Of a stretch of 64,000 bases of DNA, positions 1-64,000 are shown piece after piece. This stretch comes from an uncultured Acetatifactor sp. (GTDB taxonomy: Bacteria; Bacillota; Clostridia; Lachnospirales; Lachnospiraceae). The stretch is from positions 2,080 to 66,079 of the forward strand of contig CAJTMX010000005.1 of assembly GCA_910577235.1 (NCBI GenBank), written 5' to 3'. The first letter of the stretch is position 1, and each line of letters opens with the position of its first letter. Under the pieces are notes generated by a model. The model had not been told where the DNA came from, made no database searches, and saw nothing but the letters and a program-made list of their open reading frames with translations. The position numbers were made by a program, and so were the translations under genes.

Positions 1-231
1 GCGGCGGGGCATGGGGACGGCACTGGCGAGTTGATGCTGATGCCCGGAGTGGCCTATGATCCCTATGGCAACCGTCTGGGTTACGGCGGAGGCTATTATG
101 ACCGCTATCTGGCGGCGCATCCTCAATTTATGACATGTTCCATCGCCATCGGATACAGCTGCCAGCGGACACAGCGGCAGCTGCCCGTGGAGGAGACGGA
201 TTGCAGGCCCTATCAGGTGATCCTGGTGTGA
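1..231 (+). CDS. 5-formyltetrahydrofolate cyclo-ligase, C-terminal fragment (gene starts upstream of window)
   Basis: Frame open from base 1 to TGA 229-231. Translation [23 protein letters not shown] is the conserved C-terminal signature of the MTHFS family. Confidence 0.8.
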
Positions 232-325
232 AACCAGGCGTCCCGTTACTGCCGGCGGGAATAAGCATATTGCAGGCTTGATCAGCTGCATGCAGATAAG
301 AAGTAATATGGATGGAGAGGTATGT

Positions 326-1570
326 ATGAATCTGACAGAGATGGGAAAAAGGGCGGCCGCCGTCAAATATCGGCTACAGGGACTGACAACGGAAGAGAAA
401 AACCGGGCGCTGGAACATGCGGCTAAGGCGTTGCGGGAGCACGAGTCGGAGATACTTGCGGCCAACGCCCTGGATCTGCGGCAGGGCAGGGACAACGGTA
501 TGCATCCGGGATTGCTGGACCGCCTACAGCTTGACAGCGGCAGGATCGCCGCTATGGCGCAGGGGCTGGAGCAGGTGGCGGCGCTGCCGGACCCGGTGGG
601 AGAACTGCTGGAGAGTTTTGAGCGGCCCAACGGGCTGCGCATAGAGAAAAGCAGAGTTCCTCTGGGCGTGATCGGCATCATCTACGAATCCAGACCCAAT
701 GTGACCGCCGATGCTTTTGCCCTTTGTTTTAAAGCGGGCAATGCCGTGATCTTAAAGGGCGGGAGTGACGCGATTTGCTCCAATCAGGCCATTGCCCAGG
801 TACTGCGGCAGGCGCTGGCGGATTGCGGCATAGACGGAGACGCCGTACAGCTGATTACGGATACGGACCGGGCCGTTACCATGGAGTTCATGCGCTTGAA
901 GGAGTATGTGGATGTGCTGATTCCCAGAGGGGGTGCCGGTTTAATACGTACAGTGGTGGAAAACAGTACGGTGCCGGTGATCGAGACCGGAACGGGCAAC
1001 TGTCATATCTATGTGGATAAAGACGCGGATATTGACATGGCTGTTCCTATAATCGTCAATGCCAAGACCCAGCGTATAGGAGTGTGTAATTCCTGTGAAT
1101 CCCTGGTGATTCATGAGGCGGCGCGGGAGGCCTTGCTGCCCCGGCTGTATAAAGCTTTTGCGGAAAAGCAGGTGGAAGTCCGGGGAGACGAACGGGTCTG
1201 TGCCACTATAGAGGGTGTGATCCCAGCCACAAAAGAGGATTACGGAAGGGAATATCTGGACTATATCATCTCCATAAAGACTGTGGATTCTCTGGAGGAG
1301 GCTATAGAGCATATCAACCGCTACAGCACCCATCATTCAGAGAGTATCATCACCGCCGATCCCGTGGCGGCGCAGCGGTTTTTAAACGGGGTGGATGCAG
1401 CCTGCGTCTATGTGAATGCTTCCACTCGGTTTACGGACGGTTTCGAGTTTGGCTTTGGGGCGGAGATCGGTATCAGCACCCAGAAACTCCATGCCAGAGG
1501 CCCCATGGGTCTTAGAGAACTGACCAGCTATAAATACCGGATTACCGGAAACGGTCAGGTCAGAGAGTAG
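326..1570 (+). CDS. proA: gamma-glutamyl phosphate reductase
   Basis: Full-length ProA-like translation (ALDH fold; [46 protein letters not shown]). Start moved to ATG 326 behind GGAGAGG; the ORF track starts at 278. Confidence 0.94.
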
Positions 1571-1766
1571 CGCTGCGTTTGGGGCTTGGCGACGGCTGTG
1601 GGAGACCCCAATATAAAGTGCGCCGACAGAGACCAAATATTTTTTTATCGTGCGTATATTTATGTGGTGCCGAGCAGTCCTATTGTGCTATGATAGACGC
1701 ATAGACATTAAAGAGGATGCCCACGGCATGGGGCTGTGGGACAGGGAGACGAAAGGAGAAGATAGT

Positions 1767-3239
1767 ATGCCTGTAAATTTAAGTATTGTGATTCCCATCG
1801 TTTTGGTTGCGCTGGTCATTGTGATCATCTTTCTGACCGGTTATGTGAAGGCTTCCCCGGATACCGCATTGATCATTTCCGGTATGCGCAAAAAGCCCAA
1901 GGTGCTGATCGGTAAGGCAGGTGTCAAGATTCCTTTTCTGGAGAGAAAAGACGAACTGAACCTGCAGCTGATCCCCATAGACGTAAAGACCTCCACGGCA
2001 GTTCCTACGGCAGACTACATCAACATCAGAGTGGATGCTACAGTTAACGTGAAGATCAGCGACAATGAGGACAGATTGAAACTGGCAGCCCAGAATTTTC
2101 TGAACAAGAAACCGGACTACATCGGCGGTGTGGCCAGAGAAGTGCTGGAAGGTAATGTCCGTGAGATCGTAGGCAAGATGGCCCTGGAGGAAATGGTCAG
2201 CGACCGTCAGAAGTTCGCGGTGCTGGTCAAGGAGAACGCCGAGCCCGATCTGGCGGCCATGGGACTGGACATCATCAGTTTCAATGTACAGAACTTTGTG
2301 GACAACAACAGCGTGATCGAAAATCTGGGTGTGGACAATATCGTAAAGATCCAGAAGAATGCCGCCATCTCCAGAGCGGAGAGCGAAAAGGAGATCGCCA
2401 AGGCCCAGGCCAACGCCAAGAGAGAGGCCAATGAGGCGGAGGTGAACGCGGAATCCGAGATCGCCATCAAGCAGAACGAGCTGGCAATTAAGAAGGCCGA
2501 GCTGAAAAAGGAATCTGACGTCAAGAAGGCGGAGGCGGACGCGGCTTACAAGATCCAGGAAGAGGAACAGCGTAAGACGGTGGAGATCACCACGGCAAAC
2601 GCCAATATCGCCAAGCAGGAAAAGGAGATCCTGCTGAAACAGAAAGAAGTAGAGATAACGGAACAGACGCTGGAGGCGCAGGTTAAGAAAAAGGCCGAGG
2701 CAGACCGATTCGCCAAACAGCAACAGGCGGATGCCCAACTGTATGAGCGTCAGAGAGAGGCGGAGGCCCGCAAGTTCGAGACTGAGAAGGAGGCCGAGGC
2801 CATGAAAGCCCAGGCCGAGGCGCAGAAGTACAAGATGGAGCAGGAGGCCGAGGGTATCCGTACCAAGGGTCTGGCAGAGGCGGAGGCCATCAAAGCCAGA
2901 GCGGTGGCAGAGGCGGAAGGTATTGAGAAAAAGGCGGAGGCCATGGCCAAGATGGGCGAGGCTGCGGTGCTGGAGATGTACTTTAACGCTCTGCCCGAAG
3001 TGGTGAGAAACGCTGCCGCGCCTTTGGAGAAAGTGGATCGGATCACGATGTACGGTGACGGCAACAACGCCAAACTGACCAGAGATATCATCAACACCGT
3101 GAACCAGATCACGGACGGACTCAAGGACTCCACGGGCGTAGATCTCAGCGCCGTACTGTCCGGGTTCCTGGCGGGTAAGGTGGCCAGCAATAAGACTCCG
3201 GTGCAGGTAAATCTGGTGACAGGAGAGGATAAGAAGTAG
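1767..3239 (+). CDS. flotillin-like SPFH/band-7 membrane protein
   Basis: One N-terminal TM helix, an SPFH domain, then a long Ala/Glu/Lys-rich coiled coil typical of FloT/YuaG-type flotillins. ATG 1767 follows AAAGGAGAA. Confidence 0.88.
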   Translation: MPVNLSIVIPIVLVALVIVIIFLTGYVKASPDTALIISGMRKKPKVLIGKAGVKIPFLERKDELNLQLIPIDVKTSTAVPTADYINIRVDATVNVKISDNEDRLKLAAQNFLNKKPDYIGGVAREVLEGNVREIVGKMALEEMVSDRQKFAVLVKENAEPDLAAMGLDIISFNVQNFVDNNSVIENLGVDNIVKIQKNAAISRAESEKEIAKAQANAKREANEAEVNAESEIAIKQNELAIKKAELKKESDVKKAEADAAYKIQEEEQRKTVEITTANANIAKQEKEILLKQKEVEITEQTLEAQVKKKAEADRFAKQQQADAQLYERQREAEARKFETEKEAEAMKAQAEAQKYKMEQEAEGIRTKGLAEAEAIKARAVAEAEGIEKKAEAMAKMGEAAVLEMYFNALPEVVRNAAAPLEKVDRITMYGDGNNAKLTRDIINTVNQITDGLKDSTGVDLSAVLSGFLAGKVASNKTPVQVNLVTGEDKK

Positions 3240-3256
3240 GATCGCAAAGTATGGAA

Positions 3257-3291
3257 CAAGGCGCTGCCCTGACAAGGGCAGCGCCCTTGTG
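3257..3291 (+). terminator. GC-rich hairpin after the flotillin gene (no clear U tract)
   Basis: AAGGCGCTGCCCT-GACA-AGGGCAGCGCCCTT has an 11-bp perfect GC-rich stem, but the downstream sequence is not T-rich. Confidence 0.45.
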
Positions 3292-3420
3292 CAATGTCTC
3301 CGGCGGCAAAAGATCGGAAAGTAATCTGGTTAATGCCAGACAAAATAGGGGAAAATTCTATAGAGATATTTTGCCTTTACAGAGATAAAAAAAGCCAGTT
3401 GAAAGTTAGGAGGAATTGCC

Positions 3421-4647
3421 ATGAAAAATGTTATAGACCGTTTTTTGCACTATGTACAGATCGACACCTGTTCGGATGAGGGGAGCGGTACCCATCCCAG
3501 CACGATGAAACAGCATGATCTGGCAGGGCTGTTGGCTCGCGAACTGGAGGAGATGGGAGCGGTCGAGATCACTTATGATAAAGAGCACTGCTATGTGTAT
3601 GCTACCGTCCCTGCCGTCAGCGGCTGTGAGGACAGGCCCACGGTGGGCTTTGTCGCCCATATGGACACTTCCCCGGCCATGAGCGGCGCAGGGGTAAAGC
3701 CCCGTATTGTGAAAAACTATGACGGACAGGACATCACATTGAACTCCGAGCTGGGTATCATACTGCGGACAGCGGATTTTCCGGATATCCGCAAATATCA
3801 GGGGCAGGATCTCATTGTCACCGATGGCACTACTCTTTTGGGAGCGGATGACAAGGCCGGTGTAGCGGAGATTATGGCCATGGCGGAGTATTTTCTTACC
3901 CATCCGGACGAGCCTCACGGTAAGATCCGGATCGGATTTACGCCGGATGAGGAGATCGGTGAAGGGCCGGACTTTTTTGATGTGGCGCTGTTTGGGGCGC
4001 AGGCCGCTTATACCGTGGACGGAGGCGCTTTGGGGGAACTGGAGTATGAGAATTTCAATGCCGCCGGAGCAAAGCTCCGCATACAGGGTTGCAGCGTGCA
4101 TCCGGGCTCCGCAAAGGGCAAGATGAAGAATGCCGTTTTGATCGCCCAGGAGTTCCAGAGTATGTTGCCTGTCTTTGAGAACCCGATGTACACCGAGGGG
4201 TATGAGGGATTTTATCATCTGGACAGCTTACAGGGCAATGTGGAGTCGGCATTGGCGGACTATATCATTCGGGATCATGACAAAGCGCTGTTTGAGGAGA
4301 AAAAGAAATACTTTATGAGCGTGGTTTCCTTCTTAAACAATAAGTATGGAGAAGGCACTGTGACAGTGGATATGAAGGACTCCTATTATAATATGCGCGA
4401 GATCATGGAAAACCATATGGAACTGATCGATAAGGTGGTTGAGACTATGAAGGCGCAGGATATTAAGCCTATCATCACCCCGATCCGTGGGGGGACTGAC
4501 GGTGCCAGACTGTCCTTTATGGGCCTGCCCTGCCCGAATATCTGTACCGGCGGTGAGAACTGTCACGGAAAATATGAATATGCCTGTGTACAGTCCATGG
4601 AAAAGGTGGTAGATCTTCTGATAGGGCTTGTTAAAAAGTTTATATAG
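3421..4647 (+). CDS. pepT: peptidase T (tripeptide aminopeptidase, M20B)
   Basis: N-terminus [16 protein letters not shown] with the metal-ligand motifs HMDT and GADDKAG. SD AGGAGG lies 7 nt upstream. Confidence 0.95.
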
Positions 4648-4659
4648 ATTCCGAATACT

Positions 4660-4700
4660 AATGACTGTACCGGTCAACAAAAATGACTGTCACAGTCAAT
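4660..4700 (+). repeat. two 19-bp direct repeats (22-bp period); the second contains a perfect 15-bp palindrome
   Basis: AATGACTGTACCGGTCAAC (4660-4678) and AATGACTGTCACAGTCAAT (4682-4700). TGACTGTCACAGTCA (4684-4698) is a perfect palindrome. The repeats sit between pepT and miaB. Confidence 0.7.
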
Positions 4701-4782
4701 AGGTATTGGCCGGTTAAACGGCCGGAATGTGGTGGATAGAGTCCGATATCATGTATTAGTCAAAGGGAAAGGGTTTGAGGAA

Positions 4783-6246
4783 ATGCTTAACGAATTTGAT
4801 TTGGATAAAATAGATATAAGTGTGATTCCTCCCGAAACGGAGCCGGTCAGACAATACTATTTTATGGCCAAATGCCGGGAATGGGTTCGGGGATTTGAGG
4901 ACAAAAACGGGCGCTCTCCCAGCTGCTGCGTCACGACCTTTGGCTGCCAGATGAATGCCAGAGATTCGGAGAAACTTGTGGGAATCCTGCGCCGGGTGGG
5001 GTATCAGGTGACGGAGAGTGAAGATGCGGATTTTGTGATCTTTAATACCTGTACGGTGCGGGACAATGCCAATCAGAGAGTTTACGGACGCCTGGGGGAA
5101 CTGAAGAGCCGCAAAAAACGGAATCCGCATATGAAGATCGCTCTCTGCGGCTGTATGATGCAGGAGACGACAGTGATCGAAAAACTGCGTTCCAGCTACC
5201 GGTTTGTGGATCTGGTGTTTGGCACTCACAATATTTTTAAGTTCGCGGAGCTGCTATACAGATGTATCTGTGAGAATCATAATGAGCAGGGAATGATCGT
5301 GGATATATGGGAGGATACGGACAAGATAGTGGAGGATCTTCCGGTGGAACGGAAGTATCCCTTTAAGTCGGGTATCAACATTATGTTTGGCTGCAACAAT
5401 TTCTGCAGCTACTGCATTGTTCCCTATGTGCGGGGAAGGGAGCGCAGCCGGGAACCGGAGGAGATACTGAGGGAGATACGGCAGCTGGTCGCCGAGGGCG
5501 TGGTGGAAGTCATGCTGCTGGGACAGAATGTGAACTCTTATGGGAAGAATCTTGATACGCCTATGTCTTTCGCACGGCTTTTGCAGGAGGTGGAGCAGAT
5601 TGAAGGTCTGGAGAGGATTCGTTTTATGACTTCCCATCCCAAGGATCTGTCGGATGAGTTGATACAGGTTATGAAGGAATCAAAAAAGATCTGTCGTCAT
5701 CTGCATCTGCCTCTACAGTCCGGCTCCACCCGAATCCTGCAGCTCATGAACCGCCGGTATACCAAAGAGCAATATCTTGCCCTGGCGGAGAAGATCCGCA
5801 GGGAAATTCCTGATATCGCCATAACAACGGACATTATCGTGGGATTTCCAGGGGAGACGATGGAGGACGTGGAAGAGACGATAGATGTGATCCGCAGAGT
5901 AAAATATGACAATGCCTTTACATTTATCTATTCCAAGCGTACCGGGACACCAGCCGCCGCCATGGAGAACCAGGTGTCTCCTGACCGGGTCAAGGAGGGC
6001 TTTGACCGGGTGCTTAAGGTGGTGCAGGAAACCGCCAGAGAGCAGGTGTCCCGGTATCGGGGGCAACAGGCGCAGGCGCTGGTTGAGGAGGTGAACGCTC
6101 AGGAAGAGGGGCTGCTCACCGGGCGTCTGTCCAATAACACGCTGGTACATTTTCCGGGGGATGCGGAGCTGGTGGGGCGGATCGTCACGGTGTCACTGGA
6201 TGAATGTCTGGGATTTTATTATATGGGACATATGGTATCGCAGTAG
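4783..6246 (+). CDS. miaB: tRNA (i6A37) methylthiotransferase
   Basis: UPF0004 N-domain cysteines (TFGCQMN), radical-SAM CNNFCSYC and a C-terminal TRAM domain. ATG 4783 is preferred over the GTG at 4729 used by the ORF track. Confidence 0.92.
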   Translation: MLNEFDLDKIDISVIPPETEPVRQYYFMAKCREWVRGFEDKNGRSPSCCVTTFGCQMNARDSEKLVGILRRVGYQVTESEDADFVIFNTCTVRDNANQRVYGRLGELKSRKKRNPHMKIALCGCMMQETTVIEKLRSSYRFVDLVFGTHNIFKFAELLYRCICENHNEQGMIVDIWEDTDKIVEDLPVERKYPFKSGINIMFGCNNFCSYCIVPYVRGRERSREPEEILREIRQLVAEGVVEVMLLGQNVNSYGKNLDTPMSFARLLQEVEQIEGLERIRFMTSHPKDLSDELIQVMKESKKICRHLHLPLQSGSTRILQLMNRRYTKEQYLALAEKIRREIPDIAITTDIIVGFPGETMEDVEETIDVIRRVKYDNAFTFIYSKRTGTPAAAMENQVSPDRVKEGFDRVLKVVQETAREQVSRYRGQQAQALVEEVNAQEEGLLTGRLSNNTLVHFPGDAELVGRIVTVSLDECLGFYYMGHMVSQ

Positions 6247-6248
6247 CC

Positions 6249-6286
6249 TTTAAGATTTCTTTAAGGCTCATTAAGAAACGTTTAAG
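6249..6286 (+). promoter_or_regulatory. four helically phased (T)TTAAG direct repeats
   Basis: TTTAAG at 6249, TTTAAG at 6260, ATTAAG at 6270 and TTTAAG at 6281 (spacing 11/10/11 bp), ending 4 bp upstream of a -35 box. Confidence 0.5.
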
Positions 6287-6290
6287 ACAG

Positions 6291-6319
6291 TTGATGTATG
6301 CTGCTCTTGTTGCTATGAT
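6291..6319 (+). promoter_or_regulatory. putative sigma-A promoter of the lipoprotein gene
   Basis: TTGATG, 17-bp spacer, TATGAT. Confidence 0.5.
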
Positions 6320-6342
6320 AATAGCAGACAAGGAGGTGTACC

Positions 6343-7860
6343 GTGATAAAAAAAGGGATATGGCAGAGGTGGATTGTACTGGGAACCCTGTTGCTGGCGC
6401 TTTCGGGCTGCGGCAGGGAGGGGGAGCCAGGAGACAGCGGATTTTCGGGCAATGGAGAGACTTACGGTAGCGGAGAGATGTTGGACAGGGAAGGGGAAAC
6501 CGGCACGGGAGAGACTTCGGATAGGGAAGGGACTTCTGGAGACGTAGGGAATACGGACAGGGAGGAGTCCTACGGCAATGAAGATACTCAGGACGGCAGG
6601 GAGAGCTCAGAGGAAGAATCCTCTGATATAGCAAACCGGGAGCCGGAGGCGACTTTGGAGATTGCCTGTATAGTCAAAGATTTGGGGTTGGTCCCCAGCG
6701 GGCGAAAACTGCTCCGAGACGCGGCCGCGAAACTGACATACGATCCGGATGGACAATATGCGTATGCCTACACGGAACCGGAGGCCGGTGAGGAAGACGC
6801 TTTTTTCACCCGCACCCTTGCGGACCTGACGGCCGGTAAGGGACCGGATATTCTGTATATTTCTCCCGACCGTCTGCAATCCTTACAGGAAAAGGGAGTA
6901 TTGGCGGAACTGACCCAGTATCTGCCCAAAGAGACACGGGACAGTCTGCTGCCCGCCGCTCTGTCGATGGGAACGGTCGAGGGCGGACTCTATGGTATTC
7001 CCACAGACTTTACGTTTGTCTGGAGCCTGATCACTGCGCGGGAGACTGTGAGCGAAGATACATGGACGGTAGAACAGCTGCTGGACCGGATGGAGGCCTG
7101 CCAGGACTCGGAGAACGTGCTTTTGTATCTGGAGAACGGTGCGCCATCGGAGGTTCTGCTGGGAAATGTGATCCTGATGGATCTGGAGAACACCCCTTTC
7201 ATAGACTGGGAGAAGAAAGAGTGTTATTTTGATGGAGAGCTGTTTCAGAGGGCTTTGCGTCTATGTAAAGACTGCGGAAGAAACAATGTCTTTGCTGGGG
7301 ATGACAGCTTTGATCTGATCCGTCAGGGGGACTGTCTGGGAACGGTATTTGTCAGCTTTTCCATTCAGGATTTTTCCAGGCGGGCCCAAAAGCTGGGCGG
7401 AAACATATACCATTGTGTGGGACTTCCCACACAGGGCAGTTCGGGCAGCTTTGCCCAGACCAACGGGATTCTGGTGGTTAACAGTCAGTGTACTCAGGAG
7501 CAGGCCCTGACTGCTTTTCTGGAGTATCTATACAGCAGAGAGGGACAGTCTCCTCTGCGCGATCTGTATGTTATGAGTGTGCTGCGTTTTCCGGCGGAAG
7601 ATGTCACCAGGTATTACGACGGCAGTAAAACCATTGAAAACTATTCCTATGTAGGGATATTGGAGGAAAAGGAAGACGGCAGCACTTATGCGGAGGAGTA
7701 TGCGGAATTTTTGGATAATTGCGTCTCCAGACCAATGAAATATACGGATGTGTGGAACATGATCATGGAGGAAGCGGAAAAATATCTGGAGGGAAATCAG
7801 TCGCTGGAGGAAGTGTGCCGGATCATTCAAAGCCGGGTTCAACTGTATTTGCAGGAATAG
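6343..7860 (+). CDS. lipoprotein with extracellular solute-binding-protein-like domain
   Basis: GTG start 6 nt after AGGAGG. Lipobox LLLALSGC is followed by an acidic 12-aa repeat linker (DREGETGTGETS-like, 36-bp period about 6484-6600). The C-terminal part is clearly paralogous to the 18753-21113 protein (EEYAEFLDNC...RVQLYLQE vs EEYIEFLDSC...RVQLYLNE). Confidence 0.85.
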   Translation: MIKKGIWQRWIVLGTLLLALSGCGREGEPGDSGFSGNGETYGSGEMLDREGETGTGETSDREGTSGDVGNTDREESYGNEDTQDGRESSEEESSDIANREPEATLEIACIVKDLGLVPSGRKLLRDAAAKLTYDPDGQYAYAYTEPEAGEEDAFFTRTLADLTAGKGPDILYISPDRLQSLQEKGVLAELTQYLPKETRDSLLPAALSMGTVEGGLYGIPTDFTFVWSLITARETVSEDTWTVEQLLDRMEACQDSENVLLYLENGAPSEVLLGNVILMDLENTPFIDWEKKECYFDGELFQRALRLCKDCGRNNVFAGDDSFDLIRQGDCLGTVFVSFSIQDFSRRAQKLGGNIYHCVGLPTQGSSGSFAQTNGILVVNSQCTQEQALTAFLEYLYSREGQSPLRDLYVMSVLRFPAEDVTRYYDGSKTIENYSYVGILEEKEDGSTYAEEYAEFLDNCVSRPMKYTDVWNMIMEEAEKYLEGNQSLEEVCRIIQSRVQLYLQE

Positions 7861-7992
7861 GCATTGTTTGCGAAACAGGCTCTGTGGGGATGAAAAATTG
7901 CTTGCAAAAAGCTTATAATGAGAATAAAATAAAATTTGTGTATAATCCGGAAGATTTGCACAGATTTTATTTTTTATTATCTTTTAGAGAAG

Positions 7993-8088
7993 GTTTGAAA
8001 CGAACGATTTCTTATTACCGAATTCATGCAGTTACAAAGACAAAGTATTAATGCATGGCGAGGTAGGTGAGAAGTGAACGTTTCAAAT
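7993..8088 (+). other. long imperfect inverted repeat (rod-like hairpin, about 96 nt)
   Basis: GTTTGAAACG (7993-8002) pairs with CGTTTCAAAT (8079-8088). Nested pairings are TTCTTATTACC/GGTAGGTGAGAA and CATGCA/TGCATG around a 21-nt loop. Confidence 0.35.
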
Positions 8089-8120
8089 ACTCATTGACGC
8101 GATACCAAGGACAAAGTTGA

Positions 8121-8215
8121 GATGATTTATCAAGCGTTAGATGATTTATCAAGCGTTAGATGATTTATCAAGCGTTAGATGATTTATCAACTGGTAGTTG
8201 ATTTATCAACTACAG
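8121..8215 (+). repeat. tandem array, five 19-bp units
   Basis: GATGATTTATCAAGCGTTA x3 (identical), GATGATTTATCAACTGGTA, GTTGATTTATCAACTACAG. The array runs directly into the conserved leader core. Confidence 0.92.
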
Positions 8216-8236
8216 GTATGCGGGAAAGAGGGGAAA
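8194..8236 (+). promoter_or_regulatory. conserved leader element copy 1 (hairpin + CTACAGGTATGCGGGA + SD)
   Basis: Hairpin GTAGTTGAT-TT-ATCAACTAC, invariant 16-mer at 8210-8225, then AAGAGGGG and ATG 8237. Confidence 0.75.
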
Positions 8237-9901
8237 ATGGACAAGCTCAAACCGAAGTTATTTTCTGTGATGAAGACCTATACCAGGGAGCAGTTTGTAA
8301 AGGATGTGGTGGCGGGTATTATCGTTGCCATCATTGCGCTGCCCCTGTCCATCGCTCTGGCGCTGGCCTCCGGTGTCACGCCGGAAAAGGGTATCTATAC
8401 CGCCATAACCGCGGGATTTGTGATTTCCTTTCTGGGAGGCAGCCGGGTGCAGATCGCAGGGCCTACTGCGGCCTTTGCCACTATAGTGGCGGGTATTGTG
8501 GCGAAGAACGGTATGGAAGGACTGATCATGGCCACCGTAATGGCGGGGATCATTTTGATCCTGATGGGCGTGCTGCGGCTGGGCAATCTGATCAAATTTA
8601 TCCCCTATACCATCACAACCGGTTTTACGGCCGGCATAGCCGTGACAATCTTTGTGGGGCAGATCAAGGATTTTCTGGGACTTGTCGTGGTCACGGAGGA
8701 ACCACTGATCGAAACCATGGAAAAGCTGGAGGCAGTGTTCCGTTTTATCGGCACGATAAACTGGCAGGCGGTCATCGTGGGCGTGGTGTGCATGGTGATC
8801 CTTATAGGCTGGCCTTTTTTGCCGGGGATCTGCAAGAAGATTCCGCCTTCCCTGATCGCAGTGCTGGCCGGTATCGCCATGGTAAAGGGCATTGGTATGA
8901 AAGTAGATACCATCGGAGATCTGTATGAGATATCCAATAAACTGCCTGGCATTTCCCTGCCTGCCTTTGATTTTAAGACCGTGCAGAATGTGCTGCCGGA
9001 TGCTTTTACCATCGCAATCCTGGCGGCCATAGAATCCCTGCTTTCCTGTGTGGTGGCGGACGGGATGATTGGCAGCAAGCACCGCTCTAACATGGAACTG
9101 ATCGCCCAGGGAGCGGGCAATATAACTTCCGCACTTTTCGGAGGCATCCCTGCTACCGGGGCCATTGCCCGTACTGCCGCCAATATAAAAAACGGAGGCC
9201 GTACCCCTATTGCGGGTATGGTCCATGCGGTGACGCTGCTGCTGATATTGGTGGTGCTGATGCCCTATGCGGCGCTGATCCCCATGCCCACCATCGCCGC
9301 CATCCTGTTTATGGTGGCCTACAATATGTCGGAATGGCGCAAATTTTTCTATCTGTGCAAAACATCTCCCAAGAGCGATATCATCGTGCTGGTGCTGACT
9401 TTTGTGCTGACCGTGGTATTTGATCTGGTAGTGGCTATCGTTGTCGGTATCGTGCTGGCCGCCATCCTGTTTATGAAACGGATGAGCGAAGTGACGGAAG
9501 TGGAGGGCTGGACCTACATAGACGAGGATGCGGAGAATGACAAGGACAGCATTGAACTGCGCCATGTGCCCAAACACACGCTGGTGTATGAGATGAGCGG
9601 TCCCCTGTTCTTCGGCGCTGCGGATAAGATTCTGGATATCCGCACGGATGATGCCGTTACCGCACTGATCCTGCGGATGCGGAGCGTCAGCGCCATCGAT
9701 GCCACTGCCATGCACAATCTGGAGACTCTGGCATCCACCTGTGAAAAGAAACAGATCCAACTGATCCTGTCCCATGTGAACGAGCAGCCCATGCGTGTCA
9801 TGCGGAAAGCCAGATTCGTGGAGAGGATAGGAGAGAGGTATTTCTGTAAGCATATCGACGATGCGCTGGCAATGGCGGAAGAACTTAATAAAAAGGCTTG
9901 A
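8237..9901 (+). CDS. SulP-family anion transporter with C-terminal STAS domain
   Basis: Multi-TM SulP core (GGIPATGAIARTAANIKNGGRTP) plus a STAS domain. Start set at ATG 8237 (MDKLKPKLF); the ORF track starts at a TTG at 8198. Confidence 0.92.
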   Translation: MDKLKPKLFSVMKTYTREQFVKDVVAGIIVAIIALPLSIALALASGVTPEKGIYTAITAGFVISFLGGSRVQIAGPTAAFATIVAGIVAKNGMEGLIMATVMAGIILILMGVLRLGNLIKFIPYTITTGFTAGIAVTIFVGQIKDFLGLVVVTEEPLIETMEKLEAVFRFIGTINWQAVIVGVVCMVILIGWPFLPGICKKIPPSLIAVLAGIAMVKGIGMKVDTIGDLYEISNKLPGISLPAFDFKTVQNVLPDAFTIAILAAIESLLSCVVADGMIGSKHRSNMELIAQGAGNITSALFGGIPATGAIARTAANIKNGGRTPIAGMVHAVTLLLILVVLMPYAALIPMPTIAAILFMVAYNMSEWRKFFYLCKTSPKSDIIVLVLTFVLTVVFDLVVAIVVGIVLAAILFMKRMSEVTEVEGWTYIDEDAENDKDSIELRHVPKHTLVYEMSGPLFFGAADKILDIRTDDAVTALILRMRSVSAIDATAMHNLETLASTCEKKQIQLILSHVNEQPMRVMRKARFVERIGERYFCKHIDDALAMAEELNKKA

Positions 9902-9902
9902 T

Positions 9903-10105
9903 ACGGCGGCTCTGGGAAATGGAAATGCTTAGAAATAGGTGTCAATGCCGGGAAATGGGCATGCAATGCTTGAAAATGAACGGAAAAACTGAGAAATGGG
10001 CGTGCAATGCCCGGAAATAAACAACAATGCCCGGAAATAAACAACAATGCGGGGAAACGAACGGAAATGCGGGGAAACGAACGGAAATGCCGGGAAATGA
10101 ACAGG
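9903..10105 (+). repeat. tandem array of about 10 units with 20-21-bp period, filling the sulP-metH spacer
   Basis: Units start AATGC: AATGCCCGGAAATAAACAAC x2 (10006-10045), AATGCGGGGAAACGAACGGA x2 (10046-10085), AATGCCGGGAAATGAACAGG (10086-10105), with more diverged units back to 9903. Confidence 0.9.
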
Positions 10106-10152
10106 TAACGCCATAATTAGGACAGAATAAAAATAATTTGAGGAAAGAGATC

Positions 10153-12924
10153 ATGACGAAACAGCTGTTTAGAGATTTTTGCGCGAACCGCTTTATTATA
10201 CTGGACGGAGCTACCGGCTCCAATCTGATCAAAAGGGGTATGCCCTCCGGAGTGTGCCCGGAGCAGTGGATATTGGAGCATCCACAGGCGCTGGTGGAGC
10301 TACAGAGGGACTATGTGGCGGCGGGCACAAATATTCTGTATGCCCCCACATTTACTGCAAACCGTATCAAACTGGAGGAATACGGTCTGGCTGACCGGCA
10401 GGAAGAGATGATATACAGTTTGGTAGCTCTGTCCCGGCAGGCGGCCGGAAGAAGTGCTGCCGGAGGACAGAGCGGGGAAGGACAGACTGCGGGAGATAAC
10501 ATAACGTTTATCGCCGCTGATAAGGCGGCGGGAACAGCTGAGGATCGGGAGCGTGTGCTGGTGGCAGGGGATCTGACGATGACGGGACAGCAGCTGCGGC
10601 CCATGGGCACGATGGAGCTGGAGACTTTGATCGAAGTATATAAAGAACAGATCCGGGTCATGGAGAGCGCCGGGGTGGATCTGTTGGTGGTGGAGACTAT
10701 GATGAGCCTGGGTGAGACACGGGCGGCACTGATAGCGGCCCGGGAGACCACAGAGCTGCCGGTGATGGTGACCATGACCTTTGAGGCGGACGGACGTACC
10801 CTGTTTGGCACGGACGCGGAGACAGCAGCCATAGTGTTGGAGAGCCTGGGTGCTGACGCCATAGGTGTGAACTGTTCCACGGGACCGGCGAAAATGAAGG
10901 GAATCGTGGAGGCTATGGCCCGTGTCAGCAGTTTGCCCCTGATCGCCAAACCAAACGCGGGATTGCCTGCGGTAAATGAGCAGGGACAGACGGTTTATGA
11001 TATGGACAGCGATACCTTTACGGCGGAGATGGAGGAACTGGCAGATGCGGGAGCCGTGATCCTGGGAGGATGCTGCGGCACAGACCCCTGCTATATCGCG
11101 GGTCTGAAACGCATGACACAGGGGAAAAAGCCCAGGGAGCGGAAAGGGCGGCCTGACGGTATCCGTTATCTGACAGGTGAGCGGAAGACGCTGGTTTTTG
11201 GTCTGGAAGATCCCTTTATGATCATCGGGGAGCGGATCAATCCAACCGGCAAGAAAAAGCTGCAGGAGCAGTTGAGAAACGGCAATATGGACCTGGTGCT
11301 GCAATATGCTCAGGAGCAGGACGCCTGCGGAGCATCCGTACTGGATATCAATATGGGCATGAGCGGCATTGACGAGAAAGCCATGATGCTGCGGGTGCTG
11401 GAGGAGGTACAGGGGATTACGGATCTGCCTCTGTCTCTGGATTCCAGCCATGTGGAGGTGCTGGAGGCGGCGCTGCGCCATTACCCCGGACGGGCGCTGG
11501 TCAACTCCGTGTCCTATGAGACGGAGAAGTTTGAAAAACTGTTGCCCATCGTGCAGAAATACGGGGCTATGTTCATTTTGCTGCCCCTGTCCGACAAGGG
11601 ACTGCCCGAAAATCTGGAGGAGAAAAAACAGATCATAGACTGCATCGTGACCCGGGCGCAGGAGCTGGGGATGCGCAGGGAAGATATCATAGTGGATGGT
11701 CTGGTGACAACCATAGGTGCAAACAAACAGGCGGCGCTGGAGACATTGGAGACGATACGCTACTGTAAGGCTCAGGGACTGGCTACTGTCTGCGGGCTGT
11801 CCAATATCTCTTTCGGTATGCCTGCCAGACCTTATGTGAATACAGCCTTTTTGACGCTGGCAATATATGAAGGACTGACCATGGCAATCGCCAATCCCTC
11901 TCAGGAAATGCTGGTCTGCGGGGCTTTGGCCACGGATATGTTGAAGGTTAGAAAAGACGCCGATCTGCGGTATATTGAGTATGCCGCGCAGTTACAGCCG
12001 GTGACAGCCGCTGCCGGGCCGGGCAATTCCGGCGCGGCGGCAGGTATAGGCCGGAGTGATCCTCAAGCGGTATCAGGTGCAGGCCAGGGAAATCCCGGCA
12101 CAATGTTAGGTGCAGGCCAGGGAAATCCCGGCACAGCGTCAGGTGCAGGCCAGGGAAATCCCGGCACAGCGTCAGGTGCAGGCCAAGGCAATTCGGGCGC
12201 GGCGGCAGGTATAGACCGGAGTGATCCCCGAGCGGCGTCAGGCTTTGGGCAGAACGGCGGGGCCGCCAGAGCGCCGCAGACGTATGCCCAGAAGATCACG
12301 GACGCCGTGCTAAAGGGCAACCGCAGCGGTATCGCGGCCATGACAAGGGAGGCGGTGGCGGCGGGAGAAGATCCCGGTACACTGCTTAACGACAGTCTGC
12401 TGCCTGCAATCAATAAAGTGGGGGATCTGTTTGAGAAAAAGAAATATTTTTTACCCCAGCTGATCGCCAGCGCCGAGGCCATGAAGAACGCCATTGAAGT
12501 GTTGGAGCCCTATCTGCTGAAGAAACAGGACGGAGATTCCATGCCGGTGGTTGTCATTGCCACCGTGGAGGGGGATATCCATGATATCGGTAAGAACCTG
12601 GTGGCACTTATGCTGAAAAACTATGGGTTCAAAGTGATAGATCTGGGTAAGGATGTGCCCAAGGAAACCATTGTGCAGGCGGCGAAGGAGCATCATGCGG
12701 ACATCATCGCCCTGTCTGCGCTGATGACCACTACGATGCAGCGGATGCGGGAAGTGGTAGCCCTGGCACGGCAGGAGGGCGTGACAGCCAGGATCATGGT
12801 GGGAGGAGCGGTGATCACCCAGGAGTACGCGGATGAGATTCATGCGGACGGATATTCCAAAGACGCGGCGGAGGCGGTGAAACTTGCCCGGCGACTGCTG
12901 GGCATGATGAGCGCGGACATGTAG
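10153..12924 (+). CDS. metH: cobalamin-dependent methionine synthase (Hcy-methyltransferase + pterin-binding + B12-binding; no AdoMet reactivation domain seen)
   Basis: Contains GVNCSTGP and GGCCGTDP (Zn-ligand cysteines), ERINPTGKKK pterin domain and the B12 motif GDIHDIGKN. ATG 10153 follows GAGGAAAGAG. Confidence 0.92.
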   Translation: MTKQLFRDFCANRFIILDGATGSNLIKRGMPSGVCPEQWILEHPQALVELQRDYVAAGTNILYAPTFTANRIKLEEYGLADRQEEMIYSLVALSRQAAGRSAAGGQSGEGQTAGDNITFIAADKAAGTAEDRERVLVAGDLTMTGQQLRPMGTMELETLIEVYKEQIRVMESAGVDLLVVETMMSLGETRAALIAARETTELPVMVTMTFEADGRTLFGTDAETAAIVLESLGADAIGVNCSTGPAKMKGIVEAMARVSSLPLIAKPNAGLPAVNEQGQTVYDMDSDTFTAEMEELADAGAVILGGCCGTDPCYIAGLKRMTQGKKPRERKGRPDGIRYLTGERKTLVFGLEDPFMIIGERINPTGKKKLQEQLRNGNMDLVLQYAQEQDACGASVLDINMGMSGIDEKAMMLRVLEEVQGITDLPLSLDSSHVEVLEAALRHYPGRALVNSVSYETEKFEKLLPIVQKYGAMFILLPLSDKGLPENLEEKKQIIDCIVTRAQELGMRREDIIVDGLVTTIGANKQAALETLETIRYCKAQGLATVCGLSNISFGMPARPYVNTAFLTLAIYEGLTMAIANPSQEMLVCGALATDMLKVRKDADLRYIEYAAQLQPVTAAAGPGNSGAAAGIGRSDPQAVSGAGQGNPGTMLGAGQGNPGTASGAGQGNPGTASGAGQGNSGAAAGIDRSDPRAASGFGQNGGAARAPQTYAQKITDAVLKGNRSGIAAMTREAVAAGEDPGTLLNDSLLPAINKVGDLFEKKKYFLPQLIASAEAMKNAIEVLEPYLLKKQDGDSMPVVVIATVEGDIHDIGKNLVALMLKNYGFKVIDLGKDVPKETIVQAAKEHHADIIALSALMTTTMQRMREVVALARQEGVTARIMVGGAVITQEYADEIHADGYSKDAAEAVKLARRLLGMMSADM
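12076..12207 (+). repeat. in-frame 33-bp tandem repeat inside the metH linker
   Basis: GGTGCAGGCCAGGGAAATCCCGGCACAGCGTCA occurs about 4 times (12076, 12109, 12142, 12175) and encodes GAGQGNPGTAS repeats. It is flanked by a second repeated pair (GNSGAAAGI(G/D)RSDP). Confidence 0.88.
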
Positions 12925-12995
12925 CATATGTACCAAATTGATAATGTTCTGTAGGTTATTTCATACCTGTAAAAAATAGTAGGGGATAAGGTAAA

Positions 12996-13664
12996 ATGAA
13001 GTTTATTAACGGCAAGAAAAAACAAACGGAAAATAAACCGATGGAACAGCGGGAGGAAGTGCAAGCAGCCGGATGGGATGCCATTGCGAAAGAATGCGAG
13101 AGAGTCTATCCCGGAAAGCTGAGAGAACATTATGGTACTTTACTCAAATGGATGCTTGGCGGCAAGGACCCGCTGGACGGAATAGATCTTTATGACGGAG
13201 GGGATTACTGGCATTTTGTGACATATGGGATGTCGGAACTGTACGAGAAAGAAAGCGATGATCAGGAGTTCAGCGGTTATGGAATGGAGTTTACCTTTCG
13301 GCTCAAAAAAGACAACTATGAGGACGAAAAAGGGGAGTTGATGTGTATCTGCGGAATTCTACAGAGTCTGGCCAGGCTCACCTATATCCAGGGAGAAATA
13401 TTTAATCCCTGGGAGTATGTGTATACCGGTCAGACTCAGGGGATAGACGTACAAACAAAGTCTAACATTACAGGTTTTATCACTGTGCCGGACAGCAAAC
13501 TTCAGACGCTGGATTCGCCGAATGGAAAAGTGGAGTTCGTGGAATTTATCGGCGTGACCGACAGGGAACTGCTGGCGATCCAGCATGGGGAGACAACGGT
13601 ACAGGAATTGTTTACGGCATTGGGGAGCGAAACGACTGATTATAACAGGGATTCTCTCTATTAG
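12996..13664 (+). CDS. SUFU-like (suppressor-of-fused domain) protein
   Basis: Translation (GGDYWHFVTYGMSELYEKES, GYGMEFTFRLKK) resembles bacterial SUFU-family proteins, which are often immunity proteins. Assigned from memory of the family only. Confidence 0.75.
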   Translation: MKFINGKKKQTENKPMEQREEVQAAGWDAIAKECERVYPGKLREHYGTLLKWMLGGKDPLDGIDLYDGGDYWHFVTYGMSELYEKESDDQEFSGYGMEFTFRLKKDNYEDEKGELMCICGILQSLARLTYIQGEIFNPWEYVYTGQTQGIDVQTKSNITGFITVPDSKLQTLDSPNGKVEFVEFIGVTDRELLAIQHGETTVQELFTALGSETTDYNRDSLY

Positions 13665-13859
13665 AGACTGTTAGGGACTGTTGAATAAAGAAACGGCCTG
13701 GTCAGATGTTGCTAATCCATACATAATTGATAGGGGACAACATGTCAAGGCAGTTACGAACTTGCAGGAAATACTTTTTACTGTCAATACTGTCAACTGC
13801 GGAAAATTTTGGGCGGTATGAATAAACAGAGTGGAAAACATTGAAGGGAATGATATAAT

Positions 13860-14396
13860 ATGAAGAAGTATCTGCGTCATGCTTTGGTGGCGGCTATAGC
13901 GGGAATAGTTTTCTATATGGTCTATGCCTATGACAGTTTTAGCCGGAAAGGGCTTGATACATGGCTAGTGGGGCAGACGGACGAAGATCATTACCCTGAT
14001 TGGGAAGGGAACATGGAGGTCCTGGAAATTGACCGGAACATACGAAGTATACGTCATCTATCCCTTTCCAGAGTATACTTGATTGAGTATGCGGACAGTT
14101 ACCAACTCCGTTTTCGGATCGCATACAGTATTCCTTTTTTACATAACAGCCTGTTTGAGGATACAAAGTGGGAGAAAATGACGGATTCCGACGGAAATGA
14201 GTATTTTAGCCGTATGACTGTTTACCCCTCTGAGATTGCAGGCTTGAATTGCATAAATGTGGCGCTGGTCATGGATGCGGATACATTTTCTGCAATGTCG
14301 GACGGAAAATTAACTGTCTCGGCAGTTTGTGCGGGAGACGACGAAAATAGCTATGCCAATTGCGAGGTAGAGATTCTGTTTCCTGAGATTGACTGA
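13860..14396 (+). CDS. hypothetical membrane-anchored protein
   Basis: 178-aa ORF with one N-terminal TM helix (ALVAAIAGIVFYMVYAY). No recognisable domain. Confidence 0.55.
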   Translation: MKKYLRHALVAAIAGIVFYMVYAYDSFSRKGLDTWLVGQTDEDHYPDWEGNMEVLEIDRNIRSIRHLSLSRVYLIEYADSYQLRFRIAYSIPFLHNSLFEDTKWEKMTDSDGNEYFSRMTVYPSEIAGLNCINVALVMDADTFSAMSDGKLTVSAVCAGDDENSYANCEVEILFPEID

Positions 14397-14474
14397 GGAA
14401 CGAGAAGGAAAAATTTTTAAGGAAACGTAAGATCTTGCCTGTGGATAAAGTAATAAACAGGTTAAATCCGTACC

Positions 14475-14503
14475 TTGTATATCACAATCTATTATGCTAA
14501 AAT
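14475..14503 (+). promoter_or_regulatory. putative sigma-A promoter of ilvB (extended -10)
   Basis: TTGTAT, 17-bp spacer, TGcTAAAAT. Confidence 0.6.
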
Positions 14504-14599
14504 AGGCAGAAATGTAGAATGTACACTATTTATTTCTGGAACTAAGGATTTATTACCGTTTTGTGGTATATGGAACTCTTAAATTTAGGAGGTTTTTTC

Positions 14600-16216
14600 A
14601 TGATAGGAGCAGATGCCATAATCAAATGCTTGGAAGAAGAGGGCGTAAAGTATGTGTTCGGCTACCCCGGCGTGGCTATATGTCCGTTTTATAACAGTAT
14701 CCTGCAGTCGGAGATCCAGACCATATTGATACGCACGGAGCAGAATGCCGCCCATGCGGCCAGCGGTATGGCTCGGATCACGGGAAAACCCGGTGTCTGT
14801 GCCGTCACCAGCGGCCCCGGTGCCACCAATGTGATCACCGGTATCGCCACCGCTTTTGCGGACAGCATTCCTCTGGTGTGCATCACCGGGCAGGTACATA
14901 CGGATCTGCTGGGCAGCGATTCCTTTCAGGAGGCAGATATTACCGGCGCGGTGGAGTCCTTTGTCAAATACAGCTATCTGATCAAGAATGTAAACGATAT
15001 CCCCAGGATTTTTAAGGAGGCTTTTCACATCGCCAACACAGGCCGCAGAGGGCCTGTGCTCATCGATATCCCCATCGATATCCAGAATGCGGTGATTAAT
15101 AAGTTCCAGTACCCGGAGGAGGTCAATATGCGCACCTACAAGCCCACGGTCAAGGGGCACGCGGTGCAGATCAAAAAAGTTATCAGGGAACTGGGAAAGG
15201 CAAAACGTCCCATCATCTGTGCGGGCGGCGGCGTGCTGCTCAGCGAGGCCAAGGAGGAATTGCGGGAATTTGTGGAAAAATACCGGATTCCGGTGGTGTC
15301 TACGATGATGGGCATCGGCGTCATGCCCACAGAGCATCCGCTGTATTTCGGTATGGTGGGCAACCACGGCAAGGCGTATGCCAACAGGGCCATGAACGAA
15401 TCGGATATGCTTATCATGGTGGGAGCCAGAGTGGCGGACCGTGCGATAAGTCAGCCGGATCTGATCACCCGTGACAAAGTGCTGGTGCATATTGACGTGG
15501 ACCCGGCGGAGATCGGCAAGAACGCCGGACCTACCATACCGTTGGTGGGAGACGTAAAACATATCTTTCAGGATTTTGCCAAGGAAGAGTTTAGCTGTGA
15601 ACATGAGCAGTGGATAGATACTTTGACGCAGTACAGGGAAACCCTTGTGGCGAAACGCAGTCCCAATCCCGCTTATGTGGACCCGGCGGCCTTTATCACC
15701 CGGCTGTCGGAAAAGATGGCTCCGAACGCGGTGTATGTGGCGGACGTGGGACAGAACCAGATATGGTCCTGCAGCTATCATATCGTGAAGGAAGGGCGTT
15801 TCCTCACCTCCGGCGGTATGGGCACCATGGGGTATTCGATCCCGGCGGCCCTGGGGGCTAAGCTGGCGGACGAAAGCCGGCAGGTCATCGCGGTGTGCGG
15901 CGACGGTTCTTTCCAGATGTCCATGATGGAGTTGGCAACCATGAGCCAATACCGGGTCCCGGTAAAGATCATCGTGTTGAAAAACGGCTATCTGGGCATG
16001 GTGCGAGAGTACCAGCATTATACTTACAAGGACAATTATTCGGTGGTGGACTTATCCGGCAGTCCCAGACTGGACAAGATCGCGGCAGCTTACGATATGC
16101 AGTATCAGCTGCTGGAAAATATGGACCGGGCAGAGGAGGAACTGGACGCCTTTCTCAGGGAAGATACATCGGTACTGTTGGAATGCCTGATCGATCCCAT
16201 GGATCTTGTGAAGTGA
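14600..16216 (+). CDS. ilvB: acetolactate synthase large subunit
   Basis: ThDP enzyme with N-terminus MIGADAIIKCLEEEGVKYVFGYPG and the ThDP motif GDGSFQM...N. ATG 14600 follows AGGAGG. Confidence 0.93.
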   Translation: MIGADAIIKCLEEEGVKYVFGYPGVAICPFYNSILQSEIQTILIRTEQNAAHAASGMARITGKPGVCAVTSGPGATNVITGIATAFADSIPLVCITGQVHTDLLGSDSFQEADITGAVESFVKYSYLIKNVNDIPRIFKEAFHIANTGRRGPVLIDIPIDIQNAVINKFQYPEEVNMRTYKPTVKGHAVQIKKVIRELGKAKRPIICAGGGVLLSEAKEELREFVEKYRIPVVSTMMGIGVMPTEHPLYFGMVGNHGKAYANRAMNESDMLIMVGARVADRAISQPDLITRDKVLVHIDVDPAEIGKNAGPTIPLVGDVKHIFQDFAKEEFSCEHEQWIDTLTQYRETLVAKRSPNPAYVDPAAFITRLSEKMAPNAVYVADVGQNQIWSCSYHIVKEGRFLTSGGMGTMGYSIPAALGAKLADESRQVIAVCGDGSFQMSMMELATMSQYRVPVKIIVLKNGYLGMVREYQHYTYKDNYSVVDLSGSPRLDKIAAAYDMQYQLLENMDRAEEELDAFLREDTSVLLECLIDPMDLVK

Positions 16217-16282
16217 GCAACGGTGGCGTTGGACGCGGCATCATTGCCCATGTGGAGAACTATTTATTGGAGCCGTACCGCA

Positions 16283-16322
16283 AGTTGACTTGTCAACTAC
16301 AGGTATGCGGGAAGAGGTAATT
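16283..16322 (+). promoter_or_regulatory. conserved leader element copy 2 (intercistronic, ilvB-ilvN)
   Basis: Hairpin AGTTGAC-TT-GTCAACT, invariant 16-mer at 16297-16312, then AGAGG and ATG 16323. Confidence 0.75.
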
Positions 16323-16814
16323 ATGAAAAAGAGAATTTATTCTGTGCTGGTGGAGAACCGCTCCGGCGTGCTGGGCAAGGTGGCCGGGCTCTTTGCCAGA
16401 AGATGCTTTAATATTGACTCTCTGACGGTGGGAGAGACCGATGACCCGGAGATATCCTGTATGACCATAGTGAGCAGCGGGGATGAGCGCACCATCGAGC
16501 AGATTGAAAAGCAGCTGAACAAAAAGCTGGATGTGATCAAGGTCAAGACTTTCGACGAGAGCCAGAGCGTCAGCCGGGAGCTGATGCTGGTGAAGGTGCG
16601 CCACAACAAGGGAAACCGAAGGGAGATCACGGAGGTATGTGAGATCCTGCGGGCGGAGATTGTGGATATGTCCAAACATTTCATGATGATCCAGATCTGC
16701 GATACTCCGGACAGAACCAAACTGCTGCTGACCATGCTCCAGTCCATCAGCATAGCGGAAGTGGCCCGCACAGGGACTCTGGCGCTGGCAAAATGCAGCG
16801 AGAATGATGATTAG
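16323..16814 (+). CDS. ilvN: acetolactate synthase small (regulatory) subunit, ACT domain
   Basis: MKKRIYSVLVENRSGVLGKVAGLFARRCFNIDSLTV is a typical AHAS small-subunit N-terminus. Confidence 0.88.
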   Translation: MKKRIYSVLVENRSGVLGKVAGLFARRCFNIDSLTVGETDDPEISCMTIVSSGDERTIEQIEKQLNKKLDVIKVKTFDESQSVSRELMLVKVRHNKGNRREITEVCEILRAEIVDMSKHFMMIQICDTPDRTKLLLTMLQSISIAEVARTGTLALAKCSENDD

Positions 16815-16816
16815 GG

Positions 16817-16845
16817 TTGACATTCACACTTTATCTTGCTAAAAT
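16817..16845 (+). promoter_or_regulatory. putative sigma-A promoter of the second ilvN paralog
   Basis: TTGACA, 17-bp spacer, TGcTAAAAT (same extended -10 word as the ilvB promoter). It starts 3 bp after the ilvN stop. Confidence 0.65.
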
Positions 16846-16914
16846 GTAGAGCAAATATAGGGATAGCGTCTGCTGGAAACGGCCCAGGGAGGCAGAACTA
16901 AAATAGAGGAGTTC

Positions 16915-17421
16915 ATGATGCAGAAGAAAGTATTTCAGTTGTTGGTAGATAACACATCCGGTGTGCTGAGCCGCATATCCGGTCTGTTTTCCCGCAGGGG
17001 ATATAATATTGAGAGCATTACGGCGGGTGTGACCGCAGATCCCCGTTTTACCAGAGTCACTATTGTGACTTGTGGGGATGACGAAATATTGGAGCAGATC
17101 GAGAAACAGGTGGGCAAGTTGGTGGATGTACGCAATATCCGGGAGCTTAAGCCGGAGGAGAGCGTATATCGGGAATTGGCGCTTATTAAGGTCAAGGCTG
17201 CCCCCCAGCAGCGCCAGGGCATCATAGCGGTGGCGGATATCTTCCGCGCCAAAATCATCGATGTATCCAAGGACAGCCTGATCATCGAACTCACCGGCAA
17301 TCAGGCCAAGATAGACGCGTTTATGAATCTGCTGGACGGCTATGAGATATTGGAGTCTGCAAGAACAGGCATCGCCGGCCTGGGCAGAGGCATGGAAAAC
17401 ATTATCCATCTGGAGAGTTAA
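16915..17421 (+). CDS. ilvN: acetolactate synthase small subunit, second paralog
   Basis: VFQLLVDNTSGVLSRISGLFSRRGYNIESITAG, 168 aa. ACT plus C-terminal domain. Confidence 0.9.
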   Translation: MMQKKVFQLLVDNTSGVLSRISGLFSRRGYNIESITAGVTADPRFTRVTIVTCGDDEILEQIEKQVGKLVDVRNIRELKPEESVYRELALIKVKAAPQQRQGIIAVADIFRAKIIDVSKDSLIIELTGNQAKIDAFMNLLDGYEILESARTGIAGLGRGMENIIHLES

Positions 17422-17573
17422 TAGCCCTGTCTGCACAGTCATATCATGCCGCGACAGGCGGCAATCCCAAAGGTGAGCGCTAATTAGGGGCGTATACCTG
17501 CTTGACCGGAGATATTTGTTAAGTTAGCTCTAGGGACAACAACCTATCAGTTATAAATCATTTTTAAACATAA

Positions 17574-18608
<1,035 letters not shown>

Positions 18609-18654
18609 ATGTGTAATGCAGTGTAAGAAAATGCGCAGTGCAGGATAAGAAAGC

Positions 18655-18690
18655 AAAAAGGAGTTGCCGTATATGCGGCGACTCCTTTTT
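18655..18690. terminator. bidirectional intrinsic terminator between ilvC and the convergent lipoprotein gene
   Basis: AAAAA-GGAGTTGCCG-TATATG-CGGCGACTCC-TTTTT: a 10-bp stem with an A run on one side and a T run on the other. Confidence 0.78.
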
Positions 18691-18752
18691 AAAAAATTGG
18701 TTCACAGGCACCAGGCCCTCTGAACATCCATATAGCAGATTAGTTGTGGCCT

Positions 18753-21113
18753 TCATGAACCGTTCTCGTTCAGATATAACTGTACCCTTCTCTGAATATT
18801 TTCAATGACCGTGTCAAGATTTTTGTCTCCCGCGAAATAGGGTTCCGTCTCCTCCCGGACAATGTCGGCGATAGTTTCGTCACTAGACGGCATGAGGATA
18901 CAGCTGTCCAAAAATTCTATATATTCCTCCACATAGGATGAGCCGTCCGGTTTGCATTCAAGACATCGCTCGATGCCGTTGCCCATATTGAACCGGGCGT
19001 ATGGATTGGGTTCATCGGGGTATGCGTCACTAACGCATTCTCTTAGAATATCCCGGCGCAGACAACGCTCGGGATATAGACGCATCAAATCTTCCCCATA
19101 CAGCGTGGGAAGAAACTCTCGGATCAGATCCATATTTTCCGTATCTTTGCTGACTAACAGAAAATCTAGCGCATATAACAGATTGCCGCTTTCATCGTCC
19201 GTGGGGACGCCCACCCAGTGATAATCCTGTGGAAGAAGGGACATCAGGCGGGAAAACTCGGCAAATCCCCCATAATTGGAGTAGGCATAGGCAAGGTATT
19301 CCCCTGTTTCAATAGAGCGGACATCATCGGATATTTTGTTGACTAAGTTAGGAATGTGCTCCACGGGGAGGGCGTCTTTGCAGAACTGCAACAGTCTTCG
19401 GAAGTCTTCGCTGTCAAAATGGCAGGTTCCGGATTCCCTGTCCACAAGGGAGGACGGGATGGCATACAGGGCGAGCCAGGACAGGAGGGACGGATCGTAC
19501 TCCGACAGAGGCATGATTCCTTTGAAGGTATCGCCGGAGGCACGGTCAGCCAGTTCCAGAACATCCTTCAGCTGCCAGGTATCCTGTGAATAGATCCGGT
19601 CAGATACCAATATACTGAAGGTAATTTGATCCGTGGTCAGCCCGGTCAGTTTTCCGTCGATGGTACCTGCCTCCCAGATACAGTCAAATACCTGTTCCCG
19701 CGCATCGGCAGGAAATATATCGGTGAGATCCGCCAGAGCTCCCTTTTCATAGAGAGTATACATGGTCTCGGCGGAAACCACGAACATGTCGGGAGCGTCT
19801 CCCGCCACAATACGGTTCACCAGATTTGTGGTATATGCATCCAGATCATCGCTGTTGCTGGATTCAAAAGTGGAGATTTCAACATTTACCCCCGGCGATT
19901 TTGTGGAAAACAGGGCGGCCGCCGTGGGTATGATGGAATCTCCCGGGCAGGCGGATACCAATGTGAGCGTTCTGGTCTCAGCGGGCGAAACAGGGGAGAG
20001 CACATAGATATTGTGTTTCTCCACCGCAGGGTCCATAAGCGCCAGATCGCCGTTTTCCCGGATCAGCATAATCTTGTTGGAATAGGTGTTTTCACAGATA
20101 TGGTTGTCCTTGCAGTTATATATTTTTTTCTGCTCTCCCGACAGAATATTCCATTGGACAATAGCTCCGTTACCGTTAAAATAGTATACGTTGCCGGATA
20201 CGTCCATACAGCCGGAGATCATGTTAAAATATTTGGACTGTCCCAGAGAACGCAGTTGTCCGGCATTTTGGTCATAGATATAGTAATCGCTTATACGGTT
20301 ATCCGCATCCTGAAATACGAACAGCGGAAGTCCCTCCGGAGTTTTTATGCAAAGGGGAGGGAGTGTCCCAGTTCCCTCCATATTACACAGTAGTTCCCCG
20401 TTTTCACCGATTACCAGCAATGCCTGATTCCAGATCAGATAACAGCGTCCGTCCCGGTCACACAGAATCGAATGCCGGCTATAGGCGAGGTAATCATCCG
20501 GCTCATGCTCAATCCCCGCGGAGGCCAGAAGGGGCAGCAGATCCAGGGTTTTTTGCACACCCTCCTCCATATGGTAGTATAGCAGGGCGCTGTGGGGGAT
20601 GGGCTGGCCCGCGCCCCCGGGGATATAGGAGAGAAAGACCGCCTGCCGGCTGTCTGCCATATCCATGCCGTATAGGGCAGTGTTCTCCGGCAGCCCACAA
20701 TCTGCCAGATCCAGCTCCATATGGATACTCTGGCCCGTCCTGGTATCAAAGCCGTCCATATGATCGGCAGCGCGCTCCCCGTTTGACCGATAGAGAAAGC
20801 TGTTGTAGATCATCCCGTCTATGGTTCCGGTGGTGATTGCACTGTAAGATTGCTCATATTCGGCCTCGACGGGGGTGAGCCAGTCGTCATGATACTCTGT
20901 CAGATACCAGGAGGTACCGTCCTCCGCTCTCTGGGGCTCCGCTATCTGACAGGTACTCCAGTCTATGGGATAGGGCAGGGGCCGTGGGGAGTCTCCCGCG
21001 GATGATTCTGTGCCAGAAGCTCCGCCGGAGACTTCTCCCGGGCTGCCGCAGCCAGCCAACAGAATTATCATGGTCAGACAGAGAAAACACGTTTTTTTTC
21101 GATTGCCGTTCAT
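18753..21113 (-). CDS. large lipoprotein: N-terminal uncharacterised domain + C-terminal solute-binding-protein-like domain
   Basis: Lipobox IILLAGCGS. 786 aa. The C-terminal half is paralogous to the 6343-7860 product. Confidence 0.85.
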   Translation of the reverse strand: MNGNRKKTCFLCLTMIILLAGCGSPGEVSGGASGTESSAGDSPRPLPYPIDWSTCQIAEPQRAEDGTSWYLTEYHDDWLTPVEAEYEQSYSAITTGTIDGMIYNSFLYRSNGERAADHMDGFDTRTGQSIHMELDLADCGLPENTALYGMDMADSRQAVFLSYIPGGAGQPIPHSALLYYHMEEGVQKTLDLLPLLASAGIEHEPDDYLAYSRHSILCDRDGRCYLIWNQALLVIGENGELLCNMEGTGTLPPLCIKTPEGLPLFVFQDADNRISDYYIYDQNAGQLRSLGQSKYFNMISGCMDVSGNVYYFNGNGAIVQWNILSGEQKKIYNCKDNHICENTYSNKIMLIRENGDLALMDPAVEKHNIYVLSPVSPAETRTLTLVSACPGDSIIPTAAALFSTKSPGVNVEISTFESSNSDDLDAYTTNLVNRIVAGDAPDMFVVSAETMYTLYEKGALADLTDIFPADAREQVFDCIWEAGTIDGKLTGLTTDQITFSILVSDRIYSQDTWQLKDVLELADRASGDTFKGIMPLSEYDPSLLSWLALYAIPSSLVDRESGTCHFDSEDFRRLLQFCKDALPVEHIPNLVNKISDDVRSIETGEYLAYAYSNYGGFAEFSRLMSLLPQDYHWVGVPTDDESGNLLYALDFLLVSKDTENMDLIREFLPTLYGEDLMRLYPERCLRRDILRECVSDAYPDEPNPYARFNMGNGIERCLECKPDGSSYVEEYIEFLDSCILMPSSDETIADIVREETEPYFAGDKNLDTVIENIQRRVQLYLNENGS

Positions 21114-21202
21114 TTGCCGTTCCTTCCTTTTCGAAATACATGCTACGTTTCTATTTGTCTACAATTATATATTGTGGGAGAGCAAGCCACAAGGCATAAT
21201 AG

Positions 21203-21230
21203 TTTAAGGTTTGTTTAAGGTTTGTTAAAG
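21203..21230 (+). promoter_or_regulatory. phased GTTTAAGGTTT direct repeats (11-bp period)
   Basis: GTTTAAGGTTT, GTTTAAGGTTT, GTTAAAG at 21202-21230, in the divergent spacer between the lipoprotein gene and tldD. Confidence 0.5.
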
Positions 21231-21243
21231 ATGTCCGAAAACA

Positions 21244-21272
21244 GTGACTGGCATTTTATACGGGATTATGAT
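21244..21272 (+). promoter_or_regulatory. putative promoter of tldD
   Basis: GTGACT, 17-bp spacer, TATGAT (same -10 word as the 6314 promoter). Confidence 0.4.
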
Positions 21273-21305
21273 AAACTATATGATACAGACAGGAGGATGG
21301 GCGTA

Positions 21306-22643
21306 ATGTACAGGTTCCCGGAAGATTTGTTTACGGAAGTCAGGATAGAAAAAAAGGAGTATGTGCATTATTATATCCTGAACGGAGAAGTGGAGGCCAA
21401 CACTCAAAGTCAGGTAATCGGCGCGCTGATACGGGTATTTGACGGCCATATGTGGTATACGGGCACCACCAATAAACCGGACGAGATTCAACAGGAGATG
21501 GACAATCTGGCGGCACTCGCCCAGAGGAATCCGGAGATCTACGATCATCCGGCGGTCAAAAATTTTGGCTGTAATAAGGCCCGTATCATTAAGTATGACG
21601 GGGCAAATGACGTGCGGGCCGTCACGCCAGAGCAGAGGGAGGAATTGGTGGAGCACTATCTCTCGGTCTGTGTGGACGAGTCCATCGAGGAGCTTAGATC
21701 CCATGCGGGCAATTACATCAGTACACATGTGGTCAAGGAGTATTACTCCAGCAAGGGTGCGGAGATCCTGCAGGATATGCAGCGCTGCAGCGTATGGGTG
21801 GGCTGCGCCTTTGTGGTGGACGGGATCACTACCTGGGCGGGAAAAAATCTTCAGGAGATGGAGTTTAACCGGCTTCTTGGAAGGGAGCGGGAGATTTTGG
21901 AGGAGCGGGACCGGTATCTGGAGTATGCCAGAAACGCCGTGGATCTGGAGCCGGGAGACTATACCTGTGTGCTGTCTCCCCTGGCCACGGCAATGTTTAC
22001 CCATGAGAGTTTCGGGCATAAGAGCGAATCCGATTATATGCTTAACGACAAGACGCTTCGGGAGGAATGGGTTCTGGGGAAAAAGGTGGGGAGTGAAAAG
22101 GTGTCCATCTGCGACAATGGCGGTATGGATCACAACGGCTATACGCCCTATGATGACGAGGGCAATGCGGCCGGGGAGACCTGGCTGATCCGCGGCGGGG
22201 TGCTGACAGGCAGGCTCCATGACAGCAAATCGGCCTCGGTGCTGGGAGAGGGAGTCACCGGAAACGCCCGGGCAGACGAATACTTCTCGGTTCCCGTGGT
22301 GAGGATGACTAATACCTATATGGCGGCGGGCCATGATAAACCGGAAGAGATCGTCGGGGGTGTGAAGGACGGCATCTATGTCCGTGATATCGTCTGTGGC
22401 ACAGGTTCCTCCACTTTTACCATCCGGCCCGGCCTGTGCTACCGTATCCGGGACGGACGGATCTGCGAGCCTGTCCGGGTCAATGTACTCATCGGCAGCG
22501 TGTTTCAGACTTTGTTTGATATTGATGCGGTAGGAGACGATCTGGAGATATTCGACACTTTCAGCTGCGGTAAGAAAGGCCAGACGGTGCAGGTATCCGC
22601 CGGAGGGCCCACTGTCAGAGTCAGAAAACTGACCACGAATTAG
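21306..22643 (+). CDS. tldD: TldD-family metalloprotease
   Basis: HExxxH motif (FTHESFGHKSE) within TldD/PmbA-fold homology. ATG 21306 lies 9 nt after AGGAGG. The ORF track starts at 21222, so the start is uncertain. Confidence 0.85.
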   Translation: MYRFPEDLFTEVRIEKKEYVHYYILNGEVEANTQSQVIGALIRVFDGHMWYTGTTNKPDEIQQEMDNLAALAQRNPEIYDHPAVKNFGCNKARIIKYDGANDVRAVTPEQREELVEHYLSVCVDESIEELRSHAGNYISTHVVKEYYSSKGAEILQDMQRCSVWVGCAFVVDGITTWAGKNLQEMEFNRLLGREREILEERDRYLEYARNAVDLEPGDYTCVLSPLATAMFTHESFGHKSESDYMLNDKTLREEWVLGKKVGSEKVSICDNGGMDHNGYTPYDDEGNAAGETWLIRGGVLTGRLHDSKSASVLGEGVTGNARADEYFSVPVVRMTNTYMAAGHDKPEEIVGGVKDGIYVRDIVCGTGSSTFTIRPGLCYRIRDGRICEPVRVNVLIGSVFQTLFDIDAVGDDLEIFDTFSCGKKGQTVQVSAGGPTVRVRKLTTN

Positions 22644-22647
22644 GGCA

Positions 22648-23883
22648 ATGGGGGAAAATATGGAGATGAAAGAAAAATATGTGCTGCATGCCGTCTCATC
22701 CTCCGTGGGAATAGAGGAGAACAGGGTTTGCAGTTTTGACAAGAGAGATCAGACATTTATGTCTTTCCGGGTGCAGGAAGAAGGTATCCTGGGCGTACAT
22801 TTTCAACAGGGGGAGATGGGGGATGAGGAGGGATATGCCAGAGCCCGGCGGAACCTGTCTCTGAAACGTCCCTATCCCTATGAGATGGAGACAGGCAGCC
22901 GCAGCCGTGACAAGACGGAGAGGGTGCTCACTGACAGGCAGCTTATGGAGATCACCCGAGAAGCATTGGAGCATTTGAGTTCCCGATATCCTGATTTTAC
23001 CTTTAACGGCGGATTCTCACAGCGCGCCATGTATTCGGGGCAGGAGAATGACAGGGGGCTTAACTATTCCTACAGAGACTGTACCACGGACTTCGATTTA
23101 TCGTTTAAGCACAGGGACAGCCGGGAACTCAGCGACGGAGGATTTTCCATAGGGCAGAGGGATTTTGACATGGAAAAACTCTATGCCATGGCGGACAATT
23201 ATCTCGCCGCCTATGGGACGCTCCTGGAACTTCCCGATGAGATCATAGTTCAGACACAGTATTACGGACTGCTTGGCTATCTGACAAGTAATCTGAACGC
23301 AGAGAGTATGAGCCTGGGTACTTCTCTTTTGTCCGGCAGGATAGGGGAGAAGGTTTTCTCCGAACAATTCAGCCTGGCCCACGACGTGTCGGAGAATGAA
23401 TGCTGGAATATCCCATTCTTTGACGGAGAGGGCGTCACCTGGCCGGGAGACCGGCTGCCCTATATCGAGAACGGCGTGGTCCTGCGGGGGTATGCGGACA
23501 AGAGAACCGCCGCAAAGTACGGGGTGGAACATACGGGGAGCGCTTTTCGGTCTTACGCCGATATTCCGGGCAACGGCAATGTGAACCTGCGGATCAGCCG
23601 CAGCGATAAGACGATCCGGGAACTGCTGGGCGGAAGGCTGACGGTTGTTCCCCTGAGATGCGACGGCACGACCTACAACGAGAAAGGAGAACTGATCATG
23701 CCGGTGCAGATGGCGTACTTAAGCGACGGTGAAAGACTTTTGGGCAGGCTGCCGGAGTTCACGCTGGTGAGCAGCATGTTTGAAATATTCGGAGATGACT
23801 TTATCGGTGTGGGCAGCGACCAGCCGGTGTTTAACGACAAGAGCATCCTGGTGCGGATGCGTCTTGGCGGAAAAGAGAATTGA
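22648..23883 (+). CDS. pmbA: PmbA/TldE-family protein (TldD partner)
   Basis: TldD/PmbA-family similarity without the HExxxH motif. It starts 5 nt after the tldD stop. ATG 22660 or 22666 are alternative starts. Confidence 0.8.
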   Translation: MGENMEMKEKYVLHAVSSSVGIEENRVCSFDKRDQTFMSFRVQEEGILGVHFQQGEMGDEEGYARARRNLSLKRPYPYEMETGSRSRDKTERVLTDRQLMEITREALEHLSSRYPDFTFNGGFSQRAMYSGQENDRGLNYSYRDCTTDFDLSFKHRDSRELSDGGFSIGQRDFDMEKLYAMADNYLAAYGTLLELPDEIIVQTQYYGLLGYLTSNLNAESMSLGTSLLSGRIGEKVFSEQFSLAHDVSENECWNIPFFDGEGVTWPGDRLPYIENGVVLRGYADKRTAAKYGVEHTGSAFRSYADIPGNGNVNLRISRSDKTIRELLGGRLTVVPLRCDGTTYNEKGELIMPVQMAYLSDGERLLGRLPEFTLVSSMFEIFGDDFIGVGSDQPVFNDKSILVRMRLGGKEN

Positions 23884-23918
23884 GCGCAGTTTGAAAAACG
23901 GCGCTTAGCGGTCTACAG

Positions 23919-23960
23919 GCCGGGGATGGCAGTATATCCCCGGCTTTTCCTGTTCTTTTT
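23919..23960 (+). terminator. intrinsic terminator after pmbA
   Basis: GCCGGGGAT-GGCAGTAT-ATCCCCGGC followed by TTTTCCTGTTCTTTTTT. Confidence 0.82.
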
Positions 23961-24174
23961 TCTTTCTTAAGAAAATCTTTGGTTTTCCATGACAGAAAAC
24001 TTCAGAAGCACGGTCTATACTATTCTCAGAAAGCGGATGAACCGTTTCACGGCAGACAGAAATTGGCGAAACTTTTATGCCGGCGTGGGCAGAGAGCTTT
24101 GAAAGGCACAGCGGCGAAGGCGGATAATGTCCGGAAAACCGGGCACGAAGGGACGAAAAGGAGGCAGTAGAGAA

Positions 24175-24684
24175 ATGGACTATGCGGCAATTATGGATGT
24201 GTTTACAAGGTATGGGGCGATCGCCATCTTTGTGTTGGTATTTTTGGAGTATATGAATCTGCCGGGATTTCCGGCGGGGATCATCATGCCGCTGGCGGGG
24301 ATCATGGCGGCGGGAGGCAATATATCCTTTCCCTGGGTGATGGTCATAACCGTGGCGGCGGGACTGCTGGGCAGCTTGGTACTGTACGTGCTGGGATTTA
24401 CCGGGGGACGCTTTTTTCTGGAAAAATATATGAACAAATTCCCGAAACAGAGACCTACGATAGAAAAGTATTTAAACTGGGTGCAGGATAAGGGCGGCGC
24501 GGGACTGATCGCCGCCAAGCTGATTCCCATGATACGCACATTGGTATCCATTCCGGCGGGAGTGTTTCGGATGCGGCTGGATCAGTATGTGATCTGCTCC
24601 ACTGTCGGAATCTTTATATGGAATCTGCTTTTTGTGGGAGCGGGATATTTTTGCGGGGAGCAGGTACTGAGCTGGTTTGCCTGA
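24175..24684 (+). CDS. DedA-family membrane protein
   Basis: DedA/SNARE-associated pattern (FLEYMNLPGFPAGIIMP...LIPMIRTLVSIPAG). ATG 24175 follows AAAGGAGG. Confidence 0.88.
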   Translation: MDYAAIMDVFTRYGAIAIFVLVFLEYMNLPGFPAGIIMPLAGIMAAGGNISFPWVMVITVAAGLLGSLVLYVLGFTGGRFFLEKYMNKFPKQRPTIEKYLNWVQDKGGAGLIAAKLIPMIRTLVSIPAGVFRMRLDQYVICSTVGIFIWNLLFVGAGYFCGEQVLSWFA

Positions 24685-24721
24685 CTGTGACAGACGCAAG
24701 ATGAAATTATAAGGGAGAGGT

Positions 24722-26023
24722 ATGAATATGAAAATAGCGATGATGACCAACAACTACAAACCTTATATCGGCGGAGTGCCTATCTCTATCGAGCGATTGA
24801 CGCAGGCGCTGCGTGAGCAGGGACACAGGGTGGTGGTGTTCGCTCCCAGGTACGATCATCTGGAGACGGAACCGGAGGAGGATGTGGTGCGTTACAGCAC
24901 TCTGAGCCAGCATTTTTACAGCGACACGGTGCTGCCCAATCCTTTGGACCCGGTGCTGGAGGAAACCTTTTCCAGAGAAGAGTTTGATGTGATCCATGTG
25001 CATCATCCGGTGCTGATCGGAAAGGTGGCGGCCCATCTGTCCGCCAAATATAATGTCCCTCTGGTATATACTTATCACACCCAGTATGAGCAGTATCTGG
25101 ACTATGCGGGCCCTATCCACTGGCTTAGCCGGGGAGCGGAGAAAGGCGGTTTTATGGGACGGCTCCGCAGCCGGGGCAGCCGTGCCATCAAGCAGGATCT
25201 GGCGCCTTGGTATCTAAGCGGTTTTATGCGGCGCTGCCATACGGTGATCGCTCCCACGGAGGGCATGAAGAGGACTTTTAACCTGCAATATGGATATACT
25301 CACAACTGTCAGGCCAATCTGGAAGTGCTGCCCACAGGACTGGCGGAGGAGAGCTATGTGCCGGACGGCAGAGAGGTCATGGAGATACGGCAGCGCTATG
25401 GCATGGGAGATGTGCCCCTGCTGGTTACGGTGTCCCGTCTGGGACATGAAAAGAACGTGCCCTTTCTGCTGCGGTGTATGGCAAGACTTAAGAGTACTCT
25501 GCCGGATTTCCGGCTGATGGTCATAGGGGACGGCCCCCAGCGACAGGAATACATGGATCTGTGTGACCAGCTGGATATCCGCCAGCAGATCTGCTTTCTG
25601 GGAAGTCTGCCCAACCGGGAGATCGCGGCCCATATGGCGGCTGCGGACTGCTTTGTGTTTGCATCCAAGACAGAGACTCAGGGCATCGTGATCCTGGAGG
25701 CCATGGCCGCCAAAACTCCCGTGGTAGCTCTGCGGGCCTCGGGCGTGGAGGATCTGGTGGAGAACGGCGTCAGCGGATACCTGTGCCCGGAGGAGGAAGA
25801 GGCATTTACGGAGCAGCTGCTGCGGGTATTGCAGAGCGAACCTCTGCGGGACGGCCTGCGAATCGGCGCTTTTGAGACAGCGCTCAGGTATCGGGAAGAT
25901 GTGGTTGCGGAAAAGGCCGTCAGGATATATACTGATACCTGTAGGCAATATGCGGTGTCACAGGCAGGAGCCAGAATCAGCGTATTCAGAGATTTGCGGG
26001 TCCGCCTGCGTCTACCCGGTTAG
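24722..26023 (+). CDS. GT4-family glycosyltransferase (glycolipid-synthase-like)
   Basis: N-terminus KIAMMTNNYKPYIGGVP and a C-terminal GT1/GT4 E-x7-E region (ETQGIVILEAMA). ATG 24728 is an equally good start. Confidence 0.87.
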   Translation: MNMKIAMMTNNYKPYIGGVPISIERLTQALREQGHRVVVFAPRYDHLETEPEEDVVRYSTLSQHFYSDTVLPNPLDPVLEETFSREEFDVIHVHHPVLIGKVAAHLSAKYNVPLVYTYHTQYEQYLDYAGPIHWLSRGAEKGGFMGRLRSRGSRAIKQDLAPWYLSGFMRRCHTVIAPTEGMKRTFNLQYGYTHNCQANLEVLPTGLAEESYVPDGREVMEIRQRYGMGDVPLLVTVSRLGHEKNVPFLLRCMARLKSTLPDFRLMVIGDGPQRQEYMDLCDQLDIRQQICFLGSLPNREIAAHMAAADCFVFASKTETQGIVILEAMAAKTPVVALRASGVEDLVENGVSGYLCPEEEEAFTEQLLRVLQSEPLRDGLRIGAFETALRYREDVVAEKAVRIYTDTCRQYAVSQAGARISVFRDLRVRLRLPG

Positions 26024-26117
26024 CGGTGCCTGAAGAATTCTCCGGTAGTACGCACGCTTTTCTCCGCGATGATGGTCGGGGCTGCCTGCAAATGAATGAT
26101 GAGGGAGAATGGAATAG

Positions 26118-26831
26118 ATGAATCAACAAGACTATAGTATTCTGGTGGTGGAGGATGATAAGGAGATACGGCAGGGAATAGAGATCTATCTGCGCAATCA
26201 GGGATATCAAGTCTATCAGGCCGCCAATGGGCAGGAAGGCCTGGAAGTAATCAGGAGCACGGAGCTGCATCTGGTGATCCTGGACGTGATGATGCCTGTG
26301 ATGGACGGTATTACGATGCTGATGAAGACAAGAGATCTGGGATATGAATTTCCGGTGCTGATGCTTTCCGCCAAGTCCGAGGAGGTAGACAAGATCATGG
26401 GGCTTAACATGGGGGCGGACGATTATATCTCCAAACCTTTCACCCCTCTGGAACTGTTGGCCAGAGTGAATTCCCATCTGCGCAGATATGGCAAGTATAT
26501 GAGTGCCGTGGGGGGCAGTGCCGCCAAGGAGCATGTGTATACACTGGGAGGTCTGGAGCTGAATGAGGACAGCGTGGAACTGACGGTGGACGGGGAGCCG
26601 GTGAAACTGACGCCTATGGAATTTAAGATCGTTCAGCTGTTGATCAAGAATCCGGGGCGGGTCTTTTCCGCCGATGAGATCTACGAGCGGGTATGGAATG
26701 AGAAAGCCGTCAACACGGACACCATCATGGTGCACGTGCGGAATATCAGGGAAAAGATAGAGATAGACCCCAAGAATCCCAAGTATCTGAAGGTGGTGTG
26801 GGGCGTGGGATATAAGATGGAGAAACAATAG
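26118..26831 (+). CDS. OmpR-family response regulator
   Basis: Receiver domain (LVILDVMMPVMDG) plus a winged-helix output domain (YLKVVWGVGYKM). Confidence 0.93.
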   Translation: MNQQDYSILVVEDDKEIRQGIEIYLRNQGYQVYQAANGQEGLEVIRSTELHLVILDVMMPVMDGITMLMKTRDLGYEFPVLMLSAKSEEVDKIMGLNMGADDYISKPFTPLELLARVNSHLRRYGKYMSAVGGSAAKEHVYTLGGLELNEDSVELTVDGEPVKLTPMEFKIVQLLIKNPGRVFSADEIYERVWNEKAVNTDTIMVHVRNIREKIEIDPKNPKYLKVVWGVGYKMEKQ

Positions 26832-26848
26832 CGGGAACGAGGGCAAAT

Positions 26849-29332
26849 ATGCGTATACCAGGAAACAAAGTACAAAAAAAGATCAATAAAGAAGAGATCA
26901 TGCAGGCAGAGACCGGGCAACCGGACGCGCCTGACCAAAAGAAGAGAAAGTGGCAGAACATATGGTGTCTGGGGGCAGCGTTGTCTCTGATCGGCGCGTT
27001 TATCATGCTGCTGCGCTGTCTGGATCTGTACCCCATCGCCAAAGAGGAGCCTTCAGTGGCAGAGATAAGCTACATCGGCGACTTTACCCGCTATAACTAT
27101 GTGCTGTACCGGGATCTTTACAACGCGGCAAACGGCACATTTCTTACCTTTGAAAATCTCTATGGCGAGACAGACGGGGGGGATCAGGAACTGGCACTCA
27201 GCGATTCCATGATAAGTCAGGGAAATGATATTTTGAAGGGCCAGGACGCCGAGAACATTGAGGACGCCAATATAGACAATATGGAGGAAATACAACGGCT
27301 CTGGGAGAAGGTGATGCAGGAGTCTGTTGTCAATGTGCAGGCCGCAATGTGGGAGGTACTGGAAGATTTTAGCGGAGATACGTCCTCGTATATGGAAGTA
27401 TTTGATTACTGGATGCAGGACCACGGGACCGGAACCATAGTGACCAATACACTACAGACAGAAAAAGGACAGGATTTTTCGGTGGAGGAATACGGAGTCT
27501 GGTTTCGGATGGATTATGACGCCGCAGGCAATCCGTCGGTGAAAAGCGGAGCCGATAAAGATGTGAACAGGCTGGCAAAGACACTTTATGAACATGCCCG
27601 CAGGGGATTGTATGACGTGTATATAGGAGATGGCAGTTTAGGGAAATATGTGCCGGAAACCGTGGAAATAAGTATGGGCATAAGAGGCTATGTACATGAT
27701 ATTGCTGAAGAAGACTCTCTGTTTCTTGGCCAGTTGGAACAGCGTGCCCGCAGTCATGGCGGTCCCAGAAACTGTACCGTGTATTATGGAATTAAGCGCG
27801 GCCAGTGGGAAACCATAGTGAACAATTACCATGGGGAAAAGGATTTTTACAATATTTACAACGAATACAGGGCAGAGGGCCTGGGCGGCGTATTTCTGGT
27901 GATCGGGATGATTCTCTTGGGAGGGGGATTTTTCTATGGCAATCCCCGCAGGGAGGACAAAAAGCTTTTGAGACATTTTTACCGTGCTCCTGCAGAGGCG
28001 GTGATTGCGGGAGCTTTTCTGTTTCCTATAGTGTTTTATGAGAAGGTTACGTTGTGGGCGACCCAATTGTATATGACTCATAATCCCTATTATTATCTTC
28101 ATACCGTGGGCGATTGGACTTGGGCGGATGTGCTGGTTTACGGACAGAATCTGGTAGTGACGGTGTGCCTGTTCTTTGCCGCCTGGTATATGGGCTGCTG
28201 TCTGGGAGAGACGCGCAGGCTGGGCATACGGGGATATCTGCGCAGGCGCATGATATTTTCACGTATCTGGGGCTGGTGCAAAGAGCGGATACGGCGGTAC
28301 TATCAGACGCTGGTGAATGTGGATATCACCAAGGACTCCCGCAGGCAGGTGATAAAGCTGCTGATCATCAACGCGGCGGTGGTGCTGTTGCTCTGCACCA
28401 TGTGGATGGTAGGCTGGTTTGGCGTGATCATCTACTCGTTGCTGCTCTATTTTGTGATAAAAAAATATATCAGCGATCTACAGAAAAAATACAGTATCCT
28501 GCTGCGGGCTACCAACGAGATCGCGGACGGCAATCTGGAGGTAAAGATAACGGAACATCTGGGAGTGTTTGAACCTTTTAAGCCCCAAATCTATCGTATA
28601 GAGGAAGGATTTCAGAAGGCTGTGGCGGAGGAGGTGAAGAGCCAGCGTATGAAAACGGAACTGATCACAAATGTATCTCATGATCTGAAGACCCCTCTGA
28701 CGGCGATCATCACTTATGTGAATCTGCTAAAGGAAGACAATGTCACGGAGGAACAGAGGGTGCAGTACTTGCAGATATTGGAGCAGAAATCTCTGCGGCT
28801 GAAGGCGCTGATCGAGGACTTGTTTGAGGTCAGCAAGGCCAACAGCAAAAATGTCACCTTGAATCTGGTGGATGTGGATATCGTAAATCTGCTGCGCCAG
28901 GTGGAATTTGAGCAGGAGGACCGGCTGGAGGAGAGAAACCTTGCCGTGCGGCTGCGCTTGCCGGAGGAAAAGATCATGGTGCGGCTGGACAGCCAGAAAG
29001 CGTACCGCATATACGAAAATCTGTTTGGCAATATCATAAAATACGCCATGGAAGGCACAAGGATCTATGTGGATCTGGAACAGACCGAAGGAGAGGTGAC
29101 GGTGCGGCTGAAAAATATCACAGAGCAGGAGATCACCGTCAGCGGCGAGGAACTCACGGAGCGTTTTGTCCGGGGAGACACATCCCGGGGCACCGAGGGC
29201 AGCGGCCTGGGGCTGGCCATCGTCCGCAGCTTTACGGAGCTGATGGGAGGACGCTTTGAGGTGACGGTGGACGGGGATCTGTTCACGGCCAGCACCACAT
29301 GGATACTGGAGCGGGATAGGCTCAGCCTCTGA
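26849..29332 (+). CDS. sensor histidine kinase with large N-terminal extracytoplasmic/multi-TM region
   Basis: H-box SHDLKTPLT and G-box GSGLGLAIV. About 550 aa of sensor region containing several TM helices. Confidence 0.9.
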   Translation: MRIPGNKVQKKINKEEIMQAETGQPDAPDQKKRKWQNIWCLGAALSLIGAFIMLLRCLDLYPIAKEEPSVAEISYIGDFTRYNYVLYRDLYNAANGTFLTFENLYGETDGGDQELALSDSMISQGNDILKGQDAENIEDANIDNMEEIQRLWEKVMQESVVNVQAAMWEVLEDFSGDTSSYMEVFDYWMQDHGTGTIVTNTLQTEKGQDFSVEEYGVWFRMDYDAAGNPSVKSGADKDVNRLAKTLYEHARRGLYDVYIGDGSLGKYVPETVEISMGIRGYVHDIAEEDSLFLGQLEQRARSHGGPRNCTVYYGIKRGQWETIVNNYHGEKDFYNIYNEYRAEGLGGVFLVIGMILLGGGFFYGNPRREDKKLLRHFYRAPAEAVIAGAFLFPIVFYEKVTLWATQLYMTHNPYYYLHTVGDWTWADVLVYGQNLVVTVCLFFAAWYMGCCLGETRRLGIRGYLRRRMIFSRIWGWCKERIRRYYQTLVNVDITKDSRRQVIKLLIINAAVVLLLCTMWMVGWFGVIIYSLLLYFVIKKYISDLQKKYSILLRATNEIADGNLEVKITEHLGVFEPFKPQIYRIEEGFQKAVAEEVKSQRMKTELITNVSHDLKTPLTAIITYVNLLKEDNVTEEQRVQYLQILEQKSLRLKALIEDLFEVSKANSKNVTLNLVDVDIVNLLRQVEFEQEDRLEERNLAVRLRLPEEKIMVRLDSQKAYRIYENLFGNIIKYAMEGTRIYVDLEQTEGEVTVRLKNITEQEITVSGEELTERFVRGDTSRGTEGSGLGLAIVRSFTELMGGRFEVTVDGDLFTASTTWILERDRLSL

Positions 29333-30212
29333 CCAGGGCGAGAAAAGCGTTCATGGCAGCGGAAGGTTTGGCCGACCTGGGATAGGCAAAGCCGATACGG
29401 CGGGGCGGGATAGGCTCTCTGATGGAACATTCCATCAGGGAGCCTTCTTTCAGCTCATCCTGAACAAATTCGCCGATCACACAGGCGATTCCCAGGCCGA
29501 TGCGGGCAAAGTCGATGAGCAGGTCCATGGTGGTGACTTCAATCTGCTGCTCCATGGTGATGTTTTGCAAAAGCATATATTTATCCATATACTGACGGGT
29601 GGCGTTGTTTTTATCCAGCAGCAGAAAGGTTCCGCGGGACAACAGTACATCGTCGCTGTCATCCTGTTTCTTTAATTTGTTCATGTATTCCGGAGAGCAG
29701 ACGAAAATATCATGAATATCCCGGATGGGCAGAAAGTCCAGGCGGCTGCTTTCCAGACGGTCGCTTTCCCCCACCAGCCCCAGCTCCAGAGTTCCGTTTT
29801 CCAGAGAGGAGATGGTCTCATAGGTGGACTGGCAGGACAGTGATATCTTTACATAGGGGTTGGCGGTGATATAGTTCTGCAGATAGGGCAGCAGCGCATA
29901 TTTGCACAGGGTGGTGCTGACGCCGACGGACAGGCTGCCCGCCCCCATCAGATCCCGCTGGCTGACGATCTCCTCCCCCTGGCGGATGGCTTGAAAGGCT
30001 GTCTCCAGATGCCGGTACAAAAGCTGACCGTTCTCTGTCAATGCAACTCCCCGGGAGCTGCGGATCAGCAGGGGAGAGGAAAAGTTTTCCTCCAGCCGTG
30101 AGATGGATTTGCTCACGGCGGGCTGGCTGATATACAGTTTTTTGGCGGCGGCGGAAATATTGCCGCACTGGGCCACGGTGTAGAAAATGTGGTATAGATT
30201 CAGTTGGTTCAT
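29322..30212 (-). CDS. LysR-family transcriptional regulator (divergent from leuC)
   Basis: HTH ISAAAKKLYISQPAVSKSISRLEE. Start set at the Met of MNQLNLYHIF (30212). The 3' end overlaps the kinase gene by 11 bp. Confidence 0.9.
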   Translation of the reverse strand: MNQLNLYHIFYTVAQCGNISAAAKKLYISQPAVSKSISRLEENFSSPLLIRSSRGVALTENGQLLYRHLETAFQAIRQGEEIVSQRDLMGAGSLSVGVSTTLCKYALLPYLQNYITANPYVKISLSCQSTYETISSLENGTLELGLVGESDRLESSRLDFLPIRDIHDIFVCSPEYMNKLKKQDDSDDVLLSRGTFLLLDKNNATRQYMDKYMLLQNITMEQQIEVTTMDLLIDFARIGLGIACVIGEFVQDELKEGSLMECSIREPIPPRRIGFAYPRSAKPSAAMNAFLALVRG

Positions 30213-30417
30213 GTCAGGTACCTCTTTTTTTGTCTGCGATGGGAGTGGCCGCGCTTTAGCCTGCGCGTTTCGGTTACATTGTTGTTTATGGGCGGAACAT
30301 TTTGCTTTTTTTATTATATCATAACGTGTGGATATGGCAAGCATGGATGATTTGAGGGCTTCATCATTTATCCTGTTGCAGGCGTTTGTCAGGAATTATG
30401 GATGGGGATCACTATGT

Positions 30418-30432
30418 ATAACTTGCGGTTAT
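30418..30432. promoter_or_regulatory. candidate LTTR box (T-N11-A dyad)
   Basis: ATAAC-TTGCG-GTTAT lies 23 bp upstream of the leuC -35. A second dyad, ATGAT-N11-ATCAT, is at 30347-30367. Confidence 0.4.
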
Positions 30433-30454
30433 GCACAATATAAATATTATATAT

Positions 30455-30483
30455 TTGAAGAATAGCCGGAAATATGTTAGTAT
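30455..30483 (+). promoter_or_regulatory. putative sigma-A promoter of leuCD
   Basis: TTGAAG, 17-bp spacer, TAGTAT. It leaves a GC-rich structured leader of about 145 nt. Confidence 0.55.
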
Positions 30484-30632
30484 GAGTGCAGATTAAAGTA
30501 GCGTCCCCGGAGCCTACGGCTCCATGTCATGGTTTCCGGGGCGCAAAGCGGCATGTTCTCCCGCGGCGCTGACTTGGGCGCAGGAGTGGACGGCGGGGGA
30601 ATATGCAAAACTCTAAACAGGAGGAAGACGTT

Positions 30633-31895
30633 ATGGGAATGACAATGACGCAAAAGATTCTGGCAGCGGCGGCAGGACTTGAGAAGGTAGAGGCGGGTCA
30701 GCTGATCGAGGCGAACCTGGATCTGGTGCTGGGCAACGATATCACAAGTCCGGTGGCCATCAAGGAGATGGACAAGATGAAAGTGCAGGGGGTGTTTGAC
30801 AAGGATAAGATCGCCCTGGTGCCGGATCATTTTGTGCCCAACAAGGATATCAAGTCTGCGGAGCATTGCAAATGTGTGAGAGAGTTTGCCAGAAAGAATG
30901 AGATCACCAATTATTTTGAGGTGGGAGAGATGGGCATCGAGCACGCGCTGCTGCCGGAAAAAGGACTGACCGTGGCGGGGGATGTGATCATAGGTGCGGA
31001 TTCACACACCTGTACTTACGGCGCGCTGGGCGCTTTTTCGACCGGCGTGGGCAGCACGGACATGGCGGCGGGCATGGCCACGGGCAAGGCATGGTTTAAG
31101 GTGCCTGGGGCGATTAAGTTCAATCTTACAGGCAAGCTGCCCAAATGGGTCAGCGGCAAGGACGTGATCCTGCATATCATCGGTATGATCGGTGTGGACG
31201 GCGCTCTGTACAAGTCCATGGAGTTTGTGGGGGACGGCATTGCCAGTCTGTCCATGGACGATCGTTTTACCATCGCTAACATGGCCATCGAGGCGGGAGG
31301 AAAGAACGGCATATTCCCGGTGGACGATAAGGCTGTAAGCTATATGAAAGAACACAGCACCAGACCCTACAAGATATATGAAGCGGATGGGGACGCGGTA
31401 TACGATCAGGAGTATACCATTGATCTCAGCGCTTTAAGACCTACCATCGCATTCCCTCATCTGCCGGAAAATACCCATACCATTGATGAGATCACGGAGG
31501 ATATCGCCATCGATCAGGTGGTCATCGGCTCCTGCACCAACGGGCGTCTGGAAGATCTGCGTACTGCAGCGGAAGTGCTCAAGGGCCGTCATGTACAGAA
31601 AGGGATGCGCTGTATCGTGATCCCTGCCACACAGGCTATCTATATGCAGGCCATGGAGGAGGGGCTGCTGAAGATATTTATCGAGGCCGGAGCCATCGTC
31701 AGCACTCCTACCTGCGGCCCCTGTCTGGGCGGATATATGGGTATCCTGGCGGAGGGAGAGCGCTGCGTCTCCACCACCAACCGCAACTTTGTGGGCCGTA
31801 TGGGCCATGTGACCAGCGAGATCTATCTGGCCAGTCCGGCAGTAGCCGCCGCCAGCGCCGTGACCGGAAAGATTTCCAGTCCGGAGCAGCTGTAG
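30633..31895 (+). CDS. leuC: 3-isopropylmalate dehydratase large subunit
   Basis: Aconitase-family Fe-S ligand motifs GSCTNGR and TCGPCLG, about 420 aa. Confidence 0.93.
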
Positions 31896-32034
31896 GACTA
31901 TGTGGTAAAACTGTTAAACAACATACATATCCCCGAGAGTATTCCATATGGGGACGCTCAAGCGGCCCTGTGAGGAACACTGGAACTGTGTGTAGGGAGG
32001 GGATAGGCGGAACTCTAATAGGAGGTATATAATT

Positions 32035-32520
32035 ATGAAAGCAAATGGAACCGTCTTCCGTTACGGAGACAATGTGGATACGGACGTGATCATTCCCGCC
32101 AGATATCTGAATTCCTCAGACCCGGCGGAGTTGGCTACGCACTGCATGGAGGACATTGATCAGGACTTTGTAAAAAAGGTACAGAAAGGCGACATCATCG
32201 TGGCGGATAAGAATTTCGGCTGCGGTTCTTCCAGAGAGCACGCGCCCATCGCCATCAAGGCGGCAGGTGTGAGCTGTGTGATCGCGGAAACTTTTGCCCG
32301 GATATTTTACCGCAACGCCATCAACATTGGGCTGCCCATCATCGAGTGCCCGGAGGCCAGCAAAGGCATAGAGGCGGGTGACCAGGTGGAGGTGGACTTT
32401 GACAGCGGTATGATCTACAACCGCACCAGAGGCACACAGTTCAAGGGTCAGGCGTTTCCGGAGTTTATGCAGAAGATCATCGCCGCGGAAGGATTGATCA
32501 ATTACATTAACAATAAATAG
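32035..32520 (+). CDS. leuD: 3-isopropylmalate dehydratase small subunit
   Basis: GCGSSREHA motif, 161 aa. Confidence 0.95.
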
Positions 32521-32531
32521 CAGTAGAAAGT

Positions 32532-32569
32532 CGGAAGATCCGGACAGTCGGGTCTTCCGTTTCTTTTTC
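32532..32569 (+). terminator. intrinsic terminator after leuD
   Basis: CGGAAGATCCG-GACAGT-CGGGTCTTCCG (11-bp stem) followed by TTTCTTTTT. Confidence 0.88.
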
Positions 32570-32684
32570 GGCAAAATACTTTTTGCATGCTTGTTTTTAC
32601 CGAAAAGAATAGTATAATGGTCAGTGTACGGTCAACAGATATAGTGTTGTGAAAGAATGAGAAGATATCTTGGAGGAAGTATAC

Positions 32685-34052
32685 ATGAAAGATGTTTCCA
32701 TAAAAAAGAACAGATATGAGATGGACATGTGCAGCGGCGCGTTGCTGCCCAAGATCCTGCTGTACTCCCTGCCGCTGATGCTGTCGGGAATCCTGCAGCT
32801 CTTGTTCAACGCCGCCGACGTGGTGGTGGTGGGACGTTTCGCGGGGAGCGACGCTCTGGCGGCGGTGGGTTCCACCAGCTCGTTGATCAATCTGCTGGTC
32901 AATGTGTTCATGGGGCTGTCCGTGGGAACCAATGTGATGGTGGCCAGGTTTTTTGGCGCGGGACAGAAGAAAGAACTGGAGGAGATGGTACATACCGCTA
33001 TACTTACCTCTATAGTCAGCGGGGTAGTTTTGGTCTTTGTGGGACTGATTCTGTCCCGGCCCGCGTTGCTGCTGATGGATACCCCGGAGGATGTGATCGA
33101 CCAGGCGGTGCTGTATATCCGCATCTACTTTGTGGGGATGCCCGTCATGATGCTCTACAATTTCGGCAGCGCCGTGCTGCGGGCGGTGGGAGACACCCGG
33201 CGGCCGTTGTATTTTCTGATGATAGCGGGTGTGGTCAATGTGGTCCTGAACCTGTTTTTCGTGATCGCGCTGTCCATGGGCGTGGCTGGTGTGGCATTGG
33301 CGACCATCATATCCCAGACCATCTCCGCCCTTCTGGTGCTCCTGTGTCTGATGCGCACAGAGGGAGATTACCGGGTTGATCTGAAAAGGCTGCGGATCGT
33401 GAAAGACAAGATGATCAAAATGATCAAGATCGGTCTGCCGGCGGGTATGCAGGGCGCTCTGTTCTCCGTGTCCAATGTGCTGATCCAGTCCTCGGTAAAC
33501 TCGTTCGGCTCCATCGCCATGGCGGGCAACACGGCCGCTCAGAACCTGGAGGGCTTTGTCTACACGGCCATGAATTCCCTGCATCAGACCTGCATCAGCT
33601 TTACCGGGCAGAATTACGGGGCCAGACAGTATAAGCGTATGGGAAAGATTCTGATGATCTGCCTGGGCTGTGTCATAGCCGTGGGCGTGCTCATGGGCAA
33701 TGGTGTCTATCTGGCCGGGGGCGTCCTGCTAAAGCTTTATTCTCCGGATGCGGAGGTCATTCAATACGGTATTCTGCGGCTTTTCTATATATGTACCACC
33801 TATGCGCTGTGCGGTATGATGGATGTGATGGTAGGGTCCCTGCGGGGCATGGGTTACGGCATCATGCCCATGTTGGTGTCCCTGACAGGAGCCTGTCTGT
33901 TCCGGGTCGTCTGGATCATGACGATATTTAAGGCTCATCACAGTCTGGAAATACTGTATGTCTCGTATCCCATCAGCTGGGCGCTGACTTTTGCCGTGCA
34001 TCTGCTGTGCTTTTTCATTGTCTATCGCAGGGTACTGCGACAGAATGCGTAG
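32685..34052 (+). CDS. MATE-family efflux transporter
   Basis: 12-TM MATE pattern (LLPKILLYSLPLMLSGILQLLFNAADVVVVGRF). ATG 32685 lies 8 nt after GGAGG. Confidence 0.9.
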   Translation: MKDVSIKKNRYEMDMCSGALLPKILLYSLPLMLSGILQLLFNAADVVVVGRFAGSDALAAVGSTSSLINLLVNVFMGLSVGTNVMVARFFGAGQKKELEEMVHTAILTSIVSGVVLVFVGLILSRPALLLMDTPEDVIDQAVLYIRIYFVGMPVMMLYNFGSAVLRAVGDTRRPLYFLMIAGVVNVVLNLFFVIALSMGVAGVALATIISQTISALLVLLCLMRTEGDYRVDLKRLRIVKDKMIKMIKIGLPAGMQGALFSVSNVLIQSSVNSFGSIAMAGNTAAQNLEGFVYTAMNSLHQTCISFTGQNYGARQYKRMGKILMICLGCVIAVGVLMGNGVYLAGGVLLKLYSPDAEVIQYGILRLFYICTTYALCGMMDVMVGSLRGMGYGIMPMLVSLTGACLFRVVWIMTIFKAHHSLEILYVSYPISWALTFAVHLLCFFIVYRRVLRQNA

Positions 34053-34067
34053 GGATAAAAGTGTTAC

Positions 34068-34096
34068 TTGAAACATATGTTCGGGCGTGGTATACT
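34068..34096 (+). promoter_or_regulatory. putative sigma-A promoter of ruvAB (extended -10)
   Basis: TTGAAA, 17-bp spacer, TGgTATACT. Confidence 0.6.
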
Positions 34097-34149
34097 TTTA
34101 ATCACATTGGGTAAAAGAAAAATAACTTCCGGATTGAGGAGGATGATTT

Positions 34150-34764
34150 ATGTTCGCGTATGTTAAGGGAACCGTTGCGGATATCGCTCAGGACTGCTGC
34201 GTCATAGATGTACATGACGTGGGGATCAATATACATATTTCGGCCCAGACGGCGGCCCGGATGCCGGGCATTGGGCAGGAGGCCAAACTGTACACCTATA
34301 CCAGCGTTAGGGAGGATGCGTTCTGGCTGTACGGTTTCCTGTCCAAAGGGGATCTGGAGATGTTCAAACGCTGTATCACTGTCAGCGGTATCGGACCAAA
34401 GGGGGCGCTGGGGCTTCTGTCCGTTATGGACGGAGACCAGCTGCGGTTCGCAATCCTGTCTCAGGACATCAAGGCCATCTCTCAGGCTCCCGGTATCGGC
34501 AAACGCACAGCGGAGCGGCTGGTGTTGGAGCTGAAGGACAAGCTGGACTATGACACCGCGGATATCACCCGGGAAATCGCCGGAGGGAATGCGCAGAGCC
34601 AGGGAACCGCCATGGATCATCCCGGCAAGCGGGAGGCAGTGGAGGCTCTGGTGGCGCTGGGCTATGGTCAGACAGAGGCCATGAAAGCGGTGAGCCAGGT
34701 GGAGGGAGCGGACGCTATGGACTCCTCCGCCCTGCTGAAACAGGCGCTAAAGAAAATGTTCTAA
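34150..34764 (+). CDS. ruvA: Holliday junction DNA helicase subunit RuvA
   Basis: MFAYVKGTV N-terminus and HhH motifs (VSGIGPKGAL, APGIGKRTAERL). Confidence 0.95.
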   Translation: MFAYVKGTVADIAQDCCVIDVHDVGINIHISAQTAARMPGIGQEAKLYTYTSVREDAFWLYGFLSKGDLEMFKRCITVSGIGPKGALGLLSVMDGDQLRFAILSQDIKAISQAPGIGKRTAERLVLELKDKLDYDTADITREIAGGNAQSQGTAMDHPGKREAVEALVALGYGQTEAMKAVSQVEGADAMDSSALLKQALKKMF

Positions 34765-34857
34765 ACTGCAAGTTTCCAAGAACACGCGGAATCGAAGAAT
34801 GATTATCTTCCGACGGCGTCTTGCGGGAACATGTGGAACTCTTAATAGGAGGACACC

Positions 34858-35856
34858 ATGGCAAAAAGGATGATAGAGACCAATCTGACCGAGGAGGACG
34901 TGAAGATCGAGGGATCTCTGCGGCCCCAGGTACTTGATGATTATATTGGGCAGTCTAAGGTGAAAGAAACTTTAAAAATATATATCGAAGCAGCCAGACA
35001 GCGGGGGGACGCTCTGGATCATGTGCTGTTTTACGGCCCGCCGGGCCTGGGCAAGACCACGCTGGCCGCCATCATCGCCAATGAGATGGGCGTCCGCCTG
35101 AAAGTCACCAGCGGTCCCGCCATTGAAAAGCCGGGGGAACTGGCCGCCATTTTGAACAATCTGGAGGAGGGGGATCTGTTGTTTGTGGATGAGATTCACC
35201 GTTTAAACCGCCAGGTGGAGGAAGTGTTGTATCCCGCTATGGAGGATTACTGCATTGACGTGATGATCGGCAAAGGACCTACGGCCCGTTCCGTGCGTCT
35301 GGAACTGCCGAGATTTACGCTGGTAGGCGCTACCACAAGAGTGGGGCTTTTGACGGCTCCTCTGCGGGACCGGTTCGGGATGATACATCATCTGGAGTTT
35401 TATTCCATAGAGGAACTCAAGCTGATCATCCGGCATTCCGCACAGGTTCTGGGAGTGGAGATCGACGAGAAAGGGGCTGTGGAACTGGCCCGCCGCAGCC
35501 GGGGCACCCCCAGGCTGGCCAACCGGATACTGAAACGCGTCCGGGACTATGCCCAGGTAAGGCATGACGGCAGGATCACAGAGGAGGTGGCCCGGGAGGC
35601 GCTGGATCTGATGGACGTGGACAAGCTGGGGCTGGATCACATTGACAGGAATATTCTGTGTACCATGATCGAGAAGTTTCAGGGAGGGCCGGTGGGGCTG
35701 GATACTCTGGCCGCCGCCATCGGAGAGGACGCCGGGACTATAGAGGATGTTGTGGAGCCGTACCTGCTCAAAAACGGTCTTATTAACCGCACTCCCAGGG
35801 GACGTGTAGTAACGGAACACGCTTACAGGCACCTGGGATTTCAGCCTATATTGTGA
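34858..35856 (+). CDS. ruvB: Holliday junction DNA helicase RuvB
   Basis: Walker [12 protein letters not shown] and Walker B LFVDEIHR. Confidence 0.97.
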
Positions 35857-37159
35857 AGTCCCGCAGGCTTTTCCCGGTGTACTGGAGTGCTATGCGGTTT
35901 TCGGGTTTCTCGTCCGTAAGGTAGAGCACGATAAGGAAAAACCATTCCAGTGGTTTCATCAGATAGTAGATCAGATCCGCCGCATACCGGGAACGGATCA
36001 GTTTCGCCACAGGGAATCCATAGGTGTCATATATATGTCTTACGGCCCTGTGGAACCCGGGGGTTTTTTCCTCCAATATCTGCTCAAAAGCGTTGGCTAT
36101 GCAGAGCTGCCGGTTTACGATCACCTGATGTCCGTGCCGCACACCGAGACGAGTGGGTTTTACTATGTTTTTGTGCCCGCCTGCGGCCACGGTGCAGAGA
36201 TAGTGTTCGTCGTAATGGATATTCTGGGGAGCCACTCTCTGAGAGAGATTCCAATTCGCGGTCTCCGTAAATGCCCTTATGACGGCGTCCGGCCTCTGTC
36301 CTGCCAGGAGCAGCAGAGCGACCAGGATACCCAGCAGCGGCCACATCAGCAAAAAGGCGGCGAAAGGCCAGCGCTTGGACTGTATTAGCAATCGGTTACA
36401 GGTCCGGAGCCAGGAGGAGGTCTCACAGTCGGGTCCGGGTAACTGATCCCACTCCCATATTTTGTGCCGTACTGTTCTGGCGGTAACAATCACACAATTT
36501 ATGGGGAAAAGGAGCAAATAGATATCGCCCCAAAAATCAAGTTCAGTGGGAAACACCTGTATGCCCCAGATAATGCTTTCCGCCGTTCCCAGATACATGG
36601 CGGCCATACCCAATACCGGTAAGAGGGGCGGCGCTTTTTTCAGAGATATTAAGTAATTCACGGCCAGATAGCCTGCGTATCCCACCAGCGCCAACACCCA
36701 TAGCGTAAGCGCCGATTGCGTATGGACGGGCGTGTGAACCTGGCTGTTATACAATACTTCTTCCCAGTCCGCGCCAAATTCCACACTATCCCAAAGCTGT
36801 AGATACAGAATATTGTACAGTATGCCCAAAGGTATCCCCACCACATCAAATATCCGGCCTTTACGGTAGACTTCCGGCCGTCTGTTCCCACGGATTGCCA
36901 GATAGATCTCGGCTGCCGTCAAAGCCCAGGGGTAGATTAATAAGCCGCCTATTATAGCGGTCCCTCCCAGGATGATACTGAGAAGTTCCACGATGTCGAA
37001 ATACTGTAGCGAATACGGCGAGGCAACCAATGTAGCCATTTGGATCAGCAGCGCCACCGCGATCCCTGCCAACATGGACAGCAGTGTTACAGCGATAAAG
37101 GGATGCTTTGTGAAAAATATTTTCAGCGGCTGTTTTGGTTGGAATGTTTTGGTATCCAT
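35846..37159 (-). CDS. hypothetical polytopic membrane protein
   Basis: 437-aa ORF with many TM helices and a soluble C-terminal part. SD GGAGGA lies upstream of ATG 37159. The 3' end overlaps ruvB by 11 bp. Confidence 0.68.
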
Positions 37160-37327
37160 TGTGACGATATCCTCCTTTTCTGATCTTATGCCTATCTTAT
37201 TGTTTCCAGATATTTCTAACTATAACACCCGAATGATTGCCAGTCAATAATTATTTATTGATTTTCGATAAACCACTTGATATAATTATTTTTTTTCTAA
37301 AAAAGGATAAAAAATGTCGGAATGGGC

Positions 37328-37356
37328 TTGTCTGTCCGTTGGTTCTGATATATAAT
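37328..37356 (+). promoter_or_regulatory. putative sigma-A promoter of zapA
   Basis: TTGTCT, 17-bp spacer, TATAAT. Confidence 0.55.
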
Positions 37357-37432
37357 AAGAGCAATAGATGTTGTGTTTTGATAGTACAAAGGAACGCATA
37401 TATTGTAGTTTTGTGTCGGAAAGGAAAAAAAT

Positions 37433-37846
37433 ATGTCGTCCAAAACAGATACAGAGGTTATCATCGGTGGAAAAGTTTTTACGCTCAGCGGCTATGAAAG
37501 CGAGGAGTATCTGCAAAAGGTAGCCTCTTATATCAATAATAAAGTGAATGAGTACAGCAAGGTAGACAGTTTTCGCAGACAGCCTTTGGATACCCAGAGC
37601 GTGCTGATGCAGCTAAACATAGCCGATGATTATTTCAAGGCCAAGAGACAGATCACCGTGCTGGAGGAAGAGCTGCAGCGCAAGGAGAAGGAGCTCTACG
37701 ACCTAAAGCACGAGCTGATATCCTCCCAGATCAAGATGGAGAATATGGAAAAGGATTCCAGGGAGATGGAGATTAAGCTGCGGGAGAATGCCAAGCAGAT
37801 CGAAAAACTGGAAAAGGAACATAAGAATAAAAAGCTGCCGGTTTAA
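37433..37846 (+). CDS. zapA: cell division protein ZapA
   Basis: EVIIGGKVFTLSGYESEEYLQKVASYIN N-domain followed by a coiled coil. Confidence 0.85.
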   Translation: MSSKTDTEVIIGGKVFTLSGYESEEYLQKVASYINNKVNEYSKVDSFRRQPLDTQSVLMQLNIADDYFKAKRQITVLEEELQRKEKELYDLKHELISSQIKMENMEKDSREMEIKLRENAKQIEKLEKEHKNKKLPV

Positions 37847-37862
37847 GGCAGCTTTTCTTCTT
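37830..37862 (+). terminator. intrinsic terminator overlapping the zapA stop
   Basis: AAGCTGCC-GGTTTAA-GGCAGCTT followed by TTCTTCTTT. Confidence 0.7.
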
Positions 37863-37963
37863 TCCGGTACTCTCATTATTCTGAGGGGCAAGCCTTGGCC
37901 AGGGAGCAGAGCAGCGGGCAAGATACAGTTGCGTATGTCGTATGACGTGGAGGATACCATAAA

Positions 37964-40420
37964 ATGTGTGATTCGGACAAAATAAGGAAAAAAGTGGAGT
38001 TGCTTGCGCCGGCGGGCAACAGAGAGGCTTTTTACGGCGCCGTGCATGCGGGGGCGGACGCGGTCTATCTGGGCGGAGAAAAATTTGGCGCCAGAGCCTA
38101 TGCTGACAATTTTTCCGTGGAGGAGCTGACCGCCTGTATCCGTTACGGGCATATACACGGCTGCCGGAGCTATCTGACGGTGAACACATTGATGAAGGAA
38201 AGGGAACTGTCGGAGCTGGCAGAGATGCTTACACCGCTGTATCAGGCGGGACTGGACGGGGTGATCGTGCAGGATATCGGCGCGTTGCAGATGATCAGGC
38301 AGTCTTTTCCGGAGTTGGAGCTACACGCCAGCACACAGATGGCGGTCACGGGACCGGAGGGAGCGCTGCTGCTGAAAGACCTGGGAGTGACCAGAGTGGT
38401 GCCTGCCAGAGAACTGAGCCTGCGGGAAATGATTAAGATCAAGGAGGAGAGCGGGCTTGAGGTGGAGACGTTTATCCATGGGGCCATGTGCTATTGCTAT
38501 TCCGGTGTGTGTCTGTTCAGCAGTCTGCTGGGAGGGCGCAGCGGCAACAGGGGAAGGTGCGCCCAGCCCTGCAGGCAGGCTTATGAGACGGATGCCCCGG
38601 GGGCCTCGGTCCACCGAAAGGAGTACTATCCCCTGAGCCTGAAGGACATGTGTACCATAGAACATCTGCCGGAGCTGATAGAGGCGGGGATCGATTCTTT
38701 CAAGATAGAGGGACGCATGAAAAAACCGGAATACGCGGCCGGAGTGACCGCCGTCTACCGGAAATATATTGACCGCTGTCTCAATGTTCCCAGGGGTAAC
38801 TCTCAGGATGTATTCCGCGTGGAGGAACAGGATCTGCAAATGTTGTCCAAACTGTATATCCGCAGCCGGAGGCAGGACGGATATCTTTTCCGCCATAACG
38901 GCCGGGAGATGGTGACTCTGGACAGTCCCTCCTATGCGGGCAGCGACGAGAGCTGTCTGGAACAGATCAGGCAGAAGTATATTCGGGAAAAAAAGCGGAT
39001 AGAGATATGGATGGAGGCGGATTTTTCCAGCAACGCGCCGGCCCGGCTGCGGATGGGAACCGAAAACTGCCGGACAGAGGCGGTGGGGGACATGGTAGAG
39101 CCGGCGCAGAACCGTCCCGTGCTGGAAGAGGATATCCGCAAACAGCTGCAAAAACTGGGGGAGAGCAGTTTCGACGCGGAGAGTATTGAGATACGCACCG
39201 ATGAAAAGGGCTTTTACTCTCTGAAAGAGATCAACGCCCTGCGGCGGGAGGCGGTTCGCAGTCTGGAAGACCGGATCATAGAGGGCCATGGTCTGCCTGT
39301 GAGCCGAAGGGCGGAAACAGCGGCTTTTGAGACGCTTACCGGATGCGTGGGCGAGGACCGGGACATACGGGAACAGGACAGATGCCGGCATGAGACAGAT
39401 ATGGAGGAGACAGCGGAGGGACGCAAACTGCGGATACACATTTCCACGGAAGAGCAGCTTTTGAGTCTTGCCGACCATTTGAGGCCGCGTCTTTTTGACC
39501 GGATATATCTTGAAAGCTTTGTGTTGACGGAAATCTGGAGCAGGGATAACGCCTCTGCATGGCAGGATGCCCCTGTACAGGATAGGGCCCGGCAGGCGCT
39601 GGCAAGTCTGCGGGATATGGGCATTACTCTGTGGGCGGCATTGCCCTATATCTTGAGGGATAAGGACTATGAGATCATGGAGCAGGCTTATGACCGGTAT
39701 TCCCGGGGAGAGATACAGGGCTTTCTTGTGCGCAATCTGGAGGAATACGGGTGGCTGTGCCGCCATAGTGACATTGCGGCTGGGGACCGGACAGCCGTGC
39801 GGCAGAACAATGCCGCCGGGGATCAGACTGCTGCACAGAGGTGCAATGCCGCCGGAAATCGTTTCGGCACACGGCATGGGGGGGTGTGGATACAGCTGGA
39901 TCACACGGTCTATATCTGGAACAGTATGTCGGCTACATTCTGGGAACGGCAGGGATGCGGTCTGACCTGCCCTCTGGAACTCAGCGGCAGGGAATGGAGA
40001 ATATTGCGCCAGCAGCTGCGCCGCCGGATAGAAGAAGACGGGGATATGCCGGAAAAGCTGATCTACGGGCGGCTCCCCATGATGGTCACTGCGAACTGCA
40101 TCGCCAAGACTGCCGGGAAATGTCTGCGGAGCCGGGGATGCCGGGCGGAGGGAACGCTGACAGACCGCTACAGGGCAAAGTTTCCTGTGGAGATATGCTG
40201 TGACGTATGTATGAACGTCATTTACAACAGCGTTCCCCTCTCTCTGCACAGTGATCCGAAATGCTGCCGGGAAGAAAATCCGCGTCTGTCCTTTACGGTG
40301 GAGAGCGGCCGGGAGACGGTTCGCATCATTGATTTTTTTGAGGGCATTATGAAGGGGAAACCCTGCGATCCACCTTATAAGGACTATACAACCGGTCATG
40401 AAAAGAAGGGCGTACTGTGA
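37964..40420 (+). CDS. U32-family peptidase-like protein (long form)
   Basis: N-terminus ELLAPAGN...GADAVYLGG and the U32 signature region ETFIHGAMCYCYSGVCLFSS. It contains an in-frame 36-bp x3 repeat insertion at about 39773-39880. Confidence 0.9.
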   Translation: MCDSDKIRKKVELLAPAGNREAFYGAVHAGADAVYLGGEKFGARAYADNFSVEELTACIRYGHIHGCRSYLTVNTLMKERELSELAEMLTPLYQAGLDGVIVQDIGALQMIRQSFPELELHASTQMAVTGPEGALLLKDLGVTRVVPARELSLREMIKIKEESGLEVETFIHGAMCYCYSGVCLFSSLLGGRSGNRGRCAQPCRQAYETDAPGASVHRKEYYPLSLKDMCTIEHLPELIEAGIDSFKIEGRMKKPEYAAGVTAVYRKYIDRCLNVPRGNSQDVFRVEEQDLQMLSKLYIRSRRQDGYLFRHNGREMVTLDSPSYAGSDESCLEQIRQKYIREKKRIEIWMEADFSSNAPARLRMGTENCRTEAVGDMVEPAQNRPVLEEDIRKQLQKLGESSFDAESIEIRTDEKGFYSLKEINALRREAVRSLEDRIIEGHGLPVSRRAETAAFETLTGCVGEDRDIREQDRCRHETDMEETAEGRKLRIHISTEEQLLSLADHLRPRLFDRIYLESFVLTEIWSRDNASAWQDAPVQDRARQALASLRDMGITLWAALPYILRDKDYEIMEQAYDRYSRGEIQGFLVRNLEEYGWLCRHSDIAAGDRTAVRQNNAAGDQTAAQRCNAAGNRFGTRHGGVWIQLDHTVYIWNSMSATFWERQGCGLTCPLELSGREWRILRQQLRRRIEEDGDMPEKLIYGRLPMMVTANCIAKTAGKCLRSRGCRAEGTLTDRYRAKFPVEICCDVCMNVIYNSVPLSLHSDPKCCREENPRLSFTVESGRETVRIIDFFEGIMKGKPCDPPYKDYTTGHEKKGVL

Positions 40421-40517
40421 AACTTGTACAACTTTTTTGATTTTTTGGTTGCTATTCACGCTCATTTCGTCTATACTTACTGTAGTCATATGACACACCG
40501 TTTCGGAGGGAATTGCA

Positions 40518-40970
40518 ATGATCGAAGCAACGAGCTGTGGTGGTGTGGTAATTTTCCGGGGCAAGATTTTACTCTTGTATAAGAACTACAGGAATAAATA
40601 CGAAGGTTGGGTATTACCCAAGGGCACTGTGGAAGAGGGCGAGGAGTACAAGGAGACGGCCCTGCGGGAAGTGCTTGAGGAGTCCGGCGCTAAAGCGTCC
40701 ATCATTAAGTATATCGGGAAAAGTGAATATACCTTTGCGGCGGCAGAGGATATCGTGTCCAAGGATGTACACTGGTATCTTATGATGGCGGACAGTTATT
40801 ACAGCAAACCACAAAAAGAGGAGTTTTTTGTAGACTCAGGTTTTTATAAATATCATGAGGCCTGCCATCTGCTGAAATTTGCCAATGAAAAGCAGATTCT
40901 GGAGCGGGCTTACAGCGAATATCTGGAACTGAAAAAGAACAACCTGTGGGGTAATAAGAAATATTATTAG
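40518..40970 (+). CDS. NUDIX hydrolase
   Basis: Nudix box GTVEEGEEYKETALREVLEESGA. Confidence 0.88.
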   Translation: MIEATSCGGVVIFRGKILLLYKNYRNKYEGWVLPKGTVEEGEEYKETALREVLEESGAKASIIKYIGKSEYTFAAAEDIVSKDVHWYLMMADSYYSKPQKEEFFVDSGFYKYHEACHLLKFANEKQILERAYSEYLELKKNNLWGNKKYY

Positions 40971-40999
40971 TCGACAGGCTGCTGTCTGGGGAGGAATGA

Positions 41000-41362
41000 A
41001 TGCCGCAGCTGGAATATTATCCCAGGCTTTATCTTAGCGAGGGCATAAACAGGGAAAAGCTGGAAAAAATAAAAAAGGATTTATCTGTCAGACCTCACAA
41101 AGCCGGGGTATATGTGCTGGCTCTACCGGTAAACGAGTCGGATCAGCTGGATATCTATGCGTCAAAATATCTGCGGCAGAAATATTATAACAGACGTCCC
41201 CTCTATGTTATCGGGATTGCCGAGGATCATGAATCGGCGGTGGGCATAGTGGAACAGATCGCAAGGGAGACCTGGGCGGCCAGGGGAGATGCCGGACTGA
41301 GGGAATACCTTGCGGCGGGCATGGAGAGCGCAGATGTGGAGTGTGGTATTAAAAATACTTAG
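41000..41362 (+). CDS. hypothetical protein
   Basis: 120-aa ORF with GGGGAGG 5 nt upstream of the ATG. No recognisable domain. Confidence 0.55.
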   Translation: MPQLEYYPRLYLSEGINREKLEKIKKDLSVRPHKAGVYVLALPVNESDQLDIYASKYLRQKYYNRRPLYVIGIAEDHESAVGIVEQIARETWAARGDAGLREYLAAGMESADVECGIKNT

Positions 41363-42251
41363 TATATTGGGCATCATTCTGCTGTGTCTTCTGGCATTCG
41401 CGCTGACGGTAGTGTTGCTGGTCCTGTTCTGTCCGGTCTCGTACCGGGGCACAGGCACGGCGCGAATGGGAGAATACCGGGCATGTTTTCGTTTTCGCTG
41501 GCTCTTTGGGCTGGTGCGGGGAACATACTCGTACCCGGAGGACGGAAAGCTGAGGATCAAAGTTCTGTGGAGGACGCTCTATGAGAGCGGCGGGGACACC
41601 AAGTCCGGTGAGACGCCGGAAGAAAGCCATCCGAATAAACGGCACCCGTCGGTAATGCCAATGACGCAGGCGCCCCAAAAGGAGCAGGAACCTCGGGAGC
41701 AAGGTGCGCAGGCGGAAACATCTCCGGACGACGGTTCACAGCAGGCACTTCCGCCAGGTCAAAGCCCGCAGAAGGCTATACAACAGGGACAGGATACACG
41801 GAATGCAACTTCGCAGGGGCAAAGTCCGTTGGGGAGCGGAGAATCCGATGCGAGACAGAAGACGGATTATAAGGATTTAAAGGAAAAACTGTCGTTCTTT
41901 CTCGAAATAGTGCAAAATGAGGACAATCGGGATCTGGTCAGGTATGGAATGGGACGGCTGGGCAGAATAATAAAGCATATCCGTCCCCGGTATCTGCGGG
42001 TGCGGGCTGTGGCAGGGTTTGGAGAACCGGATCTGACCGGATACGCCTATGGGATATATTGCGCCGTAAGGCCTTTTCTCGGGAAAAAGTGCCGGGTGGA
42101 GATCACACCGGATTTCGAGGAAAAGATTCTGGAGGGAGAGGCCGTCCTGCGGGGGCGGATCATGGCGGCAACAGTCTTATATTATGTGTGCAGTGTGCTG
42201 CTGGACAGACGTTTGCGTCAGTTGTTAGATATGCTTAAAAAAGAAAGATAA
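41334..42251 (+). CDS. YtfI-like (DUF2953-type) membrane protein with low-complexity middle region
   Basis: N-terminal TM helix and position directly upstream of ytfJ/gerW, as in Bacillus ytfI-ytfJ. Start ATG 41334 follows GGAGAG. The family assignment is tentative. Confidence 0.65.
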   Translation: MWSVVLKILSILGIILLCLLAFALTVVLLVLFCPVSYRGTGTARMGEYRACFRFRWLFGLVRGTYSYPEDGKLRIKVLWRTLYESGGDTKSGETPEESHPNKRHPSVMPMTQAPQKEQEPREQGAQAETSPDDGSQQALPPGQSPQKAIQQGQDTRNATSQGQSPLGSGESDARQKTDYKDLKEKLSFFLEIVQNEDNRDLVRYGMGRLGRIIKHIRPRYLRVRAVAGFGEPDLTGYAYGIYCAVRPFLGKKCRVEITPDFEEKILEGEAVLRGRIMAATVLYYVCSVLLDRRLRQLLDMLKKER

Positions 42252-42271
42252 GCGCAGGAGGATAGAGAGCG

Positions 42272-42709
42272 ATGGCGGATAAAGAGACGAAGGGAAAAGA
42301 GATGACGGACAGAAAAAGCTCCGGGAATGTGGTTGAATCCCTGCTTAGGGGAATGGACAGCGTACTTGCGGCCAAGACTGTGGTGGGACAGCCGGTGCAG
42401 GTGGGGGACGTGACGATCGTACCTCTGGTGGACGTCAGTTTTGGGTTTGCCGCCGGAGCAGGCAGCAATTCCGATAAAAACGCGGCCAAAAACGGAGGGG
42501 GACTGGGCGGGAAGATGTCTCCCAGCGCGGTGCTGGTGATAAAAGACGGAACTACCAGGCTGGTGAACGTCAAGGATCAGAGTACCATGACAAAACTTCT
42601 GGATATGCTGCCGGACCTGATAGACAAGTTTACCGGAAAAAAGGAGACGGGCATGGAGGATGCGGAGGCCGTTGACATCGCTTTCCCCCACAGAGAAGAA
42701 AAAGAATGA
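42272..42709 (+). CDS. ytfJ: GerW/YtfJ-family sporulation protein
   Basis: VVGQPVQVGDVTIVPLVDVSFGFAAGAG is the characteristic GerW core. Confidence 0.88.
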   Translation: MADKETKGKEMTDRKSSGNVVESLLRGMDSVLAAKTVVGQPVQVGDVTIVPLVDVSFGFAAGAGSNSDKNAAKNGGGLGGKMSPSAVLVIKDGTTRLVNVKDQSTMTKLLDMLPDLIDKFTGKKETGMEDAEAVDIAFPHREEKE

Positions 42710-42775
42710 TCCGGTTCCTAAACCGGCAGCCGCCGCATATAATGGCGTAAGGGCTGTTTTGGTGAAGGAACGGTT

Positions 42776-42925
42776 ATGAAACTATTTAAGCTGATCGGAC
42801 TGGCCGCTTTTTTTATCGCATTGGGTATGTTGATCATGCTGTTTATGACCAGCAGGCTGATGGGATTGTTGTTGATCGCGCTGCTGCTGTTATTGGGATA
42901 TTGTTGCCTGTGCTGTGACCTGTGA
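42776..42925 (+). CDS. 49-aa hydrophobic peptide with Cys-rich C-terminus (not in the ORF track)
   Basis: ATG 42776 after GAAGGAA. Translation MKLFKLIGLAAFFIALGMLIMLFMTSRLMGLLLIALLLLLGYCCLCCDL has two predicted TM helices. Confidence 0.45.
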   Translation: MKLFKLIGLAAFFIALGMLIMLFMTSRLMGLLLIALLLLLGYCCLCCDL

Positions 42926-42972
42926 GACTTGGCAGGAACGCGCGACGAGCGGAACGTAAGGATTGTAAGAAC

Positions 42973-43500
42973 ATGAAGAACGAGATCGACTGGGAGGAAG
43001 TCTATAAGGCGCAGAGCGAGGAAGAACTGCGGAGCATGAAACTGTGGCTGTTCAAGGAGAATACCCGCCTTCAGAACGAGCGCATCGAGCTTGAGAGTAT
43101 GCAGGACAAGTTTATTAAGGAGCGGGTACGTTTCAGAGACGAGATGGATACCTTAAGCCGCAAGATGGTGATGGAACAGAAGAGACTGCGGGAGGAGAAT
43201 TTGTTCTTCGACAAAAAACTGGCCATCTTACAGGATGGTTTCCGCAAGCTGGAGGAGGACAGGCAGCGTTTTGAGCGGGAGAAACGCTGTCAGGAGCAGA
43301 GCCGGAGGCCTCAGGGTGCGCAGCTTTTAGGGCAGGGTGAGGAAGTGGCCTGCATACTGTTTCGCAGCGCCGGAAATCCGCTTACCCTTCGCAAGCGATA
43401 CCGGGATCTGCTGAAGATCTTTCATCCGGACAATTTTTGCGGGGACGCGGAGCTGATGCAATATATCAATAAAGAATTTCAACGGCGCAAGGAAGAGTAA
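42973..43500 (+). CDS. coiled-coil protein with C-terminal J-domain-like HPD segment
   Basis: KRYRDLLKIFHPDNFCGDAELMQYINKEFQ follows a charged coiled coil of about 120 aa. Confidence 0.68.
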   Translation: MKNEIDWEEVYKAQSEEELRSMKLWLFKENTRLQNERIELESMQDKFIKERVRFRDEMDTLSRKMVMEQKRLREENLFFDKKLAILQDGFRKLEEDRQRFEREKRCQEQSRRPQGAQLLGQGEEVACILFRSAGNPLTLRKRYRDLLKIFHPDNFCGDAELMQYINKEFQRRKEE

Positions 43501-43537
43501 GCGGCAGACAAAAGACGTATGAGGAAAACAGTACAAT

Positions 43538-43572
43538 AAAAAACCGATTCTGTATATAGAATCGGCTTTTTA
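43538..43572. terminator. bidirectional intrinsic terminator (J-domain gene / rpmB)
   Basis: AAAAAA-CCGATTCT-GTATAT-AGAATCGG-CTTTTT. Confidence 0.8.
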
Positions 43573-43614
43573 CTTCATAGCTTTCAAATCAAATCCGTGA
43601 TAACACGGTTATGT

Positions 43615-43800
43615 TTAGGCGCGCTCCACTTTACCGGATTTTAAGCACCTGGTGCAAACATGCAATTTTTTGGCAGCGCCATTTACCATACACTTCACAT
43701 TCTTAACGTTGGAATTCCATATTGCATTGCTTCTTCTATGAGAATGGCTTACGTTATTACCGAAATGAACGCCCTTACCACAAACATCACATTTAGCCAT
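43615..43800 (-). CDS. rpmB: 50S ribosomal protein L28
   Basis: MAKCDVCGKGVHFGNNVSHSHRRSN; GAGGAGG SD upstream. Confidence 0.96.
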   Translation of the reverse strand: MAKCDVCGKGVHFGNNVSHSHRRSNAIWNSNVKNVKCMVNGAAKKLHVCTRCLKSGKVERA

Positions 43801-44032
43801 CTTGACACCTCCTCGACATTATACTCTTTTCGCCGTATTCATTGTATAAAAATTAACAACATTGATATATTAACAGAAAAAGCTTGGAAAAGCAAGTGAA
43901 AAAATGAAATTTTTATTTTTTTGTTTTTGGGGTGTTCCCTTTTCCCATAAAAACATGTATAATGATGATTGATCAGCGGAAAAATTTTCCGGGAAAGAGC
44001 CGCGTGGCTCAACAATAAGGAGGTACTACGTT

Positions 44033-44392
44033 ATGAAGGGTTCTTCTATGAATACACATATGGGCAATATCGTGATCAATAACGAGGTCATTGCCCAGTA
44101 TGCCGGGAGTGTGGCGGTGGAATGTTTTGGAATCGTTGGTATGGCGGGTGTCAGTATGAAAGACGGCATGTCCAAGCTGCTGAAAAAAGATAATCTGACC
44201 AGAGGCATCAATGTGAGTCTGAACAATAATAAACTGATTCTGGATTTCCATGTGATCGTTGCTTACGGCGTGAGCATCATTGCCGTGTCCGACAATCTGA
44301 TCAGCAGCGTGAAGTATAAAGTGGAAGAGTTTACCGGTATTCATATCGAAAAGATCAATATATTTGTGGAAGGTGTCAGAGTGATCGACTAG
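44033..44392 (+). CDS. Asp23/Gls24-family protein (YloU-like)
   Basis: Asp23-family sequence in the conserved position upstream of the DAK2 gene. Confidence 0.9.
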   Translation: MKGSSMNTHMGNIVINNEVIAQYAGSVAVECFGIVGMAGVSMKDGMSKLLKKDNLTRGINVSLNNNKLILDFHVIVAYGVSIIAVSDNLISSVKYKVEEFTGIHIEKINIFVEGVRVID

Positions 44393-44445
44393 CCTGCATA
44401 ATGGCGGCAGAACAATAAAGGAACTTTGAATTAGGAGGATTTATC

Positions 44446-46122
44446 GTGACTTCAAATACTATCGACGCTAAGATGCTTTCAAAAATGTTCTTAGCTGGCG
44501 CAAAAAACCTGGAAAGCAAAAAAGAATGGATCAACGAATTGAATGTATTCCCCGTGCCGGACGGCGATACGGGCACCAATATGACTATGACGATCATGTC
44601 CGCGGCCAGAGAGGTGGCGGCTTTGGGAGAAGACGCGGGGATGGCGGCTCTGTGCAAGGCGGTCTCCAGCGGTTCCCTGCGGGGAGCCAGAGGCAACTCC
44701 GGCGTAATCCTGTCCCAGCTGCTGCGCGGCTTTACCAAGAGTATCAGCGCCAAGGATCAGTTGCGTATCCCGGATCTGTCGGAGGCTTTTGAAAAGGCGG
44801 TGGAGACTGCCTATAAAGCGGTGATGAAACCCAAGGAAGGTACGATCCTGACGGTTGCCAGGGGCGGCGCGGAAAAGGCGAAAGAACTGGCGGGCAGCGG
44901 TATGGAGGATATGGAGCAGTTTTTTGCCCAGGTGCTGGAGCATTCCAGATATGTGCTGAGCCAGACGCCGGAGCTTTTGCCGGTGCTTAAGCAGGCGGGA
45001 GTGGTGGACTCCGGCGGCCAGGGACTGGTGGAAGTTCTCAGCGGCGCATACGATGCGTTTCTGGGTAAGGAGATAGACTATACCATATCGGAGAATGTTC
45101 AGGAGAGCCGCTCGGGGAGCAGGTCTTCCGGCTACCAGGCCCAGGCTCAGGCGGAGATCAAGTTCGGATACTGCACCGAATTTATCATTATGCTCAGCAA
45201 GACTTTCAACATCAAGCATGAGATGGACTTTAAGGCTTATCTGGAATCTATCGGCGATTCCATTGTCTGTGTGGCGGACGAGGACGTGGTCAAGGTACAT
45301 GTACATACCAATGACCCCGGTCTGGCGATACAGAAGGCATTGAAGTATGGACAATTATCTAATCTGAAGATCGACAACATGCGCCTGGAGCACCAGGAAA
45401 AGCTGTTTAAAATGAGCGAGAAGGAGAGCGCGCAGGCTGCCGCAGAGCCGGCAGAGCCTCCCAAACCCGTGGGATTTCTGGCGGTGTCCGCAGGGGAGGG
45501 CGTGAATGAGATATTCAAGAGTCTGGGCGTGGATCATATCATTGAGGGAGGTCAGACCATGAACCCCAGCACGGCGGATATTCTGGACGCCGTGGATCAG
45601 GTGAACGCGGAGACCATATTTATTCTGCCGAACAACAAGAACATTATACTGGCGGCCAATCAGGCGGCGGAGCTGATGACAGACAAGAATCTGCTGGTGA
45701 TCCCCACCAAGACCATTCCCCAGGGTATCACGGCGGTGATCAATTATGTGCCTGAGATGTCCGTGGAGGACAATGAGGTTACGATGATGCAGGAGATCGG
45801 CAATGTGAAGACCGGTCAGGTGACTTATGCCGTGCGGGATACGGTGATCGACGATAAGGAGATCAAGCAGGGCGACTATATGGGGATCGGTGACGCAGGG
45901 ATTCTGTCTGTGGGGCAGGATATGCTGCAGATCACCAAGGACATGGTCAGCGCCATGGTAGACGCAAGCAGCGAGCTGATCAGCGTTTATTACGGCAGCG
46001 ACGTACAGGAGGAGGACGCCAGACGTCTGCAAAAAGAGCTGGAGGAGGCCCATGGAGACTGCGATATCGAGCTGCAGTACGGCGGACAGCCCATATATTA
46101 TTATGTGATTTCGGTGGAATAG
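44446..46122 (+). CDS. DAK2-domain protein (YloV-like)
   Basis: PVPDGDTGTNM motif. GTG start 7 nt after AGGAGG. Confidence 0.92.
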   Translation: MTSNTIDAKMLSKMFLAGAKNLESKKEWINELNVFPVPDGDTGTNMTMTIMSAAREVAALGEDAGMAALCKAVSSGSLRGARGNSGVILSQLLRGFTKSISAKDQLRIPDLSEAFEKAVETAYKAVMKPKEGTILTVARGGAEKAKELAGSGMEDMEQFFAQVLEHSRYVLSQTPELLPVLKQAGVVDSGGQGLVEVLSGAYDAFLGKEIDYTISENVQESRSGSRSSGYQAQAQAEIKFGYCTEFIIMLSKTFNIKHEMDFKAYLESIGDSIVCVADEDVVKVHVHTNDPGLAIQKALKYGQLSNLKIDNMRLEHQEKLFKMSEKESAQAAAEPAEPPKPVGFLAVSAGEGVNEIFKSLGVDHIIEGGQTMNPSTADILDAVDQVNAETIFILPNNKNIILAANQAAELMTDKNLLVIPTKTIPQGITAVINYVPEMSVEDNEVTMMQEIGNVKTGQVTYAVRDTVIDDKEIKQGDYMGIGDAGILSVGQDMLQITKDMVSAMVDASSELISVYYGSDVQEEDARRLQKELEEAHGDCDIELQYGGQPIYYYVISVE

Positions 46123-46199
46123 GAATTGTATGCGGGGCGGGAGCTGCCCGAAAGCGGCTGCCTGCCCTTTTTGTAACTTTCAAGGAGCAGGAGGGAGCC

Positions 46200-48245
46200 A
46201 TGGATGACGGTACTTCCATTCTGGAATTAAAGGGGATAGGCGAGAAGTCCCGGCAAATGTTTGCCAGGGTAAATATCACAACGGTGGGGGAACTGCTGCG
46301 CTACTATCCCAGAGATTATGAGACTTTTCGGGAACCCACACCCATCGCCCAGACTAAAGCGGGGGAGGTCTGCGCCGTTCTCGCCACTGTGTGCGGTACT
46401 GTGAATGTGAAGAAGGTGAGGAGCCTGACCATATTGAACGTTCTGGTACGTGATTCTTCCGGAGGCATGCAGCTTACTTTTTTCAACATGCCGTTTCTGA
46501 AAAATGTGCTTAAGCCCGGCAGCAGCCATGTCTTCCGGGGCAGGGTACAGGCCAGGGGCCCTGCGATGGTCATGGAACAACCCCGGCTATACAAGCAGGA
46601 GGAGTACAACCGGTACTTGGCTTTCATCCAGCCCCGCTACGCGCTGACCAAGGGACTGACCAATCAGGCGCTGCAGAAAGCGGTGAAACAGGCGCTGACC
46701 TATTACGCCTTCGGAGCGGACCCTTATCCCCGGAAACTGCGTGAAGAGTACGATCTGATGGACCGCCGGGAGGCCATGCATAACATGCATTTTCCCGTCA
46801 GCTACGAAGAGCTGGTAAAGGCCCGGAGACGGGTGGTGTTTGAGGAATTTTTTTCCTTTCTATTTTTTCTTCGGGAAAACGAGGAACAGAGCAGACTGCT
46901 GGAAAATAAGTACCGCATGATAGAGACGGCGGACACCGGCAGGCTGCTGGAGCAGCTGCCCTACCGGCTCACGGGGGCGCAGCTGCGGGCTTGGAAGGAG
47001 ATCTGTCAGGACATGTGTTCCCCCTGGTGTATGAACCGTCTGGTGCAGGGGGATGTGGGCTCCGGCAAGACCATTATCGCGGTGCTGGCGCTGCTTTTGT
47101 GCGCTGCCAACGGCTATCAGGGAGCGCTGATGGCTCCCACGGAAGTGCTGGCAGCCCAACACTACGAGGGAGTATGCGAGTACGCGGAAAAATATCACGC
47201 CGCGCTAAAGCCCGTTCTGCTGGTGGGCAGTATGACAGCCCGGGAAAAACGGGAAGCCTACGAAAAGATCGCCTCGGGAGAGGTCAATCTGGTGGTGGGC
47301 ACCCATGCGGTCATCCAGGATAAGGTACATTTTCAGAAGCTGGCTCTGGTGGTCACGGACGAGCAGCACCGTTTCGGGGTGCGCCAGCGGGAGGTTTTGG
47401 CGGAGAAAGGCAAAAGTCCTCATGTGCTGGTCATGAGCGCCACACCCATACCCCGGACATTGGCAATCATTCTGTACGGGGATCTGCAGGTGTCCGTCAT
47501 TGACGAACTTCCGTCAGGCCGTCAGCCCATTAAAAACTGTGTGGTGGGTACTTCTTATCGTCCCCAGGCCTACCGTTTTATCGAGAAAGAGGTCCGCAGC
47601 GGCCGTCAGGCCTATGTGATCTGTCCCATGGTGGAGCAGGGGGAGATGGACGAGCTGGAGAACGTTATGGATTACGGGGAAAAGCTGCGGAGCGCGCTGC
47701 CCGGAGATATTCAGGTCGCCACACTCCACGGCAAGATGCGGCCCGGAGATAAAAACCGCATCATGGAAGAATATGCGGCGCACAATATTGATGTGCTGGT
47801 GTCCACCACCGTGATCGAGGTGGGGATCAATGTTCCCAATGCCACGGTGATGATGGTGGAAAACGCGGAGCGTTTCGGCCTGGCCCAGCTACATCAGCTC
47901 AGGGGCCGTGTGGGCAGAGGGGCCCATCAGAGCTACTGCATATTTATCAGCGCCCAGGACAATAAGGAGACCATGGAACGTTTGGAAATACTGAACCGCT
48001 CCAACGACGGTTTCTATATTGCATCGGAAGACCTGAAACTCCGGGGGCCGGGGGATCTATTCGGCGTCCGCCAGAGCGGAGAATTCGCTTTCCGCATGGG
48101 GGATATATACACCGACGCGGAAATACTGAAACAGGCCAGTCAGGCGGTGGAACAGGTCAGGTCGGCCCAGGGGGAAGAATACGGGCAGCTGCTGGAATAT
48201 CTGCGCGGTGAGAACCAGCTGCGGGTTGACTTTAGAACCATTTAA
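46200..48245 (+). CDS. recG: ATP-dependent DNA helicase RecG
   Basis: Wedge domain plus GDVGSGKT and DEQHRFG helicase motifs. Confidence 0.96.
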   Translation: MDDGTSILELKGIGEKSRQMFARVNITTVGELLRYYPRDYETFREPTPIAQTKAGEVCAVLATVCGTVNVKKVRSLTILNVLVRDSSGGMQLTFFNMPFLKNVLKPGSSHVFRGRVQARGPAMVMEQPRLYKQEEYNRYLAFIQPRYALTKGLTNQALQKAVKQALTYYAFGADPYPRKLREEYDLMDRREAMHNMHFPVSYEELVKARRRVVFEEFFSFLFFLRENEEQSRLLENKYRMIETADTGRLLEQLPYRLTGAQLRAWKEICQDMCSPWCMNRLVQGDVGSGKTIIAVLALLLCAANGYQGALMAPTEVLAAQHYEGVCEYAEKYHAALKPVLLVGSMTAREKREAYEKIASGEVNLVVGTHAVIQDKVHFQKLALVVTDEQHRFGVRQREVLAEKGKSPHVLVMSATPIPRTLAIILYGDLQVSVIDELPSGRQPIKNCVVGTSYRPQAYRFIEKEVRSGRQAYVICPMVEQGEMDELENVMDYGEKLRSALPGDIQVATLHGKMRPGDKNRIMEEYAAHNIDVLVSTTVIEVGINVPNATVMMVENAERFGLAQLHQLRGRVGRGAHQSYCIFISAQDNKETMERLEILNRSNDGFYIASEDLKLRGPGDLFGVRQSGEFAFRMGDIYTDAEILKQASQAVEQVRSAQGEEYGQLLEYLRGENQLRVDFRTI

Positions 48246-48292
48246 GAGTATACTTTTAGCAATATACTAACAATAATCACCCCAAGAGAGGA

Positions 48293-49174
48293 ATGGATAA
48301 ATCGATGTCAAAGGTTGCCGTTATTACAGATAGCAATAGTGGAATCACGCAGTCACAGGCGAAAGAGCTGGGGATCTATGTGTTGCCCATGCCTTTTTTC
48401 ATCAATGAGGAGACATATTTTGAGGATATCAGCCTAACCCAGGAGCAGTTCTATGAGATGCTTAAAGGAGGCGCCGATATTCACACCAGCCAGCCTTCAC
48501 CGGAGTCCGTGATGCAGTTGTGGGACGAGGTGCTCAAGGAGTATGACGAGATCGTTCATATCCCCATGAGCAGCGGTTTGTCCGGTTCCTGCCAGAGCGC
48601 CATCATGCTGGCCCAGGAATATGAGGGCAAGGTGCAGGTGGTAAACAATCAGCGCATTTCCGTGACCCAGAGGCAGTCGGCCCTGGACGCCAAACTGCTG
48701 GCCTCCAAAGGGATGAGCGCTCTGGAGATCAAAAACTTTTTGGAGGAAGACAAGTTCAACAGCAGTATCTATATCATGCTGGACACCCTGTATTATCTGA
48801 AAAAGGGAGGGCGAATCACCCCGGCCGCCGCGGCGCTGGGCACTTTGCTGAAACTAAAGCCGGTATTGCAGATCCAGGGAGAAAAGCTGGACGCCTTTGC
48901 CAAGGCCCGCACAACCAATCAGGGTAAGTCCGTTATGATAAACGCCATAAAGAACGATATAGAGAACCGTTTCGGAGGCATGACCGAGGACAGGCATATC
49001 TGGCTGCAGATCGCTCACACCGCCAATGAAGAGGCTGCAAAGGTGTACAGGGACGAGATACTGGCCCAGTTCCCCGGATACGATATCCATATCGATCCCC
49101 TGTCTCTGAGCGTGGCCTGTCACATCGGTCCCGGCGCGCTGGCTTTTGCATGCTGCAAAAAAATTGAGGTGTAA
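48293..49174 (+). CDS. DegV-family fatty-acid-binding protein
   Basis: KVAVITDSNSGIT N-terminus. ATG 48305 is an alternative start. Confidence 0.92.
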   Translation: MDKSMSKVAVITDSNSGITQSQAKELGIYVLPMPFFINEETYFEDISLTQEQFYEMLKGGADIHTSQPSPESVMQLWDEVLKEYDEIVHIPMSSGLSGSCQSAIMLAQEYEGKVQVVNNQRISVTQRQSALDAKLLASKGMSALEIKNFLEEDKFNSSIYIMLDTLYYLKKGGRITPAAAALGTLLKLKPVLQIQGEKLDAFAKARTTNQGKSVMINAIKNDIENRFGGMTEDRHIWLQIAHTANEEAAKVYRDEILAQFPGYDIHIDPLSLSVACHIGPGALAFACCKKIEV

Positions 49175-49176
49175 AG

Positions 49177-50073
49177 ATGCCGCTGTTATATGAAGTTCCG
49201 GAATATAAGAAAATAAGAGTTGTGGTTGATACCGACGCGGCCTGCGAGGCGGACGATCCGTTTGCCATTGCCCATGCGCTGATGAGCGGTAAATTGGAGG
49301 TCAGGGCGATCCTGGCGGAGCAGTTCGGAGGGCCGGAGACTACACGGAAAAGCTATGAGGAGATTATGAACATCGTACAGGCGATGGATATTTCCGTGCC
49401 CGTATATATGGGAGAGGAAGGCCGGTATTCGGACCGGAGGGATGAGATATCTCCGGCAGCCAGGTTTCTGATCGATGAAGCCCTGCGGGAGGATGAGAAA
49501 CCGTTGTTTGTACTCTGTCTGGGCGCGATCACCAATATAGCCACAGCGATGAGAGCATGTCCGGACATTGTAACCAGAATGACGGTGGTGTGGATAGGGG
49601 GACAGGATCTGGACCATTCCGATCCGTCTATCCGGGAATTCAACTCGGGCAACGATATAGACGCGGCCAATTATGTTATGTCCAGCGGCGTCAGTCTGTG
49701 GCTGATACCGATGAATGTGTACAGCACCATGCATATAGGGCTTGCGGAGATTCAGAGAAGAATATATCCCTGCGGGAAAATAGGAAAGCATCTGTTTGAA
49801 AATATGATCGGATACAATATGTCTGAATATGCGGGCTGGACGGCGGGAGAGAGCTGGTCTCTGGGAGATTCACCCGCAGTGGGCGTGGTTCTGGAACCGA
49901 ACTGCGGCCGGTATGTATATCGGGAGGCTCCTATATTTAACCAGGATACCACCTGCAGTTTTAAGGAGGGCCGCCCTGTGATACGCGTGTATACATCGGT
50001 CAACTCCAGATACATTTTGGAAGATTTTATGAGTAAACTTGAGCTGCTATACGGGAAAACGTTTGAGATGTAA
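49177..50073 (+). CDS. nucleoside-hydrolase-like protein
   Basis: N-terminal VVVDTDAACEADDPFAI resembles the IU-nucleoside hydrolase Asp cluster, but the spacing is not canonical. Confidence 0.75.
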   Translation: MPLLYEVPEYKKIRVVVDTDAACEADDPFAIAHALMSGKLEVRAILAEQFGGPETTRKSYEEIMNIVQAMDISVPVYMGEEGRYSDRRDEISPAARFLIDEALREDEKPLFVLCLGAITNIATAMRACPDIVTRMTVVWIGGQDLDHSDPSIREFNSGNDIDAANYVMSSGVSLWLIPMNVYSTMHIGLAEIQRRIYPCGKIGKHLFENMIGYNMSEYAGWTAGESWSLGDSPAVGVVLEPNCGRYVYREAPIFNQDTTCSFKEGRPVIRVYTSVNSRYILEDFMSKLELLYGKTFEM

Positions 50074-50305
50074 GCGGGATGCGATCGGTAACAGAGAACA
50101 GCAACTGCTCTCCGAATTACATAAGTTTCCGGAAAAAAGTCTATTGCAAGACTGTCCGGTTGCAAGGAAGTAATTTATATAGGCGGTACGGCCCTGATTT
50201 CGAGGGTTGTACCGTCTTGTTGCGTTACAATGATCTTGCCCCACACATTCTGCTCCTAACACTTCATCGCGGATAAAGAGAGCCGTACAGCTTGCTCTAA
50301 ATCTA

Positions 50306-50353
50306 TTGACTTTTAGAACATTGTTCAATATAATGTAGTTGAACAATGTTCAA
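50306..50353 (+). promoter_or_regulatory. consensus promoter with two TetR-type operator palindromes
   Basis: TTGACT, 17-bp spacer, TATAAT. GAACATTGTTC (50316-50326) lies in the spacer and TTGAACAATGTTCAA (50339-50353) lies just downstream. Confidence 0.65.
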
Positions 50354-50365
50354 GGAGGGCTTGAT

Positions 50366-50950
50366 ATGGACAGAAACGCGAATGTAAAAAATCGCATTAT
50401 TGAAGTAACAATCGAATTGATTGAACAGTACAACGGTAACTTAAAAGATATTACTGCCCGTATGATAGCGGCGAAAGCAAACGTTGGATTAGGCTTAATC
50501 AACTATCACTTTGGGAGTAAAGAAAAATTGATAACGGAATGTGTGCAGCGCATTATCGGAAAAGTAGTTACTGAATTTCAGATGACAAAACAATATGAAA
50601 CAGATAAAGAACGCTTAACTACTTGCGCTTCCTGTGTTTTTGATTTTCTATTTGAACATTCTGCAATTTCGCGTGTTTCTATTTTGGGTGATTTGCAAAA
50701 TTATACGAATAATTGTAATTCTGTGCTTACTCAACAGGGCTTTTCGCTGTCTTTCAAGAATGATATATCTCAAGAGGATAAATCCATGTTTGTATTTATT
50801 CTCACTGCCGCAATGCAGACAGCATTTTTAGGAAGTGAAACAGTCAAACAATTGCTTGGTTATGATTTTACGAAAACCGAGGATAGAACCGCATATATTG
50901 GTAAATTAGTCGCTATTCTCTTTGAAGGGATGGTGCAGATTAATGAATAA
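50366..50950 (+). CDS. TetR/AcrR-family transcriptional regulator
   Basis: N-terminal HTH (ITARMIAAKANVGLGLINYHFGSKEKL). The gene is AT-rich. Confidence 0.85.
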   Translation: MDRNANVKNRIIEVTIELIEQYNGNLKDITARMIAAKANVGLGLINYHFGSKEKLITECVQRIIGKVVTEFQMTKQYETDKERLTTCASCVFDFLFEHSAISRVSILGDLQNYTNNCNSVLTQQGFSLSFKNDISQEDKSMFVFILTAAMQTAFLGSETVKQLLGYDFTKTEDRTAYIGKLVAILFEGMVQINE

Positions 50951-51542
50951 GAAAATAGGGGTGTATGGCTCTGCCGTTAATTTCATTGCGGTACTCTGCT
51001 TTGCTCTGTCTATGTTATTTGGCTTTGATTATGGCAGTTACTTTTGTTCAATGTTCATTGCGTTTAGTTTTGTACCAATGATGTGCGGATATGCTTACTT
51101 TTCCGAAAAGAATGTTAAATTATCGGGCTATGTTTCAGTGGCATTTGCCACTGTATACGCAGCTATCATTCTATTGGTATATTTTGCACAGCTAACAACT
51201 GTCCGGCTGAATCATTTAACACAACAAGCCACTGTACTTCTTGATTTTCAGCAATGCGGACTGCTATTTAACTATGACTTATTAGGTTATGCAGTCATGT
51301 CATTAGCCACATTCTTTGCCGGATTGACGGTAAAACCGCAGTTACAAATAGACAAGTGGCTGAAATATCTGCTCATGGTACATGGAGCGTTTTTTATCTC
51401 CTGTTTATTATTTCCTATGCTTGGGATATTCAAAGCGGACAGTCCGGCGTGGATAGGTGTGGCGATATTAGAATTTTGGTGTTTACTTTTTTGCCCTATT
51501 AGTATTTTGTCTTTTTTGCATTTTTCTAAGTGCCAGGAATGA
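50943..51542 (+). CDS. hypothetical polytopic membrane protein (start overlaps the TetR stop)
   Basis: About 6 TM helices. The ATG overlaps the TetR gene end by 8 bp. Same AT-rich composition as the TetR gene. Confidence 0.7.
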   Translation: MNKKIGVYGSAVNFIAVLCFALSMLFGFDYGSYFCSMFIAFSFVPMMCGYAYFSEKNVKLSGYVSVAFATVYAAIILLVYFAQLTTVRLNHLTQQATVLLDFQQCGLLFNYDLLGYAVMSLATFFAGLTVKPQLQIDKWLKYLLMVHGAFFISCLLFPMLGIFKADSPAWIGVAILEFWCLLFCPISILSFLHFSKCQE

Positions 51543-51561
51543 GGTCAGCAGTATAAAACAG

Positions 51562-51592
51562 AATGTGTACGATTCTCTGTACCGTACACATT
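51562..51592 (+). terminator. hairpin after the membrane-protein gene (weak U tract)
   Basis: AATGTGTACG, 11-nt loop, CGTACACATT: a perfect 10-bp stem. Confidence 0.45.
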
Positions 51593-51804
51593 TGTGCTTG
51601 CAGGATTTCCTGCATATATAAATATACTGGCGCAAGGAATAGTAGTTTTCCCTTTCCCTGACACAAAATGTATGTTATAATATGTGTGGATAAAAAACGG
51701 TAAATGACTGAAAAAATGCACAATTTGACAGAGAAGAGAGAAATTTGGATGTCGTGCATTCAAATTTGATCTTTGCTATATTGTAGATGTGGCAATACTT
51801 GGCT

Positions 51805-51861
51805 TGTAAATTTGTAGCTGATTTGTAAATTTGTAGCTGATTTGGCAACTTGTAGTTGATT
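51805..51861 (+). repeat. tandem array, three 19-bp units
   Basis: TGTAAATTTGTAGCTGATT x2 and TGGCAACTTGTAGTTGATT, running directly into leader element copy 3. Confidence 0.88.
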
Positions 51862-51890
51862 AGACGGCTACAGGTATGCGGGAGGATATT
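51852..51890 (+). promoter_or_regulatory. conserved leader element copy 3
   Basis: Hairpin GTAGTTG-ATTAGA-CGGCTAC (two G-U pairs), invariant 16-mer at 51868-51883, then GGA and ATG 51891. Confidence 0.75.
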
Positions 51891-53819
51891 ATGGCAAAAG
51901 CAAATAATTACGGAGCAGACAGTATAACGGTGTTGGAGGGACTGGAGGCGGTGCGCAAGCGTCCGGGCATGTATATTGGCAGTGTGTCCACCAAGGGCCT
52001 GAACCATCTGATCTATGAGATCGTGGACAATTCCGTGGACGAACATCTGGCGGGGTATTGCGATACGATCAATGTGACTTTGGAGGCGGACGGCTCCGCC
52101 ACCGTCAGCGATAACGGAAGAGGTATTCCGGTGGGGATGCATGAGAAAGGTATCAGCGCCGAGCGGTTGGTATTTACCACGCTGCACGCAGGAGGAAAAT
52201 TCGACAACAACGCCTACAAGACCAGCGGCGGACTGCACGGCGTGGGTTCCTCGGTGGTCAACGCTCTGTCCAACAGGCTGACCGTCACCGTCAAGGTGGG
52301 AGGTTGTGTCTATCAGGATCAATATGAAAAGGGTCTTCCGGTGACAGAGCTGGAGAACGGTCTGTTGCCGATCATAGGCAAGACCAGAGAAACGGGAACC
52401 ACGATCAACTTCTTGCCGGACGATACGATCTTTGACAAGACCCGTTTTAAGGAGGATGAGGTAAAGAGCCGCCTCCATGAGACAGCTTATCTGAATCCGG
52501 AACTGACCATCGTATTTGAGGACAAGCGAAAAGAGGAGCCGGAGCGCATCGTCTTCCATGAACCGGAGGGGATCACGGGATTTATACGGGACATGAACAA
52601 GGGGGACGAACCGGTTCATGAATGTATTTATTTCAAGGGGGAGGCAGAGGACATTGTAGTGGAAGTGGCTTTCCAGTATGTGAACGAGTTTCATGAGAAT
52701 GTGCTGGGATTCTGTAACAATATCTACAACTCTGAGGGAGGCACGCATCTGACGGGTTTCAAGACACAATTTACCAATGTGATCAATACTTATGCCCGGG
52801 AACTGGGTATCCTCAAGGAAAAGGATGTGAATTTTACCGGCGCGGATGTGCGCAACGGTATGACGGCGGTGGTGTCTATCAAGCATCCCGATCCCCGTTT
52901 TGAAGGACAGACCAAGACCAAGCTGGACAATCAGGACGCGGCCAAGGTGGTGGCCAAGATCACCGGGGAGGAGATCGTCCATTATTTTGACCGTAATCTG
53001 GAAGTGCTGAAGAATATCATCGGCTGTGCCGAGAAGGCGGCCAAGATCCGCAAGACGGAGGAGAAGGCAAGGACCAATATGCTGACCAAGCAGAAGTTTT
53101 CCTTTGATTCCAACGGGAAACTGGCTAACTGCGAGTCCAAGGACCCTTCCAGATGCGAGATATTCATTGTGGAGGGCGACTCTGCGGGAGGCAGTGCCAA
53201 GACGGCCCGGGACCGCAGCTTTCAGGCGATACTGCCAATCCGGGGCAAGATTCTGAATGTGGAGAAAGCCAGCATCGATAAGGTACTTGCCAACGCGGAG
53301 ATCAAGACCATGATCAACGCTTTCGGATGTGGATTTTCGGAGGGGTACGGTAACGATTTTGATATTTCCAAGCTGCGCTATGACAAGATCATTATTATGA
53401 CGGATGCGGATGTGGACGGTTCCCATATCTCCATGTTGCTGCTGACGCTGTTTTACCGTTTTATGCCGGAGCTGATCTATGAGGGGCATGTGTATCTGGC
53501 TATGCCGCCGCTGTACAAGGCTATGCCTTCCAAGGGGAAGGAAGAGTATCTTTATGACGACAAGGCTTTGGAGAGGTATCGCAAGAGCCATAAGGGGCCT
53601 TTTACGTTGCAGAGATACAAGGGACTGGGGGAGATGGATGCCCAACAGCTGTGGGAGACTACGCTGGACCCGGCTACGCGGATGATGAAGCGGGTGGAGA
53701 TCGAGGACGCCAGGTTGGCCACGGATCTTACCAGCACGCTGATGGGGACGGATGTTCCGCCCCGGAAGGCGTTTATTTATGAGCATGCTACGGATGCGGA
53801 GCTGGATTATAATGCTTGA
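51891..53819 (+). CDS. type IIA topoisomerase B subunit (GyrB/ParE family)
   Basis: [31 protein letters not shown] and [10 protein letters not shown] motifs. Whether it is GyrB or ParE cannot be decided from this gene alone. Confidence 0.93.
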
Positions 53820-53959
53820 TGTACCTTCTGGGGTACAGAGGTCTCGCCCCGGGTGGGGATATGCCCTTGCTGTGGCACGCTCTCGCCCGGTGTTCACCGT
53901 AACGGGACGGAGGCGGGTACAACAAAGACTGAAATTGTAGAGACGGGAGGGGCAGTGCG

Positions 53960-55294
53960 ATGGCGTCCAGGATCATGCATTTGGCGATAACGGATATTCT
54001 GGCCGGGAGATACGCTTTTCGGGATATAAACCGTCTGAAGATAGGCGCGACGCTGCCGGACGCGTCCGCGCCGGGGCAAAACACGGAGAGGAGCCATCTG
54101 AAGATCCGAATCCGCGGCCTGACGCAGAAGACCTATGACCTCACCCGGTACAGAAAGGAATACGGGGAAAAGATGCGGGAGGATGACCTGTATCTGGGCT
54201 ATTATCTGCATCTGGTGCAGGATCTTCTGTTCCGCTATTTTATGTATGAAATGCACCGCTGGGATTCCAAGGCTCCTGGAAATGTGGACAGACTTCACAA
54301 TGATTATGCGCTGATCAATACCTATGTGATCGGGAAATATCAGTTGCGGGATGATATTGTGATCCCGCAGGATTTTGCAAAAGAGCCGATCCATGCGCTC
54401 TATCCTTTCGGATATGAGAGCTTTTATGAGGAGTTGAAAGGAGATTATGAACCCTATCGGGAAGGTAGCCTGTTCTTTTTTACGCAGCAGAAAGCGGATG
54501 AATTTATCGGGATGGCTGTGGGATTCTGTATGAGAGAGCTGGATGCGCTATCCCAGGGACAGCCAGGTATGGACGAGTATCAGTGGGGATGGAAACCGGC
54601 CCGGGATGCCGTTGCCCACAGTCTCCTGCACACCACTTTAAATACCAGGGAGCTGGGTGGGTACAGGACCAGAGGGCGGTACACCCATATGGACGCCGTC
54701 TGGCGAAGCGATGTGCAGAGATATCCGGACCAGGGGGATCTTGCCCTTTTGCGGGAGCATCATATCACTACGGTCATAGATCTGCGGGGTGAGGGGGATA
54801 TTCTGCGCGCGCCCAGCGGATTTGAGGGCGCGGCGGATTTTGCGTACTGCCATGTGCCCATTGACGAGGGGAGCGGCATACCGGAGAGCCGGGAGGCGGT
54901 TCCCGGCAGTTATATGGCCATTGCTATGGCAAAGAATATGCCGCGGGTCTTTAAGAAGATAGCTGACGCTCCGGACGGGGTGATGATCAATTGCACGGCG
55001 GGGAAAGACCGAACAGGGGTGGTCAGCGCCCTCCTGCTGAAACTTTGCGGGGTCAGCGAGGAGGATATCGTGTACGATTATCTGCTGACAAGGGAGTGCA
55101 ATCAGAAACGTTTTGAACTGATCCGTCAAAATTATCCCGAGGTGGATATGGGCATCATCATACCGGATGAGAGCTATATGAGAGAGTTTCTCAGGCTCTT
55201 TAAGGAGCGGTTTGGGTCGGTGGAGAATTATTTTGAGGATCGGGGTGTGACGGTGGAAGAGACGGCGCGGATCAGGAGGAAAATGTTGGGATGA
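53960..55294 (+). CDS. fusion protein: N-terminal His/Asp-rich domain (phospholipase-C-like?) + C-terminal tyrosine-phosphatase-family domain
   Basis: CX5R P-loop NCTAGKDRTG in the C-terminal half. The N-terminal assignment is weak (IMHLAITD..., YYLHLVQD). Confidence 0.72.
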   Translation: MASRIMHLAITDILAGRYAFRDINRLKIGATLPDASAPGQNTERSHLKIRIRGLTQKTYDLTRYRKEYGEKMREDDLYLGYYLHLVQDLLFRYFMYEMHRWDSKAPGNVDRLHNDYALINTYVIGKYQLRDDIVIPQDFAKEPIHALYPFGYESFYEELKGDYEPYREGSLFFFTQQKADEFIGMAVGFCMRELDALSQGQPGMDEYQWGWKPARDAVAHSLLHTTLNTRELGGYRTRGRYTHMDAVWRSDVQRYPDQGDLALLREHHITTVIDLRGEGDILRAPSGFEGAADFAYCHVPIDEGSGIPESREAVPGSYMAIAMAKNMPRVFKKIADAPDGVMINCTAGKDRTGVVSALLLKLCGVSEEDIVYDYLLTRECNQKRFELIRQNYPEVDMGIIIPDESYMREFLRLFKERFGSVENYFEDRGVTVEETARIRRKMLG

Positions 55295-55950
55295 CAAACA
55301 ATCCGTGGGAATCCATAGAACTTTCCGATTATGAGAGCCATATGAAACTGCATACGGTAAGGCAGCTCCAGGTCCTTAACGGGATGATGAGGGAGCAGTT
55401 ATCGGCCTGGCCTGTTCATAGCGTTATGATCCTGGGGATTGCGGGCGGCAATGGGCTGGAACATGTAAACCGGGAGAGATACAGAGCGGTTTACGGCGTA
55501 GATGTGAATGGGGTGTATCTGCGGGAGGTTCAGAAAAGGTATCCGGAACTTGAGGATATTTTACACTGCCTCTGTCTTGACCTGCGGACAGAAAGCGCCG
55601 GATTGCCCCCGGCGGAGCTGCTGATCGCCAATCTGCTGGTGGAATATATCGGGTATGACTGCTTTCAGAAGGTGCTTGCAATAGTAAAGCCGAAGTATGT
55701 TTCCTGCGGTATTCAACTGGATACCGGGGAGACGTTTGTCTCCGATTCCCCGTATCTTCATGCCTTTGACGGACTCGATGATATTCACAGCCGGATAGAT
55801 GCCGCAGAACTCACCGGGTATGTGCGCGGGGCCGGATATACCTGTCTGGGCACCAAGGAGTATCCCCTGCCCAATGGAAAAAAGTTGTTGCGGGTTGATT
55901 TTAAGACAGGAAAAGAGTCAGGCAGTTGCAGCGCCATTCATAACATTTAG
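55291..55950 (+). CDS. class I SAM-dependent methyltransferase
   Basis: Motif I ILGIAGGNGLE. ATGA start/stop overlap with the upstream gene. Confidence 0.8.
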   Translation: MTNNPWESIELSDYESHMKLHTVRQLQVLNGMMREQLSAWPVHSVMILGIAGGNGLEHVNRERYRAVYGVDVNGVYLREVQKRYPELEDILHCLCLDLRTESAGLPPAELLIANLLVEYIGYDCFQKVLAIVKPKYVSCGIQLDTGETFVSDSPYLHAFDGLDDIHSRIDAAELTGYVRGAGYTCLGTKEYPLPNGKKLLRVDFKTGKESGSCSAIHNI

Positions 55951-55960
55951 CTTTTTCCGT

Positions 55961-55989
55961 TTGTGAACAGGTTGCGCATGTGTTATAAT
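55961..55989 (+). promoter_or_regulatory. putative sigma-A promoter of the isochorismatase-family gene
   Basis: TTGTGA, 17-bp spacer, TATAAT. Confidence 0.55.
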
Positions 55990-56013
55990 CAATATGTTTG
56001 GAGGGGATGGAGA

Positions 56014-56544
56014 ATGGTATTGTTGGTGATCGATACTCAAAAGGGAATAACAGACGAGAGATTATATTCGTTTGAAAGGTTTAAAAGCAATATTTGCCTG
56101 CTGATCTCCGAGGCCAGGGCAAACGGCGTGGAGGTCGTATATGTCAGACACGACGACGGTCCCGGCACGGGTTTTTCCGTAGGAGATGAAGAGTTTGAGA
56201 TATATGAGGAATTTGTGCCCACAGGAGACGAGCGTATTTTTAATAAGACGGTAAACAGCGCTCTGCACAGTTCCACGGGTCTGGCGGCTTATCTGGCAGA
56301 AAGGAATGTTAGACAGCTCATGATCGTGGGCCTTCAGACCAACTTCTGTATAGATGCCACGATAAAGAGCGGGTTTGATCTTGGCTATGAGATATTGGTG
56401 CCGGAGTATGCCAACTCTACCTTTGACAACGACTATATGAAAAGCGATGTGTGCTATCGCTACTACAATGAATTTATCTGGCCCCGGAGATACGCGCAAT
56501 GTATTACCATGGAGGAGGCGGTAGAAAAGCTCAGAAGAAGATAG
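56014..56544 (+). CDS. isochorismatase-family cysteine hydrolase
   Basis: LLVIDTQKG N-terminus and catalytic Cys context GLQTNFCIDAT. Confidence 0.87.
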   Translation: MVLLVIDTQKGITDERLYSFERFKSNICLLISEARANGVEVVYVRHDDGPGTGFSVGDEEFEIYEEFVPTGDERIFNKTVNSALHSSTGLAAYLAERNVRQLMIVGLQTNFCIDATIKSGFDLGYEILVPEYANSTFDNDYMKSDVCYRYYNEFIWPRRYAQCITMEEAVEKLRRR

Positions 56545-56680
56545 CCTGTCTTATAGTGCGGTATGATGTGATCTTATTGAATGATCCGCCGACACGGCAT
56601 TGCGCCAGATCAAGGACAGACGCGGAGGGGGATTTGCTCCGCATCTATCCGTTTCTTTATATTTCAGAAAAGGAGAAAAT

Positions 56681-57403
56681 ATGGAACAGGGATTTTTAGA
56701 GCGAGAGGCGAAACAGGCGAACAGGAAAAACAAAAAGATGATTTTGATTCTGTTATTGGTCGTTGTATCTCTACTGGCGTTTATCGGATTTATGGTCAGA
56801 GAAGAAATAGACTTAAGCGACTATCGGACACAAAAGATCGTGATCTGCGCGGCCGTTCTAGTGGGCCTGATGTTGGTCAGTGCGGTGCTGATGCTGTTCC
56901 TCTCCGGCCGGGCGGCCGCGGATGGCAGCAAAAGCCTGGGCTTTCTCTTTCCGGGCAGAACGAGAGAGGAAGTGGCAGCGATCATAGACCGGGAGGTGGC
57001 TGAGGGACAGATTCTGGTGGACGAATATACCGCGGAATTTCCCAAGGGAAAAACGCCCCGGGGAGAGCGGGTCATGTTGCTGTCCTCCTACCTGCTGTAT
57101 TGCAATTCTTTGGGGCAGATCCTGGCAATTCCCCGGGAAAAGATCTACTGGATCTGCGCCCAGGCTGGCCGCAGGGGTCGCTCCCCCTTTATCGTCCGCC
57201 TGCTGATCTTTACAGAGAAAAAGACATTTTATGTGGAGGGTGCCGACGTGGCGCATATGCAGAAGATAGCGGATAAGCTGTATGAATACATACCCAATGT
57301 CTTTGCTGCTTACGATCCCTTTGTGCTGTCCTATGAACTGGAGACACTCTTTGACAAAGACCGGGCGGCGTTTATGCAGTTTTATGAGAAAGAAAAAGGC
57401 TGA
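56681..57403 (+). CDS. hypothetical membrane protein
   Basis: ATG 56681 after AAAGGAGAA. Two TM helices followed by a soluble domain with no recognisable family. Confidence 0.62.
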   Translation: MEQGFLEREAKQANRKNKKMILILLLVVVSLLAFIGFMVREEIDLSDYRTQKIVICAAVLVGLMLVSAVLMLFLSGRAAADGSKSLGFLFPGRTREEVAAIIDREVAEGQILVDEYTAEFPKGKTPRGERVMLLSSYLLYCNSLGQILAIPREKIYWICAQAGRRGRSPFIVRLLIFTEKKTFYVEGADVAHMQKIADKLYEYIPNVFAAYDPFVLSYELETLFDKDRAAFMQFYEKEKG

Positions 57404-57465
57404 ACGCTCACCTGTGAACTCTAAAGCGGAAATACAGATCAATATATATATGAAAAGAGGATAGA

Positions 57466-59709
57466 ATGGAAGACAACAGCAGGATCATCAGAACAGAATA
57501 CTCGGAGGAGATGCAGAAGTCCTTTATCGACTACGCCATGAGCGTGATCATCGCCAGGGCGCTGCCGGATGTGCGGGACGGGCTTAAGCCCGTGCAGCGC
57601 AGGACCCTATATGACATGCACGAGCTGGGCATACGCTACGACAGACCCTACCGCAAGAGCGCCCGTATCGTAGGCGACACCATGGGTAAATATCACCCCC
57701 ACGGAGACAGCTCTATCTACGACTCTCTGGTGGTCATGAGTCAGGACTTCAAGAAAGGGATGCCCCTCATCGACGGTCACGGCAATTTCGGCAATATCGA
57801 AGGGGACGGCGCAGCCGCCATGCGTTATACCGAGGCCAGACTCCAGAAGATCACCCAGGAGGCATTTCTGGCTGATCTGGACAAGGATGTTGTGGATTTT
57901 ATGCCCAATTTTGACGAGACGGAAAAAGAGCCCACAGTGCTGCCGGTGAAGATACCCAATTTTCTGGTAAACGGCTCCGAGGGCATCGCCGTGGGTATGG
58001 CCACCAGCACCCCTCCTCATAATCTGGGAGAGGTTATAGACGCCATGAAGGCCTATATGCTGGACGAGAACATTACCACCCGGGAGTTGATGCGCTACAT
58101 TAAGGGCCCGGATTTCCCCACCGGCGGCATCGTCACCAACAAGGACGAGCTGCTGGAGATCTACGAGACCGGTACGGGCAAGATCAAGATCCGGGGTAAG
58201 GTGGAATATGAAAAGTCCAAGGCCGGCAAGACCAACGTGGTCATCACCGAGATTCCCTATCCCATGATCGGCATGAACATATCCAAGTTCCTGTTGGACG
58301 TGGCGGCTCTGTCGGAGAGCAAAAAGACCCAGGACATCGTGGATATCTCCAACCAGTCCTCCAAAGAGGGCATCCGTATCGTCATCGAGCTGCGCAAGGA
58401 CGCGGACCCGGAGAATTTTGTGAATCTGCTCTATAAAAAGACCCGTCTGGAGGACACCTTCGGCGTCAATATGCTGGCGATCTATAACGGCAGACCGGAG
58501 ACTCTGGGCTTAAAAGCAGTTCTGAAGGCAGTGGTTGATTTTCAATATGAAGTGGCTACCCGCAAATACACCAATCTTCTGGCCAGGGAGATGGACCGCA
58601 AAGAGGTGCAGGAAGGGTTGATAAAAGCCTGCAATGTGATCGACTTGATCATCGAGATTTTACGCGGTTCCAAAGACAGAAATATGGCCAAAGAATGTCT
58701 GGTAAACGGCAAGGTAGACGGCATTAAGTTTAAATCCAAGGAATCCAAGATCATGGCCGCCCAGCTCATGTTCTCAGAAAAGCAGGCAAATGCCATTCTG
58801 GAGATGCGTCTGTACAAGCTGATCGGTCTGGAGATCGAGGCTCTGATCAACGAACATGAGGAGACTATGGCGAATATATACCGCTATGAGGACATCTTGG
58901 CCCGCCGGGATTCCATGGCCCAGGTCATTATGAACGAACTGGAGGAGATCAAGCGGGAATATGGCCGTAAGCGCCGCACCGCCATCGAGAACGCCCAGGA
59001 AGCCGTCTACAAGGAAAAAGAGATCGAAGAGATGGAGATTATGTTCCTGATGGATCGTTTCGGCTATGCCAAGACCATCGACATGGCCACCTACGAGCGC
59101 AATAAAGATGCCGCGGATGCCGAGAACAAATATATATTTAAATGCAAAAATACCGGTAAGATATGTCTGTTTACTGATATAGGCCAGCTGCATACCATCA
59201 AGGTCATGGATCTGCCCTTCGGCAAATTCAGGGATAAGGGCATTCCTATTGACAATGTGAGCAATTACAGCTCCGACAGGGAACAGATTGTATTTTTGAC
59301 CAGCCAGACGGAGTTAAATCTCTGCCAGGTGCTGTTTGTCACGGCGCAGTCCATGATGAAAGTGGTGGACGGCGGCGAGTTTGACGTTAGCAAGCGCACT
59401 GTGGCGGCCACCAAGCTTCAGGACGGAGACCATGTGGTCAGCATTGTTTGCCTTCATGAGCAGAAACAGATCGTACTTCAGACAAAAGAGGGATTTTTCC
59501 TGCGGTTTGCCATAGAGGAGATCCCGGAAAAGAAAAAGGGCGCGGTGGGCGTTCGGGGCATGAAACTGGGGGATAAGGACAGCGTGGAGAGCGTGTACTA
59601 TATCCAGAACGGGGTGGAGGCCTCCATTCCCTACAAGAGCAAGAATCTGGTGCTGAACGGTCTGAAACTGGGGAAACGGGATTCCAAGGGTGTGAAGGTC
59701 AGAGCCTAG
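57466..59709 (+). CDS. type IIA topoisomerase A subunit (GyrA/ParC family; ParC-like C-terminal domain)
   Basis: Catalytic Tyr context [10 protein letters not shown]. Only 747 aa, with a short C-terminal domain in which I find no GyrA-box (QRRGGKG). Confidence 0.92.
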
Positions 59710-59759
59710 TACAAGAAGGACTTCTAAAAAGCTAAAATCTATTATAACAGGAGAATTCT

Positions 59760-60320
59760 ATGCGCGTGATAGCAGGTACGGCCAGGAGTCTGCCTTTAAA
59801 GACTCCCCAGGGTTTGGACACAAGGCCCACCACGGACAGGATCAAGGAGACCTTGTTCAATATTCTGCAAAATGATATCCCCGGCTGTGTGTTTGTGGAT
59901 ATGTTCAGCGGCAGCGGAGGTATCGGGATCGAAGCTCTCAGCAGAGGGGCGAAAAAAGCGTATTTCATAGAAAACGCCAAAGAGCCGCTAAGCTGTATAG
60001 CCCATAATCTGAAATTTACCCGCTTTGAGGACCGGGCCGTGGTTCTGAAACAGGACGCGGTGGCGGCCCTGTCCGGTATACGGGATGAGGAAGTGGATTT
60101 GTTTTTTCTGGACCCTCCCTACGGACAGGAGCAGGAGAGGCGGGTGCTGGAGGCCCTTGGGGGTATGCGGTATGTGACGGAGAATACCCTGATCGTGGTG
60201 GAGACGGCCAGGGACACCTCCATGGACTATGCGCGTGAACTTGGATTTTCCGTTGTCAGAGAAAAGCTTTACAAGACCAATAAACATATTTTCATCAGAA
60301 AAGAGGTAAATACCCTATGA
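59760..60320 (+). CDS. rsmD: 16S rRNA (guanine966-N2)-methyltransferase
   Basis: [15 protein letters not shown]...[10 protein letters not shown] and the LDPPY motif. Confidence 0.92.
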
Positions 60321-60802
60321 AGAGAGCAGTGTATCCGGGCAGTTTTGACCCCATGACTTTCGGACATCTGGACATTGTGAGGCGTGCGGCGTCCATGTTT
60401 GACGAATTAACGGTAGCAGTTTTAAATAATACGCAAAAGACACCATTGTTTTCTGTGGAAGAACGTGTTAATATATTAGAGGAGGCGACTAAAGATCTGC
60501 CCAATGTCAAGATTGACAGTTTCAGCGGACTGCTGATCGATTATTGCAAGGATAAGGGGTTTCAGATCGCGGTTAGGGGATTGCGGGCTATAACAGACTT
60601 TGAGTATGAACTGCAGATTGCCCAGGCCAATCGTCAGATGTCCAAGGACGCTCTGGACACGATCTTTTTGACCACCAGTCTGGAATACGCGTACTTAAGT
60701 TCCACCAGCGTAAAGGAATTCGCCAGTTTTAACGGGGATATAACAAAATGCGTCCCCGATTGGGAGGCGGAGCTGATTTACCAAAAATATGGTTATCGCT
60801 GA
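60317..60802 (+). CDS. coaD: phosphopantetheine adenylyltransferase
   Basis: [22 protein letters not shown] overlap with rsmD. Confidence 0.96.
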
Positions 60803-60885
60803 CCGGGGCACAGAGCGCAGGCGCCGGACCACCGGGGTATCCGTCGGTAACACAGCGCGGAAACCGGGTATTTATGGAGGATTAC

Positions 60886-61479
60886 ATGAGTAGCAGAATC
60901 GAACAGTTAATTGATGAAATCGAAGAGTATATCGACAGCTGCAAATACCAGCCGCTGTCCAGCACCAAGATCATCGTAAACAAAGAAGAGATCGATGAAC
61001 TGCTGCGGGATCTGCGGATGAAGACGCCGGATGAGATCAAACGGTATCAGAAGATCATCAGCAATAAAGAAGCGATCTTGAATGACGCCCGGGCCAAAGC
61101 GGAAGCTTTGATCAACGAGGCAACGGTACATACCAACGAACTGATCAACGAGCATGAGATCATGCAGCAGGCTTATGCCCAGGCCAATGAAGTGGTGACG
61201 ATGGCCTCCCAGCAGGCCCAGGATATATTGGACAATGCCACCATAGAAGCCAACAATGTTCGGGCCGCCGCCATACAGTATATGGACGATATGCTCTCCC
61301 ATCTGGAGAATATCGTTTCCTCGGCAAGCCAGTCAGCCAGATCGGGATATGAGAATCTGATCGGTTCCATGAATCACTACCGGGATATCATCCAGTCAAA
61401 CAGAAATGAACTGCATCCCGCAGACGACTATGAGGATGTGGTACTTCAGAATGTAGGGGATGCAGATGAGGAGCTTTAG
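60886..61479 (+). CDS. coiled-coil protein (ATPase b/H-subunit-like or DivIVA-like architecture)
   Basis: ATG 60886 after GGAGGA. Almost entirely helical with heptad-like sequence. No firm family assignment. Confidence 0.65.
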   Translation: MSSRIEQLIDEIEEYIDSCKYQPLSSTKIIVNKEEIDELLRDLRMKTPDEIKRYQKIISNKEAILNDARAKAEALINEATVHTNELINEHEIMQQAYAQANEVVTMASQQAQDILDNATIEANNVRAAAIQYMDDMLSHLENIVSSASQSARSGYENLIGSMNHYRDIIQSNRNELHPADDYEDVVLQNVGDADEEL

Positions 61480-62959
61480 GAGAATACAAAACCGGTTTCA
61501 GGGAGAAACCGGTTTTTCTAACTTTATTAGGATCATAGCCGTTACTTTCACCATGGGATTGTTTCTTTTTTCGGAGATGTCTGTATTAGCAGACGCCCGT
61601 GTTGCCGCCGATTCATTGGTTTTTGCTGATACATCGGTTCCTGACCGCTCTTCAGTACAGAGATTTTCCCGGTTTGCCCATCAGGACAGGGATATTGTAG
61701 TGGTGATCGATCCCGGTCATGGCGGGGATAATGAGGGAACCAAGGAGAACGGATTCTGTGAGAAAGATATGACATTGACAACGGCCCTGGCGCTGTATGA
61801 CAGGCTGTCCCAATATGACGGCGTGACGGTGTATCTGACTCGGACTGACGATACAAAATTGAGTCTTGCGCAACGGGCTAAGTTTGCGCAATCCGTGGGC
61901 GCTGATTTTATGTTCAGTATTCATTACAATGCCTCGGAGAATCACGAATTGTTCGGCTCGGAAGTCTGGGTGCCGTTGACTGCCCCCTACAATGCGTATG
62001 GCTATCAGTTCGGATGCACTCTGCTGACACAGTTTCAGGAAAAGGGCTTGTTTATTCGAGGCGTAAAGACCCGCATTAACGACAGGGGGACAGATTATTA
62101 CGGTATTCTGCGGGAGTCGGTGGCGCTTGGAGTTCCGGCGATACTCATCGAACACTGCCATGTGGACGAGGTCAGGGACTATCCCTACTGTGACAGCCAG
62201 GAGAAACAACAGAATTTTGGCTATGAAGACGCGGAGGCCATCGCCCGTTTCCTGGGATTGTCCAGCGAAAGTCTGGGAGTTGATCACAGCGGTGGGCCGC
62301 AAGATCCTTTTCTCCAGACTGTGTACGCCATGGATACGGATAAAGTAGTGGCATCCACACTACAGGATACCACAGCTCCGGAGATATGCGACATTGAGAA
62401 GGTTTCCGAGGATTATGAAAATCTGGAGGCTGTTATCCAGGTGGCGGCGGCAGACTATGACAGTCCGCTGATATATTATGCCTACAGTCTGGACGGCGGA
62501 GTGACATATTCCCCCAGGCAGCCGTGGCCGGGCAGCAATACTCTTACCGGGGAATATCAGGATGTTTTTCAGGTGACACTTGAGATTCCCGAGAATATGA
62601 TTCCAAGTATCCGTATCAAGGCATATAATCAGTTCGAGATAACTGCGGAAAGCAATGTGTTGGAGGGATACATGGTCTTTCGACGCCCTCAGGAGGAAGT
62701 GCCGGAAAGTGTGGAAACTATGGGAACAGCAGTCGGTGACACGGCCTCGCAGCCGCTGGAAAGCCAGCCGGCGTCCGCTGGCGGGTGGCTGGACGGCAAG
62801 GGAGAAACATCGCCGGAAAACTCCACACAGGGAGCCACCATTCAGAATTTCATATTGGTGAGTCTGCTGGCGGCGGCCTCTTTGGTGGCGCTGATGATGT
62901 TGATACAGATATTTCGCTCTCTGGGACGTCACAGGAACCGTCACAGAAGAAAGAAATGA
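61460..62959 (+). CDS. N-acetylmuramoyl-L-alanine amidase (Amidase_3) with C-terminal membrane anchor
   Basis: Signal/TM at the N-terminus, VVVIDPGHGGDNEG and FSIHYNA motifs, and a C-terminal TM helix. ATG 61466 is an alternative start. Confidence 0.85.
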   Translation: MQMRSFRRIQNRFQGETGFSNFIRIIAVTFTMGLFLFSEMSVLADARVAADSLVFADTSVPDRSSVQRFSRFAHQDRDIVVVIDPGHGGDNEGTKENGFCEKDMTLTTALALYDRLSQYDGVTVYLTRTDDTKLSLAQRAKFAQSVGADFMFSIHYNASENHELFGSEVWVPLTAPYNAYGYQFGCTLLTQFQEKGLFIRGVKTRINDRGTDYYGILRESVALGVPAILIEHCHVDEVRDYPYCDSQEKQQNFGYEDAEAIARFLGLSSESLGVDHSGGPQDPFLQTVYAMDTDKVVASTLQDTTAPEICDIEKVSEDYENLEAVIQVAAADYDSPLIYYAYSLDGGVTYSPRQPWPGSNTLTGEYQDVFQVTLEIPENMIPSIRIKAYNQFEITAESNVLEGYMVFRRPQEEVPESVETMGTAVGDTASQPLESQPASAGGWLDGKGETSPENSTQGATIQNFILVSLLAAASLVALMMLIQIFRSLGRHRNRHRRKK

Positions 62960-63975
62960 GGGAACAGACATTTCCAGCCCAAATAGTATAGGCCGGTCAG
63001 GGCTGTCAGCACCAGCTTATGGATCACATATTCTCCCAGAGGCAGATCGGTGTCGTGGATCATACTGTAGGTCTGGGCAATACAGGAAAGGCCGCCAAAG
63101 GGCAGAAGTAACAGACTGTACAGGGGATAGTTCTGTCCCAGCCGGTACAGTCCTCCGGTGATCTCCAGCAAGGGGGCCAACAGGCTGTCCGCTCCCGGCA
63201 GGAACAGGTGGGGGATCAGGTTCAGCAGATTGAACAGGATCATATAGCCGCACAGGCTGAGAATCCCCTGTAGTCCTGACTGTACCGCATCGTCCAGGTG
63301 GGCCAGCAGGCCCGGCTGTGACGGATTGTCCGGCGGACTCGGCTGCATCGGTTGCGCCCCGTTGTATGTGTGGATTGACACACCGTGCCACGCAGTGTCT
63401 CTCGAATGTCCCGGCAGACCGGCAGGCGGCGTAGCTCCGAAAACCCCTTTGCTTGAGCGAGAGGTTTGGCGCGGAGGCTGGGGCAGTTCCCGGAACAGGG
63501 TCCTGCGCAGCAGCATTCCGTAGAGAAGGGGAATCCCATACATGCCGATTACATAGGGCAAGATCAGTTTCCGTCCCAGCAGGGGCAGCACAAAGCTACA
63601 GAAATAGACCGGGCCGATGTTATTGCAAAACGCCAGCAGGAATCTTGCCTCCTGCCGCTGGATCTTACCGCCCTGATACAGCTGCGCCGCAACTCTTGCT
63701 CCCATGGGAAAGCCGCAGAGAAAGCCTATGATCACCCCGTAATTTACCTCCGGCCTGCAGCGTAGCAGAGGCTTTAGGATAGGTTGAAACCATTTTCCCA
63801 GCCTGTGGGACAGTCCCATGCGGATCATCAGACCGGACAGGATCATAAAAGGCAGCAGAGAGGGGATCATCTTGGAGTACCATAGGAGGAATCCTTCCGC
63901 TGCGTAGGCTGCGGCTTGGGAGGCGTGGGTCAGGATTAGGAGGAAGAGGAGTAAAAAGCATATGGTGTATAACAT
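62941..63975 (-). CDS. ylbJ: sporulation integral membrane protein YlbJ (nucleoside-recognition/Gate domains)
   Basis: Sequence pattern and position convergent to rsmD-coaD, as in Bacillus. The 3' end overlaps the amidase gene by 19 bp. Confidence 0.82.
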   Translation of the reverse strand: MLYTICFLLLFLLILTHASQAAAYAAEGFLLWYSKMIPSLLPFMILSGLMIRMGLSHRLGKWFQPILKPLLRCRPEVNYGVIIGFLCGFPMGARVAAQLYQGGKIQRQEARFLLAFCNNIGPVYFCSFVLPLLGRKLILPYVIGMYGIPLLYGMLLRRTLFRELPQPPRQTSRSSKGVFGATPPAGLPGHSRDTAWHGVSIHTYNGAQPMQPSPPDNPSQPGLLAHLDDAVQSGLQGILSLCGYMILFNLLNLIPHLFLPGADSLLAPLLEITGGLYRLGQNYPLYSLLLLPFGGLSCIAQTYSMIHDTDLPLGEYVIHKLVLTALTGLYYLGWKCLFPHFFLL

Positions 63976-64000
63976 GGGGATGCGGCAAGTCTTTCCTTGA

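Follow-up and report, generated by a model that had tools for sequence, protein, structure and literature searches.

Three identical copies of the 16-nt sequence CTACAGGTATGCGGGA in the 64-kb stretch of DNA analysed here (the window) represent just one part, the 3′ tail, of a larger element with a modular build. With a probability of roughly 60%, we read this element as a small, non-coding, modular dispersed repeat of the MIRU/BOX/BrickBuilt/REP2-like class, carried by a small number of gut Lachnospiraceae. It adds a new example to a familiar ("junk-or-tuning") kind of bacterial repeat, is not a new regulatory signal and does not open a long-standing question. Copies have evidently been gained and lost between close lineages. 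The identity of the tail would be better explained by recent spread and homogenisation than by old constraint, because the orthologous sites are empty or diverged and because diverged copies keep the helices but not the GCGGGA of the tail. If this reading is correct, uncultured, Acetatifactor-like gut Lachnospiraceae have their own family of small structured repeats; such repeats have been catalogued mostly in Proteobacteria, mycobacteria, streptococci and Neisseria.

The exact copies of the 16-mer were located at 8210–8225, 16297–16312 and 51868–51883 (sites 1, 2 and 3), all on the + strand. Both strands of the window contained no further match with up to three mismatches. Shuffled sequence gave a mean of 0.41 matches at this threshold, and three copies are far beyond chance. 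Between the end of each copy and the following start codon (at 8237, 16323 and 51891) lie 11, 10 and 7 nt, respectively. Based on Pfam domains, the called gene at site 1 encodes a SulP transporter (Sulfate_transp and STAS), site 2 lies between ilvB (TPP_enzyme; acetolactate synthase large subunit) and ilvN (ACT_AHAS_ss; small subunit), and the gene at site 3 encodes a GyrB/ParE-like topoisomerase (HATPase_c, DNA_gyraseB and Toprim). An ATG embedded in the 16-mer shared the reading frame of ilvN and of the topoisomerase gene, but not that of sulP (+19). A preliminary description of this DNA had reported the same three sense-strand copies 7–11 nt before the starts of unrelated genes, and its positions, distances and reading frames were confirmed.

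From 5′ to 3′, the element consists of an optional hairpin (P0), a linker, the 5′ strand of P1, a spacer, P2, a single A, the 3′ strand of P1, GGGA and the Shine–Dalgarno sequence (SD). In folding, P1 was the outer helix of 7 bp (GCNAUACC/GGUAUGC), with its GGUAUGC strand inside the 16-mer, and enclosed the spacer, the arrays described below and the inner hairpin P2 (GTAGTTGRY-loop-RYCAACTAC). At site 1, the 16-mer is composed of the CTAC of P2, the A, the P1 3′ strand GGTATGC and GGGA. The loop of P2 was TT, TCT, TTT or ATTAGA, and CGGA in the copy of the metagenome-assembled genome (MAG) L037; P2 was sometimes amplified into 19-nt tandem units. Approximate lengths of the element are 50–60 nt for the basic form, 90–110 nt if the 5′ module is present and at most 170 nt in copies with arrays. 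Homology among copies continued for approximately another 30–50 nt in the 5′ direction. After removal of hairpin and tail, sites 1 and 3 each still aligned to a copy in another MAG (L023a), with none of 300 shuffles reaching the score. The arms of P0 were TTTGGAAG/CTTCCAAA in L023a, TTTGAAAC/GTTTCAAA in L147a and TTTGGATG/CATTCAAA at site 3, and degenerate at site 1.

All features described in the following are on the + strand. At site 1, the 5′ module (degenerate P0 and TACTCATTGAC; 8069–8098) was supported by the local alignment to L023a and was close to ACGTTTCAAATACTGATTAACGCAGTATC of L147a; the nhmmer match covered 8045–8230. The P1 5′ strand GCGATACC (8099–8106) paired with 8215–8221 of the tail in the minimum free energy (MFE) fold and in the pair counts. 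Tandem Repeats Finder (TRF) detected an array with a period of 19 nt (unit AGATGATTTATCAAGCGTT, 4.7 copies, 8120–8209). Its last units form P2 (GTAGTTGAT-TT-ATCAACTAC, 8194–8213; fold and pair counts), which is followed by the SD AAGAGGGG and the sulP ATG (8226–8239), both unpaired in the fold. Promoter-like sites were present upstream at 7890–7946. An extended −10-like TGTGTATAAT (7937–7946), which is a consensus match only, was conserved in the sister lineage, and the element at site 1 therefore probably lies within the sulP 5′ UTR.

At site 2, an extra structured spacer (16217–16271, with a hairpin at 16217–16247 in the fold) directly follows the ilvB stop codon. This spacer was unique to the site 2 copy and absent from the sister lineage, and no similarity to it was found elsewhere. 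It is followed by the P1 5′ strand GCCGTACC (16272–16279; pair counts), P2 (AGTTGAC-TT-GTCAACT, 16283–16298; fold), the tail with the P1 3′ strand at 16302–16308, and the SD AGAGG with the ilvN ATG (16313–16325). In both site 2 and L023a, the MFE fold takes the shifted register CCGCA/UGCGG in place of P1.

At site 3, P0 (TTTGGATG-TCGTG-CATTCAAA) occupies 51744–51764, its first TTTGG being native leader common to the sister lineage. A 5′ border at 51724 was rejected, since part of the 5′ alignment between site 3 and L023a (TGACA...GAAATTTGG) is likewise native leader common to the sister lineage; the border was placed at approximately 51749. The P1 5′ strand GCAATACT (51792–51799; pair counts) precedes a TRF array (unit TTGTAAATTTGTAGCTGAT, period of 19 nt, 3.1 copies, 51804–51861), P2 (GTAGTTG-ATTAGA-CGGCTAC, 51852–51871), the tail with the P1 3′ strand at 51873–51879, and the SD GGGAGGA with the ATG of the topoisomerase gene (51880–51893). 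An extended −10-like TGTTATAAT was read from the sequence at 51673–51681; promoter prediction called no full −35/−10 pair upstream of site 3. No promoter-like or terminator-like sites were predicted within the elements. As judged from these surroundings, the element appears to sit in transcribed gaps, either in 5′ UTRs or between the cistrons of operons, and to end at the ribosome-binding site.

In structural alignments of 3–10 sequences, hand-fitted to the structure, 92–93% of the cells of P1 and P2 paired, versus at most 34% with the partners slid, and four pairs of P1/P2 had changed on both sides. A C-G pair of P1 was replaced by U-A at two independent loci, with a C × A intermediate in L147b. 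Three of the eight pairs of P0 had changed on both sides among three sequences, and P2 of L037 differed in sequence with pairing kept (GTCTGGC/GCCGGAC). Some support for the maintenance of all three helices through compensatory base changes is thus given; it is support rather than proof, because the alignments are small and were fitted to the structure. The three P2 hairpins had already been recognised in the preliminary description and were recovered here. The covariation it ascribed to them was found again, within these small, hand-fitted alignments, together with changes in P1 and P0 that it had missed. Its suggestion of a sequestering element was not borne out, the SD and the start codon being unpaired in every predicted fold.

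The same data bear on the possibility that the palindrome and the 19-bp, iteron-like arrays are double-stranded DNA sites bound by a transcription factor or nucleoid protein that blocks or tunes transcription into the gene. Sites 1 and 2 have perfect inverted repeats of 7–9 bp around a 2-bp centre, which would suit such a protein, as would direct repeats with a regular 19-bp period. However, a DNA operator is very improbable, since it is the pairing that is conserved and not the half-site sequence: the half-sites vary in L037 (GTCTGGC/GCCGGAC) and pair through G-U at site 3, and the array units of site 1 differ in sequence from those of site 3. Additionally, P1 and P0 also covary, which is not required of a double-stranded operator, and site 2 is intercistronic and has no promoter.

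At sites 1 and 3, the P2 hairpin is the final unit of the head-to-tail array. With their tails, the two arrays aligned in register over 69 nt with 77% identity. Assemblies of the same species differed in array length, with three to six units at site 1 depending on the strain; at site 3, one strain had additional units and two further strains were each one unit short. In strain L004, the last array unit weakens the hairpin. At site 3, strains carried either CGGCTAC or CAACTAC as the 3′ hairpin arm. In the sister lineage, arrays were absent from both the sulP and the topoisomerase site. The 19-nt arrays are ready strain-typing (VNTR) markers for these species, which are represented by MAGs only. 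The tail-like ATGCGGGGAAA in the metH array was judged from the sister sequence to be a chance variant.

The orthologous sites differed between lineages. The ilvB–ilvN spacer was 106 nt long in all strains of the window lineage, whereas in the sister lineage it was 22 nt long, with its own SD and no element, even though the IlvN protein was identical; many synonymous positions differed. The sister lineage carried a short, array-less copy at sulP (14 of 16 tail positions) and a short, diverged version at the topoisomerase site (10 of 16) lacking the array, P0 and P1, with a well-conserved native leader 5′ of it. The upstream regions of sulP orthologues with 92%, 85% and 84% protein identity were unrelated, and the element was absent from them. 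The earlier proposal of a portable module before start codons is upheld by the empty ilvB–ilvN gap, the absence of the element from these sulP orthologues and its occurrence at other genes elsewhere. Because neither the sulP nor the topoisomerase site is empty in either lineage, divergence in place rather than new insertion could explain part of the pattern. Both copies of the sister lineage carried GGGAGAGAGG; similarly, a stem top of GGC/GCC was common to L023a and L023b, and that of L147b was GAC/GTC. Copies within one genome were more alike than orthologous copies, which is what gene conversion between dispersed copies would give.

Occupancy in both lineages is also what would be expected without mobility, if old, independent leaders owed the motif to descent from a duplicated region or to convergent evolution of a favourable translation initiation region. 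At site 3, the arrays look as if made locally from native AAATTTGG...GTAGTT sequence. Nevertheless, this explanation is scarcely credible given the empty ilvB–ilvN and vanXY|vanTm sites (the latter described below) and the copies of approximately 100 nt that are 70–85% alike in different species at different genes; moreover, convergence cannot yield three exact 16-mers.

Copies beyond the window were sought in 185,579 species-representative genomes, in which the exact 16-mer had 44 single hits, the bulk of them coding or chance matches, e.g., to the conserved region STGMRDLD of a DnaB-like protein in Faecousia. True copies were found only in two Lachnospiraceae MAGs (L023 and L037, with one exact 16-mer in each representative genome) and perhaps in a Ruminococcaceae MAG (L015). 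The L037 copy lies between an ABC-2 permease and its ATPase. In L023, copy L023a lies at the vanXY|vanTm junction, and a diverged copy (L023b), which lacks the exact 16-mer and was found with a hidden Markov model of the full element, occupies the entire 61-nt stop-to-start gap at vanTm|vanTr. The vanXY|vanTm junction was filled in L023 and L147, the VanXY proteins of which are 96% identical, and empty (20 nt) in L148 and L150. In L147, a family member without P2 (L147a) occupies this junction and a P2-containing copy (L147b) the next one. A weak covariance-model hit in L148 was attributed to chance, as it lies inside a PDDEXK_2 gene. All nine copies were co-oriented with their genes and ended, counted from P1, 11–15 nt before the start codon; site 2, L023a, L023b, L147a, L147b and L037 were intercistronic. 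In the diverged L023 and L147 copies, GCGGGA was replaced by GCATGG or GCAGAG with the helices kept. The naturally filled and empty junctions (ilvB|ilvN and vanXY|vanTm) offer a clean test of what a structured insert of 60–170 nt does to translational coupling and mRNA stability.

Other searches added no copies. Within the window, a covariance model with filters off and several nhmmer variants found only the three sites, and the covariance model found none in the 10 kb on each side. There were 58 hits in JGI metagenomes and, for ACAGGTATGCGGGARRR, 9 hits in IMG/VR, all due to chance; a 104-nt copy had no BLAST match among plasmids and phages. In Rfam 15, the whole window had no gathering-level hit and 16200–16345 had none at E ≤ 10; the Rfam search proposed in the preliminary description thus matched no family.

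These comparisons also bear on the idea of a cis-regulatory RNA, in which the single-stranded tail beside the SD (ACAGGUAUGCGGGA) would be bound by a dedicated RNA-binding protein or small RNA that imposes a common translational control on sulP, ilvN, the topoisomerase gene and others. No strain differed in the tail, nor did copies of three other genomes; the tail always adjoins the SD inside the predicted transcript, and the helices are kept by compensatory change. A stretch of 22 nt (CTACAGGTATGCGGGAAAGAGG) was identical between species (site 1, L023a and L037), which could mean functional constraint, with the qualification that the L023a and L037 copies were retrieved with the exact 16-mer as the query. 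However, the tail was absent at ilvN of the sister lineage and at the more distant sulP orthologues and retained only 10 of 16 positions at the sister topoisomerase gene, and the supposed recognition sequence GCGGGA was altered in the L023 and L147 copies while their helices persisted. According to the predicted folds, pairing in P1 involves half of the tail, the genes have no function in common, the 64-kb window contained no antisense match to the 16-mer with up to three mismatches, and no Rfam family matched. Such a binding site, as first proposed for this DNA, found no evidence in its favour and is possible but unlikely. Identical short motifs next to SD sequences should not be called a regulon without a check of the orthologous sites.

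With respect to mobility, no transposase was present in the window or its flanks, and the window consists of ordinary chromosomal genes. No consistent direct repeat bordered sites 1–3, L023a, L023b, L147a, L147b or L037, nor did one emerge from comparison with the empty sites; as the latter are 10–20% diverged, short target-site duplications could be hidden. Long terminal inverted repeats were not found, and the 7-bp inverted pair GCNATACC/GGTATGC is short and not terminal, with P0 outside it and GGGA after it. The preliminary description had considered that the sequence might be the terminus of a known IS or MITE. It is indeed the tail of a MITE-like repeat, but not of one that we found described.

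An alternative route of movement is that of repetitive extragenic palindromes (REPs), with P2 as a GTAG-headed single-stranded DNA hairpin moved by a RAYT or an IS200/IS605-type Y1 transposase encoded elsewhere and the arrays as BIME-like clusters. GTAG-tagged palindromes are a hallmark of RAYT-associated REPs, and REP, SMAG and BIME sequences are likewise short, GTAG-headed and clustered in variable numbers, acting as RNA hairpins in transcripts and affecting mRNA stability (PMC3733652, PMC3184786). P2 starts with GTAG and ends with CTAC in most copies, is kept by compensatory change (in L037 with a different sequence) and forms clusters that vary between strains. In contrast to the unpaired tag and alternating orientation of REPs (PMC3733652, PMC3184786), GTAG is paired with CTAC in the stem of P2 and the array units are head-to-tail; L037 and L147a lack GTAG, and the family member L147a has no P2 at all. 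REPs occur in hundreds of copies, mostly 3′ of genes and associated with RAYTs, none of which is shown for the element (PMC3733652, PMC3184786). Its copies lie upstream of starts, its copy number looks low (three in approximately 84 kb of window and flanks; one exact 16-mer per L023 and L037 genome), no Y1 transposase was seen in the window, and GTAG REPs are mostly proteobacterial (PMC3733652). A REP-type origin is a lead, but a quite improbable one.

For the dispersed repeat that we favour, we propose that the element disperses through insertion or ectopic copying and that gene conversion homogenises the copies within a genome; spread and gene conversion together would account for the triply identical tail. 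The low copy number in the DNA covered, and the failure to find a target-site duplication, long terminal inverted repeats or a transposase, count against this reading. In tight operons, in which the gap between stop codon and SD would be the only place that tolerates an insert, a copy would persist only if it folds compactly and retains or provides an accessible SD; such survival would explain why position and orientation are fixed. In cis, the element would probably act as a structured spacer. The 5′ stem may protect or stabilise the mRNA of the downstream cistron, the fold may bring the upstream stop codon near the downstream SD so that translational coupling is retained, and array length may tune these effects; no trans-acting partner would be needed.

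A stronger version holds that the element is a mobile operon-junction cassette whose insertion is specific to the few bases that separate a stop codon (or 5′ UTR) from a purine-rich SD. P1 would place the stop codon next to the SD, creating or preserving coupling across an insert of 60–170 nt, and the 19-nt array would act as a strain-variable expression dial. We regard this version as rather unlikely. If true, SD targeting would imply nucleic-acid-guided or single-stranded-DNA-based insertion, which is not yet described for such small repeats.

Among known repeats, pneumococcal BOX elements (boxA-boxB(n)-boxC) are likewise modular, with variable internal tandem subunits between conserved ends, and likewise fold stably and are transcribed with their neighbours. 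With subunits of 59, 45 and 50 nt, they are larger than the element, and they occur in more than 100 copies with no known fixed relation to the SD. A similar build is seen in BrickBuilt, a minisatellite-containing MITE of Porphyromonas gingivalis, which also has a leader, short head-to-tail units without spacers (23 nt versus 19 nt in the element) and a tail, small inverted repeats in leader and tail, tens of copies or fewer, strictly intergenic positions and a limited host range (PMC4596501). BrickBuilt lies 49–591 nt from genes, has bidirectional promoter activity and no fixed relation to the SD (PMC4596501), whereas the element directly adjoins the SD, shares the orientation of the gene in every copy and is without a predicted promoter. 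The two are unrelated in sequence and in phylum; the likeness is one of build and not homology.

Mycobacterial interspersed repetitive units (MIRUs) share with the element a size of 40–100 bp, location inside operons with co-transcription, filled versus empty sites between relatives, a tandem copy number that varies between strains, internal inverted repeats and, less clearly in the element, imperfect terminal ones, and ends that touch the flanking stop and start codons (PMC3184786). In MIRUs the whole unit repeats in tandem, whereas the element amplifies an internal 19-nt module only; MIRU small ORFs couple the neighbouring genes (PMC3184786), whereas read-through to an overlapping ATGA occurs in L023a only. 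No tetranucleotide direct repeats were found for the element, which belongs to a different phylum and is likened to MIRUs by build alone. Neisseria REP2 (CREN) and Borrelia IR-A are low-copy (approximately 25) dispersed repeats immediately upstream of ORFs, with two internal stem-loops, that deliver a ribosome-binding site to unrelated genes (PMC3184786). REP2 carries a promoter and an ATG and defines a co-regulated gene set (PMC3184786). In contrast, the element is without a promoter-like site and relies on the start codon of the gene itself; several copies are intercistronic, and the ribosome-binding site abuts or belongs to the element.

Several further candidates were set aside. On inspection, a sigma-54 or sporulation-sigma promoter in the tail had the wrong spacing, DnaA boxes in the array reached only 6–7 of 9 positions, complementarity to the 16S 790 loop needed two gaps, and the likeness to a yeast-like GUAUG 5′ splice site was a coincidence. 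A CsrA-type site would have GGA in the loop of a short hairpin that overlaps the SD, and GGA was in a loop only in L037 (CGGA); CUACAGGUAUGC resembles the CsrA SELEX consensus but is without its invariant GGA. An upstream ORF from the embedded ATG was rejected, as the frames differ, there is no usable SD and the ATG is paired in P1. The 5′ module matches the VanXY C-terminus (ETNVSNTD*), but an origin of the module from a fragment of vanXY was rejected: set against VanXYg (PDB 4f78) and homologues ending in LTQW, this protein tail proved to be the ORF reading into the element. In L023a, the VanXY reading frame continues for 30 codons within the element and stops at a TGA that overlaps the next ATG (ATGA), and the reading frames differ between copies.

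The spacer between sulP and the MetH-like gene contained a second strain-variable tandem array (window 9943–10103), with a period of 20 nt and a unit of approximately GGAAATGCSGGGAAAYGAAC, located directly 5' of the MetH-like gene. The number of units in this period-20 array differed from strain to strain, and in the sister lineage the array was collapsed. It had no sequence relation to the 19-nt array found inside the dispersed repeat at the sulP and GyrB/ParE-like sites. The window genome seems prone to tandem expansions of about 20 nt in leaders. A further repeat, with a 33/66-nt period, was observed at 12012–12242, within the MetH-like ORF itself (10138–12924). Depending on the strain, the called MetH-like product was 868 to 923 aa long, which suggests a coding VNTR.

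T-box or cobalamin/SAM leaders are common before ilvB and MetH-like genes in Firmicutes. At the Rfam gathering threshold, zero matches were obtained in the whole 64 kb (window 1–64000), and the regions before ilvB and before the MetH-like gene were likewise without a match.

Two gene pairs of the window lineage, at 12996–14396 and 50339–51542, were missing in the sister lineage. The pairs consisted of a SUFU-like gene with a 178-aa ORF and a TetR-like gene with a 199-aa ORF, and both were located upstream of repeat-carrying loci, namely ilvBN and the GyrB/ParE-like gene. The GyrB/ParE-like gene (51891–53819) was not adjacent to its GyrA/ParC-like partner (57466–59709, DNA_topoisoIV domain), as five unrelated genes lay between them.

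Outside the window, a tandem array with a 21-nt period and GCAGGTWTGCGGGAAGACS units was observed on a Bifidobacteriaceae contig (other-genome loci L040, ~7580–7800, and L066, ~5960–6020). One unit contained the exact 16-mer by coincidence; the array looks unrelated to the element.

A vanL-like operon was present in Acetatifactor-like MAGs, including L023 (3382–7607, minus strand) and L147 (2043–9139), which carry repeat copies in the operon, and L148 (1955–9206), a relative with an empty vanXY–vanTm junction. The operon encoded a two-component system, VanW, a D-Ala-D-X ligase, VanXY and a serine racemase split into vanTm and vanTr. The VanXY ORF of L023 had lost its stop codon and read through the repeat for 30 codons, with the terminal TGA overlapping the ATG of vanTm. 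L150, another relative with an empty vanXY–vanTm junction, had an insert of approximately 100 nt in the vanTm–vanTr spacer (~7880–7990), with long inverted arms (TTATACTCACGAGCGGTTAGATTTTCCTTCCTGCCCGT ... ACGGGCAGGAATTGGAAAATCTTAGCGCTCGTCAGTATAA), that was not found in L148 and L149. It represents a MITE-like insertion distinct from the dispersed repeat, copies of which occupy this vanTm–vanTr junction in L023 and L147.

Follow-up and report, generated by a model that had tools for sequence, protein, structure and literature searches.

The sulP leader and its tandem array

The 64,000-nucleotide stretch of uncultured Acetatifactor DNA analyzed here (the window) carries a SulP permease gene (ATG at 8237, stop at 9901; the product has a Sulfate_transp and a STAS domain), flanked by a solute-binding-protein gene upstream and by metH downstream, and the leader of this gene contains five 19-bp units arranged head-to-tail at 8121–8215. 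A consensus scan predicts a sigma-70-type promoter whose TTGCAA-N17-TAxxAT arrangement is kept 5′ of sulP orthologues in many Lachnospiraceae, and because this conserved predicted promoter sits at 7902–7930 we assign the array to a ~300-nt sulP 5′ UTR, in which it would begin and end ~190–285 nt from the 5′ end. The leader has the following features:

7902–7930, + strand: predicted sigma-70-type sulP promoter (TTGCAA, 17 nt, TAAAAT), from the consensus scan
7926–7986, + strand: AT-rich inverted repeat with 15-nt arms, then a T-run, directly after the promoter (repeat search, I4)
8022–8046, + strand: older, diverged copy of the P1 5′ arm and joining segment, at a 71-nt offset and 72% identical to 8093–8117 (repeat D8)
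8098–8106, + strand: P1 5′ arm, CGCGATACC, pairing with 8215–8222 in the MFE structure and ensemble of all alleles
8107–8120, + strand: joining segment J, AAGGACAAAGTTGA, homologous to GCAGGCAAAGCC and GCAGACAAGGCC in other copies of the element
8121–8177, + strand: array A units, three identical copies of GATGATTTATCAAGCGTTA, the most recently amplified part
8178–8196, + strand: array unit B, GATGATTTATCAACTGGTA
8197–8215: array unit C, the last unit, GTTGATTTATCAACTACAG, overlapping P2
8194–8213, + strand: P2 hairpin, GTAGTTGAT-TT-ATCAACTAC, 9 bp
8210–8225, + strand: conserved 16-mer CTACAGGTATGCGGGA, containing the P1 3′ arm GGTATGCG (8215–8222)
8222–8239, + strand: purine-rich Shine-Dalgarno region GGGAAAGAGGGG and the sulP start codon (8237), from sequence, ORF and Pfam

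The five-unit parse proposed in an earlier, sequence-only reading is borne out in register and by Tandem Repeats Finder, which delimits the array at 8120–8209 (period 19, 4.7 copies, 94% matches, score 152), and a separate repeat search of the window recovers the same array (families D1/D4). Three identical 19-mers in tandem cannot be explained by chance. Each unit comprises the entire P2 stem-loop and a 5-nt spacer (arm, TT, arm, spacer), the P2 hairpin at 8194–8213 is the template of the 19-nt unit, and the whole array sits within the loop closed by predicted helix P1. The earlier proposal that the array was built from a conserved leader by repeated duplication of that leader's hairpin stands, as does its observation that the upstream units are more degenerate, but the duplicated segment is the whole of P2 with its spacer and not the 5′ arm only. 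A 10-bp mini-palindrome, TGATTTATCA, has exactly five occurrences in the 64-kb window, all inside the array, and is perfectly conserved in every unit of every strain, an invariance that could reflect selection instead of recency. The array also contains a 13-codon ORF (MIYQALDDLSSVR, then a stop) that had been judged non-coding, and we agree: the ORF has no gene-like feature. The period of 19 is not a multiple of 3.

Duplication elsewhere in the leader is older. A ~120-nt stretch at ~7980–8097, which holds the diverged copy at 8022–8046, is absent in the sister lineage described below, and by its repeat structure the sulP leader appears to have been enlarged by duplications at several scales. 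The AT-rich inverted repeat at 7926–7986 is separate from the array and has an equivalent hairpin and T-run in orthologous sulP leaders, in some Lachnospiraceae species as a strong GC-rich terminator-like stem; this post-promoter structure may be an attenuator or an operator.

Copy number among strains and in the sister lineage

The sequence-only reading had proposed comparing unit copy number among strains, and this comparison reveals length polymorphism, with four, five or six units in contigs that all encode an identical SulP protein. The four alleles are:

Window: A A A B C
L045 and L046: A A A B B′ C, with an extra B′ unit
L047: A A B C
L048: A′ A′ A′ C*, with no unit B and a last unit that no longer forms a perfect P2

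Over 7,665 bp, L047 differs from the window by 0 substitutions yet has one unit fewer, and L046 differs by 1 substitution yet has one unit more. Since strains separated by 0–1 SNP differ by one unit, the rate of length change in the array greatly exceeds the substitution rate. L048 is more distant (68 substitutions from the window) and carries a re-homogenized four-unit array with the same T-to-G change in all three A units. Rapid length change together with concerted evolution of the units, as read from these alleles, is what slippage or unequal exchange would leave. The strain arrays come from short-read assemblies, in which repeats can in principle be mis-sized, but at 76–114 bp the array is shorter than a typical read and independent assemblies agree within alleles. 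With head-to-tail units of at least 10 bp and a copy number that is polymorphic within the species, the sulP array is a VNTR, or minisatellite.

The origin of the array is visible in a sister lineage (L226–L233/L410, for example Acetatifactor sp. SRP287540_co1_466, L410), in which SulP is 96% identical in amino acids and the sulP coding sequence 89.5% identical in nucleotides. Its sulP leader retains the promoter, the AT-rich hairpin, the P1 arms and the core, and has one unit and no array. This single degenerate unit, which in context reads ACATACC GCAGACAAGGCC ATAGTTGATTTGCCGAATG CAGGTATGCGGGAG, retains only half of TGATTTATCA, and in more distant relatives the sulP Shine-Dalgarno sequence is preceded either by a different short hairpin or by no such structure. 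Absence of the array from relatives that keep the leader core had been put forward as a sign of neutral slippage, and the sister lineage presents exactly this state. Because the sister lineage shows the single-unit condition, we conclude that the sulP array grew in place.

The leader element at other genes

The array is housed in a leader element of ~60–70 nt with the order P1 5′ arm, J, P2, the 16-mer CTACAGGTATGCGGGA with the P1 3′ arm, Shine-Dalgarno sequence and ATG. The 16-mer has exactly three copies in the window against 0.41 expected at up to 3 mismatches, located before sulP, in the ilvB–ilvN spacer (16297–16312) and before a gyrB/parE-type gene (51868–51883), and each has an upstream segment complementary to GGTATGC(G) that forms the closing helix P1. 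Two of the three carry 19-bp arrays, and an array of 20-bp period lies in the metH leader:

16263–16328, + strand: second element copy, in the ilvB–ilvN spacer; P1 16273–16279 / 16302–16310, P2 16283–16298, no array
51792–51893, + strand: third element copy, before the gyrB/parE-type gene; P1 5′ arm 51792–51800, P2 51852–51871, 16-mer 51868–51883
51804–51861, + strand: gyrB 19-bp array, three units, TTGTAAATTTGTAGCTGAT, ahead of the 16-mer core
9943–10103, + strand: metH-leader array, period 20 bp, about five units AATGC[C/G]GGGAAA..., plus a 41-bp duplication from 9924

Further copies were sought by pattern scans, nhmmer and a covariance model (R2), the latter two built on an alignment (A2), used for model building only, that includes two sequences from which array units had been removed by hand. 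In the genome-collection scans, true copies outside the window occur only in Acetatifactor-clade MAGs, and we count ten copies in five genomes of this clade: the sulP, ilvN and gyrB copies of the window, the sister-lineage sulP copy, two copies each in L019 and L406, and one each in L033 and L049. L019 (GCA_014804645.1) is a close relative with a 97.7% identical GyrB and has both copies in a van-like cluster, one ahead of an acyltransferase gene and the other ahead of an alanine racemase gene. L406 (Acetatifactor sp. MGBC122974) has one copy before a GGDEF/EAL gene and one after topB; the L033 copy lies between apparent tagG- and tagH-type ABC transporter genes, as judged by translations; and a divergent version precedes sulP in L049/L234 (E about 1e-4). 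The second copies of L019 and L406 were recovered though in neither model, by nhmmer (E = 7.6e-8 and 2e-5) and by the covariance model. The van-like cluster of L019 (4576–5756) consists of ddl, a vanY-type carboxypeptidase, an acyltransferase and an alanine/serine racemase, and the latter two genes have an element copy between them; in VanT, acyltransferase and racemase parts are fused.

All ten copies are in sense orientation relative to the flanking genes and directly before a start codon, which lies 7–13 nt past the GC of the core in the nine copies measured. The genes that follow are functionally unrelated (sulP, ilvN, gyrB, acyltransferase, racemase, tagH-like and GGDEF/EAL), and the copies number three in the 64-kb window and two in each of two 8-kb loci of relatives. 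P1 is preserved in 8/8 copies tabulated and has undergone a double compensatory change between the two L019 copies, from GCAATACC/GGTATGC in the first to GCAATATC/GATATGC in the second (ATACC/GGTAT to ATATC/GATAT), while the L406 first copy and the gyrB copy use G-U pairs. P2 is preserved in 9/10 allele sequences tabulated, with variants GAT/ATC, GAC/GTC and GGC/GCC, and compensatory P2 variants occur in the ilvN, gyrB, L019, L406 and L033 copies. The CAA-to-CGG change in P2 of the window gyrB copy pairs only via U-G wobbles, which favors structure at the RNA level. From its anatomy, the element would be a cis-acting RNA structure beside the ribosome-binding site. Rfam 15 has no match in the window at the gathering threshold, and at E ≤ 10 the regions around the three window copies and the L019 copies return noise only. 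A leader peptide starting from the ATG in GGTATGC was considered and rejected, as its frame relative to the genes is inconsistent.

Searches for the element beyond the clade returned chance or coding matches. By blastn, plasmid and phage collections yielded chance fragments of the core only; viral contigs yielded 0 matches to the core and 63 to the J-region pattern, all within unrelated, apparently coding phage sequence; and JGI metagenomes, a collection from which the species is absent, yielded 5 chance matches to the core. Scans of genome collections with the 16-mer and a relaxed core gave mostly chance or coding matches besides the Acetatifactor-clade copies. A match in Faecousia was rejected as lying in an apparently coding region, and the only match to a transposase, of IS110 type (L316, Lachnospiraceae A4), is a coding-sequence coincidence on the opposite strand.

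The gyrB and ilvN copies bear on how the element reached its sites. The gyrB array varies among strains, with 2, 3 or 5 units, and relatives with 96–98.6% GyrB identity have the same gyrB promoter and neither element nor array. In the ilvB–ilvN spacer, the window has 106 nt including an element copy (16217–16322), and contigs L139 and L143, which probably belong to the sister lineage, encode an identical IlvN protein, are diverged in nucleotide sequence and have a 22-nt spacer without the element, so that the two states form a filled and empty site pair. (Next after ilvN comes another small-subunit gene with an ACT domain.) In our own alignment, sulP and gyrB units are alike at 12/19 positions, and the two arrays have in common a junction, CAACT(G/T)GTAGTTGATT, that exists only once two units stand in tandem. 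Occupation of non-homologous sites, the empty ilvN and gyrB sites in such close relatives and the shared tandem-only junction are what one would expect if the array were part of a BOX- or MITE-like element, small, mobile and interspersed, that had brought it ready-made into the sulP and gyrB leaders. We judge this improbable. The single-unit sulP leader of the sister lineage indicates growth of the array in place, and the gyrB units lying upstream look like the native leader sequence at gyrB in the 98.6%-identical relative (GTAAATTGTATAGC); moreover, apart from P1 we see no terminal inverted repeats, nor do we see target duplications or an accompanying transposase, and we find no copy outside the Acetatifactor clade or in the phage, plasmid and viral collections. 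Identification as a MITE was rejected on the absence of target duplications, as an IS200/IS605 TTGAT target on inconsistent flanks, and as an integron attC site on the absence of R′/R″ motifs.

The metH-leader array is an expansion of the inner part of a hairpin, GGCGT[GCAA]TACC ... GGTAACGCC, for which the sister lineage has a single unit. In L048 the array is re-homogenized into 7–8 near-identical units and has lost the 5′ closing arm. Its units are unrelated in sequence to those of sulP and gyrB, and the feature common to all three arrays is position within a leader hairpin. The metH leader has, by our own count, about 13 GGA motifs in 250 nt. Within the metH coding sequence, at 12073–12242, 33-bp units repeated in tandem and in frame encode an 11-aa repeat between the pterin- and B12-binding regions, and L045 MetH has one 11-aa unit fewer (912 aa vs 923 aa).

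These comparisons weigh on the proposal that the units are DNA-binding sites, iteron- or operator-like, that present TGATTTATCA every 19 bp to a factor controlling sulP or to an initiator. The palindrome is intact in each unit of all strains and the 19-bp spacing is near two helical turns, in favor of this proposal. However, the sister unit has half of the palindrome, which is found nowhere else in the window and which we take to be no Fur, CRP, CcpA or DnaA box; the array lies ~190–285 bp downstream of the conserved promoter and not over it; its neighbors (the solute-binding-protein gene, sulP and metH) offer no replication gene or origin context; site number differs among near-clonal strains; and no plasmid or phage relative appears in the collections searched. 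The gyrB and metH arrays share the layout and differ in sequence, and because unit sequences differ, one DNA-binding protein for all arrays is implausible. We therefore consider DNA binding very improbable and set aside the iteron reading that had been offered earlier for the same array. Three motif assignments were also rejected: CsrA sites, as the sulP and gyrB units are without GGA; TRAP/HutP triplets, for wrong spacing; and a sigma-54 promoter in the gyrB unit, likewise for wrong spacing.

Predicted folding, likely origin and known repeat systems

ViennaRNA predictions for the sulP leader give a fold far more stable than shuffled controls (z = −6.6), in which the array units pair mutually to give one long, imperfect hairpin that grows or shrinks with unit number. 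P1 is closed with a probability of ~1.0 (0.65–1.0 for its individual pairs) and the Shine-Dalgarno region is unpaired with a mean probability of 0.39, and both are the same for the 4-, 5- and 6-unit alleles. In these models the array thus looks structurally insulated from P1 and the ribosome-binding site. The sequence-only reading had noted that GTTGAT can pair with either neighboring ATCAAC and had seen in this a switch-like geometry. The alternative pairing is real, but tandem copies of an inverted repeat give mutually exclusive hairpins automatically, and the switch finds no support in the predicted folds, where P1 and access to the Shine-Dalgarno sequence are unchanged across alleles. In the predicted folds of the sulP leader we found no terminator after P2 and no anti-Shine-Dalgarno partner that depends on alternative pairing, and the leader thus shows none of the alternative structures of a riboswitch there.

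Together, these data suggest that the sulP array is probably a hypermutable minisatellite in a 5′ leader, made by slippage duplications of P2 and tolerated by virtue of insulation by P1. Slipped-strand mispairing or unequal recombination would duplicate or delete the 19-nt module of P2 and 5-nt spacer, a process that the quasi-palindromic TGATTTATCA should favor by forming hairpins in single-stranded DNA. The module would lie inside the P1-closed loop of a transcript that runs through the array, where the units would pair with themselves and leave the P1 3′ arm, CTACAGGTATGC, undisturbed. Length polymorphism would be tolerated because unit gain or loss leaves P1 and the ribosome-binding site undisturbed, and judging from equilibrium folding a change in array length is probably near neutral. 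A count of two, perhaps even three, such leader arrays within 64 kb is nonetheless high for pure chance, and a mechanism peculiar to this lineage, or selection favoring variable length, may contribute.

A regulatory role is the main competitor of the minisatellite reading, and we regard it as possible yet unlikely. The array would then be a cis-acting RNA tuning device in which unit number alters mRNA processing or stability, making a contingency locus of sulP (and gyrB), for example if a longer self-paired duplex were a better RNase III substrate or if arm pairings competed with P2 or P1. Several observations fit: the array most likely lies within the transcript, given a promoter that is kept in orthologues, the imperfect hairpin lengthens with unit number, the array mutates at a very high rate, the same device recurs at gyrB, and GTTGAT has two possible partners. 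Against such tuning, predicted P1 closure and Shine-Dalgarno access stay constant over unit numbers, the sister lineage and other relatives manage without an array, loss of the closing arm from the L048 metH array indicates that the architecture is not conserved, and no terminator or anti-Shine-Dalgarno element is involved. An extension of this idea to the element as a whole is likewise possible yet unlikely: the element would be an undescribed family of structured Acetatifactor elements spread among unrelated genes (sulP, ilvN, gyrB, van-like and cell-envelope genes), with a hypermutable module that makes each copy a tuning knob.

Among described systems, the pneumococcal BOX element (boxA-boxB(n)-boxC) appears to be the closest analogue. 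The number of tandem boxB modules varies among strains, and boxB folds independently of the paired boxA and boxC ends (Croucher et al. 2011, PMC3049150). Like BOX, the Acetatifactor element is a composite, dispersed element in probably transcribed intergenic DNA with paired ends and a strain-variable internal module that folds alone, which leaves the overall structure intact when copies are added, and it has the same modular A-B(n)-C organization in the form of P1 5′ arm/J, (P2 unit)n and core, with n varying at sulP and gyrB. The two differ in size, as boxB is about 45 nt and the Acetatifactor unit 19 nt in a much smaller element of about 60–70 nt, and no relationship in sequence is apparent by eye. 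The Acetatifactor element is further distinguished by its ten copies so far in one genus-level clade, with no IS link found, and by the sense orientation of every copy and its abutment on a Shine-Dalgarno sequence and start codon.

Other repeat classes resemble the array in part. Mycobacterial MIRUs, and bacterial VNTRs more broadly, are likewise head-to-tail repeats of tens of bp in intergenic or intercistronic parts of operons, made by slippage and polymorphic among close strains; MIRU units are 40–100 bp with small ORFs overlapping the flanking genes, whereas the sulP array has a period that is not a multiple of 3 and a unit that is an RNA/DNA hairpin enclosed by a larger helix. Plasmid iterons are 17–22-bp direct repeats that flank a rep gene or origin as conserved binding sites, and the sulP array resembles them as direct repeats at regular spacing, but it lies in a predicted chromosomal 5′ UTR, varies in number near-clonally and is missing from the sister lineage. 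REP/BIME, ERIC and Correia elements are likewise short intergenic palindromes; they are transcribed, fold into stem-loops and can affect how an mRNA is processed or how stable it is. At its foot P2 reads GTAG...CTAC, which recalls the REP GTAG; the Acetatifactor copies differ in being single, sense-oriented and tied to translation starts, with no inverted pairs or 3′-end bias seen.

The sulP array is a clean natural case of a tandem-repeat indel rate vastly higher than the point-mutation rate, and a useful strain-typing marker for uncultured mouse-gut Acetatifactor. It suggests that a leader loop closed by a helix can take up added repeats and leave the ribosome-binding site unaffected, as the predicted folds indicate. 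The host of the array is more interesting than the array itself, as a conserved, structured, start-codon-proximal module that is absent from Rfam and stands before unrelated genes. If each copy of this element were indeed a tuning knob, every one would be a built-in 5′ UTR contingency locus, even at housekeeping genes, and if copy number affected expression, phase-variation-like tuning would reach core genes through hairpin modules in their 5′ UTRs.
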